From Anthoceros angustus (lineage: Eukaryota > Plantae > Anthocerotophyta), in contig MU008161.1 in the NCBI GenBank assembly GCA_010909165.1, positions 868,001 through 932,000 of the forward strand: 64,000 bases of DNA, read 5' to 3'. Below are positions 1 through 64,000 of the stretch, piece by piece. The position numbers and the translations under genes were made by a program. The notes under the pieces are model-generated. The model was not told the DNA's origin. It ran no database searches and saw only the letters and a program-made list of their open reading frames with translations. How positions within the stretch are numbered: position 1 is the first letter of the stretch; every line of letters begins with the position of its first letter.

Positions 1-1615
1 AAGAGTCTTGTCAGCTTACTGTCCCTGAGAAAGAGAACCCACTTTATGAGCATAGGGCAGAGGCCGATAACCAGAATATGCAGGCTTGCAGGATGATCCT
101 ACCTGTAAGGAATATGGCCCAGATGCTCAACAAGTGCTGTAATGACACGACCAAGTGTCAGAAGGCTCTTATTGATCTCCCCTGCTTCCCTTGCCCGACC
201 CTATGAAAGGAACAGATGTTTTATTAGATGGAACCAGAGAGGTTGGGAAAATGCACCGACTCGAAGGGACAAATCGACTGCTCACCTCCCTAGCACCCGA
301 TCGAGAGATGTTCTCTGAGCCTGCCAGGTCCACCAGGTTGAGCTTTCCACATTTAATGAGCTCTTCTCCTTCTGGTGTAGCTTCCTTGATATGGATGGTT
401 ATGGAGAATATGGAATGAGAGCGACTGCAACAGAGCAGTTGATGAGAAGCAATTGCAAGCAGTCATAGTTCTGTGTGAGCTGCATGTACGCTGTGGTCAG
501 TACCTGGATTGTTTATTGAGCAGTGTCTCTGCAGTACGCCGCTTTGCTGATCCCCGATCCAGGAGGCTGTAGATCTCATTCGCACTGGTGACAATCTCCT
601 CCTCTAAGCCCCTGACAAGCACACCCCCTTTCCCGTCTTCCATCAAGGCGAGTGGCTTCTTTTGCTTGTCATCCAGCACTTTGGAGAACTCTTCAGGTGC
701 GAGCAAGTCTGTTATCTCCTCGTTGTATAGCTCTAGGAACGTCACTTTAACACTGTACTCAGCATTCTGACTTTCTAGAGTATCGAAAATCTGTTGAACA
801 GATCTTGGAATGACACCAGCGTCCACTGGGAGCTCCCCTTGCTGCCAAACACAGAGCACACATCAGTCACGCCCTTGCACAACAACACTGCGTAACTTGG
901 ACAGAGAGCACCACTAGCATCAAGATGGAGTAGATGCTCTTCAGGGAACACAGCAATGCCCTTCAGTGCAAGGGGACTGCAGAAGCTCAACAGTCACCTT
1001 AGCTTTCCGGCCTGCGCCTTCCATGGTGTACGTCTTTCCGGTGCCTGTCTGGCCATAGGCGAATATGGTACAATTGAATCCTTCCAGCACTTCGTTCACA
1101 ATTGGCACCACGGCTTGGTCAAACAGGTCCTTTTGCAACGAATTGGGCCCGAAAACCTGGAATGTGCCATGCAAATGTGAGAAGACAAATTGGCGGCAAG
1201 AGCTGAGGGCAACATCCCGGACAGATATTGGCATCGATGTACGATCCAGCGAAGGTATTAAGCAAATGCGTCGGACCAAGCTCCCCGACACCGTTACGGC
1301 TCAGGGGAGGAAACCATACCTTGTCAAAAGTGAATGTCCTATCAATCTGCTTGCTTGCAATGTTCTGGCACACGGTGACCTCCCTCTTCTGCTCATAGCA
1401 AGAAATGACCTGGGGAGCATTGGCCCTGATCTCCTCCTCATTGAATGGTCTGCATTATACCACCCGAACCAGCGAATGAGGCAAAACAGCGCAGCAGCCG
1501 GAACAAGAGCGAGAAGCAAGGCGCAGAGCGGCAGAGCGGCCCCCCACCTGCATCGCAGCAGCACCTGCACATTGACACCCCTGTCCTTCTCCTTGGTGTC
1601 AAACCGACTGGCCAT
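1..1615 (-). CDS. Kinesin-5 (BimC/KRP125-type) motor protein, 5' part; exons 1548-1615, 1320-1449, 998-1156, 504-841, 286-424, 103-200, <1-24; continues off the left end
   Basis: Exons joined at GT-AG sites give [29 protein letters not shown]...[11 protein letters not shown]...[16 protein letters not shown] (P-loop)...[12 protein letters not shown]...[16 protein letters not shown]...[19 protein letters not shown]...[33 protein letters not shown]. These are typical plant kinesin-5 motifs. Confidence 0.95.
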
Positions 1616-1984
1616 GGTCCTGGTCGGACCCGGGAACAGCTCCACGTCTTCCCCCCGCCGGACCAGCCCCTCGGACATGAGGGAGCCTAAACTCGTCTTG
1701 AATCTTGCTCTGCTACTTCACCACCTGGGGCTCGGGCTTCCGCGATCTCCTAGATCCAGCACCGCATCGCATCCCGTCCAGCTCCCGCCTCCAGATCCGC
1801 CGCTTCCAGGACGCAGAGCGCACGCAGGCGCAGACTGGCGAGGGGGCAGGGGAGCAGGCAGCCGAGCAGAGGCGGGCGGAGGAGAGGCAGCGCAGCGCGG
1901 CGCAGTTCGCAGAGAGAGGGCAAGCGGGGCGATGGATCCAGCAACCCCTGCGGCCCGATTTGGAGCAGCTCCGAGAATCGCTCC

Positions 1985-2356
1985 AAACGGTCCGGGCCGG
2001 GAGCATGCGAGGGTGAACAGAGGCAGTGCGTGTGCGGGAGTGAGAAGCGGATCAAGAGACGGGCAACACAGTGTCACGGCAAGGAGGAAGATGGAAGACG
2101 CATTTCAAACCATTCCCGCTCCCTCGCGCTCCGGCCGGGCATTCCCGTTGCGCCAGGAACGTTCATCTTTTCCCTCCCTTTCCTTCTTTCTGTCACATGC
2201 TCCCCGCTGGAGCCCCCCGCGGATGTCAAAATTGGTAAAGAAAGCGGTACCCCCGTTTTCTTTCCGAGCTCCACCCGGCCGTTGGGAGTGGGCCCGGCTA
2301 CAAGGCCCCGACGGCCCCGGCCTCCCATCGGTTCCCCCTCCCCTCCCGTTCCGTTG
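1985..2356 (-). promoter_or_regulatory. Cluster of AACGG (MSA-like) cores upstream of the kinesin-5 gene
   Basis: CCGTT on + at 2145, 2253, 2279, 2346 and 2351, plus AACGG near 1986. The 2279 site reads CCCAACGGCC on the gene strand, matching the MSA consensus YCYAACGGYY. Confidence 0.45.
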
Positions 2357-2896
2357 CACACACCACGTCGCCGCCCCCACGTCGGTGCGCACTGGTCACA
2401 TGCCTTAGCGAGGTTTTTGAGGGAGCAAGAAACAAACGTTCTACCTTGCCGCTGCGAGTCCTCGCCACATGGCGACCACTGCTGCTGTTCCCACGTCGGC
2501 TCGGAGCTGCTTCCCATGTGCTATATTTCCATACTCGAGCTACCTATTATGTGCTTCAGTTGCGTCTTGTGGTTCAACACGACAGCCAGCGACTCCACCT
2601 TGCATTTTTATGTGACACACAACCCGGTTGCAAACAAGGCACAAGCTCGGCGACCATGATTTTGCGCTACCTAGGGTTTAGGGTTCTTGTTAAAAGAAAA
2701 TTCAATACGGTGGTAGCATTCACAAGCAACGTTTATCCCCCACCCATTTTCAATAAGGTATGACGATATCCATTAGCGGGCTCAAACATGTGTTGTTGAT
2801 AGTTGACTGCATGTGACTGCTCATCCTACCCCTCTACCATAAAATGTTGTCTCCTGTTCCTATGCTCTTGTATTAACTTGTAGTTCACAAACAACC

Positions 2897-3330
2897 ATGC
2901 TCACACAACTAGCAGTCAATCCACCACAGATTTTATTGAGCTCAAAACGTGATCACAAAGGCACGGGCATGGGGTCATGGACTAATTTGACAAGGGAAGA
3001 TGATGCCATGATATGTGATTACTTAGAACAGCCAAATCAATTTACAGCTCTGTTAGAATCATCGAAAAGGTCGAAAATTGTAGATAAGAACCAGCCTACA
3101 TGGACTGCATATCCAGCAATGACCATTACGTTGCGGGAGCCTGGTTAATTGAAGGATAAAAGCTGCAGAAGAGGGTGGACCGCTTTGAGGAAACAAGATA
3201 GGCTTTCACAGAGGATTGCATAGCAGATTTAAGTCCTGAGGAGAAATTGGTAGGCATGTGCCCTTAGTTTGATGAGATGCATGTGACTTTCAGTAAAAGG
3301 CCCAATATGAGTCCATTGGACAGTTTTGAA
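2897..3330 (+). pseudogene. Decayed ORF resembling PIF/Harbinger-associated (Myb/SANT-like partner) proteins
   Basis: ICDYLEQPNQFTALL...TWTAYPAMTITL then EKLVGMCP*FDEMHVTFSKRPNMSP, interrupted by stops. The family resemblance is from memory only. Confidence 0.3.
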
Positions 3331-5322
3331 ATTAAACTATCAGTCTCTGATTCTCAAGTTCCTTTCAGTGATTCACAAGTGTCATTTCATTATTCTTAAG
3401 TGTCTTTTAGTGATTGCACAGAGTGTGTACCAGAGGATGTTCATGTAGATGTTTTTTATGACAATGAAATCATGCTAGCCGAAGCCCCGTCAACAACCCT
3501 CTCACCTGAACAATCCACACAATCTCCTCTCACTTAGCTACTCTTACCTACCTCTCCAGATTCCTACCTCTAGATCCTCAAACGCATGAAGTACAGACTT
3601 GTAATCCTAGTTTATGTCGTGTGTTCACGGGACTCAAACAATTTGAATATGTCAACCAAGCTTGTGGTTAGTAGCCCACTTCCGGAGGCCAATATTCTAT
3701 CACACAAGCATTCCAACACTCCTTGATCATTTCATCATGTACCTTATCAATTGCAATATTAACATATCCCCTATCTATTGAATTATATGTTATCTCCAAA
3801 CACAAAAGCCGAGAAATGCTTCATAAACATTCAACAGCGAAGGACAAACATATGATTAACAATTTATATATCGCAACACAAACTAAGAGATAGTGTCCCT
3901 CAGCACCAAATTTGCTGCCTTCAATACATCAAACAAGGGAAGACATTGAATTGCTCAACATGGTTGAAAGCCAACGGGATTACCTTCCAGCAGCGTCTTG
4001 GCTCTATTGGCATAATCTGCATCAAGAAGATTATTAGCTGTTTGCAAACAAGGAGATTTGCAATGGCTACTTGGGCAAGCTGAGCCGAGTAATCATCTAC
4101 TTATCTTAATCTGACCTGACTAAAGACAACAATAAGCCTTTGCTTAATCAAACGACTAAACACTAAGTCGGCAGATCTTTTCAAACAAAATCTCATCCTC
4201 TCGCATTCTTACGCACTTCTGCCTTGTCACTCACCTATCCGGCTATTGGTAGGGTTGTTCACCTTATACCGGTCTGACTTGCAGCTGGCGACTAAAAGTT
4301 GACTCTGCATGTCTTGTTATTGGTGGCTGCTTCATGCTCCCCCATTGCGACATGAAAACGCCCAATATAGCTTTTCAAATCGTGAAAGACTTAGTACCGA
4401 GGCCGTTGTCTATATCTAGACAAGAATCATTGTATGTTGAACTGCAGTTTCAAAGATGAAATAACCTTGTCAATCGCTTCGTCCTCGAAGAGTACAACCC
4501 TTTATTTTAAAAGGAGAATCTCCTCCTAAACAAAGATTTTGCTTGCAAAAACCATATAAAGCATATTTTGTTGTTTGATGTTTGACGAGTAGGCAAAGTC
4601 TCTTTTTTCATATTTGGGAGCTTTTGCGGGCTCAACTCTTGCCAAACATTTGCAGTCTAGTTACCATGGTATATTGAATTCATATTGTTTACCAAAAATA
4701 CCCACTTCCTTGCCAGACACATTTTTCCCCTAGCAACCCTTTGGGTAAGCTTGTGGAAAAGGTTTATAAGAAACACACTCTTGCTCCAACCCGCAAATAA
4801 ACGAAAATTGTTTATCCCTACTGAATTTGAAGCTAGAAAAGCACATGCTCCCCATAGAAAATAATCCTCTCTTCATGCAGAGTCGTGCAGACTCGATTCA
4901 CCTTCTCCTATAATGCCTAACACATAAGTGACTTCAGGTTGAGGCATTCCACAAGGCGAGCTTCTTCAAATGTTTGTGCGTGAAGATGTGATGATGTGAT
5001 GCACAATTCATTCAATTCCTTCGTTGCGAAAAGGTCGGATCATTGAGAGAAATATGCTCAGAAGATTACAATTTCGTAGAATTAACATCCCATCGAATCT
5101 GAGAGTGGAAACTCACGAAGAATGTTAGGCCCTACAAATAATTTTTCTTTTAAATTTAATGAGAGACCTCAACAAGATATCAAACCTGACTATTCTACCC
5201 ACCTCCTTCATCGCGTCCACCGGGACAAGATCGCCGATGTTCCGCACAACTTGAGCAAAGTTTTCATACAATAGCTCTAGGACAAGGATTTGGCTAGCAT
5301 AGATTCTGCTACTCTCATCGTA

Positions 5323-5914
5323 CCCACTGCCACCAGGCTTTGTGCCACCATAGCTGGCTCGTTTGCCAACTAGATTCTTCCATTTTGTTTTTTACCTCTA
5401 TGAGGTCTTTGCGTCAGAGCAGACTTGCATCAATGTTGTCGGTAATGGTAACTCGCAAAACAATTGACTTGCCTGCACGTAGGGTGAGGCTTTGGCATTT
5501 GGTAGGGCGAGTCTCTGCGCGTATAGAACATTACGAGACTAGATACTTACATTGATTGCTACAGATCGTTTGCAAATTTCATTGTTGAGTATCCCATACA
5601 GTGGTGAGGCTTTTCCCCCCACCCGCTGCCACCAGGCTTTGTGCCACCATAGCTGGCTCGTTTGCCAACTAGATTCTTCCATTTTGTTTTTTACCTCTAT
5701 GAGATCTTTGCGTCAGAGCAAACCTGCCGTCAATGTTGTCGGTAATGGTAACTCGCAAAACAATTGACTTGCCTGCACGTAGGGTGAGGCTTTGGCATTT
5801 GGCAGGGCGAGTCACTGCACGTATAGAACATTATGAGACTAGATGCTTACATTGATTGCTACTGATCGTTTGCAAATTTCATTGTTGAGTATCCCATACA
5901 GTGGTGAGGCTTTT
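5323..5914. repeat. Two-copy tandem direct repeat, period ~299-300 bp
   Basis: TGTGCCACCATAGCTGGCTCG at 5341 and 5640; GTGGTGAGGCTTTT at 5601 and 5901; only scattered substitutions between copies. Confidence 0.9.
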
Positions 5915-6699
5915 GTAGTTTGGCCAGACAAGTTTGTAACATGATAATTTTTGAAGGGGAGGAATATAGTAACCCCCTTCGGTCAAGACAGCACCCCCTT
6001 GTCACGATGTACACCCTTCCTCCAACAGCATATCTGCCTACTTTGATAATGCGCACACCCTTTCTGAGCCCATACCTTTGATAAAAGATGCACTTTCAAA
6101 TCGACACTCCAAAACTAGAGCACAATAGGGTGTGGGCCCGTCTGCGTTTTTGTAGAATGCATAGAGGCCTGCTATTTTCATATATTTATTACAACCGAAA
6201 ACTTTTACTTTCAAGTGGTGGAACACAATGAAAACAATCTTGTATTAGCGGGAGTCTTATTTCAGTGGTCGTGAGAACATTTCAACAAACAACTGCTAAA
6301 GGAGGAGGTGGTGATCAGCATCGACAATAGTCATTCAAGAGTGCGACCGAGCGACTTGTCTATGCCGCGAAATCTTGAGTCAAGGACCACCACCAAATTC
6401 AAGGCGGTCCATATCCTCTCAACAAAGTCATTATTCTCCTCCAATGCTTGCTCGTATTCATTAGTATAATTCTTGGGAACAAAAATAATTGTATCCTTAA
6501 AGTCAACAAAGTTGAGTTTTTCGCGCGAGAAAACGATCAGATTAGATTAGAAGCGCGACCGTGCGATGGATTACAAGATAGATGTCGCTCAAAACCTCTC
6601 ATGGGGAGACCTGGTCAAAACGGTACTACTAGTCGTCCCCGCACGAAAGCTCTCAAAGGTACCTATGCTAACCTCATATTTCGTGAAGTTTGTTGTCGT

Positions 6700-7703
6700 G
6701 ACTCCAAGATGGTAAGAGAGTTCTAACAAAGCCACGGGCAAGAATGATTCCACGTCACTTTGAGAAATCACTGCATCCACCTTTGGTTTGAACTCTACGC
6801 AATGAGGCACTTGAAGCTCTGAGATCAAGACCGCCTGTGTAACGACATAAGAGCCCTTTCAGAGGTAAGGGCTCCCGGCCCCCATAGACAACCGACGTCC
6901 AATTGGTCCACAAAACAAAAAGACCCGAACTCCATATGTGCCCCCACCAGGTTTGTTGGAGCAGTGGCCTGCCAGTCCTCTCGTTAAGTCCAAAGAGAGC
7001 TGCATGTTCTGTGATGAACATATGTGATGCAGGAAACAACTTCTGGAGCCACACTTCAATAGCTGCCCAGAAACTACGTGCGTACCTACAGCGGTAGAGA
7101 GAGTGCTGACTCTTGTGGGGGGCACCATCATTGCACATCCTGCACAAGTCTTCTCCAGTAACAACCAGTAGCCCATCCCATCGATCGGCGTTTGGTAGGC
7201 TGGCTTGTAGAAAGAGCCAGACCAAGGATCGGATCTTGGGCGGGATTCCGGGCGTGAACCACAGCAACTTAAGCGTACCCCTCTGCCTCCTCAAGCTCAG
7301 GTGTAGTCTATTGGCTAGGGGTTTCCTCTTAGCCAATTTGCTGCGGAACACTAGCCACTAGTAGGCCTCAGCTGTCCTAAAATTGAAGAAGGAGCGATTC
7401 TCCTTGGAGAGGCTGCCCGGAGCCCTGGGCCATAGGTACATGTCAGGCCTGAATACAAGTTGCCAATTTTCCGCTAACCTGAACCAGTATCTGCTTGATG
7501 ATTGATGAGCTTTGACACTTTCACCTTGTGTTCGCCACCGCCTCACCCTCATGGTGCGGGAAAGAACCGTGATCGGCCTGAGATTCCCTACTGGGCCGGC
7601 CATTGAATCTCGACTTATTCTAGCTGCACTCTTCATCGTACGTAGTAGGACTGTCATTGCTTAGCTCCCTGCGCCTAACAACAACGAAAATAGCACTACT
7701 GCT
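6700..7703 (-). mobile_element. 3' end of L1-type LINE ORF2 (zf-RVT/CCHC region), separated from the rest of the LINE by the Gypsy insertion
   Basis: LWFTPGIPPKIRSLVWLFLQASLPNADR...CRMC...HSLYRCRYARSFW and WTNW are the C-terminal zinc-binding motifs of plant LINE ORF2. Same strand as the APE/RT part at 41304-44630. The 3' boundary is approximate. Confidence 0.8.
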
Positions 7704-10700
7704 TGTGGGCTACTTCCGAGTTAGGAAATAAGTAGGGTTTCGCTTTTTTAGGATTGAAGGATAAATAAAAGGAAAAGGAGGAATAAATTGGGGTAGCGCC
7801 GGACGAGGCTCGGAGTATACTCCGACTGAGTGAACAACGGACCTGCACTACTATGGCAAGCTCCGGACTACGCCGAGTAACGGATAAGTCCGAACCCACC
7901 TGTGTCAAAACAGGATAAGTACGCCAGGAAAGTAACCTAGGAGCGAGGCGTGAGGATGACGAGGCGGCGCCACGTGGACGGCCCCGAGTGGAGGTCGGGC
8001 ATGCAGAGGCCAGACTGAACCTTGCTGCAGAGGCCGCAGGCAGTATTCACGCCGGCCGCGCGTAAGGCCGAGTGGCGTAGGGTCGAGTAAGCCATGCACT
8101 CGCGCTACGGACAACGAAGAGGCGCCTTCCGCCAGAAGCATTTCCACAAGCGCCAAGGAGGGAGGTCAGCCTCCGCATAATCCTTGCGCCCGCAATCCGG
8201 CTCGGGCGCTCTTTTGGGCGCGCCCTTAGAGCGCGCGCACTGCCAAGGTTGGAGCAACAACGCGCGAAGGAGGAACATCGCAGGACCGGCCAGCAAGAAT
8301 AAGAGAGGAGGAGAAGCAATGGCACCCAAAAGCCGAGAGTCTGGGAGCCATGGACCGTGGAGCGCAACATTGTGACCCGCGCTATCCGGACTTCGGGCCC
8401 CGGCCGGAGGAAGCGTGGGGAATTGGTGCAGAGTGGCCTGACGTGTTCCAAATGGTCCGGACCTTTGACAACGTCACTCTAGTCCGGAGTTTGCCCGAAG
8501 ATGCGGCGATCAACAAGGAGGTCCGATCCAAGAACCTCCGGAGGACCGAGGCGATGGACCTTGAGGTCCCGAGGATGGCCTACAACCGCCCAAGGAGGAA
8601 GAAGGGGCGTGGTGCCGAGCCCCTTAAGGCGAAGGGAAGATAGGGCCAGCATGCCGAGGCTCGAACGCAGGACAACCAACGGATGGTTGATATCCGATCT
8701 GGCGATCGAGTAAGGGCGTAGCCCGGATCATTGTCCATTGAACTCGCCACCAAGGTGGATCACCTTGGTGATAACTGGTATTCTCGCATGCGCCCAATGG
8801 GAAGAGAGCGACCGGGAAGGATTATCTTCGCCTGGGCCAGTGAGGCACGCAAGCTAAGCCCTCGCCATCGTCGACCCCACACCGATTCATGTATGGGGAC
8901 ATTTCGAGCTCAAGGAGGGAGAGCTTGAGCGGCGCCCGGAGGCCCCGCCAAGTAGAGCGTGCAAGGGCGCCTGAGGTGGGGGTCGCCCTTCAAGACCGAC
9001 TGGAGGAGGACGATCGAGGATTCCTGACTCCATACGCCCTGAGCGAACCCCTCACCACCTGTGGAAGTTTGGGAGGCGATTCCCCTTCCTCCTTTTGGTG
9101 CCCTCCGAGCGCAAGAGGAGGAGAAGCAATGGCACCCAAAAGCCGACGGAAGTCTGGGAGCCATGGACCCTCGTGGAGCGCAACATTGTGACCCGCGCTA
9201 TCCGGACTTCGGGCCCCGGCCGGAGGAAGCGGGGAATTGGTGCAGAGTGGCATCCGGACGTGTTCCAAATGGTCCGGACCTTTGACAACGCTACTCTAGT
9301 CCGGAGTTTGCCCGAAGATGCCGGCGGCGATCAACAAGGAGGTCCGATCCAAGAACCTCCGGAGGACCCGAGGCGATGGACCTTGAGGTCCCGATGGCCT
9401 ACAACCGCCCAAGGAGGAAGAAGGGGCGTGGTGCCGAGCCCCTTAAGGCGAAGGGAAGATAGGGCCACCACAAGGCGCCGAGGCTCGAACGCAGGACAAC
9501 CAACGGATGGTTGATATCCGATCCGCCGATCCGAGTAAGGGCGTAGCCCGGATCATTGTCCATTGAACTCGCCACCAAGGTGGATCACCTTGGTGATAAC
9601 TCGCTGGTATTCTCGCATGCGCCCAATGGGAAGAGAGCGACGGGAAGGATTATCTTCGCCTGCCTGGGCCAGAGGCACGCAAGCTAAGGAGCGAGAAGCC
9701 TCGCCATCGGTCGACCCCATACCGATTCATGTATGGGGACATTTCGAGCTCAAGGAGGGAGAGCTTGAGCGGCGCCAAGGGGCCGGAGGCCCCGCTGTAG
9801 AGAGCGCAAGGGCGCCTGAGGTGGGGGTCGCCCTTCAAGACCAAGCGGACTCGGGAGGAGGACGATCGAGGATTCCTGACTCACGCTGAGCGAACCCCTC
9901 ACCACCTGTGGAAGTTTGGGAGGCGATTCCCCTTCCTCCTTTTGGTGCCCTCCGAGCAAGATGAGGGAGCCGATGCGGGAGGGCGCGGCTCCGACCGGCA
10001 GTAACACAACAACGACCCGAGCCCCGACGAACTCAACGGAGCCAAGAGGCGGAAGACGGTGCCGCTTACCAACGCAAAGACCTCGGGTGCCGATTTACCC
10101 CGCCCACGAGTGGCAAGAGGTCAAGAGGCGGTAAGGAGGGCAGAAGGGACGTGCCAAGGAGGGAGGTCATCGCGCAGCCCCCACCTCGAGCCGTCTGCCC
10201 GAAGGGAAGGCAAAAGAGCTTGCTCCCTGACCCCTCACCTCCTCCGAGCCCTGTGGAGAAAGAGGGCACAAAGGAGTTAGAGGCCAAGAGGGCCAAGAGG
10301 GTGAGACTCGGACCTCACCACTGTGACCCGAGGGTCCCGATTAGGTCCGAGAACCCCCCGACTCTTATCAAGGTATGGAGGTCCTTGGCGATCGAGAAAT
10401 GCCGGCCCCACTACGGACTTTGTGGGGCCTCACCGCGGCCGTGGAAGAAACACGGCGAAGTCTGCCACTATGGCAAGCTCCGGACTACGCCGAGTAACGG
10501 ATAAGTCCGAACCCACCCAGTCAAAATAGGATAAATGCGAGTAACCTAGGAGGCGGGCGTGAGGGGCAGGCGGCGCCACGTGGGCCACGAGTGGAGGTCG
10601 GGCATGCATGGGCAGGGGCCGTAACCTTGCGAGGCCGTTATAGCGGTATTCACGCCCATGGTGCGCGTAAGGCAGTAAGCGGGCGTAGGGTCGAGTAAGC

Positions 10701-13700
10701 CATGCGGACCCCACAGCGATTCGGACAGGCGCCTTCCGCCCAGTGATTACTTCCACAAGCGCCAAGGAGGGAGGTCATTTATTGCGCCTCGACAATCCTC
10801 ACGGTCCCTTGCGCTCCGCAATCCGGCTCTCTGGCTATCTTTTGGGCGTCGGCTTAGAGCGTGGCGCACCGTCAAGGTTGGAGCGTGAGCGAAGGAGGAA
10901 CATCGTGCCCGGCGGACTCCGGCCAGCCCGGCAACAAGAGGAGGAAAGCAATGGCACCCAAAAGCCGCGGAATCAGGGAGCCATGGACCCTCGTGGAGCG
11001 CAACATTGTGACCCGCGCTATCCGGACTTGACCTGGCCGGAGGAAGCGGGGAATTGGTGCAGAGTGGCATCCGGACGTGTTCCAAATGGTCCGGACCTTT
11101 GACAACGTCACTCTAGTCCGGAGTTTGCCCGGAAGATCTTGGCGATCAACAAGGAGGTCCGATCCAAGAACCTCCGGAGGACCGAGGCGATGGACCTTGG
11201 AGGTCCCGAGGATGGCCTACAACCGAAGGAGGAAGAAGGGGCGTGGTGCAGGCCCCTTAAGGCGAAGGGAAGATAGGGCCACGCCACGAGGCGAACGCAG
11301 GACAACCAACGGATGGTTGATATCCGATCTGGCGATCGAGTAAGGGCGTAGCCCGGATCATTGTCCATTGGAACGCTCACCAAGGTGGATCACCTTGGTG
11401 ATAACCTGTATTCTGCATGCGCTCCAGTGAGGAAAGAGCGGTGGGAAGGATTATCTTCGCCGGTTCGATCGGGGAGCGCAAGCTAAGGAGCGAAGCCCTC
11501 GCCATCGGGGTGACCCCATACACGATTCATGTATGGGGACATTTCGAGCTCTGAAGGAGGGAGAGCTTGAGCGGGCGCTCGGAAGGGGTGGAGGCCCCGA
11601 GTAGGCGTGCAAGGGCGCCTGAGGTGGGGGTCCTTGAAGACCAAGCGGACTCGGGAGGAGGGCGGGAGGATTCCGGACTCCATACGTGAGCGAACCCCTC
11701 ACCACCTGTGAAGTTTGGGCGATTCCCCTTCCTCCTTTTGGTGCCCCTCGGGCGGCCGGAGGGAGGCGATCGGGAGGCGTTGGCGGCTCCGGCACCGCAG
11801 ACAGACCAACAACCACGGCCGGCTGAGCCCAGCGAACTCGGGGGAGCCGAAGAGGCGGAAGACGGTGCCGCCTACACCTCGGAAGGTGCGGTACCTTACC
11901 CACCCAGGAGTAAGAGGTGAAGAGGTGGAGGCGAGAAAGGGGCCCAAGGAGCGGAGGTCACCAGCCACCGAGGTCTGTCCCCGACGGAAGGGCAAAAGAG
12001 CTTGCTCCGGACCCCTCACCTCCTCCGAGCCCCGGAGAAAGAGGGCACAAAGGAGTTAGAGGCCAAGAGGGCCAAGAGGGTGACTCGACTCACCACTGTG
12101 ACCGAGGGTCCCGATTAGGTCCGAGAACCCCCCGACTCTTATCAAGGTATGGAGGTCCTTGGCGATCGAGAAATGCCGGCCCCACTACGGACTTTGTGGG
12201 GCCTCACCGCGGCCGTGGAAGAAACACGGCGAAGTCTGCCACTATGGACGGAATGCTTTGGGGTCTCTGGTACATGGAGAAGACCTGTGGAAGTGGAGGC
12301 CACCCGAGGAGGATGGTGGAACCCAAGAGCAAGTGAAGGCGGCCGAGGGCAAAGGAAAAGGCGGAGTCCCTCGCCGGATCGAGGAAGGGAAACGCCGGGT
12401 GGCGGAGCGAGGCCCCGCGGTTCAGCAGATCGGTTAAGGTTCTTCACAGGCGGTCAAAGCAAGCTCAGAGGCCCAAGCGGGCGGAGGACCTTGCAGCGGA
12501 AGCGCAGCAGAGGCGGAAGAGGCCCGGCACAAGCAGAGAGCTCGACCGGCGGAGGCGGCCCGGCCAGAGCAAGCCAAGTGGGCGAGGCCTAAAGGCGGCA
12601 AGGAGCTCAAGTCCGAAGAGCGACCGGATCACTATGCACGGATCGAACCGTGGAGAGTCACAGCAGCCGAGGTCTAACTCAAGGCCGCACAAAGGAGTTA
12701 GAGGCCAAGAGGGCCAAGAGGGCCAAGACTCGGGAGATAGAGGATCTCCAGCACATAGGAAGGTAGAAGGAGGCGCAGATGGAGGACAAGAAGGACACGC
12801 CGAGCTACAACCCAAGATGCGCTTGAGCAGTGATTCTCAACGAGAATCCACCACTCGAGCACGAAACAGAGTGCCTCCGTCAAGACGGAGGAAAATCGGC
12901 GACTATCCAAGGAGTTGGACGCTGCTGTGCCATGTATGAGCCGGAGGAAGTCCGAGCCTGACGGAGGTATCCGATCCGCCGATCCGAGTAAGGGCGTAGC
13001 CCGGATCATTGTCCATTGAACTCGCCACCAAGGTGGATCACCTTGGTGATAACTCGCTGGTATTCTCGCATGCGCCCAATGGGAAGAGAGCGACGGGAAG
13101 GATTATCTTCGCCTGCCTGGGCCAGAGGCACGCAAGCTAAGGAGCGAGAAGCCTCGCCATCGGTCGACCCCATACCGATTCATGTATGGGGACATTTCGA
13201 GCTCAAGGAGGGAGAGCTTGAGCGGCGCCCAAGGGGCCGGAGGCCCCGCTGTAGAGAGCGCAAGGGCGCCTGAGGTGGGGGTCGCCCTTCAAGACCAAGC
13301 GGACTCGGGAGGAGGACGATCGAGGATTCCTGACTCACGCTGAGCGAACCCCTCACCACCTGTGGAAGTTTGGGAGGCGATTCCCCTTCCTCCTTTTGGT
13401 GCCCTCCGAGCAAGATGAGGGAGCCGATGCCGGAGGGCGCGGCTCCGCACCGCAGTAACAACAACAACCACGACGGGCCGCCGAGCCCCGACGAACCGGG
13501 AGCCAAGAGGCGAAGACGGTGCTTACCAACGCAAAGACCTCGAAGGTGCCAGACTTACCCCCGCCCACGAGTGGCAAGAGGTCAAGAGGCGTAAGGAGGG
13601 CAGAAGGGACGCAAGGAGTGGAGGTCACGGCAGCAGCCCCACCTCGAGCCGGCCCCTGCCCCGGCTGTGAAGGCAAAAGAGCTTGCTCCCCCTCACCTCC

Positions 13701-16374
13701 TCCGAGCCCTGTGGAGAAAGAGGGCACAAAGGAGTTAGAGGCCAAGAGGGCCAAGAGGGTGAGACTGACTCACCACTGTGACCGAGGGTCCCGATTAGGT
13801 CCGAGAACCCACCCCGACTTACTCGGATCAAGGTATGGAGGTCCTCGGATCGAGAAATGCCTCCCACTACGGACTTTGTGGGGCCTCATCACGTGGAAGA
13901 AACACGGCGAAGTCCTGCCACCGCCATGGACGGAATGCTTTGGGGTCTCTGGTACATGGAGAGAAGACCTGTGAAGTGGAGGCCACCCGAGGAGGATGGT
14001 GGAACCCAAGAGCAAGGCGCCGAGGGGCAAAGGAAAAGGCGGAGTCCCTCGCCGGATCGAGGAAGGGAAACGCCGGGTGGCGGAGCGAGGCCCGGTTCAG
14101 ACTGGGTTAAGGTTCTTCACCAGGCAGCAAGCTCTGGGAGGCCCAAGCGGAGGACCTTGCAGTAAGAGGGAAGCGCAGCAGAGGCGGAAGAGGCCCGGCA
14201 CAAGCAGAGAGCTCGACTGGAGGCGGCCCGGCCAGAGGCCAAGGGCGAGGCCTATAAAGGCGGCGAAGGAGTCAAGCCGGCAAAAGAGCGACCGGATCAC
14301 CATGACGTGATCGAACCGTGGAGAGAGTCGCAGCAATGAAAACCTGGGCGTGACAAAGGCTATGGAGGTGCAGGCCAAGACTCGGGAGATAGAGGATCTC
14401 CGAGTACAGCAGGAGGTAGAAGGAGGCGGCAGATGGAGGACAAGAAGGACACGCTGGAGCTACAACCCAAGATGCGCTTGAGCAGCAGTGATTCTCAACG
14501 AGAATCCACGACCGAGCACGAAGCAGTGCCTCGGCTCCGTCAAGACGGAGGAAAATCGGCGACTATCCAAGGAGTTGGACGCTGCTGTGCATGTATGAGC
14601 CGGAGGAAGTCCGAGCCTGACGGAGGTATCCGACCGCCGAGAGGGAGTCATGAGCTAAAGGCCGTAATGAACGGAGGAGCGCGAGCACGGAAGCGTAAAA
14701 GGCCGTCCACCGAGAAAGGCGGAAGGGAACGCCGCGCTATGGCGGTAAGTCGGCAAAGAGGAAACGACGGAGCCGGAGCAGTGAGCAAATGGCACTGCAG
14801 GAGGTGACCGAGGCCGCCTTGTAGCCTCACGTGATACAGCCCCCAACAGGTGAGGTGGCCCAACAAGGCAAAGACGCCTCCCAACACTTATGGCGGAGGG
14901 AGTCGGTGCTGCACACGTGGAAGAGGCAATTCAACAAGTCGATCTGACTTTGCCTATTACCACGAGCCCCGAAGCGAGAAGCCTCGACACCACAGACGGA
15001 CCCCTGGAAGGCTCAAGGAGATGAAGGCCACGGGAGACAGGGACCCTAGTGGCCCTGCTTGGAGATGACGGAGCGCGAGAGGAGCAACCGAGGAGCGAAC
15101 GAGGGAGCGCGGATGCGATCGAGGTAAGCACCCCGCACCTCACCATGGAAGGAGGGCCAACGAAGGAGTCACCGGGCGATCGGGAATGGGAGGACTTCGA
15201 GGAGAGCCACGGAGGAGTCCCGTGAGGGAGGAAACCCGGTGGCGTGAGTCCGACTTTGTCCGGACTCAGGGAGGCCGGACCAAGTCCGGACCAAGTCCGA
15301 CAAGTCCGGACCAGAATAAGTCCGACCGTCCGTAATAAGTCCGGACCAAGTCCGGACCAAGTCCGGACCCCGTAATAAGTCCGGACCAAGTCCGGACCAA
15401 GTCCGGACCAGAATAAGCCGACTCGTTCGTGAGTCGAGACAGACCTCGAGGACCGGCCAAGGCAAGAAGGAGGAGCCCCTTCGACTTACGCTTAGGGGAG
15501 CCGATAATGGCCCCACCGGCGGGACCTGTGGAGGGGCCAGGGAGGATGACGCCGGTAACGCGCCGATCCGCCAGAGCCCAACCCGATGTGATTCCGGAGA
15601 GGAGGGGCCCGCCTCACGGATCATCCGATTGGGTGCACCACAACCGCTGACGGGATTGGACCACCCATTCCGAGGCGGCCTGTGACCTTCCCACCCCTAC
15701 AATGGCGAAGGAGATAGGGGGGGATAGGCCGGTAGGCGATTAGGGTATACCGAATATCACGCCGTAATAGGGGTGTAATAAAGACGCCACCTTGGGCGCA
15801 GATAAGAGGGGCCGAGCCTAGTAAAGCATCTTTCTCTTGGTGTTGATGCCGCTCTGCACCTTTGTGAGTCTTCTTGCTAACGTGAGTCCCGAGTCACCGA
15901 AAGGTGCACGGCCCGGGAGATTGATCAAGGTCCCGTGACGGACTTAACGCGCTGTGTGCGTGAAGGGTGACCGTGATCCGTGTCCGAGCCGCGTCCGACA
16001 CCGAACTGACCGAACGCGTGAGCCGGAGGAACTCCGGAGGGTGTAGAGCCCGGACGAGAGGCCCATGAACGAGAGGAGGTCCGATCAGAACCCGCGTTTT
16101 TCTAAGATCAAGAGTGTAGCGTGAGAGAGAGGAAAGGATCGATGCGTGAGGATGTATGTGAACGATACGGACGCGAACGGGTCCTTAAACGCTTGGCCAT
16201 ACCGGGCTCAGACGGTGAACGCCAGAGTAGAAGTTAGGAGTATGTGTGTGAGACGAACGAGCGCTAAGGACTAAGAATCACCAAACGCGTAAACCTATCA
16301 TTCCCTTTGGGAACGGACTTCTTCCTACAACGACACGGATTGTGCGCTACCGGCCATCAAAAAGTCCCGCCACA
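7704..16374 (+). repeat. 5' LTR, expanded to 8.7 kb by three internal duplications (jumps near 9111, 10468, 12970)
   Basis: Colinear in segments with the middle LTR. Ends AAAAGTCCCGCCACA directly before the PBS. Confidence 0.8.
15247..15425. repeat. ~11-bp tandem array (CAAGTCCGGAC), palindromic core GTCCGGAC, in LTR1
   Basis: caagtccggaccaagtccgacaagtccggacc...aagtccggaccaagtccggaccaagtccggacc; roughly ten units. Confidence 0.9.
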
Positions 16375-16377
16375 TTT

Positions 16378-16395
16378 TGGCGCCGCTGCCGGGAA
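16378..16395 (+). other. Primer-binding site, tRNA-Asp type
   Basis: TGGCGCCGCTGCCGGGAA 3 nt after the LTR-terminal CA, close to the Athila-type tRNA-Asp PBS TGGCGCCGTTGCCGGGGA. Degenerate copy at ~26255. Confidence 0.8.
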
Positions 16396-16493
16396 TGAAA
16401 TCGTCTGGTGCCGCAGTGCGCCCCAGGGAAGAGAAGGTAAGTGAATGCGTGGCGTCGAGCGACGGCCAAGAGTGAACCGTCAGAGGATCGGAC

Positions 16494-19400
16494 GTGGTCA
16501 CCTCGCGTCTCCGAGCCGTGGAGAGGGAGAGACGCCAAACCCAACGAGAGCACCGCCGATCGAGGAGGGAGAACGTGGTCGAATTGTCGGACCAAGACGA
16601 GTACGGGGTACGAGGGACGCCAACGGAAGAAGGTAGGACACCCACGCCTAACCCATCGATGCAGCCATGGCCCCTACCGACCAAACAAGCGACTCCATAT
16701 TCGGAGGGAAGAAGGAGCGGATGCGAGACCTTTGTGGAGGACTTCGTGTCCAAAGCCAACTTCAACGGAGAGGGAGCCGACCATCCAGCTTTTCCAAGGG
16801 GTTCTCCGAGGAACCGCTCAATGGTATCGGAGAAAGTACCGACCACGGAGAATGCCCCACCCGCCTCGCTTGAAGCTTTGAAAATGCCTTCTTAGAACGG
16901 TTTCGAGGATCGACCAGTGAGGGGTATGTATTATCAAAGTTGGAAAACTGCGAGGGAAGAAGGAGAAGCCGGGCTCAGACATCGCGGTTCTATGCCCGAG
17001 GATCGGCATCCAACCCATACCACGATGCAAGCAGACGCGGTTCGCGCTAGCCAAACCCATGGCTGTGCACGCCCCGCCGCCGAGAAGGACGTGGGCAAGG
17101 CGGTCAGGCGGCGAAAACTACGAGGAATCGCTACATCGAGGATAAAGAACCGCCAAGGAGGCAAGAAGAAGAAGAAGAAACGGGGTTCAGACTCCGAGGA
17201 GGAAGAGTCTTCAGAGGAGGAGGAAGACCAATCGGAGGTGTCTTCGGAGGAGGAGCAGTCGTCCGAAGAAGAGACGGAGGTCTCTAGCGAGGAAGAGTAT
17301 CCCCGCAAGAAGAAGAGCAAGAAGGCCCCGGCTAAAAAGAAGCAGGGTAAGAAGGAGGTGGTGACACCAGCACCGGTCCGAGAAGCTCCACGGACCCGAC
17401 TCCCTCAAAGGAGGTAGCTGTCCGGAGGACCCGGTGATAAAGAGAGTAGAGGACCGCGAAACCAGTTAAGGACCGAGAGCGCGGAAAACACCGACTACGG
17501 CGAACGCATCTCGTGTGCCGGTGCCAAGAACACGGCCATTCGAATCAACCGCCCCTCAAGGCCGCATCAAGTGGACTACGAATACGAGGAGGAGGCCGAG
17601 GAGCAATGGGAAGAGGCCTATCAGTGTGAAGCCCTCCGGGCCGCGATATCCCAAAACCATGTATCCGCCAACCGGAGGTCCACAATACAACGAGCCCCAC
17701 CGATGCAAAGACCGCATGGGAGCCCCTTCGTATCCTCCGCAGACGTGGTCCGCTGGAACCGCGGAATCGCCATTACTCCAACGCGTGTCCGCACTCAACG
17801 AGGCAGGTGGTAATGGGGACTTCGAGCGGTGCCGCAAGCGGGGCATATGACAGACGCTATGTCCCAACCCCGACAAGGACGGTACGATATGCCACACCAA
17901 GCGGAGAACCCCGACCACCAACGCCACCTCCTAAGACTACTGTGACGGCAAGTCAAGATGCTCCATGGAGGAAGAGATTCCAGGTACGCGAGATGGAAAA
18001 GAACAAGAAGGTACGGTGAAGTCGAAGGAAATCTTGAGGTGTCATCAGAGGAAGAAGGAGCGACGAGAAAGGCGCTTGAAGAAGAACAAGATCGAGGAAG
18101 GCCATGACGCCGAGGAAGGCAATCAAACCAAATACCAGCAGAGGATCCGACCGATGAAGGAGGGCTGGACAGCCCGCCGAGGGATTACCCAAGGAAGTTC
18201 TCCCAGACAGATGTGGAGAAGGGAACGGTGCCTCCGCGACCGACGTTAGCTTCCACGGACGTAGTCCGGAGGTGACCGAGATGTTGCAGGAGGAAATGCG
18301 CAAGCATCCGGAGAATACCGTAACACGGTGACCCGGGAGAGGATGAGGACGCAGCAGGATCCTCGATTGGGGTAGAAGCCTCCCCTTTAATGTGGCGACC
18401 GATGATGAATCGAAGACGTCCTTTCTACCGCCGAGGATAACCCCAATACAAGAGGTCCGTCGGGCCGTTAGGGGAAACCCATGGAGCACCAAAGCCGTGA
18501 AGGGTAGTGGAAGTGAGGGTGGTGTCCCATACGGACCTGTGGGCGCCAGTGGTACAAGTGGAGATTGGATGTATCATCAAGGATGTACCGCTGGACACGG
18601 GTCCGAGTCAACCTCATCATCAAGCCACGGCACGAAAATTGGGCTTCACATCCTTCGAACCTCAACGAAGACTCGAGAATGGCGTATATGTCAAGAAGAG
18701 ATCCGGGGAGTTAACCGAGTCTTGGCCACCATAGCCGGCACCCTACAACCGGATTTTGTTGTGATCAAACCGGCCGGACCATTAGGGTATGAGGTGTTGC
18801 GGGCCATGGGTTGGCCTGCAAAGCTACACTTTGGAAGGAAGGAGATTCACTTCAAGCCGGTGGACCGGGACCCTAAGGTGCGAGAAGGGAGGGTTGCTAT
18901 CACCGGAGCAAGGACACCTATTGTGGGAAACTGTGAGCACTAAGGGTATACCTCGGAGGACTCCACCGACGAAACAAGATAGTTCCGAGGAGGCGACTTT
19001 CGCCAAGATCCGCCGGTCCGAGGAGGAGATGGACTACTCATGGATGCCTTGGAAGTGATTGATTGTTTTCGAGTAAACGCCACAACGGGCCGGAGGAAGG
19101 AAGTGAAGAGGAGGTCGGACCAAAGACAAGGGGAGACAACAAGAGTCGGACCAAGGAAAAGCGGACATCAAGGAGTAACACGATTCACCTCCGACGAGCT
19201 CTTCAGAATGGGGATGCGAGAGGACGATCCCCGAGAGGAGGACGAGGGTTTGGACGCACGAGAGACGGAACGGGAGAGTGAACCCGGACGACGGAAGAAG
19301 TGGAGGTCCGCCAAAATTCAAGTTTAAGAAAGGCATGCCTCCGGACCAAGGAAGGACTAAAGCAACCTGGGGAGTTTTATGAGGTGTTCGCCTTCAAGGT

Positions 19401-21892
19401 CACGGACATGAAGGGCATTCAAGAAGTGGGAGAGCATAAGATCGATTTGAAGCCGAGCGGTGCCCCGAATCCGACAATACAAGCTCAACCCCAAGTATTC
19501 GATCAAGGTGAAGGAGGTCCTTGATAAGTACCGGAGGCAGACATCATTTTCCCCATCCAAATGAGTGGGTCGCTACCGATTGTGGTGGTCCCAAACAACA
19601 GACAAATTGTGATGCAAGATTGGAGGAAGCTCAACGCCGCGGAGAAGGACCACTTCCGATGCCATTCAGAGACGACATTTTGGACAAGGTGGTCGGACGG
19701 ACTACTTACTCCTTCCGGATGGCTACTCCGGATATAACCAATTGCACCTAAGGGAGTTTGACCGACAAGACGACCTTCACTACGGAGTGGGGTACGCTTG
19801 CCTACAAGAGAAGTGCCTTTGGGATGACCGAGCGCTGTGGTCGCATGCGTATGGTGACCAACGCCTTCCGTGACTTCCGAGGGACTTCATGGAGATATTC
19901 TGGATGATTTTGTGTGCATGGGGAGGGACAAACACCTTGGGCATCTAAGAAGGTGCTTGAGCGCCGGAGACTCAATTGAGCCTACACCCGAGAAATGCTA
20001 CTTTGGAATGACGGAGGGAATCTTGTCGACATCGTGTCGCTGGAATCGAGGTGGACCAGACAAGGTCCGGTCATCCCCTCTCCACCACCGACGAACCTAA
20101 AGGAGCCGAGAGGTTTCGGAATGGTGGGATACTACGGTTTATTAAGGACTTTGCAAGAGGGCTAAGTTGATGTAACATCAAGGAGGAGGTTTGGACCCGT
20201 CAGAGCGAGAGGAGGCCTTCGGATTTAGTAACACCTTGGTAAGCGCACTTCTAAGAGGACCGGATCGAGCAGAAATTTCATGTGTATGTAGATGTGTCCT
20301 TTTGCTATCGGAGTAGTGCCGAGCCGTAAGGACGACAAGCGGGATTATCCCGTATACTACCGGACGACCACCCACGCTGAACGAAAATACACAACTACAG
20401 AGCGCCAAGCACCGGGTATGGTATATGTCCAAGAAATTCGACACTACCTACTACCTGTGAGTTTGTGTTCTATGTAGACCACTTTGCTCAAGCATCCGGT
20501 GAATAAGACGGACCGTCCGGACGGATAGCAAGGTGGATATTGTTGCGCAGGAGTTCACGTCAAGTGGAAACAAGACAAGGGAGGCAAGACCAAAATGCGA
20601 TTTCCACGATTGAAAACAGAGTGTGTTGAGAGATCGTGAAGATGCCCGGATGAGACATTGGTTGCCGCAGAAAGTACAACCGAGGAGCCCACCGACAACC
20701 CCAAGCTACGAGAATCGCAGCAGCGGAAGGAGGCCCGCCCGTCCGACCCACGAAGAAATAGAGTACTGGGAATGGAGCTTCCAAAATGACTCGTGATGAG
20801 GGAGGCATTCGTGCACTATGCTCGACCCTTCGTAATGTACAACGGTGTGTGTCAAATTAGGGCCTGACGGAGTAGAACGAAGGTACTTGCAACCGCAGAG
20901 ACAGGAGTGGCCAAGGGAATGCACGAAGGATTGGGGGTGGACACTACGCAAAGACAGTCACCACCAAAAGATTTTAGGCGGGATCTTGGTGGCCAACAAT
21001 GTATGGGGACACCCACCGCTTAGAAGAAGTGTGATGCTTGTCACGGATCGGAAGCCAACCCCGACGACACAGGCCGCTAGTACCGATATTGGCACCGCAC
21101 CTTCAAAAGTGGGGTATTGACTTTGTTGGACCTATACCACGACAAGACACACACAAAGGAGATACATCCCGGTGGCAACGGACCATCGCACTGTGGGTAG
21201 AGGCGGCGACAAGAACGGACTCGCAAATACCGTGGCCAAATTCGCACGAGAACATCATAACCCGCACGGATGTCCGTAGCTTGGTAAGTGATAGGGGAAC
21301 CCATTTCCTTAATGATGTGGTGGCCGCCATGACGGAGTATTTCGCATCAATCATCGCAAGACGGCACCCTACAATCCTAAGGCCAATGGGTCGACAGAGA
21401 AGACAAATGGGCTCATCCGCAGGATCTCGAATAAACTCACGATGAACTACGCCCATGATGATACTGCCATCCGTGACTGTATGCCCGACAGCAGAGAAGG
21501 TGACCACACAACGGACCCTTACTTGACCACGACACTCTCCGTAATGCCGAGAGTTTGAAGTGCCCACTTTTCGAGTAATGATGGAAGGAGACCGATGAGA
21601 GGAAAGCCACCGAGCGACTCTTGGGGTTTGACACGAGGATGGAAGAAGCTCACCGAAGATGCAATGGTGCAAAACCAAAAGATTTGGCACGATCACGATC
21701 GAATCGGAGTATGTAAAGGAAGGGACCCGCCCTCCTTTATGATAGTCGCCACATGCATTTTCCGTGCAAACTTCACCGAGATGGATGGGTCCGCATCAAG
21801 TGGTGCAAGTATATGACAACGGGTCCGGCCCACGGCGCTAGATGGAGAGCCGTTGCCCAGAACGGTGGCGGGTGAAGAAGTATCATGCTTAG
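16494..21892 (+). pseudogene. gag-pol of Gypsy copy 1 (frameshifted in this assembly)
   Basis: Gag with acidic/basic tract and CCHC-like knuckle (~17510). Protease LDTG...YEV(L)LGRPW (~18590-18810). RT EHKIDLKP...EWV.PIVVVPK...DHFPMPFRDDILDKV...DGYSGYNQ...MEIF(L)DDF. RNase H FHVYVD...KYTTTE...FRHYLL. Integrase KWGIDFVGP...LVSDRGTHFLN...NG..EKTNG...WMGP...RVKKYHA* (TAG 21890-21892). The start is approximate. Confidence 0.9.
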
Positions 21893-21910
21893 TGTTGGCG
21901 AGACGCCAAC

Positions 21911-21927
21911 AGATGAGAAGGGGAGTA
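21911..21927 (+). other. Polypurine tract
   Basis: AGATGAGAAGGGGAGTA immediately before the LTR start; also GATGAGAAGGGAGTA before 31771 and the equivalent before 33009. Confidence 0.8.
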
Positions 21928-22079
21928 TGGGCTATGCACTGGGAGTTAAGAAATAAGTAGGGTTTCGCTTTTTAGGATTGAAGGATAAATAAGGCGAAAA
22001 GGAGGAATAAATTGGGGTAGCGCCGGACGAGGCTCCGGAGTATACTCCGACTGGAGTGAACAACGGACCCCGCATTACC

Positions 22080-25025
22080 ATGGCAAGCTCCGACTACGCC
22101 GAGTAACGGATAAGTCCAACCCACCCAGTGTCAAAATAGGATAAGTACGCCAGGAAAGTAACCTAGGAGCGAGGCGTGAGGATGACGAGGCGCGCGGACG
22201 GCCCCGAGTGGAGGTCGGGCATGTGAGGCTGTGATCAGAACCTGCGAGGCGCAGGCAGTATTCACGCCCGCGGCGTGGCGTAAGGCCGTAAGCGGGGCGA
22301 GTCGAGTAAGCCATGCACTCGCGCACGGACAACGAAGAGGCGCCCGCCCAGCTTACTTCCACAAGCCAAGGAGGGAGGTGGCTCGCCGCAGCCTCCCTCA
22401 CATCCCCTTGCGCCCGCAATCCCCGCTCGCTTTTTGGGCGCCTGGCCACAGAGCGTGGCGCACCGTCAAGGTTGGAGCAGAACGCGGGGAGGAACATCGT
22501 ACGGACTCGCCAGCCTACAAAGAACAAGAGGAGGAGAAAGCAATGGCACCCAAAAGCCGAGTCTGGGAGCCATGGACCTCGTGAGCGCGCAACATTGTGA
22601 CCCGCGCTATCCGGACTTGGGCCCCGCCGGAGGAAGTGGGAATTGGTGCAGGGAGTGGCATCCGGACGTGTTCCAAATGGTCTGACCTTTGACAACGCTA
22701 CCTAGTCCGGAGTTTAAGGCGGCGATCAACAAGGAGGTCCGATCCAAGAACCTCCGGAGGACTCGAGGCGATGGACCTTGAGGTCCCGAGGATGGCCTAC
22801 AACCGCCCAAGGAGGAAGAAGGGGCGCAGAGCCCCTTAAGGCGGGGAAGATAGGCCACCGCGTGGCGAGGCTCGAACGCAGCGACAACCAACGGATGGTT
22901 GATATCCGATCCGCCGGATACGAGTAAGGGCGGTAGCGGATCATTGTCCATTGAACTCGCCACCAAGGTGGATCACCTTGGTGATAACCCGCTGGTATTC
23001 TCGCATGCGCCCTGGGAAGAGAGCGACTGGGAAGGATTATCTTCGCCCGGTGCCTGTGAGGCACGCAAGCTAAGGAGCGAGAAGCCTCGCCATCGGCCGA
23101 CCCCATACCCGATTCATGTATGGGGACATTTCGAGCTCAAGGAGGGAGAGCTTGAGCGGCGCCGGAGGCCGGAGGCCCGCTGTAGAGCGTGGCGCCGAGG
23201 TGGGGGCCCTCAAGACCAAGCGACTGGAGGAGGACGATCGAGGATTCCGACTCACGCCCTGAGCGAACCCCTCACCACCTGTGGAAGTTTGGGAGGCGAT
23301 TCTTCCTCCTTTTGGTGCCCTCCGAGCAAGACAGAGGGAGCGATGCCGGAGGGCGCTGGCTCCCAGACCGGCTGACAGCCAACAACCACGACGCCGAGCC
23401 CCCGAAACGGGAGCCAAGAGGCGAAGACGGTTACCAACGCAAAGACCTCGAAGGTGCCGGACTTACCCCCGCCTACCTGAGTGGCAAGAGGTCAAGAGGC
23501 TAAGGAGGCAGGGGACGTGGCCCAAGGAGCAGGAGGTCACCGCGCAGCCACCTCGAGCCTGCCCCCGGCTGTGAAGGGGCAAAGCTTGCTCCCGACCCCT
23601 CACCTCCTCAGCCCAGGAGAAAGAGGGCACAAAGGAGTTAGAGGCCAAGAGGGCCAAGAGGGTGAGACTCGACTCACCACCGACCCGAGGGTCCCGATTA
23701 GGTCCGAGAACCCCCCGACTTACCCGGAGCGGGTATGGAGGTCCTGGCGGATCGAGAAATGCCGGCCCCACTACGGACTTTGTGGGGCCTCACTCATGGC
23801 CGTGGAAGAAACACGGCAGTCCTGCTACATGGACGGAATGCTTTGGGGTCTCGTGGTACAATGAGAAGACCTGTGAAGTGGAGGCCACCCGAGGAGGATG
23901 GTGGAACCCAAGAGCAAGTGAAGGCCGAGGGGCAAAGGAAAGGCGGAGTCCCTCGCCGGATCGAGGAAGGGAAACGCCGGGTGGCGGAGCGCGAGGCCCG
24001 GTTCAGCAGACTGGTTAAGGTTCTTCACCGGCGAATACCAAGCAAGCTCAGAGGCCCAAGCGGCGGAGGACCTGCAGGCGGAGGACGCGGGAGGCGGAAG
24101 AGGCCCGGCACAAGCAGAGAGCTCGACTCGGAGGCGGCCCGGCCAGCAAGGGCGAGGCCTGTAAAGGCGGCGAAGGAGCCAAGCCGGGCAAGAGCGACCG
24201 GATCACTATGCACGTGATCGAACCGTGGAGAGAGTCAGTGACCGAGGCTAACTCAAGGCCGTGACAAAGTGCTATGGAGCAGTAAGGCCAAGAGGGAGAT
24301 AGAGGATCTCCGAGTACCGCAGGAAGTAGAGGAGAAGCAGATGGAGGATGAAGGACACTGAGCTACAACCCAAGATGCGCGGAGCGCAGTGATTCTCAAC
24401 GAGAGAATCCACGACTGAGCACGAAAAGAGTGCCCGGCTCCGTCTCAAGACGGAGGAAAATCGCGACTATCCAAGGAGTTGGACGCTGCTGCCATGTATG
24501 AGCCGGAGGAAGTCCGAGCCTGGACGGAGGTATCCGACTGGAGAGGGAGTCATGAGCTAAAGGCCGTAATGAACGGAGCGCGAGCACGGAAGTAAAAGAA
24601 GCCTGGTCCACCGAGAAAGGCGGAAGGGCCCATGGCGGGTAAGTCAATGGAAAGGAAACGACGGAGCCGAGCAGGGAGCAACTGGCAATGCAGGAGGTGA
24701 CCGAGGCCCTTGTAGCCTCGCGATATGCCCACACAACCGCGTGAGAGGTGGCCCAACAAGCCGGCAAAGACCCCTCCCGAACACTTATGGCGGAGGGAGT
24801 ATCGCTCCGCACACGTGGAAGAGGCAATTCAACAAGTCGATCTGACTTTGCCTATTACCACGCCGAGCTCCGGCGAAGCCTCGACGGCCGAAACGGACGG
24901 ACCGGAAGGCTCAAGGAGATGAAGGCCACGGGACAAAGACAGGACCCTAGTGGCCCCTGCTTGAGATGAGGAGCGGAGAGGAGCAACCGGAGGAGGAACG
25001 AGGGAGCGCGATGCGATCGAGGGCA
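22080..25025 (+). CDS. Putative LTR-encoded protein (~1000 codons if the frameshifts are errors), unknown function; also in LTR1 (ATG 7853) and LTR3 (ATG 33157)
   Basis: Coding-like, GC3-rich segments recur across the LTR copies: GIGAEWHPDVFQMV, INKEVRSKNLRRTEAMDLEVPRMAYN, SIELATKVDHLGDN, IHVWGHFELKEGELE, GAKRRK, EGTKELEAKRAKRVRL, IEKCRPHYGLCG, AHVEEAIQQVDSDFAYYHAEL. No copy shows a continuous frame. Confidence 0.55.
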
Positions 25026-25130
25026 CCCCGCACCTCACCATGGAAGGAGGGCCAACGGGCGAGTCACTCGAACAGCTGAGGACTTCGAGGAGAGCCACGA
25101 GGAGTCCGTGAGGGAGGAAACCCGGTGGCG

Positions 25131-25280
25131 TGAGTCCGACTTTGTCCGACCCTGAGGAGGCCGGACCTCAAGTCCGACTCAGAAGTCCGACCAAGTCCGG
25201 ACTCAAATAAGTCCGACTGTCAAGACAAGTCCGGAAGTCCTCCGACCGACCGAGGTCCGGACCCCGAGACAAGGTCGACC
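25131..25280. repeat. AAGTCCG(G)AC tandem array in middle LTR
   Basis: Same position relative to the LTR as 15247-15425; more degenerate. Confidence 0.8.
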
Positions 25281-26359
25281 CAGCCGGACCGAAGGACTCA
25301 AGTTCGTGAGTCGAGACAGACCTCGAGGACCGGCCGCAAGAAGAAGGAGGAGCCCCTTCGACTTACGCTTAGGGGAGCCGAGTGGTGGCCCCACCGCCAA
25401 GGACCTGTGGAGGCTGGAGGATGACGCCGTGGTAACGGTTGTCGATCCGCCAGAGCCCAACCCGGCTGTGATTCCGGGAGAGGAGGGCCCGCCTCACGGA
25501 TCATCCGATTGGGTGCACCACAACCGCTGACGGGGATTGACCACCCATTCCGAGGGCTCAGACCTTCCCACACAATGGGCGAAGGAGATAGGGGGATAGG
25601 GGTAGGCGGCCGATTAGGTATACCGAAATATCACGCAATAGGGGTGTAATAAAGACGCCACCTTGGGCGCAGATAAGAGGGCCGAGGCCGCCTAGTAAAG
25701 CATCTTTCTCTTGGTGTTGATGCTGCCTGCGCACCTTTGTGAGTCTTCTTGCTAACGTGAGTCTGAGTCAGCGAGCACGACTCGGGAGATTGATCAAGGT
25801 CCCGTGACGACTTAACGCTGTGGTGTGTGCGTGGAAGGGTGATCGGTGATCCGTGTTTCGTCGAGCCGCGTCCGACACCGAACTGATCGAACGTGAGCCG
25901 AGGAACTGAGGGTGGGTGTAGAGCCCGGACGGAGAGGCCCGCGAACGACGAGGAGGTCCGGATCACAGAACCGCGCCTTTTCTAAGACCAAGAGTGTAGC
26001 GTGAGGAGAGAGGAAAGGACCGATGCGTGAGGATGTATGAACGATACGGACGCGAACGGGTCCTTAAACGCTTGGCCATACCGGCCTCAGACGAACGCTG
26101 TGAGTAGTTAGGAGTATGTGTTGAGACGAACGAGCGCTAAGGACGGTAAGAATCACCAACGCGTAAACGGGCCTATCATTCCCTTGGGAACGGACTTCTT
26201 CCTACAACGACACGGATTGTGCGCCCGGCCATCAAGAAAGTCCCGCCACATTTTTGGCGCTACGGGAATGAAATCGGTCCTGGTGCCGCAGTGCGCCCTT
26301 AGGAAGAGAAGGTAATGCGGTCGAGCGACGGGCCTCAAGAGTGAACCCGAGGATCGGAC

Positions 26360-29300
26360 GTGGTCACTCGCGTGCCCGAGCCGTGTGAGAGGGAGAGACG
26401 CCAAACCCAACGAGAGAGCACCGCCGATCGAGGAGGGAGAACGTGGTCGAATTGTCGACCAAGACGAGTACGGGTACGAGGGACGCCAACGGAAGAAGGT
26501 AGGATGCCCCACGCCTAACCCATCGATGGCGCAGCCATGGCCCCTACCGACCAAACAAGCGTACTCCATATTCGAGGGAAGAAGGAGCGGATGCGAGACC
26601 TTTGTGGAGGACTTCGTGTCCAAAGCCAACTTCAACGGAGAGGAGTCGACGCTCATCCAGTTTTCCAAGGGGTTCTCCGAGGAACCGCTCAATGGTATCG
26701 GAGAAAGTACCGACCACGAGAATGCCCCACCCGCCTCGCTTGAAGCTTTGAAAATGCCTTCTTAGAACGGTTTCGAGGATCGACCAGTGAGGGGTATGTA
26801 TTATCAAAGTTGGAAAATCAAGCGAGGGAAGAAGGAGAAGCCGGGCTCAGACATCGAGCGGTTCTATGCCCGAGGATCGGCATCCAACCCATACCACGAT
26901 GCAAGCGGTACGGTTCGCGGCCTAGCCAAACCCATGGCTGTGCACGCCCCGCCGCCGAGAAGGACGTGGGCAAGGCGGCCGAGAGCGGCCGAAAACTACG
27001 AGGAATCGCTACATCGAGGATAAAGAAATCCTCAAGGAGGCAAGAAGAAGAAGAAGAAACGGGGGACTCGAGGAGGAAGAGTCTCGAGGAGGAGGAAGAC
27101 CAATCGGAGGTGTCTTCTGAGGAGGAGCGTCCAAGAAGAGAGAGGTCTCTAGCGAGGAAGAGTATCCCGCAAGAAGAAGAGCAAGAAAGCCCGCTAAAAG
27201 AAGGTGGTAAGAAGGAGGTGGTGACACCAAAGATCGGTCCGAGAAGCTCCACGACCCGACTCAAGGAGGTAGCAGTGTCGCGGAGGACCGGAAAAGTGAT
27301 AAAGAGAGTAGAGGACCCGCGATAAACTGTGTTAAGGACCGAGAGCGCGGAAAACACCGACCACGGCGAACGCATCTCGTGTGCCGTGTGCCAAGAACAC
27401 CATTCGAAGTCCAACCGCCTCAAGGCCGGCATCAAGTGGACTACGACGAGGAGGAGGCCGAGGAGCAATGGGAAGAGGCCTATCGCATGTGAAGCCCTCC
27501 GGGCCGCGATATCCCAAAACCATGTATCCGCCAACCGGAGGTCCAATACAACGGGCCCCACCGATGCAAAGACCGCATGGGAGCCCTTCGTATCCTCCGA
27601 CGGCCGTGGTCCGTTGGAACCGCGGAATCTCGCCATTACTCCAACGCGTGTCCGCACTCCAACGAGGGGGTAATGGGGACTTCGAGCAGTGGCGATCGCA
27701 AGGTGCCGCATATGACAGCAAGACGCTATGTCCCAACCTCAAGCGACGATATGCCACACCAAGCGGAGAACCCGACCACCAACGCCACCTCCTAAGACCG
27801 TGACGCAAGTCAAGATGCTCTGGCGGAGGAAGAGATTCCTGAGGTACGCGAGATGGAAAAGAACAAGAAGGTTGGGGTGAAGAAGGCGAGAAATCTTGAG
27901 GTGTCTACTGTAGTCAAGGAAGGAGCGACGAGAAAGGCGCCATTGAAGAAGAACAAGATCGGAGGAAGGCCACGACGCCGAGGAAGGCAATCAAACCAAA
28001 TACCAGCAGAGGATCCGACCGATGAAGGAGGGCTGACGGCAGCTCACGGAGGGATTACCCAAGGAAGTTCTCCAAGACAGGAGAAGGGAACGGCCTCCCG
28101 CGACGGCGACGTTAGCTTCACCGGAAGTCCGGAGGTGACCGAGATGTTGCAGGAGGAAATGCGCAAGCATCCGGAGAATACCGTAACAAAGTGACCGGGA
28201 GAGGATGAGGACGCAGCAGCAGGATCCTCGATTGGGGTAGAAGCCTCCCCTTTAATGTGGCGACCGATGATGAATCGCAGCACTTGTGTCCTTTCGACAT
28301 ACCGAGGATAACCACCGCAAGAGGTCCGTCGGGCCGTTAGGAAACCCAGCCTCGGAGCACCAAAGCCGTGAAGGGTAGCATGGAAGTGAGGGTGGTGTCC
28401 CATACGGACCTGGGGCCAGGGTACAAGTGGAGATTGGATGTATCATCAAGGATGTACTGCTGGACACGGGTCCGAGTCAACCTCATCACCAAGCCACACG
28501 AAAATTGGGCTTCACATCCTTCAACCTCAACGAAGACTCGAGAATGGCGTATATGTCAAGAAGAGATCCGCGGGAGTTAACCGAGTCTTGGCCACCATAG
28601 CGTGCACCCTACAAACCGGATTTTGTTGTGATCAAACCGGACCATTAGGGTATGAGGTGTTCTTTGGGCGGCCATGGTTGGCCTGCAAAGCTACACTTTG
28701 GAAGGAAGGAGATTCACTTCAAGCCGGACTGGGACCCTAAGGTGCGAGAAGGAGGTTGCTATCACCGGAGCAAGGACACCTATTGTGGGGAAACCGTGAG
28801 CACTACCGGGTATACCTCGGAGGACCACCGGCGATTTAACAAGATAGTTCCGAGGAGGCGACTTTCGCCAAGATCCGCCGGGTCCGAGGAGGAGATGGAC
28901 TATCATGGATGCCTTTGGCGGAAGTGATTGATTGTTTTCGAGTAAACGCCACAACGGGCCGGAGGAAGGAAGTGAAGAGGAGGTCGGACCACAAGGGGAG
29001 ACAACAAGAGTCGGACCAAGGAAAAGCGGACATCGAGTAACACGATTCACCTCCGACGAGCTCTTCGAGAATGGGGATGCGAGAGGACGATCCCGAGAGG
29101 AGGACGAGGGGTTTGGACGGAGGCAAGACGGAACGGAGACGGTGAACCCGGACGACGTGGAAGAAGTGGAGGTCCGCCAAAATTCTCAAGTTTAAGAAAG
29201 GCATGCCTCCGGACCAAGGAAGGACTAAAGCACCGGGGGGAGTTTTAGGTGTTCGCCAAGGTCACGGACATGAAGGGCATTCAAGAAGTGGGAGAGCATA

Positions 29301-31737
29301 AGATCGATTTGAAGCCGAGCGTGCCAACCAATCCGACAATACAAGCTCAACCCCAAGTATTCGATCAAGGTGAAGGAGGTCCTTGATAAGTACCGGAGGC
29401 AGACATCATTTTCCCCATCAACAGCGAGTGGGTCGCGCCGATTGTGGTGGTTCCCAAGAAACAACAGACAAATTGCATGCCAAGATTGAGGAAGCTCAAT
29501 CAAGAAGGAGAAGGACCACTTCCGATGCCATTCGTGACGACATTTTGGACAAGGTGGACGGACTACTTACTCCTTCCTCGGATGGCTACTCCGGATATAA
29601 CCAATTGCACCTAAGGGAGTTTGACCGACAAGACGACCTTCACTACGGAGTGGGGTACGCTTGCCTACAAGAGAAGTGCCTTTGGGATGACCGAGCGCCA
29701 GGTCGTTCATGCGTATGGTGACCAACGCCTTCCGTGACTTCGAGGGACTTCATGGAGATATTCCCGGATGATTTTGTGTGCATGGGGAGCAGGACAAACA
29801 CCTTGGGCATCTAAGAAGGTGCTTGAGCGCGGAGACTCAATTGAGCCTACACCCGAGAAATGCTACTTTGGAATGACGGAGGGAATCTTGTCGACATCGG
29901 TGTGCTGGAATCGAGGTGGACCAGACAAGGTCCGGTCATCCGCCTCCAGACGAACCTAAAGGAGCCGAGAGGTTTCACAGGAATGGTGGGATACTACCGG
30001 TTTATTAAGGACTTTGCGAAGAGGGCTAAGTTGATGTAATCCCGGAAGGAGGAGGTTTGGACCGTCAGGAGCGAGAGGAGGCCTTTTACAGTAACACCTT
30101 GGTAAGCGCACGGCCTAAGAGGACCGGATCGAGGAAATTTCATGTGTATGTAGATGTGTCCGCTACATGGAGCGAGCCGTAAGGACGACAAGCGGATTAT
30201 CCCGTATACTACGCCGGACGATACCACCACGAACGAAAATACACAACTACAGAGCGAAGCAGGTATGGTATATGCCGCCAAGAAATTCGACACTACTACC
30301 CAAAGGAGTTTGTGTTCTATGTAGACCACTTTGCCATCCGGTGAATAAGACGGACTGTCCGGACGGATAGCAAGGTGGATATTGTTGCCGCAGGAGTTCA
30401 CGTTCAAGTGGAAACAAGACAAGGGAGGGCACCAAAATGCGATTTCGTCACGATTGAAAACAGGCGGTGTTGAGAGATCGTGAAGAAGATGCGCTCCTGA
30501 TGAGACATTGGTTGCCGCAGAAAGTACAACCGAGGAGCAACCCCAAGCTACGAGAACCGGCAGCTTAGTGGAGAAGGGAGGGTCTCCGTCCGACCCACGA
30601 AGAAATAGAGCGGTCCTGGGAATGGAGCTTCCAAAATCACTGGATGAGGGAGGCATTCGTGCACTATGCTCGACCCTTCGTAATGTACAACGGTGTGTGT
30701 TCAAATTAGGGCGGACGGAGTAGAACGAAGGTACTTACAACCCAGAGATGAGCCGCCAAGGGAATGCACGAAGGATTGGGGTGACACTACGCAAAGACAG
30801 TCACCAAAAGATTTTGAAGCGGATACCGGTGGCCAACAATGTATGGGGACACCCACCGCTTAGAAGAAGTGTGATGCTTGTCGGATCGGAAAGCCAACCC
30901 CGACACAAAGGCCGCTAGTACCGATATTGGCACCGCACCTTTCAAAAGTGGGGTATTGACTTTGTTGGACCTATACCACGACAAGACACACACAAAGGAG
31001 ATACATCCCGTGGCAACGGATCATCGCACTGTGGGTAGAGGCGGTGGCGACAAGAACGGACTCGCAAATACCGTGGCCAAATTCTGTCTGAGAACATCAT
31101 AACCCGACGGATGTCCGCCGCTTGGTAAGTGATAGGGGAACCCATTTCCTTAATGATGTGGTGGCCGCCATGACGGAGTATTTCGCATCAATCATCGCAA
31201 GACGGCACCCTACAATCCTAAGGCCAATGGGTCGACAGAAGACAAATGGGCTCATCCGCAGGATCAATAAACTCACGGAACTACGCCCATGATCGATACT
31301 AAGCCGCCATCCGCACTGTATGCCCGACAGCAGAGAAGGTGACCACACAACGGACCCTTACTTGACCTACGGACACTCTCCCGTAATGCCAGAGTTTGAA
31401 GTGCCCACTTTTCGAGTAATGATGGAAGGGAGATGAAGAGGAAAGCCACCGAGCGACTCTTGGGGTTTGAAAGACAGAGGACAGGAAGAAGCTCACAAGA
31501 TGCAACAGCAAAACCAAATAAAGATTTGGCACGATCGCCGATCGGAATCGTGAGTATGTAAAGGAAGGGACCGCCCTCCTTTATGATAGTCACACATGCA
31601 TTTTCCGTGCAAACTTCACCGAGATGGATGGGTCCGTACTCAAGTGGTGCAAGTATATGACAACGGGTCCGTCCACGGCGACTAGATGGAGAGCTGCCCA
31701 CTGAAACGGGTGGCGGGTGAAGAAGTATCATGCTTAG
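26360..31737 (+). pseudogene. gag-pol of Gypsy copy 2 (frameshifted in this assembly)
   Basis: Colinear with 16494-21892: CAVCQEH knuckle (~27380), LDTG, RT, RNase H and integrase ending RVKKYHA* (TAG 31735-31737). Confidence 0.9.
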
Positions 31738-31914
31738 TGTTGGCGAGACGCCAATGATGAGAAGGGAGTATGTGGGCTATGCACTCGGGAGTTAGAAATA
31801 AGTAGGGTTTCGCTTTTTAGGATTGAAGGATAAATAAGGCGGAAAAGGAGGAATAAATTGGGGTAGCGCCGGACGAGGCTCGAGTATACTCCGACTGGAG
31901 TGAACAACGGACCC

Positions 31915-33155
31915 TGCACTATGCTCGACCCTTCGTAATGTACAACGGTGTGTTCAAATTAGGGCCTGACGAGTAGAACGAAGGTACTTGCAACCGGCAG
32001 AGATGGAGCTAGCTGGAATGCACGAAGGATTGGGGTGGACACTACGCAAAGACAGTCACCACCAAAAGATTTTGAAGCGGATACGTGGCCAACAATGTAT
32101 GGGGACACCCACCGCTTAGAAGAAGTGTGATGCTTGTCACGGATCGGAAGCCAACCCGACGACACGGTGGCCGCTAGTACCGATATTGGCACCGCACCTT
32201 CGAAAAGTGGGGTATTGACTTTGTTGGACCTATACACCCTACGACAAGACACACAAAGGAGATACATCCCGTGGCAACGACCATCGCACTGTGGGTAGAT
32301 GACAAGAACGGACTCGCAAATACCGTGGCCAAATTCTGACGAGAACATCATAACCCGACGGATGTCCGCATTGGTAAGTGATAGGGGAACCCATTTCCTT
32401 AATGATGTGGTGGCCGCCATGACGGAGTATTTCGCATCAATCATCGCAAGACGGCACCCTACAATCCTAAGGCCAATGGGCCGACAGAGAAGACAAATGG
32501 GCTCATCCGCAGGATCTCAATAAACTCACATGAACTACGCCCATGATCGATACTAAGCCGCCATCCGACTGCGCCGGACAGAAGGTGACCACACAACGGA
32601 CCCTTACTTGACCTACGGACACTCTCCCGTAATGCCAGAGTTTGAAGTGCCCACTTTTCGAGTAATGATGGAAGGGAGACGACAAGAGGAAAGCCACCGA
32701 GCGACTCTTGGGGTTTCAGACATGAGGAGGGAAGAAGCTCACAAGATGCAATGCAAAACCAATAAAGATTTGGCACGATCGCCGATGAATCGGAGTATGT
32801 AAAGGAAGGGACCGCCCCTTTATGATAGTCGTCATGCATTTTCCGTGCAAACTTCACCGAGATGGATGGGTCCGTACTCAAGTGGTGCAAGTATATGACA
32901 ACGGGTCCGGCCTACGACTAGATGGAGAGCTGTTGCCCACTGAAACGGGTGGCGGGTGAAGAAGTATGCTTAGTGTTGGCGAGACGCCAATGATGAGAGA
33001 AGGGAGTATGTGGGCTATGCACTTCCACGGGAGTTAAGAAATAAGTAGGGTTTCGCTTTTTAGGATTGAAGGATAAATAAGGCGAAAAGGAGGAATAAAT
33101 TGGGGTAGCGGACGAGGCTCGGAGTATACTCCGACTGGAGTGAACAACGGACCAC
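31915..33155 (+). repeat. ~1.25-kb tandem duplication of integrase 3' region + PPT + first ~150 bp of LTR
   Basis: The LTR start at 31771 runs to ...CCCTGCACT and resumes at ATGCTCGACCC (equivalent to ~30665) through GCACTA microhomology. Confidence 0.8.
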
Positions 33156-36100
33156 TATGGCAAGCTCCGACTACGCCGAGTAACGGATAAGTCCGAACCC
33201 ACCTGTGTCAAAATAGGATAAGTACGCCAGGAAAGTAACCTAGGAGCGAGGCGTGAGGATGACGAGGCGGCCACGTGGACGGCCCCGAGTGGAGGTCGGG
33301 CATGCGAGGTCAGACCGAAGCTGCAGGCCAGGCAGTATTCACGCCCGCGGGCGCGAAGGCCGCAAGTAAGCGAGGGTCGAGTAAGCCATGCACTCGCCAC
33401 GGACAACGAAGAGGCGCCTTCCGCCAGCATTCCACAAGCGCCAAGGAGGGAGGCTGCTCACGCAGCCTCCGCAATCCTCAGCCTTGCGCCCGCAATCCGG
33501 CTCGGGCGCCGCCTTAGAGCGTGGCGCACCGTCAAGGTTGGAGCAACAACGCAAGGAGGAACATCGTGCCGACCGCCGCCAGCCACAAAGAACAAGAGGA
33601 GGAGAAAGCAATGGCACCCAAAAGCCGACGGAAGTCTGGGAGCCATGGACCTCGTGGAGCGCAACATTGTGACCCGCTATCCGGACGGCCCGGCCGGAGG
33701 AAGCAGGGAATTGGTGCAGAGTGGCATCCGGACGTGTTCCAAATGGTCCGGACTTCGGGCCCCGGAGGAAGCAGGGGAATTGGTGCAGAGTGGCATCCGG
33801 ACGTGTTCCAAATGGTCGGACCTTTGACAACGCTACCTAGTCCGGAGTTTGCCCGAAGATGTCAAGGCGGCGATCAACAAGGAGGTCCGATCCAAGAACC
33901 TCCGGAGGACCGAGGCGATGGACCTTGAGGTCCCGAGGATGGCCTACAACCCGGAGGAAGAAGGGGCGTGCCGAGCCCCTTAAGGCGAAGGGAAGATAGG
34001 GCCGCCCAGCAACGAGGCTCGAACGCAGCGACAACCAACGGATGGTTGATATCCGATCCGCCGGATCGAGTAAGGGCGGTAGCCCGGATCATTGTCCATT
34101 GAACTCGCCACCAAGGTGGATCACCTTGGTGATAACCTGCTGGTATTCTCGCATGCGCCCAATGGGAAGAGAGCGACCGGGGAAGGATTATCTTCGCCCG
34201 TTCGGCCAGAGGCACGCAAGCTAAGGAGCGAGAAGCCTCGCCATCGGACCCCATACCGATTCATGTATGGGGACATTTCGAGCCCCAAGGAGGGAGAGCT
34301 TGAGGGCGCCCCAGGAGGCCGGAGGCGTGAGGATGACGAGGCGGCGCCACGTGGACGGCCCCGAGTGGAGGTCGGGCATGCGAGGTCAGACCGAACTTGC
34401 CGAGGCCGTTATAGCGGTATTCACGCCCGGCGGCGCGGCGAAGGCCAGTAAGCGGAAGCGTAGGGTCGAGTAAGCCATGCACTCGCGCTACGGACAACGA
34501 AGAGGCGCCTTCCGCCAGAAGCATTTTCCACAAGCGCCAAGGAGGGAGGTTTCGCCGCAGCCCACAATCCTCATAGCCTTGCGCCCGCAATCCGGCTCGG
34601 CGCTTTTGGGCGCATTTAGAGCGTGGCGCTGCTGGAGCAACAACGCGCGGCGGAGGAACATCGTGCCACGGACTCGCCAGCCAAAGAACAAGAGGAGGAG
34701 AAAGCAATGGCACCCAAAAGCCGACGGAGTCTGGGAGCCATGGACCGTGGAGCGCAACATTGTGACCCGCTATCCGGACTTCGGGCCCCGGAGGAAGCAG
34801 GGGAATTGGTGCAGAGTGGCATCCGGACGTGTTCCAAATGGTCGGACCTTTGACAACGCTACCTAGTCCGGAGTTTGCCCGAAGATGCCGGGCGGCGATC
34901 AACAAGGAGGTCCGATCCAAGAACCTCCGGAGGACCGAGGCGATGGACCTTGAGGTCCCGAGGATGGCCTACAACCCGGAGGAAGAAGGGGCGTGCCGAG
35001 CCCCTTAAGGCGAAGGGAAGATAGGGCCGCCCAGCAACGAGGCTCGAACGCAGCGACAACCAACGGATGGTTGATATCCGATCCGCCGGATCGAGTAAGG
35101 GCGGTAGCCCGGATCATTGTCCATTGAACTCGCCACCAAGGTGGATCACCTTGGTGATAACCTGCTGGTATTCTCGCATGCGCCCAATGGGAAGAGAGCG
35201 ACCGGGGAAGGATTATCTTCGCCCGTTCGGCCAGAGGCACGCAAGCTAAGGAGCGAGAAGCCTCGCCATCGGACCCCATACCGATTCATGTATGGGGACA
35301 TTTCGAGCCCCAAGGAGGGAGAGCTTGAGCGGCGCCAAGGAGGCGGAGGCCCCGTAAGTAGAGCGTGCAAGGGCGCCGAGGTGGGGGTCGCCCTTCAAGA
35401 CCAAGCGACTGGGAGGAGGACGACCGAGGATTCCGACTCCATACGTCTGAGCGAACCCCTCACCACCTGTGGAAGTTTGGGAGGCGATTCTTCCTCCTTT
35501 TGGTGCCCTCCGAGCACCAAGATGTGAGGGAGCCGATGGAGGGCGCTGGCCCCGCCGGCTGCAACAAACAACCACGACGGCCGAGCCCCGACGAACCCGG
35601 AGCCAAGAGGCGGAAGACGGTGCCGCTTACCAACGCCTCGGGTGCCGGTATTTACCCCCCGCCACCTGAGTGGCAAGAGGTCAAGAGGCGTAAGGAGGGC
35701 GAAGGGACGTGGCCCAAGGAGTGGAGGTCACCGGGCAGCCCCACCTCGAGCCGGCCCTGCCCCGGCTGTGAAGGGGCAAAAGAGCTTGCTCCCGACCCCT
35801 CACCTCCTCCGAGCCCTGTGAGAAAGAGGGCACAAAGGAGTTAGAGGCCAAGAGGGCCAAGAGGGTGAGACTCGACCACCACTGTGACCCGAGGGTCCCG
35901 ATTAGGTCCGAGAACCCACCGACTTACTGATCAAGGTATGGAGGTCCTGGCGATCGAGAAATGCCGGCCCCACTACGGACTTTGTGGGGGCCTCACGCGG
36001 CCGTGGAAGAAACACGGCGAAGTCTGCTACCGCCATGGACGGAATGCTTTGGGGTCTCGTGGTACATGGAGAAGACCTGTGAAGTGGAGGCCACCCGAGG

Positions 36101-39100
36101 AGGATGGTGGAACCCAAGAGCAAGTGAAGGCCGAGGGGCAAAGGAAAGGCGGAGTCCTCGCCGGATCGAGGAAGGGAAACGCCGGGTGGAGCGAGGCCCG
36201 GTTCAAGCAGATCAAGGTTCTTCACCGTCAACAAGCTCAGAGGCCCAAGCGCGGGCGGAGGACCTTGCAGCGAAGAGGGAAGCGCAGCAGAGGCGGAAGA
36301 GGCCCGGCACAAGCAGAGAGCTCGACGGAGGCGGCCCGGCCAGAGCCAAATGGGCGAGGCCTGTAAAGGCGGAGCGGAAGTCATGTGAAGAGCGACCGGA
36401 TCACCATGACGTGATCGAACCGTGGAGAGTCACAGCAAATGAGGCTAACTCAAGGCCGTGACAGGGATGGAGTAAGGCCAAGACGGGAGATAGAGGATCT
36501 CCGAGCAACCGGAGGAGCAGGAGGAGGCGCAGCAGATGGAGGATGAAGGACACGCTGAGCTACAACCCAAGATGCGCTTGAGCAGCAGTGATTCTCAACG
36601 AGAGAATCCACGACTCGAGCACGAAATGAGTGCTCCGTCTCAAGACGGAGGAAAATCGCGACTATCCAAGGAGTTGGACGCTGCTGCTGTATGAGCCGGA
36701 GGAAGTCCGAGTCGGACGGAGGTATCCACCGCCTGAGAGGGAGTCATGAGCTAAAGGCCGAGAATGAGCGGAGGCGGAGCGCGAGCACCGGAAGCGTAAA
36801 AGAAGCCGCCGTCCACCGAGAAAGGCGGAAGGGAACGCCGCGCTATGGCGGTAAGTCGGGCATGGAAAGGAAACGACGGAGCCGGAGCAAGTGAGCAACA
36901 ATGGCCTGCAGGAGGTGACCGAGGCCGCCTTGTAGCCTCGCGTGATACACCCCTGCCCACACAACCGGGCAGGAGAGGTGGCCCAACAAGCCGGCGCAGA
37001 CTCCGGAACACTTATGGCGAGGGAGTATCGGTGCCCGCACACGTGGAAGAGGCACCAACAAGTCGATTCGGACTTTGCCTATTACCACGCCGAGCTCAAG
37101 GCGAGAAGCCTCGACGAAACCTGGACGGACCGGAAGGCTCAAGGAGATGAAGGCCACGGGACAAAGACAGTGGACCCTAGTGGCCCCTGCTTGAGATGAC
37201 GGAGCGGCGGAGAGGAGCAACCGAGGAGCAACGAGGGAGCGGATGCGATCGAGGTAAGCACCCCGCACCTCACCATGGAAGGAGGGGCCAACGGAGTCAC
37301 GATCAGGAGGACTTCGAGGAGAGCCACGAGGAGTCCCGTGAGGGAGGAAACCCGGGTGGGCGTGAGTCCGACTTTGTCCGGACTGAGGGAGGCCACAAGT
37401 CCGGACTCAAGTCCGGACCAAGTCCGGACTAATAAGTCCGACTCAAGTCCGGACTGAATAAGTCCGACTCAAGTCCGGACCTAATAACACCGAGGTCCGG
37501 ACCTGAGACAAGGTCGGACCTAGCCACGGACCTGAGCCGGACTCAAGTTCGTGAGTCGAGACAGACCTCGAGGACCGGCCGCAAGAAGGAGGAGCCCCTT
37601 CGACTTACGCTTAGGGGAGCCGAGAATGAGCGGAGGCGGAGGAGCGCGAGCACCGGAAGCGTAAAAGAAGCCGCCGTCCACCGAGAAAGGCGGAAGGGCA
37701 TGCGCTATGGCGGAAGTGGCGATGGAAAGGAAGCAGCGGAGGCGGAGGCGGAGCAACCGCAGGAGGTGACCGAGGCCGCCTTGTAGCCTCGCGTGTCTGA
37801 CCCGGTATCAAATCTGGCGGAGAGGTGGCCCAACAAGCCGGCGCAGACTCCGGAACACTTATGGCGGAGGGAGTATCGGGTGCTCGGGCACGTGGAAGAG
37901 GCAATTCAACAAGTCGATTCGGACTTTGCCTATTACCACGCCGAGCTCCGTAGAAGCCTCTCGGCGCGGCAGCGGACGGACCTGGAAGGCTCGAAGGAGA
38001 TGAAGGCCACGGGGACACAGGACCCTAGTGGCCTGTTTGAGATGACGGAGGCGGAGCAACCGGAGGAGGCGAGCAGGGAGCGGATGCGGAGGTAAGCACC
38101 CGCACCTCACCATGGAAGGAGGAGCAGAAGGCGAGGCGATCGGGAGCTGGAGGACTTGAGGAGAGCCACGGAGGTCCGTGAGGAGGAAACCGGGTGGGCG
38201 TGAGTCGGACTTTGTCCGGACCCGGAGGCCGGACCAAGTCCGGACCTCGGTGTCGTCCGGACCACAAGTCCGGACCCGTAATAAGTCCGGACCAAGTCCG
38301 GACCTAATAAGTCCGGACCACGAGGTCCGGACCCGAGGTCCGGACCCGAGGTCCGGACCAAGTCCGACTCAAGTCCGGACCGAAATAAGCCGGACTCAAG
38401 TTCGTGAGTCGAGGCAGACCTCGAGGGCCGGTGCAGCGATGGAGGAGCCCCGCCGACTTACGCTTAGGGGAGCCGATGGTGGCCCCACCGGCGGAGGAGT
38501 CCCGTGAGGGAGGCCAAGGCGAGGCCCGCGAACGACGGAGCCGGAGGACTTGAGGAGAGCCACGGAGGAGTCCCGTGAGGGAGGAAACCCGGCGTGAGTC
38601 CGACTTTGTCCTCGGGAGGCCGACCAAGTCCGGACTAATAAGTCCGGACTCAAGTCCGAGAATAAGTCCGGACTCAAGTCCGGACTAATAAGTCCGGACC
38701 AAGTCCGGACAATAACCGACCCCGAGGTCCGGACCTGAGACAAGGTCGGACCTAGCGCCGACCAGAATAAGCCGGACTCAAGTTCGTGAGTCGAGACAGA
38801 CCTCGAGGACCGGGCAAGAAGGAGGAGCCCCTTCGACTTACGCTTAGGGGAGCCGAGCCGGTGGCCCCACCGCGAAGGACCTGTGGAGGCCAGGAGGATG
38901 ACGCCGTAACGGCGTCGATCCGCCAAGAGCCCAACCCGGCTGTGATTCCGGGAGAGGAGGGCCCGCCTCACGGATCATCCGATTGGGTGCACCACAACCG
39001 CTGTGACGGGATTGACCACCCATTCCGAGGCGGGCTCCTGTGGACCTTCCCACAACAAGGGGGAGATAGGGGGATAGGGTAGGCGTCGATTAGGGTATAC

Positions 39101-41303
39101 CGAAAGCTATCACCGTAATAGGGTAATAAAGACGCCACCTTGGGCGCAGATAAGAGGGCCGAGTCGCCTAGTAAAGCATCTTTCTCTTGGTGTTGATGCG
39201 CGTTCTTGCACCTTTGTGAGTCTTCTTGCTAACGTGAGTCCCGAGTCACCGAAAGGTGCACGACGGGAGATTGATCAAGGTCCCGTGACGACTTAACGCT
39301 GTGGTGTGTGCGGGGAAGGGTGACCGTGATCCGTGCTCGAGCCGCGTCCGACACCGGATCGAACGTGAGCCGAGGAACCCGGAGGGTGTGTAGAGCCCGG
39401 ACGAGAGGCCCGCGAACGACGAGGAGGTCCGGATCACAGAATCAAGGCCTTTTCTAAGATCAAGAGTGTAGCGGAGAGGAGAGAGGAAAGGATCGATGCG
39501 TGAAGGATGGCGTGAACGATACGGACGAACGGGTCCCTAAACGCTTGGCCATACCGGCCTACGGTGAACGCTAGAGTAGTTAGGAGTATGTGTGTGTAGA
39601 CCGAACGAGCGCTAAGGACGGTAAGAATCACCGAACGCGTAAACGCCTATCATTCCCTTGGGAACTGACTTCTTCCTACACACGGATTGTGCTACCGCTG
39701 GTCATCAAGAAAAGTCTCGCCACAAAGCTCCGTAGGATCCTTAGCCTCCGAGCCGCCTCACGGATCATCCGATTGGGTGCACCACAAGCTGTCGGGGGAT
39801 TGGACCACCCATTCCGGCGGGGCCAGGACCTTCCCACGGCGAAGGAGATAGGGGGATATGGTAGGCGGCCGATTAGGGTATCTGGCTATTTCGAATAGGG
39901 GTGTAATAAAGACGCCACCTTGGGCGCGATATAAGAGGGGATGCTCTAGTAAAGCATCTTTCTCTTGGTGTTGATGCGCGTTCTTGCGGACCTTTGTGAG
40001 TCTTCTTGCTAACGTGAGTCTGAGTCCGGCGGGCACGGCGGCTCGGGAGATTGATCAAGGTCCCGGTGGCGGACTTAGCGTTGTGGTGTGTGCGGGGAAG
40101 GGTGGCGGTGATCCGTGCTCGAGCCGCGTCCGACACCGGATCGAACGTGAGCCGGAGGAACCCGGAGGGTGTGTAGAGCCCGGACGAGAGGCCCGCGAAC
40201 GACGAGGAGGTCCGGATCACAGAATCAAGGCCTTTTCTAAGATCAAGAGTGTAGCGGAGAGGAGAGAGGAAAGGATCGATGCGTGAAGGATGGCGTGAAC
40301 GATACGGACGAACGGGTCCCTAAACGCTTGGCCATACCGGCCTACGGTGAACGCTAGAGTAGTTAGGAGTATGTGTGTGTAGACCGAACGAGCGCTAAGG
40401 ACGGTAAGAATCACCGAACGCGTAAACGCCTATCATTCCCTTGGGAACGGACTTCTTCCTACACACGGATTGTGCTACCGCTGGTCATCAAGAAAAGTCT
40501 CGCCACAAAGCTCCGTAGGATCCTTAGCCTCCGAGCCGCCTCACGGATCATCCGATTGGGTGCACCACAAGCTGTCGGGGGATTGGACCACCCATTCCGG
40601 CGGGGCCAGGACCTTCCCACGGCGAAGGAGATAGGGGGATAGTGGTAGGCGGCCGATTAGGGTATCTGGCTATTTCGAATAGGGGGTGTAATAAAGACGC
40701 CACCTTGGGCGCGATATAAGAGGGGATGCTCTAGTAAAGCATCTTTCTCTTGGTGTTGATGCGCGTTCTTGCGGACCTTTGTGAGTCTTCTTGCTAACGT
40801 GAGTCTGAGTCCGGCGGGCACGGCGGCTCGGGAGATTGATCAAGGTCCCGGTGGCGGACTTAGCGTTGTGGTGTGTGCGGGGAAGGGTGGCGGTGATCCG
40901 TGTCGGAGCCGCGGTCCAGGCACCAGGAGCGTGAGCCGGAGGAACTCGGGAGGGTGTGTAGAGCCGGACGGAGGCGTGAGCAGCGGAGGAGGTCGGGGAT
41001 GCGTAACCAGCGTCTTTTCTAAGGCGAAGAGTGTAGCGTGAGAGGAGAGAGGAAAGGGCGGATCGTGAAGGATGTATGTGAGCAATCACGACTGAGCAGG
41101 TCCCTAAACGTTTATCAAGACTGTCACGGTGCGTTGTGAGTAGTTAGGAGTATGTGTGTGTCTTTGAGGCGAGCAGGCGCTAAGGGCCAGTAAGAATTAC
41201 AGAACATGATGGCAGGCCTATCATTCCCTTGGGAACGGACTTCTTCCTACAACGACACGGGATTGTGCGCGCCCGGCTGGTCATCAGCAAAAGTCTCGCC
41301 ACA
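33009..41303 (+). repeat. 3' LTR, expanded to 8.3 kb by internal duplications
   Basis: Starts TGTGGGCTATGC after the PPT. LTR end TCTCGCCACA occurs at 39724, 40507 and 41303. Palindrome arrays at ~37365-37545, ~38205-38400 and ~38595-38780. Confidence 0.8.
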
Positions 41304-44300
41304 AAGCTCCAGGGTAGGATCCTTAGCCTCCGAGTCAGTCTCAGCCTCGACACTTTCAAAAGCTAAGGCCCCCCACTTGCCCTCCAGCACTTCTCCTGGG
41401 ACCCTTAGCGCTGCACGTATGCCCTCACTCATCCCTTCCTGCACCCAAGAAAAGATGGTTCTAACATGCCTCATAGGGATAGAGAACTCCTCCTTTATCT
41501 GGACAGCAGCTTTCCAGCCATTTTCTCGGTGACACCACAAATGGCCGAGCTGATATAAGCCATGTCTAGCAGCGTTGCTCAGAATCTGCGACCTCAATGA
41601 ACGAGAAAAAAAGCTTGGTTTCCACAGCCCTGAGAAGCCCTGGAGAGGGAGGCCAAGTGCGTCGTCAATGCACCTAGGGGGTGGGTGGATCAACAAGTGC
41701 TGGACAACTAAGTAGTTGTTCCAAATTGAAGTGAACAAAGGAGAACAGCCCCTGGTGTCCAAGATAGGCTTGTCTGCCAGAATGTTGTCGATGGACCGTC
41801 ACCCGTGTGAAGCTGCTTGAACGTGGTCGAGGTGGACATTAATGAAGCTTTTCCATGGGTAGGGGGATGGGTCAGCTGCCTGGAGTACCCATTGTGAGTG
41901 CAAAGCTTGCATTTTGCTGACTGGATCAACCAACCCTAGCCCGCCCCAGGATTTGGCCTGAATAAGGTGTTGCCAGGCCACGCGGTGTAAGCTTGAGGCC
42001 ACATCGGCTGGTTTATTCCAGAGGAAATTCATGATGATTCTGCGTAGCCCCTTAAACTCCTGATCAATAGGAGCCCATAAAAATAGGTAATACCAGAGGG
42101 AAGCAGTGAGTATGTGGTTTATAACAACCAAGCGCCCTGCAAAATTCAACTCCACAAGCTGTAGCCCGCATGCCTTGCGAATAAATTTTAGACAAGCACA
42201 CTTGCCAATTGCCCCATTCTCATCCTCTTCTTGAAACGGCAGGCCTAGATACTTGTGGGAGGACGGCCTTTGCACCCTGGAAATATGACTCAAGCATTGA
42301 GGAATGTTATCCTCCATGTTCAAACACAACATCCGGGTTTTTGCCCAGTTGACCGAACATCCGGACAGCTGTCCAAAAACTTTGACCTGCATCAACATGG
42401 CTTGAAGGGAGGACACTTTGGCTAAGGAAAACAGCATGGTATCATCAGCAAAGGCTGAAATTTTCAGGGAGGAACCATCTAGGGCTGGGATGCCTACGAA
42501 ATCCGGATCCTGCTTGATAGCTCGGATTAGGAAATCTGATATAATGATGAAAAGGAAGGGAGCAAGAGGGCATCCCTGCCGCACGGAACGGTGATCCGAA
42601 ACCTGTCCGTGGAGGAGCCATTCACTAAAACTTTAGCTCCTGCATCTTCACTGAGAATAGCTACCCACCAACAAAAATTACTTCCAAAGCCAAAGTTTCT
42701 CAAGCATCTCCACAAGAAGTGCCACTCCACAGTGTTGTAAGCCTTGTAAAAATCCAGTGACAGAAGGACTGCTGGAATTTGCTGCTGAGAAATGGAAAAC
42801 TTAACCTCCCACAGCAGGAGCAAGTTGTCCAGGATGCAGCGATTCTGGATAAAACCTCTCGGTTCCTGCTCTATCCATTCGTTCATGAAGGGCTTAATTC
42901 TGTTAGCCAACACCTTGGCTGTCACCTTGTAAGTGGTAGTTAAGAGTGTTATTGGCCGCCAATTGGTGATTGATAAACAGGCATCCGGCTTAGGCAATAA
43001 TGTTATAACCCCTAGATTGAACCAGCTGCCCATAGTACCTTCCTCCCAAATAGCCTTGACAGATTTCATGAATAGAGGGTGCATAAACTCCCACCCCCAT
43101 AGAAGGAATTCGGGGGGGATACCATCATGCCCGGGAGACTTGTTCCAGGGCATATCTTTCAAGGCGATAAGGACCTCCTCTTTATTGATGGGCACATCCA
43201 ATAGAGTCCTTTGAGTCTTTGACACCTTCGCCTGAAGGTGACTGTAGTGCTTGGCCCAAAGAGATTCCCAATTAGCAGCCTTACCGAGGCTGGTGAAAAT
43301 ACCAGCGTAGAAGCATGCAATAAGTCGCTTCAGTCCCTCCAGAGATTCCTGGATCACACCAGCCGCATTTGATAGTGGGGGAATGCGGGTCTTGTGGCGA
43401 TTGGCCACCAACTTGTTAAAGAAGAATTTGGACGGACAGTCACCCTCTTTAACCCACTTGACCTTGGCCCGCTTAAACCACCCACGGGCTCGATCTTCCT
43501 CCATGTTAGCAACAGCACATTGCACTTCCATGAGCCTGGCCACCTCTCCAGATGAGAGAGAGTGTTGATCACATTGACTCTGCAAGAAACTCAGCTCCTC
43601 TCTGAGAAACTCTTCCTTTTGTCTTTGTTCTCGCTTGAGCTTGATTCCAAACCCTCGCAAGAAGCGGGTTGCCTCTCCATTAGCAGTAGCCAGCCTCTGC
43701 AATGCAGGGGCGTCCTCTTGTTCAGCAAGCAACCACAAGTTCCTAATTCTATCATATACACCGTCACACTTGAGGAGGGCTGTGTTCATTCGGAAGGATT
43801 GAAGCCCTAGCTTGCCCTTGCCTGCTGCAGGTGTGAGGTGCAGGTTAAGGCTGACAGGGTGATGATCAGATAGAATGGTCCCTGCTAGTATGCTGTAACA
43901 GCCCACTTGTGAGATCCATGGCAGGGGAATATAAAACCTGTCTAGCCACCTAGCCTTGAGATTGGTGAGTTGCTGGTTGGTCTAGCTGAAGAGTAAAGAC
44001 TCCCTCTGACGATGAGCAGGGAGAGCCACCCAAGGGTCTTGGACATGAGCACAGTGTCTCGAAGTTCTTGCCATGATAAGGGTACGGAGCGAACCTCCCC
44101 CGAGTTATCTCCTTTCATATCCTCTTGTCGCTCAACGAAGTTGAAGTCCCCTGCAAGTATCCATGGCACTATGTCATCTAGTGCTTCACTAATTCTAGTC
44201 CACAGGCGGCTGCGTTCAATCGCAGAATTGGGAGCATACACATTACAGATACCAAGGGCCCCCTTGGGCGTCTGTAACTTGACCCAAACAAACCGGCCAA

Positions 44301-44630
44301 AATCATCCTTGCCTGACTCCAGGACATGGTGGGCTTGCTCAGGATGGACTGTGATAGACAACCCTCCCCCGGTAGCTGATTCATTATCACCTAAGGTAGA
44401 TCCCCTTCCTGGCGCAGCTAATGCAGCCGACCAAACTGACCTCCCTTGGACAAAGACTCGTTTTACCCTTTGTATATGGGCTTCAAAGAGTTTATGTTCT
44501 TGAAGACATAGCACATCCCACACAATATCTTCTTGCATAAGATGACACAGCCTGCGGCATTTGGATGCTGTTTTAGACCACCCTCCTCAACCCCTCACAT
44601 TCCATGACACAATCCGAAGTTGCTCTCCCC
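41304..44630 (-). pseudogene. L1-type LINE ORF2: AP endonuclease + reverse transcriptase, with a few frameshifts/stops
   Basis: APE motifs IVSWNVRG, LCLQEHK, ICNVYAPN, WILAGDFN, LSDHHPV; RT motifs KSPGHDG, NWRPITLLTTTYK, LDFYKAY, RQGCPLAPFLF, AFADDT, KYLGLP. Confidence 0.93.
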
Positions 44631-44675
44631 TGCGATATTGCCTGATAGTGTCAACTCCCATCTATCTAGAGCTGC

Positions 44676-47375
44676 TTAATAGATTACGAACAGCTGAGGG
44701 TTTGGGGGCCTATCTAAGGACCTTGTTTGTGTGAGCACCGAAATTGGTTGCGTCCCCTCCTGCGATACTTTGAGAAGGCGTTTAGACTTCCAAACTAGAA
44801 CAAAACTGTCCATCAAAGTGATTAGGTACTTCTGTCCCGGCCGTAACTCACTCAACGGGGTGCGACCGTAGTCTCGTGACCATGGCGCATCTAAGACCCA
44901 CCTCCAGCCATTAAACAGCGGCATGATAATGGCGGAATCAGCATCCTAAAGGTGGAAGTTAGCATAAAACTTGCCCTCCCTCTCATAAACACCGCTGTAC
45001 TACTCCACGGACTTATCAATTTCCTTAGAGATGACTCCCCCACTCGTAAGCTCAGCACAAATTTTCTGATGCAATGATTTTCTCTTCTTACCGGAGATAA
45101 CCACCTGTTCCGGCTCCCCTCCAGGTTGCGAGACCTGAGCTAGAAATTGAATAGCGCCATGTAATCTCCGAGCAACCGAGATGTGCACTAAGAACTCCTT
45201 ATGGGTCGAGGTTGACTGGGTAGCCATCTCTTGACCCAACTTGTAATCTGGAGATGCCACAGCGACCTCCTCCTCGGCCCTTGCCCCCGAGTCTGCAGCC
45301 CCTGATAGTGGCCCGGGATCCAGGCCTAAACTGGATGAAAAGGGTTTGGCCAGCCTAGCCCTGTCACCAGTAGCAGCGGGCGAGAAGAAGGAGGGACTGC
45401 TGTCACCCGCTCGAGGAGTGGAAAATTCCTCATCCTCTTCACCCGATTTCATTGCGCCTGCACGTACAGAATCCTCAGCAAGGCAAGCCCGGTCAATTGC
45501 CACAATTGCAAGTCCCGGATCGTCGATTTCCATCTGCACTGCCAACGCTGGGTTCAGAAAACGCCATAGAGCTTGCTTCTAAAACTTGCACCGCTAACCC
45601 TTGTTGCAAAGCATCGCTCTGGGCACCTGTCCCTTTAGATCTCTTGTCATCTGGGGACACAACAGATTGTGCTGCAAGTTGAACTGCCTTGTTCAGGGCC
45701 TTGCGGGCCTCCAACACCGCAACGTGGTCTTGTCGCAACGAAGTCTGCGCCTGGCCGGCTGGGATGGTACCTCGACCTCGCTTCCCTAGCTTTGAGTCAG
45801 CACTAACATCCTCAACCATTGGGACAATCCCTTGCTCTGCCGTCGGACCCGGTGCGCGCTGAGCAGCAGCCCCCTCTGAACCTAACTTCTGGGGAGAAAC
45901 GGGCCGATGTGGTTCCTGGGGTGGATGGGAAGGTATGGATTCTTTCCACTGGAGCTCAATCGATCCAGGGAGCGTGATGAGGATCGGCGCAGACAGCCAA
46001 CCAAGAAACCCTAAAAGAGCCTTGAAGACTACCCTTGAGGCTAGCGTGAGCACTCCTCTCCTGAGTTTGGCATTCTTGATGAGAGCCAAGACCTGTTGCT
46101 CACTCGCCCACTGGCCCATCATATGATCTGGAATCCGGACATCCGCCCCTACCTCCATGTATGTGGTGACGTAAAGGAAGGACGATTGCTCGTCATAGCG
46201 GTGACCCACGATGCTCTGCCGAGCTTTGGTACCACAAGCAGCAACCACAGCATCGGTAAGCCCGGGTAAGCCAACCAACAATATGTCCTTGGACTTGGTT
46301 AAGGCAGCAGACCAGATAAGAGGCATGTCACACCCTACAGCTGCCCCTAGCGAGAGGGGTCGAGTGGGAATACTCCTGAGATTCTCAAATTGGGGGAGCC
46401 AAAAGTACCGAGATTGTCCCACCTGTTTTACAAGGATCAAGCAAGCTTTGATTTGTGTGTTAGGAGTGCTGGCAAACTGAGGAAAAACCGCTTGCTGAAC
46501 CTGAGTGGCCCACATATGACTCTTCGAGTTATGTCTGCACGGTCGTGTGACATATCCTTGAAATCCCGGTAATGGGCACCCTTCTTTCCCCAAGCCTCTA
46601 CCAGTATCCGTGCTAAACCGGATAGGGCACTGTTTTTTAAGGTGAGACTGGTCATCACAGACAGCACACCGTAGAGGCAAGTCCGGGTAATCAAACACTT
46701 GGGTAAATACACGAGAGGGATCGGACGGATCGCGGATGACAACTCGCGCTGGCAGCTTACTGAAATCGGATACCCGCACTCCAAACTTTGGAGGATTGGC
46801 AAGATCAAAAAAGGTTGAGTCCACCTTCGGAATGTCAACCACCCTGCCCACCATTGAAAAAATTTTCCTAACCATGGAGACGAGTTGTACTAGAAGCGCC
46901 AGTGTCGGACCACGAATTTACTGATAGTAGATTGTTGCAAAGTACAACCGGCCCGTGCCTCTAGTAGAGGAGTGCAGTCCTTGAATAAGACGTGAGTTTG
47001 CAGTAGCTTACCCGCATCTTCACTGTTGTCACATTTAATCTGGAACGTGCCATCTCCTTTCACAAAAGCATATGCAGGCTGTACGCCAAGCACTTTAGTG
47101 GCCTAGGTGTCAACCTCCTGCGTGGAGGGAGTATACCCTGACGCTAGACGGCCAACAACAAACGAAGAGGACAAAGCTGAGTCCTCCGATTCAAAGTACT
47201 TTTCTTCAGACAACACTTTTGCAAAAGGGCCAAGCTGGATACTGCCATCCCCGCTTGCCACTGGCTTAGTAGAACCCAGGCACTCCCCGGCAGAAGGAGT
47301 CTTCGTGTTGAAGTCCAGGGATTGAGGCCGAACCGGGGATTTCTCCGGTCTCCCTAAAGCGGCACCAGTACCCAC
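44676..47375 (-). pseudogene. LINE ORF1 (plant L1-type N-terminal region + CX2CX4HX4C zinc knuckle) with long C-terminal extension, disrupted
   Basis: FVVGRL...GDGTFQIKCDNSEDA...VGRVV...FDYPDLPLRCAVCDDQSHLKKQC, upstream of ORF2 on the same strand; in-frame stops and frameshifts are present. Confidence 0.8.
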
Positions 47376-47689
47376 GCTGGAGGGAGGGTTTGCAGTACGA
47401 TCTGTGACTGCTGCACTTTGTGGGAGAGCACTGAGTCTGTGGCCTCCCCGCCGAGCAAAGGAGCCCCGGTGCGGGGCCCTGTGCCATCATGAGATGTTCG
47501 ACCACGCTGCGCTATCCCGCTTGCCGACCGCAAGAGAGTGTGTGTCCACAAAGTTGAGTTTTGAAGAAGTAAGATTCAAACTTAGAACCTCCTCATTACT
47601 ACACCTTTTTCCCAACCACTTCACCAACATTTCCAAGTTCCTAGACTTATGAGCCGCTAAATATTGATTTTCTTAAAGACAGCCTATGA

Positions 47690-47880
47690 GGAGCCCATGG
47701 AGAGGGCGCCGGCCCGGCCACCGGCGCCCATGGGCGGCATGGCGTGTTGGGAGGGGCGGCCCGCGCCCCATCAAGGTGGTGTGCTAGGGGAGGCGCCTGG
47801 CCGGGCGGCGCCCATGGCGGTGTGCTAGGGAGGCGCCGGGCGGCGCCCATGGGCAGTGTGCTAGGGAGGCGACGGCCGGC
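47690..47880. repeat. GC-rich repeat/hairpin units (GCTAGGGAGGCGCC..., GGCGCCCATGG), continuing at 51477-51590
   Basis: GTGCTAGGGAGGCG recurs three times. Complete palindrome GCTAAGGAAGGGCGCCGGCCGGCCGGCGCCCTCCCTTAGC at ~51544-51583. Confidence 0.7.
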
Positions 47881-50800
47881 GTGAACTTTCCTAATGTATA
47901 GAAAATAGCGGAAGCATGAATTAGAAAAGATTAGAAAATTCATAGGTTAGGGGCCCTTTTATAGGGGACCCGGCACCCTTCAGGGCTGCGATCGTCATTA
48001 ACGAGCTAGGTTAGCCTAACTCGCGACTATTGGCTAGGTTATGTAACTCTTACTAAACTTAACACTCTCTTAAGGGTAACATAACCTAAGCTATGACTCT
48101 TGTCGGACGTAACGACCGGTGGAGACTATCTTCCATGGAGCGACGCCTCGTGGCGCGCCTCCTCCGAGCTAAGTCTTCTCCGGCAGTCAGGGATGCCAGT
48201 GCAGAGGGTGGCGGCGGGTCCACTCACGGTGAATGAGAGCTCGTGACAGCCGCCTTGAGGCACGGCTATGAAGAGGCCCAAGTCGATTTGTTGTCCTGAA
48301 AAGCGACATGACTCCTTGAAGCAAGCATCTCGAGATCGCCTTCTTCTGAAAGTCATAGACACCGTTCTCGCCTATTTATGGACGGGAGCACAGCTCCAAG
48401 GTAAGCGCCAACCATCCTTCGTGAGGAAGTTCGCAAGTGCTTTGTCCCATGATTGGCGTGCTGGTTCGCTCGCTCATCACTGGCAACACTCTCCTTCGTG
48501 AGTGCAGTGTCCAAATTGGTGAATAGAGTATGATCGCTGCATATGGGCGATGGCTCCACTGTACCACCCGCATCCTAATGCACTGGGTGTTGAGGCAAAC
48601 CGCAAGTATCTTCACGGTCCTTGCCTTCACCGTTATGCCTCAACCGCACGGGCCCGACGCAGTCGGCTCGCGGCTCTCCGGCCTCTTTCTTGCGGCACTC
48701 TCGTGCCCAATGGCGCTCCGCACCAATTGCGCTTCGAGGAGGCGCAGAGGTTGAGTCACCTTTAGGGTGAAATTCGCCTTGCCTTCAATTCCTCCGGGCT
48801 TGAAGCAGGTGGAAAGCGCTCTGCGCATCGGGCTTGGACCCTCCTGAGGCGGGCGGCACTCCTCGTCTGAGCCGTCCTCCAGCGAGAGGAGGTTGAGCCG
48901 GTGGTGCAGCGGGTCGCCATCGACATCAGTGGTGGCGAAATGTTGGTAATCAGGAGACTCATTAGGAGTTGAGCGGCGTCGACCTCGGTCATCGTTGAGC
49001 CGAGAGGCTAGGCCCTAGCTGCCGGAACTTAGATGTGTGAGCCGCCACCGTGTCGGCTCCTTCATCTTGAGGCGTTGAATTCTGTCGCACACTGTACAAG
49101 GTTAGAACATTGTTAACGTTGTACGTGTTTGATAGCTGGTCCCAGATGGCACAAGCCTCCGTAAGGGACTCCACGCTGGGCACCAGGCTTGAGTCAAGTC
49201 CGCGATCGAGTGCTGCTGCAATTCCGTTCGTATTCCACTTCTCGATGCTCTGCTGCGAGAGGGAGGAGGGTTGTAGTGGGGTCGCTTTGGGTAGCCGTCA
49301 ACTATCTTCCAAACGCCGCGGCCGATGAGGTCGACTTCATCCGGACTCGCCATCTTGGATAATCTTGGCGTTGAACCGGTCTTTCTCCTTGATGTGGTCG
49401 GTGAAGATGGGTATGGCACCGGGTCAAGTCGAGGTCTGCTGGCCATCCTCGTTGGCGTGTTCAAAGAGAGTGAGCTCAAGCTGCTGGATCGGCTGGTCCA
49501 CAAGGGAGTTGTAACTTGTGGTCATAAAAGGCGGGCCTAGGAGGCGATCTTGGCTCGGCTCCGCTATCGGCGCGGGCGGTGGACGGATCCATGAGCTCGT
49601 CGCGGGCGGTGTAATAGCCTAGAGTGCCCACCTCACTGCCATCATGGTTACACGAAGCTCAAGGGTCCATCCTCCATAAGTGCCGACAGGATATCTCGGA
49701 GGAAGTGAGTATCCCTCTTTGGCTTACTCTTGATTTCTTCTGTGAGAGTTCTCCCTTGTTGTGTCTTCTTCTTTTTGTTGGTTTCTCCCCTCCCTTTCTT
49801 TCTCCTTTCGCTCCGCCGGGGCTTGCTTCCTCTTTTTCTTCCTTTATTTCTTCTTCTTCTTTCTTCAGCGAAGGTTCCCCGCCTTGGCCCTAATCGAGCA
49901 CTAGGGTGCTTAACTCCGAGTTTGGATAGGAGCTCGGTTTGCAACCAAAGTGAATTGGTGTAGTGGTTGGTGCTTCTCGGTGCCAGCAGGTGTCGCGGGT
50001 TCGATCTGGGCGTCTGTCGAAGTTTGCGGAAGAATAAAAGATAAGGGACGGGTAAAGGCGGGCGGCGCTCCCGGATTGCGATCTGGCGCCCGCTGGCCCA
50101 CGGCACGGGCGCGCCCGCTGTGAGCGCACGGGTGCGCTGTCACGCACGGCCAGGCCTGCCCCTCGACCGCGGCCCACGCTGCTTCTCGCGGCTCGCGCGG
50201 CGCTGGGCCTCCGCTCGTGCCCGCCTCGCTCCCGCCACACGCTACCGAACCAGTCTCACCGCTGGGGATCTGGCGCCCGCTCCTCACGAGCGCACCCAAT
50301 CCCGGCCAAGATTGGGATTGCGATCTGGCGCGGATTGCGATCCTCGTGGCGCTCCCGGCGCGATCCTGTGGCGCTCCCGGATTGCGATCCTCGTGGCGCT
50401 CCGTGCTCCTTCGCCGCTGCTGGGACCGCCTGGGGGCGTGTCTCGTCGGGAGATCCGCCCGCCCGCGCCGATTCGCCCGATGAGGGAGGGCGCCCATCAA
50501 CTCCAACGGCGGTCGACCGGGCGTGCCCGCCGCCTCCACGCCCGCTGCGCCGTCGGTCCGATGGATGAGAGGCGCCCGCCAACTCAGCGGCGGGTCGGAT
50601 GCAGGCGTGCCCGCCTCCTCCACGCTCCGCTGCGCTCGGGGAGGTGGGAATTCCTCCATCCGGGGCCGAGGCGGATCTAATGCGCGGCCCGCCGCTTGCA
50701 GCTTGCAATTGTTGGATTGCCTCCAAAGATGCCGGAGGAGAAACGTTCTCCTAGTGAATTCGGGGGTCGCGTGCGTCTTCTCCCCCTGCCGGGAGTCACG

Positions 50801-51476
50801 GACGGGCGCCTGGGCCTCGGCCTATTGCGAGATCCGTGATGAGGCCCTCCTCGCTCGCGTGTTGGGGTCAATGACGGAAGCGAGGAACAAAAGAAGAAAT
50901 GAACAATTTTTTTTTTTTTAAGCCCATGCACGCATGTCGCTAGATATGTAGAAAACTAAAGCAATTGTTGCCAAGTGGAGGGAGGGGCGGTGGCGAGGCT
51001 CCCATCGAAACTCCGCTATGGGCGCCTAGTATGGATTAGTACCCGAGTGGGGGACCGGTGCACATCTGATTTTTTGTTGTTGTTGTTTTTTTCTTGATGG
51101 TATGCGGTCTTTGGGGAAAGGGAAAAAACAAAGCTACCTATCCTAGAGACATCGGATACTAGTTTTTTTCCTTCTTCTCCTCCGCAACAAGAGGACTAAT
51201 CCTGCGGACTAATCCGAGTGAGAGAAAGAAAAACAAGGGAGGGGGCGCCATGGGCCGCCCATGGCGCCCGGCCTGTCTCAGTGGAGCCTGGCTCGATACC
51301 ATGTGAACTTTCCTAATGTATAGAAAATAAGCGGGCATGAATTAAAAAGATTAGAAAATTCATAGGTTAGGGGCCCTTTATAGGGGACCCGGGCACCTTC
51401 GTGATCGTTACAGCGGCTAGGTTAGCCTAACTCGCGACTATTGGCTAGGGTTATGTAACTCTTACTAAACTTAACA
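47881..51476 (-). mobile_element. Non-autonomous Ty1/copia-type LTR element (gag + protease only, TR-GAG-like), 3.6 kb
   Basis: ~180-bp direct repeats at 47881-48064 and 51302-51476 (TGTTAAG...TTCACA on minus) with TATAAA. iMet-type PBS TGGTATC-GAGCC at 51290-51301. Copia gag motif FN..DYPRWRVRM...GRGVWKIVDG (~49300-49375), EACAIWDQLSNTY, and a protease-like W.SGA..HM motif (~48540-48570). No RT or integrase motifs seen. Confidence 0.8.
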
Positions 51477-51599
51477 CGGCCGGCGCCCTCCCCTAGCTCC
51501 ACACGCATGCACCGACGGGCATGTACACCCATGAGCAGGGCATGCTAAGGAAGGGCGCCGGCCGGCCGGCGCCCTCCCTTAGCACCATCCTACGATGCA

Positions 51600-52444
51600 T
51601 GCGGGTGAAGCTGGGGGGGGGGATAAGAAGGGAACGGCAGGTATCCTATCACCGACGGAAGGTGTGGCCCATTTGCAGGAAGGGTTAAAAGATTTGCGTC
51701 CATAGGTGACTGCTGAAGAGTACAAGTGGTGGAAAGCCTTTTGGGTGGACCAGAAGGAGATTGGTATCATTGTGGAGAATAACATTGGGCTAGTGCTACA
51801 GCGTCCTTGGAAGTGGTTTTCACGTGCAAAAGTGGATCATATAGCCTGACTACTTCAAGTGCTGGATGAAGCTTTGCTGAATGAGGCATTATTGAGGGAC
51901 CTCCCACAGCGGGATATGTACTTGGGGGCATACCAAAATGCCGGAAGGCAACAGTGGGAATGGCGTGGATGAATGGAGACATAATGGAAATCCGGAAGGG
52001 ATGTTTACAGCGATGCATGCGTGGACACACATAACAAGCCATTCTGGATTGGGGAGAGTCATTGACGTGAAGCTAGATGCACCACGACCTCACTTTCTTA
52101 TCCACTGGTATCGGACCGAGCACACAGATGCGTACGAAGGGAGATATGTGTAGGAATACATAGTCCGTCAAAGTGCTAACCCATCTGGTCTGATGCCAAG
52201 GAGAAAAGGGAATAAGGTCCATTACCCAAAAAACATACAGGAGGTATTTGTGAATGAAACAGCCATCTTGTATTATGGATTTGTGTTGAACGCACGGAAA
52301 CATGTGTATGCGGTGGACAAAAAAGCGATAAGGGATAAGCTCTGCAAGTTGCGCGGCTTCATACGACTGAGTCAAAGTGTCAAGATAGAGACGACAATCT
52401 TTGGACCAAGTGAGGACGAAGGATTGAACTCTGGTGATGAGTGA
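51600..52444 (+). pseudogene. Decayed intronless ORF remnant, probably transposon-derived
   Basis: Protein-like segments broken by stops: EEYKWWKAFW...PHFLIHWYRTEHTDAYEGRYV*EY...ILYYGFVLNARKHVYAVDKKAIRDKL. Family not recognised. Confidence 0.35.
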
Positions 52445-55296
52445 AACTGAAATCACGGTTTGTCCCGGGGTCCCAGAGTGAATGTTGTACGTCTGGTTCC
52501 ACATGTTACTGTGTTTTGGAAATCCCTGTCCGTGGCTTTTGTTGTGTCCTTGCTAAACTACATTTTCCTCCCAAAACTGAATTTATAGCCGTCCCTTCCC
52601 GGAAGGAACGGCCTTCCTTACCGTTCCTACTTTGCATGAATCCCATAGGTTGGAGTTTGCGACCACCATTCGACAGAAACATTGTTGGATGGAAAGTAGG
52701 AACTTTAGTGGGTGACACCCTCTTTTTCGGAGATGTTTTCCGGAATGCCTTTAAAACGCTGTTTTAGGGCCCATCAAAAACCCCCTTCAGAGATTATTTA
52801 CGGAAAACCCCCTTCAAGAATATTCACCCCCTTCAAAAATTATGATGTTTTGTACACGTATAGCAATTTGATGGGACAGGTATTTGAGTGTTATCTTCAG
52901 TTGATTGTTTGCAAACTGTCTGTACATGTGTCACTCTATTGTAGGAAGTTCATTGAACTTGCCCGCTTGGTGCGTGACGCTTTTGATGCTTGGCTGTGCA
53001 AGAATTTTTTGCCCAAAAAACGATTGGCGGATAGTGGGTACAAAATATATATAACTCTTGCAACTCATGGTTTAAATTGTACTGCAAATAGGTGACTCAA
53101 TTTGTGATATTTTTGCAGTTTGAATACTGACTAGCTTTCTTTTGGCCTCTGCTTTACGGCCATGCAACTAAAAGTATTACAAAAAAAGTTTAATACTTTA
53201 TAATTTGTTGTTAATTTTAGAATATTGGATTAGACGATATTATGTCCACCAAAGAGAAGAATGACTGCTTGTCCATTCGAGTCATATAACGATACGATCT
53301 AGAAAACATGTCACAGTGAGAAAAAAATGACGAATATTGTGGACTTTTTACCCTCGAGTCCTGTTTGTCAAGTACCATGGCCATGGCTTATGATGCGTAA
53401 CTAGTAGGCATAATGGTTCATACTTAGGATAGAGAAGAAAAAGAGGTCCGATGCTCGAAAAACGATTGCGCAATGAGATAATCTCGAGGCGCTTACACAT
53501 CAATGCAGTGATTCAAAGTGGCAGTGAGATTGATAAGGAGAAGCAAAAGATGCGAGTAAGCATAGGATAAAAGGGTGGTTATGAGTAAAGATGAATAAAA
53601 GGGCTGTCATGAATAAAGATAAGTTGGATTGTTTGATTTCTGCTAGATAACAAGGCTATGGAGGTTTTGGCATCCATACAAGTCCCATTAACGTGCCTTT
53701 TCCGCACTTGTGACTAGGTGTATGATGGGTAGACAGTTGAGAAGCTACCTGCCCTCGTAGCTCTCATGTATTTGCCTTGTGCCAAAGTAGCTATACAGCC
53801 ACCGCCTCCAATACTTGACGGTGCTGACTTGCGTGAGCCATAGTGTAGACAAAGACGAGCGCCACAAATTTCTAAATGATGGACACTCATTGAAGTACAA
53901 GGCTGCAAAACGCTAATTCCAGTGGCAAATAGGAGTTTTTGACAAACTTTAATTCAAGTGAAAAATAGGAGATTTTGATAAACGGGTTCAAATAAGTTCT
54001 CGGTTTGTGGTAAATGGGGCATCTAGTAAGATAGTAAGATAGTAAGATCGGTTGCCGAAATGCCAAGCCAATTAAGATTAGCAGCATGTGGAGGGTGTCA
54101 CGGACAGGTCGAGGAAAATAAGCCGTGCAAGAGGGATGGGGATGGGGGCGGGGGCGGGGGTGGGAGGGAGAGGAGAGGGGAACATGAGACTTTATTTTAA
54201 AAAGAGATGGGAAAACTCATCCACCCCAAACACAAAGGACTAAAACCCAACGAAGGGCACCATGCCAGAGGACTAGCCCCAGCAGGAGAGGGCAAGGGAG
54301 GGAGGAGATGGGGACTGGGATAGGAGGGATGGGAAGTAGAGGGAGATGACATGGGACATGGAGCATGGAGTATAGTAAATAGGAAATAGGAAATAAAAAT
54401 AATAAATAAAATAGGAAAAAAGAAAAAAAGGAGAAAGAAAATAAGGGACGGAGGGCTATGGTGGAATAGGGAGACAATGTGGTATGGGATTTAAAATTAA
54501 AATATTAATATATAAAATTAATATTTAAGTATTGAAGTTAAGTTTTTTAAATAATTATTTTGCTACTACTCCGTTGAACCACCTTGAGTGGGGTAGATAA
54601 TGACTTTACAATTACTTGAGGATAATGTCGTAAAAGCTACTTGTCGATGACGTTTGCATACTCTTGTACACTCCAAGTGCGTCATCTTCTTTTGCCCTAG
54701 GCTTCGTTGTGTACTACACTCTGTAGATTTTGTGGTGCGGACTTCCAAGTCATTCGTTTGCCCTAAACCTCGTTGTGGTCTGCACGCCATAATTTTATGT
54801 TGTGGACTTCAAACTCCGCAACTTCGTTTGGATTGCGCGGTTAGGCTAGTTTATAATTAAGGACGGTGTTTTCGGGGGAGCAAGATTGCAAGCTTCTATC
54901 ACGTGGATCGTGTTTCGTAACATGTTCACATCACGAGGACACTGCAATCTTGCGCCGTAGTATCAGAGTTGCGCGTCATCTCGTGCTCTGCATTGTGAAC
55001 ACGTCAACGATGAAACCACAATGCATCGCTGCACTAGTTTTCAAGGTTAGATTGTACAGAATTAGAATTGGGGTTGCGACTCCCAAGTGCGAGACACGGT
55101 TTGGGTTGCACAATTACGTTTTTTAATTTGGTTTGTGTGATCTGGTGTTCATAACAAAATAGAGATCTTGACGAGGTACTCCACCGAAGATGATGTACGT
55201 TGGTGGCATGAGTTTTGGGAAGAGCTGGAAAAACGTTTAGAAGTTGCAACACCTGCACATTGGCATTTGGTACTCTAATGAAACATGGCATTAGCA

Positions 55297-58042
55297 CTAC
55301 CGAAACAGAAACAAGTGCAAGTCCGGACTCGCGACACCATCCGAAAGACTAACCCTACCCGCCACCAGTGGATTCTCTGCTCCAGCGGGAATGAGACGTG
55401 AGGGTGGGGACAATAACTGTAGTTCTCCTGCCAACCAGTCAGCCCACAACGGATCGTCACATCCAGATTTCAAGTCCCACTCACTCCACACCGGTATGTC
55501 TTTTTCTGTCACACATGAATTCAACCACAATGCTTCCCCATCTTCACTCTCATGGTCAAGACAACTAAGGTCAACCTTCAGTTTCACCTGTTCATGCAGC
55601 TCAGAATTCCCAGTCGTTTGAGTCGCCACTTCTAGTGGGTAGCCCCTTCCATTCAATTTTAGTTTCTCTGCTGGTTGATAACTAGCATCAGCGTCAAGCG
55701 CGAAACCGGTCTTCCCTTTGGTGTGCTTCTCATGTGTGCTGTCCTCCTTGCGAGCTCTCATCCTACGTTCTTTGCATTTCCTCTTCTTTTGAGATATGCA
55801 TGCCTCACCATCCCCGACACCAAGGTTCAAAACTTTCCTTTCGCCCTTTTTCCTTTTGAGTTTGTTCGCTCCCAGCTTCTGCAAACTGTCAGTTACACAG
55901 ATATTGCCAGTACCCTTGCTCTGGATTTTCACCAGTGCTTCTTCCAGAGCCTTAAGCTTGGACTGCATCTTTGTTTTATGCTTGTTTCCTTTCTGCAACA
56001 GTCTCGTGATGGACTGCACTATAGCCATTGGCTTGTCTTCTGAAGAGGACTCCTTCCTCCTTGAATCAACCAAATTATCAGTAAGTGCTCCTGTCTTCAC
56101 AGACAACTCAGTTAAGGAGCAGATTTGTGACTTTTTTTCGCCAGATCCTTCTTTTCGTTCTTCCAGTCTTGCCTTCTGGGCACATTCCTGAGCAATACCG
56201 TTTTTTGTACCGTCAGCTTTGCATGGTTCAGAAGTCTCCACAGCTTGTGTAGTTTGAACCTGGAGATTACTGAGCAAGGGTGCCTTTCCAGCCTTGGACC
56301 TATTTCTGGGCCTAATATGCCCACTCGACATCCTGTCCCCAACAGCGTCCATGGTAGAAGTAACCTTCCCAGTGTCATCAGTTTGTGCTCCACCTTGTAG
56401 CACACTAGATATTCGCTGCTCAAGCAAACTATTGTGCTTTTCCAGCGATTCAACATGGGCAGATAGGGTGTCAACTCCCGTCACTGATGCCCGTTGGGCA
56501 ACTTTAGAAGCATTTAGTGTCAGAATACACCCAGTCTGAACAGCACCTGTGGTCAGGGGCGCAAAGCTGGTGTTGGATATCATTTCTCCTGAAGCCTGCA
56601 CAGAACCAGTCAAGCACAGCCAGAAAACAGGGCATAAGAGTAATGTTGGGTAGAATCAGAAAACAACTGGTGCAAGGTCAAGGGTATATAACAGTAACAC
56701 CCAACACATAACAGTTCCTATCCTTGCAAGGACCAATGTCCAATTCCTTTCACTTACCACCAAATCTGAGCCTCCTTTATTTGCTGTGTGACCCTGACTA
56801 AGTGACGTGCTTTGCCCCTGGGTTTTACTGAGCACCATTCCCAAGCCAAATTTGGACATATTTTTCGACTTTGCATTTACATTCGGCAGTAAGTCTCTGG
56901 TGGCAGTTGAAGGAGCCCTTGCTTTCACTTCATTAGTCCTTCCCTGCCCCTGAAGTAGGCTACACAGCTGCTGCTCCATCACACTGGTCTGCTTCTGCAA
57001 GGCCACAATGTTCACAGATAGCGTCTGCACTTCCGTCTGGGTCGACATAGCTATTGTGTGAGCAGTTCTGGACATAGTTTCTGCTGCCACCAATTTGGTT
57101 TGAGCAGCGGATGCATCCGATTGAAGTTTTGTGGCCAAACCCATCCCTTTCTCTGCTGACTTGGAAGCACTCTGGATCTGGATAGAAGACAAACGCTCTT
57201 CAGATGCAAAGCTCTTTACATGCAAAACTCTGATTAACTATTAGATATCTGGGGACCGAGAAAGTTTTCACATCCAACATCGCAACATTCTCACAGAGGC
57301 AGACCTCGGTTAGGAGGGATATCTCTAAACCTTGAAAAGCATGATGAGCAGACTCGATCGCTACGACAGAATGGCCAAGACCTTTAGCTGCACCTCGGAC
57401 CTGAAATGGCCACAGAAGCAGAAGTTAGCTAGAGTGTCTCAAAAACCATGCAGTATATGCATCCTCCTCCAGAGACTGCAAGGCAGCACAATCGTTCTAA
57501 CTAGAAGGTGCACCTCGGAGAAGAGGCAATCAACTCCGTCGCTATCCAGTTTTTGTCTCCTTTCCACCGCCTCCAGACGCTGAAGTACTCTGGACAATTC
57601 ATCCTTAAGCTTAAACCCATCTTTCTCCAGCTCTTCACGCAACCGCATTTGCTCTTTAGCGTTCATGCTCTCCGCTTCGGCCCTCTTCCGCTCTTTCTCC
57701 AACTCTGTGACAAAGAGAAAAACAGAAGCGAGCATGAACCCTAGCACGCGGTTTGAACACGATTAAAACCAAAGAGTTCAGGGTGAGTGGCACACCTTGA
57801 CGCACCGTCTCATTAACCCGTAACACTTTTTCAGTAGCCTCCATCTTTTCCTTCAGCAAGGTAATGGCTTGCCTCAACTTCTTCCTCCCAGCCTCGCTCT
57901 TCTCCAACTTCTGTGCCACCTGCAATCCTGCCATTCAGCCAGGCATTGCTTCCAGGTGCAACATTCCATTGCACTGAAACCTGTGGTGCAAGTTACGTAC
58001 CTGCTGGCAGCAGGACCCTCTCCCGCCACTTTCGGGCCCCAT
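55297..58042 (-). CDS. Coiled-coil protein, MEE22 (maternal effect embryo arrest 22)-like; exons 58001-58042, 57796-57919, 57514-57704, then ~57330-57400, ~56755-57225, ~55297-56597
   Basis: Spliced start MGPESGGRGSCCQQ/VAQKLEKSEAGRKKLRQAITLLKEK/ELEKERKRAEAE resembles the MEE22 N-terminus (CC...R.ALRQAV.LL). AIVQSITRLLQKGNKHKTKMQSKLKALEEAL and LLSPP resemble internal MEE22 blocks (from memory). The 3' end is uncertain. Confidence 0.6.
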
Positions 58043-58350
58043 CCTGTCGAAGTCGGCCCTGATGTCGACCAGCTACAACATCGAGTTCGGTGCAGAGCCT
58101 TTCAGGCATACACATGCCAGTTCCATCGTTCCAAACCACGCTGATTTTTCAAACTTCCTTGGGCGGCCAAACCCTAAACTCTGTAGCAGCTCTACTAAAG
58201 GGCCTGGCAAATTAAAGGAAGTAGTAAATGTTGTCGACGACGCTGGCCGAGTTTCTTCTCTTCTCTTCTCTTCCTTACGCGCTGTCAGATCGCCTGCCGG
58301 CTGTCGGCTGAATGCGCCAAGCCGCCACAGTCATGTCATGTCGTGTGCAA

Positions 58351-58632
58351 AGGTCCAACTGCCGTGACCAGTTGAGGACTAGCTACTGTATGTAGACTAC
58401 CTACGTAGGAGTCGCCAGCGATACCGTGAGCACGATCAGCTTTTGTAACCGATAGTATAAGACTAATCGTGCTTAATACAACAGGTCCAAATAGGTACAA
58501 CAAGTATAAATCTGAATCCCATTACGATCAGATTCATATAAATCTGATCGTGCTGAATAAATCAGGTCCAACTGCCGTGACCAGTTGAGGACTACCTGTG
58601 TACACTACGTCCGAGTCGCCAGCAATACCGTG
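58351..58632. promoter_or_regulatory. Direct repeat in the divergent promoter between the MEE22-like gene and LpxD
   Basis: AGGTCCAACTGCCGTGACCAGTTGAGGACTA identical at 58351-58381 and 58564-58594, each followed by GAGTCGCCAGC.ATACCGTG. Telo-box AAACCCTAA at 58169. Confidence 0.65.
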
Positions 58633-58643
58633 GAATCGGAGCA

Positions 58644-60599
58644 ATGCAGGCGGCCGCGGCAGGAGTGTGTGCGCGCCGCCTCTCCCTGCCATGGTCGCCT
58701 CCACAGGTCTCCCAGCTGGGAAGACTAGGACGGCTATCTTCCCTGGTGGTTCCCCGGAGGCAGGAGCTTCATGCGCAATACAGGAAGGCACCGGGCCTGA
58801 GCAGATGCTCCGGTGCGTTGCTTGCTTGTCCAAATCAAAGCCAAAGCTTGTTCCGGCCAATTCTTGGGTGCGAGCTCCTTTTGTCTCATTTCAGATGGCA
58901 TGATGTTGCAGTGGCTGTGCCGCTTGGCTTCGGGAAAGCTGAGGGCACAGGAGTAGAGAATTGGGACAGAGGAGGGGGGCTGGTTCACAAATTGGCTCAA
59001 GTGGATCCAAGTGTGGTTGTGGAGGTGGGAGCTCTGGTGCAAGCCCATGCTCGCGTGGGCCCCAACGCTCACATCGGATCGGGCTCCATCGTAGGATGCG
59101 ATGTGACTATCGGCTCCTCCACCGTGCTGGGGTTGTTATTTGTGCCTTCTTTAGTTCATGAAGGAGAGAGTTTGAGCTGGTTCCCTCTTGATGTTGCTTG
59201 CACTCCCGAGATGGCTACAGGTTTGCTGTTGGCCACTTTTAGTATTTGTCAGATGTTTTGAGGATGCTAACTCAGACGGGTTCCAACTCTGCCTACCGTT
59301 GTGTATACTTGCGGTGCAGGTATAACGTTTCGTTGCAGAACTGCTCCATCGGAGAATCTTGCATCCTCCACAATGGTGTTTCTGTTGGCCAAGATGGTGT
59401 GCAGCTGCCCTTGATTGAAGTGAATCTTTTTCCAGTGACCAATGTGACCGTAAGGAAACCTATTCTTCGTCCCTTCATGTGATCACATCGGTGTTGTTGG
59501 TGGTAGGATTTGGCTTTTTGGTCAACGAGGAAGGTGAAGTAGTCAAGAAACCTCAGGTAACCGGAATGCTGTTGTGGTTTCTGTGCCCAAATGCAAGGCT
59601 GCTGGATTGCTTTAAAGGTTAGTTAGGGAAGAGCAACAGCATCACGAAACAATGATCCACATGCGTACATTAAGACTGGAGGTTGACAGTCAGTGAAGCA
59701 ATCCATTTCTGCTTTCTTATGCAGCTACTACAGGTGAAGATAGGAAATCATGTAGAGATAGGGGCCAATTCGTGTATAGACAGGGGCAGGTAGCACCGTT
59801 CGGTACTTTCCCTTGAAAACAAGTTTTTCCACTCTCTAGGATTTGTAGCTCTGTGAGCACTTCTAGTTGTTGATCAAAAGGATACCGGACTCTGGCAGCT
59901 GGCGAGATACTGTCATTGGCGATCACACAAAAATTGACAACCTAGTTCAGGTACTTACGTTAGGTTGACAATTGCTCAAACGTGTCCGTTCCTTTGGGTA
60001 ACAACTCCATCTGACCATACTTTTATGGATTCTAAGGTCAGATCGGCCATAATGCAGTGATTGGCCGCTGCTGCATGCTCTGTGGGCAAGTTGGAATCGG
60101 CGGTTCTGCTACGTGAGTGTGGCTTGTTGGAGTGATCAAGATCGCATTTCGCAGAATAGACGTTCTAGCTAACACTTGGATTCTGTTGTAAGGCTTGGAG
60201 ATTATGTGGTGATGGGAGGGCAATCAGGTGTTGCGGACCACAGAACTATTGTGTCAAAGGTATTGCCCTTGCTCTAGGCTAATGCTCCTGGGTGTTTTGG
60301 GCTGACATCCCGTTTGCCGGTCACTTTTAGGTCCGCATAGCTGCAAAAAGTGGAGTCACCAACAACATCCATGAGTCTGGTGACTATGGAGGCATGCCTG
60401 CGGTACGTGGATGTAAGCCAATCTGCTACTGCTCTAAATGCCAACGTCGTCGTCAATTCATCTAACCTGCCGTGTCGTGTATGACCTTTTAATCCAGATC
60501 AAAGCGACAGAGTTTAGAAGGGCTTTGGTAGCCTTCAAAAGGCTTGGGAGGGCGCCAACCACTAGCCGGGTGTCGGAAGAGGATGCACTCGTGGATTAG
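58644..60599 (+). CDS. lpxD: UDP-3-O-acylglucosamine N-acyltransferase (LpxD), plant organelle-targeted type, about 10 exons
   Basis: Arg/Ser/Ala-rich N-terminal presequence; hexapeptide repeats; [85 protein letters not shown]; short GT-AG introns; stop TAG 60597-60599. Confidence 0.93.
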
Positions 60600-60833
60600 G
60601 ACCCGGAAGGGAAGAGGCATGGCTTGTAGTGACAGGCTTGAGTCCTCAGGCATTGTGGTGACAAAGGTACGCAAAACACAGAGGAGGCCTCCCATACAAA
60701 AGCTTTTGAAAAGAAAAATGTTTTGTTGGTGTCAAGAAAATAATGGGCGGTGGAGGATTCGGTAGTGTCCATGTTTGGGGACAGTAACCACCTGAGCGCC
60801 CGCCCGCCCTAGGAGACTGGGCGGGCTCTCGGC

Positions 60834-63800
60834 ATGGAGCCTGAGGCTGCGGGGAGAATGGCACGCAGAAGCAGCGGGCCCGACGGCTGCCGACGCCACA
60901 GCCAGCAGCAAGCCCGGCTTCATGGCGGCTCTGGCAGGTCGTCAGCCAAGCCATCCCCCGCCGAGAGCGAGCGAGACCGCGAACGCGATGCAGCGGCAGC
61001 AGCAGAGCCGCTCTCCGCTTCGCCCGTCTCCACCCCGACCTCCTCCACCAGCTCCGGCGACAAGGGCTGGGACCGCACTTGCGGCCTGGCCGCCGCCGCG
61101 CGGCTGTGCAACAACAGCAGCAAGCCCGCAGCTCTGGCCTGCTCCCTCCCCGCCGCGCCCTTCGCCTTCCAGAAGCGCAAGGCGCGCATCGATTGGCGCG
61201 TCCTGCACTCCGTGGATGTGGACAAGCTCATCCGCGAAGCAGGTGACCCAACCACCCGCTTCCCTGGCCCTGGCCTGGCCTGGCACCTGCCCCCTCCCCT
61301 CCCCTCCCCTCATGCTGCCTCGGCTCCTCTGCAGACATCGACACGCTGGAGTCGGTGGTGGACACCATCGCGTTCGGGGACATCGCCGGGGAGGACACGC
61401 GCAATTTCACGGAAGCCAATTTCCTCAAAATCTTCCAGCTTGCGCAGCTCATGGTACGGTTTCCGCCTTGCTTTGCTTTGCTTTGCCCCCGCACGAGCAC
61501 GATGGAGGTGGTGGGTTGCCGCAGGCAGTGTGAGCTCACGGGAGGCTGGGGTGGGGTGGGATGGGATGGGATGTGATGGGCAGGTGGAGTATCTGCTGCA
61601 CGTCCAGGAGGTGCTGGCCGCGCACAAGGCGGAGCTCATCAAGGCTGGGTCGGCGCTGCAGGAGGACGGGGAGAAGAACCGGGTGAAGTACCGGGCGCAG
61701 CGTGCTGCGCTTGCTGCCGTCCGCCGCGAGTTGAAGCAGACCAAGAAGGTGGGCAGCCCTCTTCAGGCGGAGGCAGCTGGTTGCCTGCAGGCCTTGAGCC
61801 GTGAATGGGCTTCCTTCCCTTGTGCTCAATGTTGGCATGTCACCGTGGCGGTGCAGACCATGCATACCTATGAGATCCTGTTGCGAACGCAAGGGAAGAA
61901 CAGCACCCCAGTTCCAGCTCCAGCACAGGCACCAGCACCGGTGCAGACCACGGGGCATCAGGTGAGTGGCCGCACGCCGGAGCCTTTGAAGTCATGCCAC
62001 CCGCCTGCCCTATGCATCGTCACCGTTACAGTGCTCGTGTGCAGGTCGCTCATTGCCCTTTCTGCGAGAAAGTCTTTGAGTCGGCTTACTTCCTTGTAAG
62101 TAGACGCAATGCTATGGTTTCTTGCTCTTGAAGAAGCTGTGGCTAAGGTTTACGCCTGTTTAACAACGCTGGGAAAGCTTGCCAGGACCTTCACATGTCC
62201 AGAAGGCATGGCAAGTCGGGGGGCAATCACAGCACGGAAGAGAAGATCATCGCAGTGGTCACCAAGGAGGAGTCGAGACCAACACAAGTGAGCTTTCCTT
62301 TTGTGAATTCGGATCCTCGCATAAGCGCTTGGTTTCTGATACAGGATAACGCCTGCAGGTAGCAGAAACGTCAGCCCTTCATGCTGAGTTGCAGCAGCTG
62401 CGCATTACCTCTCAGGTGGGTGGATGGGGTTCTGCCTTTTTAGTTTCCTGGATGGCTGTGGCACTACTCGAATTGACCTTGTCCGCACAAGTATATGCTT
62501 ATTTTTGCGTCGCTTCGGGCTCAGGCTGAGTTTCAACGAGCAGAAACCGCAGCGCAGGCGCAGGTGCAGACCGAATGAAGTATCTTGCCCTTGGTTCTCA
62601 CTTTGGTATGCGTCATTAACATGGGCATCCATCATTTGGTGCTTGGAAGTCAGATAGCTTCCCTTCAGTCAGCTCTGAGAGACAGTAACTACAAGCTCTT
62701 GGAGGTGCAAAGCAGGCTCGACTCTATCCAGACTCAAATGCAAGCCTCTTCAACAGCTGTGGGCATTCTCCTCCTGTGTCCCTCCAGGCGTGCTACCTTT
62801 TCTCAAATGCTTCACCACATAAGCTCTGTTTGGTCAACACATGTCTTGGGTTTTGCAGGAGGTTCATCATCGTCTTGAGAACCTTCAAACTCAGATCATT
62901 GCATCGTCCTCTGTAGGTTCCCACTTTTCACTCCTGTCTATTGCTGTTTCTGAGTAATCGCCTAGTGCCTCAACGGTAGTTTGCATTATACGCCCCTTCT
63001 TGTGTTCATAAGGATCGCTTTCCTTTCCAGCAGGGTTTCAGGCCCAAAGACATTCCCACAGAGAGGCCAACAGACAAGGACTTCTATTCTGGACAGGAGG
63101 TACGTTCTGCTCTCTGTGAAACAACAACTGGGAATCTCTTGAGAGAGTCCTCTTTGCCAGTCCTTGAGCTTAACTTTGATCGTTCGTTGCTGCAGAAACT
63201 GAGGGAACTGGAGCTAAAGTTCGTAACCCTTGATCAACAGCTTAACAACCTGAATAATGTAAGAGATGTGGACATCTCATTATCTTTTTATTAGATGATT
63301 GCTGGCAGGAGTGAGTCTCACATTAAGCTTGCATCCAGGAAAATGCAAGATTGGTGAAGGAGCTTGAATCTGCATACCAGGAAGTAAACAAGTCTAGACC
63401 TAACATTCCTCCTTCCCGTCAGCTCCAGCATGCTTAGTAAGTGCACGTCTTGTCCGACTGCAGGTGCATGGTTTGAAATCCGAAAAAGACGAACACCCGT
63501 CCTCACATGAAAATCAGGAGAATCAGATCTCCACTGTGACTACTGTATCTGTAAAAGGACGTGCGCGCCTAGCAATACCGCAAGCGCAGTATCAGGAGTA
63601 CGAGGTTTGAAAGTTCCTCGCCAGGTGCTTCGAGAAGTCGTCATCTTTTGACGCTTGGACATTTTTAAGTCTTGGTGTGTTGGCTTCTGTGCAGGTAGAA
63701 GAGCTGGAAAGGGGAAGTCAGCCGGCAAGAAGGCCTATCCGAAAGGTGCTTCCCTTGCATATGGAGGAGGCTGGAACACGCAAGCTAAGTTTGTTACTAC

Positions 63801-64000
63801 ATCATTTACCGATCAGTTTTTCTGCTGCAGGAGCATGGCAGAGTTAAACTATCACCGGACGCTCACAAGAAGCCAAAGTCACTGAAGGTTTGCACGAACG
63901 TCTCACTGTTGTTTTAGTGAGACTAGCTCAAGAATGGAGGAATCTGACGGATTTGAAATCACAGAACTGGTTCAGCGAGGTGGGCCAGGAAGAGAGAGCT
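60834..64000 (+). CDS. DZIP1: DZIP1/Iguana-like ciliary zinc-finger coiled-coil protein, multi-exon, continues off the right end
   Basis: Spliced exons give FQKRKARIDWRVLHSVDVDKLIREADIDTLESVVDTIAFGDI...NFLKIFQLAQLMVEYLLHVQE (Dzip-like N domain), a coiled coil, then C2H2 finger HCPFCEKVFESAYFL/DLHMSRRH (~62046-62212). The start codon is uncertain. Confidence 0.85.

What the first reader, a model, noticed from the sequence alone, without database searches (positions are those of the whole stretch)
21928..26250. A ~3-kb protein-coding region lies inside the LTR of a Gypsy retrotransposon
Seen: integrase ends (RVKKYHA*) about 20 nt before the PPT. The LTR then starts TGTGGG and ends CCACA + PBS 4.3 kb later. 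About 150 bp into every full LTR is ATGGCAAGCTCC, followed by ~3 kb of GC3-rich, protein-like sequence. It has an apparently globular N-terminal part (WHPDVFQMV, IHVWGHFEL), a Pro/basic linker with an NLS-like AKRRK, a Cys/His/Trp patch (KCRPHYGLCG...WTECFG) and a charged coiled-coil-like C-terminus. A candidate stop is at GAGG-TAA (15125, 37255), which also looks like a splice donor. Known: plant Gypsy extra ORFs normally lie outside the LTRs (Athila env-like after pol, Ogre ORF before gag, Tat/Retand antisense ORFs). LTR-embedded genes are known from retroviruses, e.g. MMTV sag. Inference: this family carries an accessory gene in U3, so it is duplicated at each transposition and would survive in solo LTRs. 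I do not recognise the protein.
Basis: partly seen in the sequence, partly recalled or inferred. Interest (0 to 1): 0.85.

Follow-up and report, generated by a model that had tools for sequence, protein, structure and literature searches.

The report
VANC-fold gene inside a retrotransposon LTR
A jumping gene, likely from a seed-free plant, carries a likely protein-coding stretch of about 2.6 kb inside its 4.3-kb end repeat, followed by a tandem array of a short palindrome; intact relatives of the protein are predicted to fold like a known transposon anti-silencing factor, so the gene likely helps the family escape host silencing and would stay behind in lone repeats.

Summary
The 4,323-bp LTR (21928-26250) is real: polypurine tract before it, primer site after it, and host flank at its start in another copy. 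The window is an indel-rich long-read assembly, so no copy shows an open frame. Still, about 22540-25133 is depleted in plus-strand stop triplets like pol (0.58-0.72 of expectation), while the LTR ends are not.

Integrase relatives from metagenomes have the same layout with intact 550-850-codon ORFs after the PPT; one circular contig holds a whole 3.8-kb LTR. A profile of their core matches the window's LTR copies (best 44.7 bits, shuffles at most 27.3). That core resembles Athila/Transposase_32 accessory domains and is predicted to fold like VANC21 (Z 7.5, only hit above 5). An 11-bp palindromic array follows the ORF, relatives carry family-specific words, and their clade lacks CHG depletion.

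Best reading: an Athila-type accessory gene moved into U3, likely a sequence-specific anti-silencing factor (0.55; function untested). This scan reported the same layout earlier in a likely liverwort genome; ten paper searches did not find it in print.

The parts
20936..21892 (+). Integrase, C-terminal part of pol, ending RVKKYHA-stop with no chromodomain tail
   Evidence: tblastn of intact relatives; translation
21894..21925 (+). Short inverted repeat (21894-21910) and polypurine tract (21911-21925); a similar pre-PPT block precedes TGTGGG in L001, L005, L006
21928..26250 (+). Full LTR, 4,323 bp, TG...CCACA
   Evidence: run X1 contigs cover 30 of 30 bins
22080..22106 (+).
22543..25133 (+). 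Accessory ORF, about 860-900 codons, broken by indels in every window copy. Start inferred: ATG 22543 has good plant context and matches relatives' N-terminal length; 22182, 22221 and 22313 are alternatives. End: stop shared by 5 of 5 copies at 25131
22650..23190 (+). Conserved core domain, homologous to the U3 ORFs of relatives (Athila/Transposase_32-like; VANC21-like fold predicted for relative L005)
23190..23700 (+). Pro/basic low-complexity linker with a basic NLS-like stretch (KELEAKRAKRVRL; NLS role inferred)
   Evidence: frame from contig anchors
23700..25133 (+). Segment conserved with a diverged relative in run X2, then a charged, likely coiled-coil C-terminal part
   Evidence: period-3 signal z 2.3 for 24000-25130
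25135..25260 (+). Tandem array of an 11-13-bp unit with palindromic core GTCCGGAC right after the ORF; cleaner in other copies (15275-15410, 12.7 units; 37396-37487; 38229-38381; 38625-38715)
25640..25730 (+). Candidate U3/R region (AATAAA, then a pyrimidine-rich patch); role inferred, not tested
26255..26270 (+). Primer binding site; the cleaner copy at 16378-16396 matches that of L001 and L007; tRNA-Asp type (recalled)
26300..31730 (+). gag-pol internal region of the same element (RT-RNaseH-IN by tblastn; protease hit in the 16375-21927 copy), frameshift-ridden
7704..41303 (+). Whole cluster: two internal regions, a duplicated integrase piece (31915-33153) and twelve partial LTR pieces; likely in part an assembly artefact

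Best explanation
This Athila-like Ty3/gypsy element has a 4.3-kb LTR whose U3 part holds a likely protein-coding gene, and the protein likely acts as a sequence-specific DNA-binding anti-silencing factor for its own family, as VANC does for VANDAL transposons. Shown: LTR limits, a coding signal inside the LTR, intact U3 ORFs in relatives, and a palindromic tandem array just after the ORF. Supported by computation: homology of the window's N-terminal core to those ORFs, and a VANC21-like fold for a relative's core. Inferred: the protein is nuclear, oligomerises through its coiled coil, binds the GTCCGGAC-type word in the array and elsewhere in the element, and lowers or prevents DNA methylation there. 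Because U3 is copied to both ends in reverse transcription, each insertion would have two gene copies, and solo LTRs would keep gene and target array together. It would need its own promoter in the first 600 bp of U3 or a spliced subgenomic RNA; which one is unknown.
For: Stop depletion like pol in 4 of 4 copies. Of 66 integrase relatives, the 13 closest to the window belong to the two clades with a long sense ORF after the PPT; 11 of these 13 show the ORF or part of it. L007 holds PPT, a 742-codon ORF and the PBS on a circular contig. Frameshift-aware profile: 44.6, 33.6 and 27.5 bits for three copies, with 0 of 200 shuffles reaching each. At the mildest frameshift penalty the top 7 of 128 window bins are all this domain; the reversed profile reaches 25.6. 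An unbroken 99-aa window stretch aligns to the profile over 73 columns, P 2e-4. Relatives' core is under purifying selection (L001 vs L004 pN 0.25, pS 0.77). Model pLDDT 80.9; VANC21 9lnk Z 7.5, rmsd 4.3, 204 aligned, the only one of 48,161 chains at Z 5 or more, next 3.9. Atlas: 23 of 30 hits Transposase_32, 4 ATHILA, scores 0.92-0.93. Strongly over-represented 7-mers in 6 of 8 ORF-bearing loci against 2 of 31 others. CHG at synonymous integrase sites: median 0.96 in the core clade, 0.44-0.69 in five other clades. CpG o/e 0.95 in the element, 0.51 in the neighbouring LINE.
Against: The fold was predicted for relative L005, not for the window's protein. Z 7.5 with 14% identity is below the tool's caution line for helical folds, and a shared fold shows no function. 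Single relatives aligned to window copies mostly did not clear shuffles convincingly. One of seven segments (copy C, which lacks the domain's first half) scored at background. At the harshest frameshift penalty the margin over the reversed profile shrinks to 28.2 vs 22.7. The relative's contig in X2 changes frame between its third and fourth anchor. In relatives the enriched words run through coding DNA too, unlike VANC21's non-coding targets (PMC5735166). The CHG result is one clade against five with unknown hosts; the ORF-bearing L014 clade is only 0.69; in the window CHG o/e is lower in the element (0.82) than in host DNA (0.97-1.03).
Confidence: 0.55

Rival explanations
1. Same gene and same ancestry (Athila-type accessory ORF moved into U3), but another job: a transcriptional activator of its own LTR like foamy-virus Tas (recalled), an integration-targeting factor, or an oligomeric scaffold. 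The array would be an enhancer-like repeat or a by-product of template slippage.
For: Athila-domain proteins have no tested function and are predicted to form coiled-coil pentamers (PMC13547354, passages). The array lies about 400 bp upstream of the candidate U3/R border. Tandem arrays are common in non-chromovirus elements (PMC6317226, passages).
Against: The nearest solved fold is VANC21. Family-specific words and the lack of CHG depletion in the clade fit methylation escape better.
Confidence: 0.28
2. The gene was functional in the lineage but is decayed in this family or locus; the breaks are partly real mutations.
For: No window copy has an open frame. The relative's contig in X2 has a frame change. 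L004's ORF is in three pieces.
Against: pol is broken just as densely. Differences between copies are dominated by short gaps. Run X1 contigs show many letters left out or put in relative to the window. Stop depletion equals that of pol.
Confidence: 0.1
3. The LTR middle is coding but unrelated to the relatives' core (a captured host or other transposon gene), and the profile match is chance in noisy sequence.
For: Direct searches with window fragments found no relative. Single-sequence scores are weak.
Against: Several early fragments were partly off-frame. The profile match falls at the same place in U3 and in the same register across copies, passes three kinds of control, and agrees with shared integrase kinship, LTR start and PBS.
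Confidence: 0.07

Closest known systems
Athila clade (non-chromovirus, OTA Ty3/gypsy) and its 3' sense extra ORF (ATHILA PF03078; Transposase_32 PF20167)
   Same: RT-RH-IN order without archaeal RNase H or chromodomain; Athila-type PBS (recalled); a sense extra ORF after pol whose core resembles PF20167/PF03078 (L014 hits PF20167 at E 2.5e-4, below the curated cut-off); coiled-coil tail.
   Different: The ORF lies after the PPT, inside U3, not in the internal region where reviews place extra ORFs (PMC7264820; PMC6317226). It is therefore doubled in each element and kept in solo LTRs.
VANC anti-silencing proteins of VANDAL (Mutator-like) DNA transposons; VANC21, PDB 9LNK
   Same: Predicted fold of a relative's core; coiled coil; a short family-specific word in a tandem array in non-coding DNA of the element (PMC5735166).
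   Different: Carried by a retrotransposon, 14% identity, no DUF1985/DUF287 hit, palindromic GC-rich word, host probably not a eudicot; binding and demethylation untested.
Retroviral LTR-overlapping genes (MMTV sag, HIV nef, foamy-virus bel; all recalled)
   Same: Coding sequence in U3, copied to both ends.
   Different: No sequence or fold relation found (viral fold search gave none at E 0.001 or better); far longer; plant retrotransposon.
Retrosat2/RIRE3/RIRE8 of grasses (PMC3485330)
   Same: LTRs over 3 kb and an extra ORF.
   Different: Their ORF0 is described as upstream of gag-pol; the passages read do not place it inside the LTR.

Membership tests
Athila (REXdb non-chromovirus|OTA|Athila) | Falls in the Athila clade on RT/RH/INT trees with labelled references | not tested
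   No labelled reference set was on hand; the tree has unlabelled metagenome relatives only and no window row
Athila (REXdb non-chromovirus|OTA|Athila) | No archaeal RNase H, no chromodomain | tested here: met
   RT-RH-IN collinear with P0014/P0016, which list no extra domain; integrase stops at 21892
Athila (REXdb non-chromovirus|OTA|Athila) | PBS for tRNA-Asp | tested here: inconclusive
   PBS seen and shared with L001 and L007; the tRNA assignment is recalled, not run
Athila (REXdb non-chromovirus|OTA|Athila) | Sense extra ORF with PF03078/PF20167-type domain | tested here: inconclusive
   Atlas 0.92-0.93 for L005; Pfam hit below cut-off for 1 of 9 relatives; none for window fragments
Athila (REXdb non-chromovirus|OTA|Athila) | Extra ORF in the internal region, between pol and the PPT | tested here: not met
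   PPT lies about 20 nt after the integrase stop; the ORF starts about 600 nt into the LTR
Athila (REXdb non-chromovirus|OTA|Athila) | 5-bp target-site duplication | tested here: inconclusive
   Flanks at 7704 and 41303 agree at 3 of 5 bases; noisy assembly
Phygy / Selgy | Short elements without extra ORFs or large non-coding regions (PMC6317226) | tested here: not met
   4.3-kb LTR with a long coding region
VANC | VANC/MAIN-like fold | tested here: inconclusive
   Relative L005: VANC21 Z 7.5, rmsd 4.3, 204 aligned, sole hit at Z 5 or more; the window's own protein was not folded
VANC | Encoded by a Mutator-like VANDAL DNA transposon | tested here: not met
   Encoded in a Ty3/gypsy LTR
VANC | DUF1985/DUF287 domains | tested here: inconclusive
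   No such Pfam hit in 9 relatives at E 0.1; remote homology would be missed
VANC | [quoted passage not shown] | tested here: met
   11-bp unit, up to 12.7 copies, after the ORF in each copy covering it; that it is the protein's target is untested
VANC | Binds the motif and demethylates the family in trans | not testable with these tools
   Needs EMSA/ChIP and methylomes; only indirect CG/CHG footprints

The most novel reading that the evidence does not exclude
A widespread clade of plant Ty3/gypsy elements encodes a VANC-like, sequence-specific anti-silencing protein inside U3 together with its own target array. The LTR is then a self-contained counter-defence cassette: every solo LTR can keep making the factor and shield the family in trans, each family has evolved its own recognition word, and the clade has escaped CHG methylation long enough to show it in its codons.
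Probability: 0.4. Interest if true: 0.9.

Novelty: new variant of a known kind. Interest (0 to 1): 0.72.

Why it matters
A 2026 paper cites VANC as the example of TE-encoded anti-silencing and leaves open whether Athila-type ORFs modulate their elements' methylation (PMC12844716, passages). A VANC-fold gene with a candidate target array inside an LTR makes that question directly testable. It would also change how solo LTRs are read: not inert leftovers but possible sources of a trans-acting factor. ORFs in LTRs may be missed by annotation that looks only between the LTRs (inference). Family-specific protein/word pairs could give new tools for targeted demethylation.

Tried and rejected
No whole genome is held for the window. 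Searches with window fragments found nothing usable: word-index searches, Pfam, Atlas (nothing at 0.9 or more), PDB sequences, and the representative library, which gave one hit, a tandem-repeat protein, rejected. Several of those fragments later proved partly off-frame. A Myb/SANT-like reading of the N-terminus (recalled pattern) was dropped: no Pfam support, and the profile alignment explains the same residues. Alignment A2 mis-stacked and was not used. The codon-position test between window copies was uninformative: the excess of mismatch spacings divisible by three is as large in non-coding LTR parts. Period-3 signal is weak: z 2.1-3.1 in ORF copies and pol, 0.5 and -0.1 in two ORF sub-regions of the 21928 copy, and 2.6 in one non-coding control. 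Plain tblastn of window LTR translations against the 80 loci gave no hit, and plain tblastn ranking of integrases was noisy, so a frameshift-aware score replaced it. Foldseek found no match at E 0.001 or better in PDB or viral libraries; the profile A6 found none in PDB sequences. The single-sequence model of L014 was too poor to use (pLDDT 36). The three LTR-ORF rows with L005 as query used a wrong frame and were dropped. No RNA holder was listed for the LTR; X2 is only guessed to be RNA, so expression is not shown. The tree is the quick tree. Look-ups of earlier findings by place and by sequence were blank. PMC9016345 is not held.
Full report
THE WINDOW. The sequence is an indel-rich long-read assembly. 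Copies of the repeat are 77-95% alike, with differences dominated by short gaps, and the known pol region is as broken as the LTR. No whole genome is held. A DZIP1-like gene and a hexapeptide gene with a transit-peptide-like start suggest a plant or alga with flagellated cells, likely a seed-free land plant; this is inference. The cluster 7704-41303 has two internal regions and one complete LTR (21928-26250); the other twelve LTR segments aligned are partial and probably partly assembly duplicates, so they are not independent copies.

THE LTR IS REAL. The integrase stops at 21892, a PPT follows at 21911-21925, and the LTR begins at 21928. The same start is seen after the PPT at 31771 and 33009 and after unrelated flank at 7704. 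The end CCACA is followed by a PBS at 16374 and 26250 and by unrelated flank at 41303. Contigs of DNA run X1 cover 30 of 30 bins of the LTR. A target-site duplication was not confirmed (3 of 5 bases).

THE MIDDLE IS CODING. Plus-strand stop triplets stand at 0.70, 0.58, 0.72 and 0.71 of the base-composition expectation in four copies of the LTR middle. The two pol copies give 0.66 and 0.64, three intact relatives 0.59-0.82, and six LTR-end segments 1.14-1.37; the minus strand shows no such contrast. Stops shared across copies number 57 against 92.8 expected in 22222-25140 (my sum of ten bins). Period-3 signal is weak and the mismatch-spacing test was uninformative. A 1,635-nt contig of a diverged relative in run X2 anchors at four places. 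Three share one frame, which puts KELEAKRAKRVRL and MDGMLWGL in frame and WTECFG out; in nine codons after the third anchor, three of four differences are synonymous third-position changes. The fourth anchor is in another frame, so that relative has a frame break or an intron (read by hand). X2 is only guessed to be RNA.

The ATG at 22080 closes within 8-21 codons in the four copies that have it. Four later ATGs (22182, 22221, 22313, 22543) recur across copies; 22543 has good context and leaves about the N-terminal length seen in relatives, so I take it as the likely start. The GAGGTAA 'stop' is absent from the 21928 copy; a stop shared by 5 of 5 copies at 25131 ends the depleted zone. The gene is thus about 2.6 kb. 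Whether this family still has intact copies is open.

RELATIVES. Window fragments found no homolog, so I went through the integrase: 41 proteins, an alignment of 11 of them, then 80 metagenome loci, the best of 273 confirmed. I examined 39 of the 80 for downstream ORFs and 14 in detail. L002, L005, L006, L007, L014 and L016 carry sense ORFs of about 550-850 codons after a PPT that lies within about 90 nt of the integrase stop; L001, L008 and L017 carry shorter or contig-cut ones. L001 and L003-L006 start the LTR with TGTGGG as the window does, and L001 and L007 share its PBS. L007 is a circular contig with PPT near 3765, a 742-codon ORF and the PBS at 7577, so the ORF lies within one 3.8-kb LTR. 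Ten of 80 loci hit the core profile. They fall in one supported integrase clade in a quick tree of 66 rows. By frameshift-aware score, the 13 integrases closest to the window are from this clade and the L014 clade; the locus search was itself seeded from this group. The core is under purifying selection (L001 vs L004, 184 codons, pN 0.25, pS 0.77; three L005-query rows dropped as off-frame). The relatives' hosts are unknown.

HOMOLOGY TO THE WINDOW. A profile of six relatives gave one hit among 2,560 stop-free pieces of the window, in LTR copy B (E 0.0047; 0.029 with a 12-sequence profile). With frameshifts allowed, six of seven LTR segments scored 27.5-44.7 bits in a consistent register; the seventh lacks half the domain and scored 13.8. 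None of 200 shuffles reached the real score in any of three copies; the best bin outside the domain scored 25.1. The reversed profile reached 22.7-25.6 over three penalty settings against 28.2-51.0. An unbroken 99-aa stretch aligned at P 2e-4, probability 47%. Single relatives mostly did not clear shuffles convincingly. I put the homology at about 0.9, helped by the shared position, LTR start, PBS and integrase kinship.

WHAT THE CORE IS. Pfam names 1 of 9 relatives, weakly (L014, Transposase_32, E 2.5e-4). The Atlas places the L005 core with Transposase_32 (23 of 30 hits) and ATHILA clusters at 0.92-0.93. Its model is confident (pLDDT 80.9). Foldseek found nothing; the wide structural search gave VANC21 (9lnk) at Z 7.5, rmsd 4.3, 204 residues, the only chain of 48,161 at Z 5 or more. 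The VANC lead came from earlier unreviewed findings of this scan in a likely liverwort genome; I tested it on my own relatives, not on their sequences.

SIGNS OF A TARGET WORD AND OF METHYLATION ESCAPE. Right after the ORF lies a tandem array of an 11-bp unit with palindromic core GTCCGGAC, up to 12.7 units. Its 7-mer density is 25-99 per kb in the arrays, about 1 in the rest of the element and 0-0.2 in host DNA. Among 39 loci of 4.5 kb or more, a 7-mer with -log10 p of 6.9 or more occurs in 6 of 8 ORF-bearing loci and in 2 of 31 others, both clustered; the words differ between families. In relatives they are spread through coding DNA as well. With amino acids held fixed, CHG in the integrase is at median 0.96 of expectation in the core clade and 0.44-0.69 in five other clades. 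This is one clade, with unknown hosts, so it is a lead. In the window CpG o/e is 0.95 in the element and 0.51 in the LINE, but CHG is not higher than in host DNA; youth or GC content could explain the CpG figure.

MECHANISM. [quoted passage not shown] By analogy I infer a nuclear, coiled-coil-oligomerising protein that binds the array and shields the family (0.55). A different accessory role for the same domain is the main rival (0.28).

COMPARISON AND NOVELTY. Extra ORFs of plant elements are described in the internal region (PMC7264820, main text read, parts 1-2 of 3; PMC6317226, passages; its supplements, including the eORF domain table, were not read and may bear on this). VANC is reported as structurally related to MAIN and dicot-specific, and VANC and the Athila domain are both predicted to form coiled-coil pentamers (PMC13547354, passages). 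Whether Athila ORFs affect methylation is left open in PMC12844716 (passages). Retrosat2 has long LTRs and an ORF upstream of gag-pol (PMC3485330, passages). PMC13468544 (passages) notes aRH-less 'zero' Tat lineages in liverworts, so Athila membership is not settled without a labelled tree. The VANC21 structure paper was seen only as a reference and a PDB title. Ten searches (listings only unless named above) showed no plant retrotransposon with a gene inside its LTR; the library lacks most subscription journals. Retroviral U3 genes are recalled.

VERDICT. Observation partly confirmed, interpretation supported with corrections. New variant of a known kind; interest 0.72.

Noticed in passing
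window 7704-41303: Staggered head-to-tail partial copies; 33747-34326 and 34773-35350 are 98.8% identical while other pairs are 77-95%; the LTR 3' end recurs three times with about 30 nt of the same flank. Likely assembly duplication from noisy reads.
   Followed up: partly
window 41799-46917 (-): LINE with endonuclease and RT ORFs (Pfam RVT_1, Exo_endo_phos), much less broken than the gypsy cluster; CpG o/e 0.51.
   Followed up: partly
window 60813-62099 (+): DZIP1/Iguana-like gene (PF13815, E 6.6e-11), a cilium gene (recalled), pointing to a plant or alga with flagellated cells.
   Followed up: no
window 58581-59261 (+): Hexapeptide-repeat gene (PF00132, below cut-off) with a transit-peptide-like start; LpxA-like by eye.
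   Followed up: no
window 55297-57237 (-): Two adjacent ORFs (452 and 193 codons) without Pfam hit.
   Followed up: no
window 5322-5914: 300-bp tandem duplication, 95% identical.
   Followed up: no
window 7904-8004 and 23635-23957: Run X2 (RNA is a guess) holds contigs of a diverged relative: 275 nt matching the LTR 5' part and 1,635 nt matching the ORF at four anchors.
   Followed up: partly
L014 3631-5292; L016 2696-5098; L017 2265-2780: A second integrase clade with a long sense ORF after the PPT; L014 hits Transposase_32 weakly and aligns weakly to the core profile (P 6e-4); own enriched words.
   Followed up: partly
L029 1106-8824; L030 2-7375; L031 1483-9234: Single polyproteins of about 2,450-2,580 codons that run about 1.3 kb past the integrase match; an extra C-terminal domain is possible.
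   Followed up: no
L001-L006, just before the PPT: A 40-nt block before the LTR is 85-100% conserved between families whose pol is about 70% alike; a similar short inverted repeat is at window 21894-21910.
   Followed up: no
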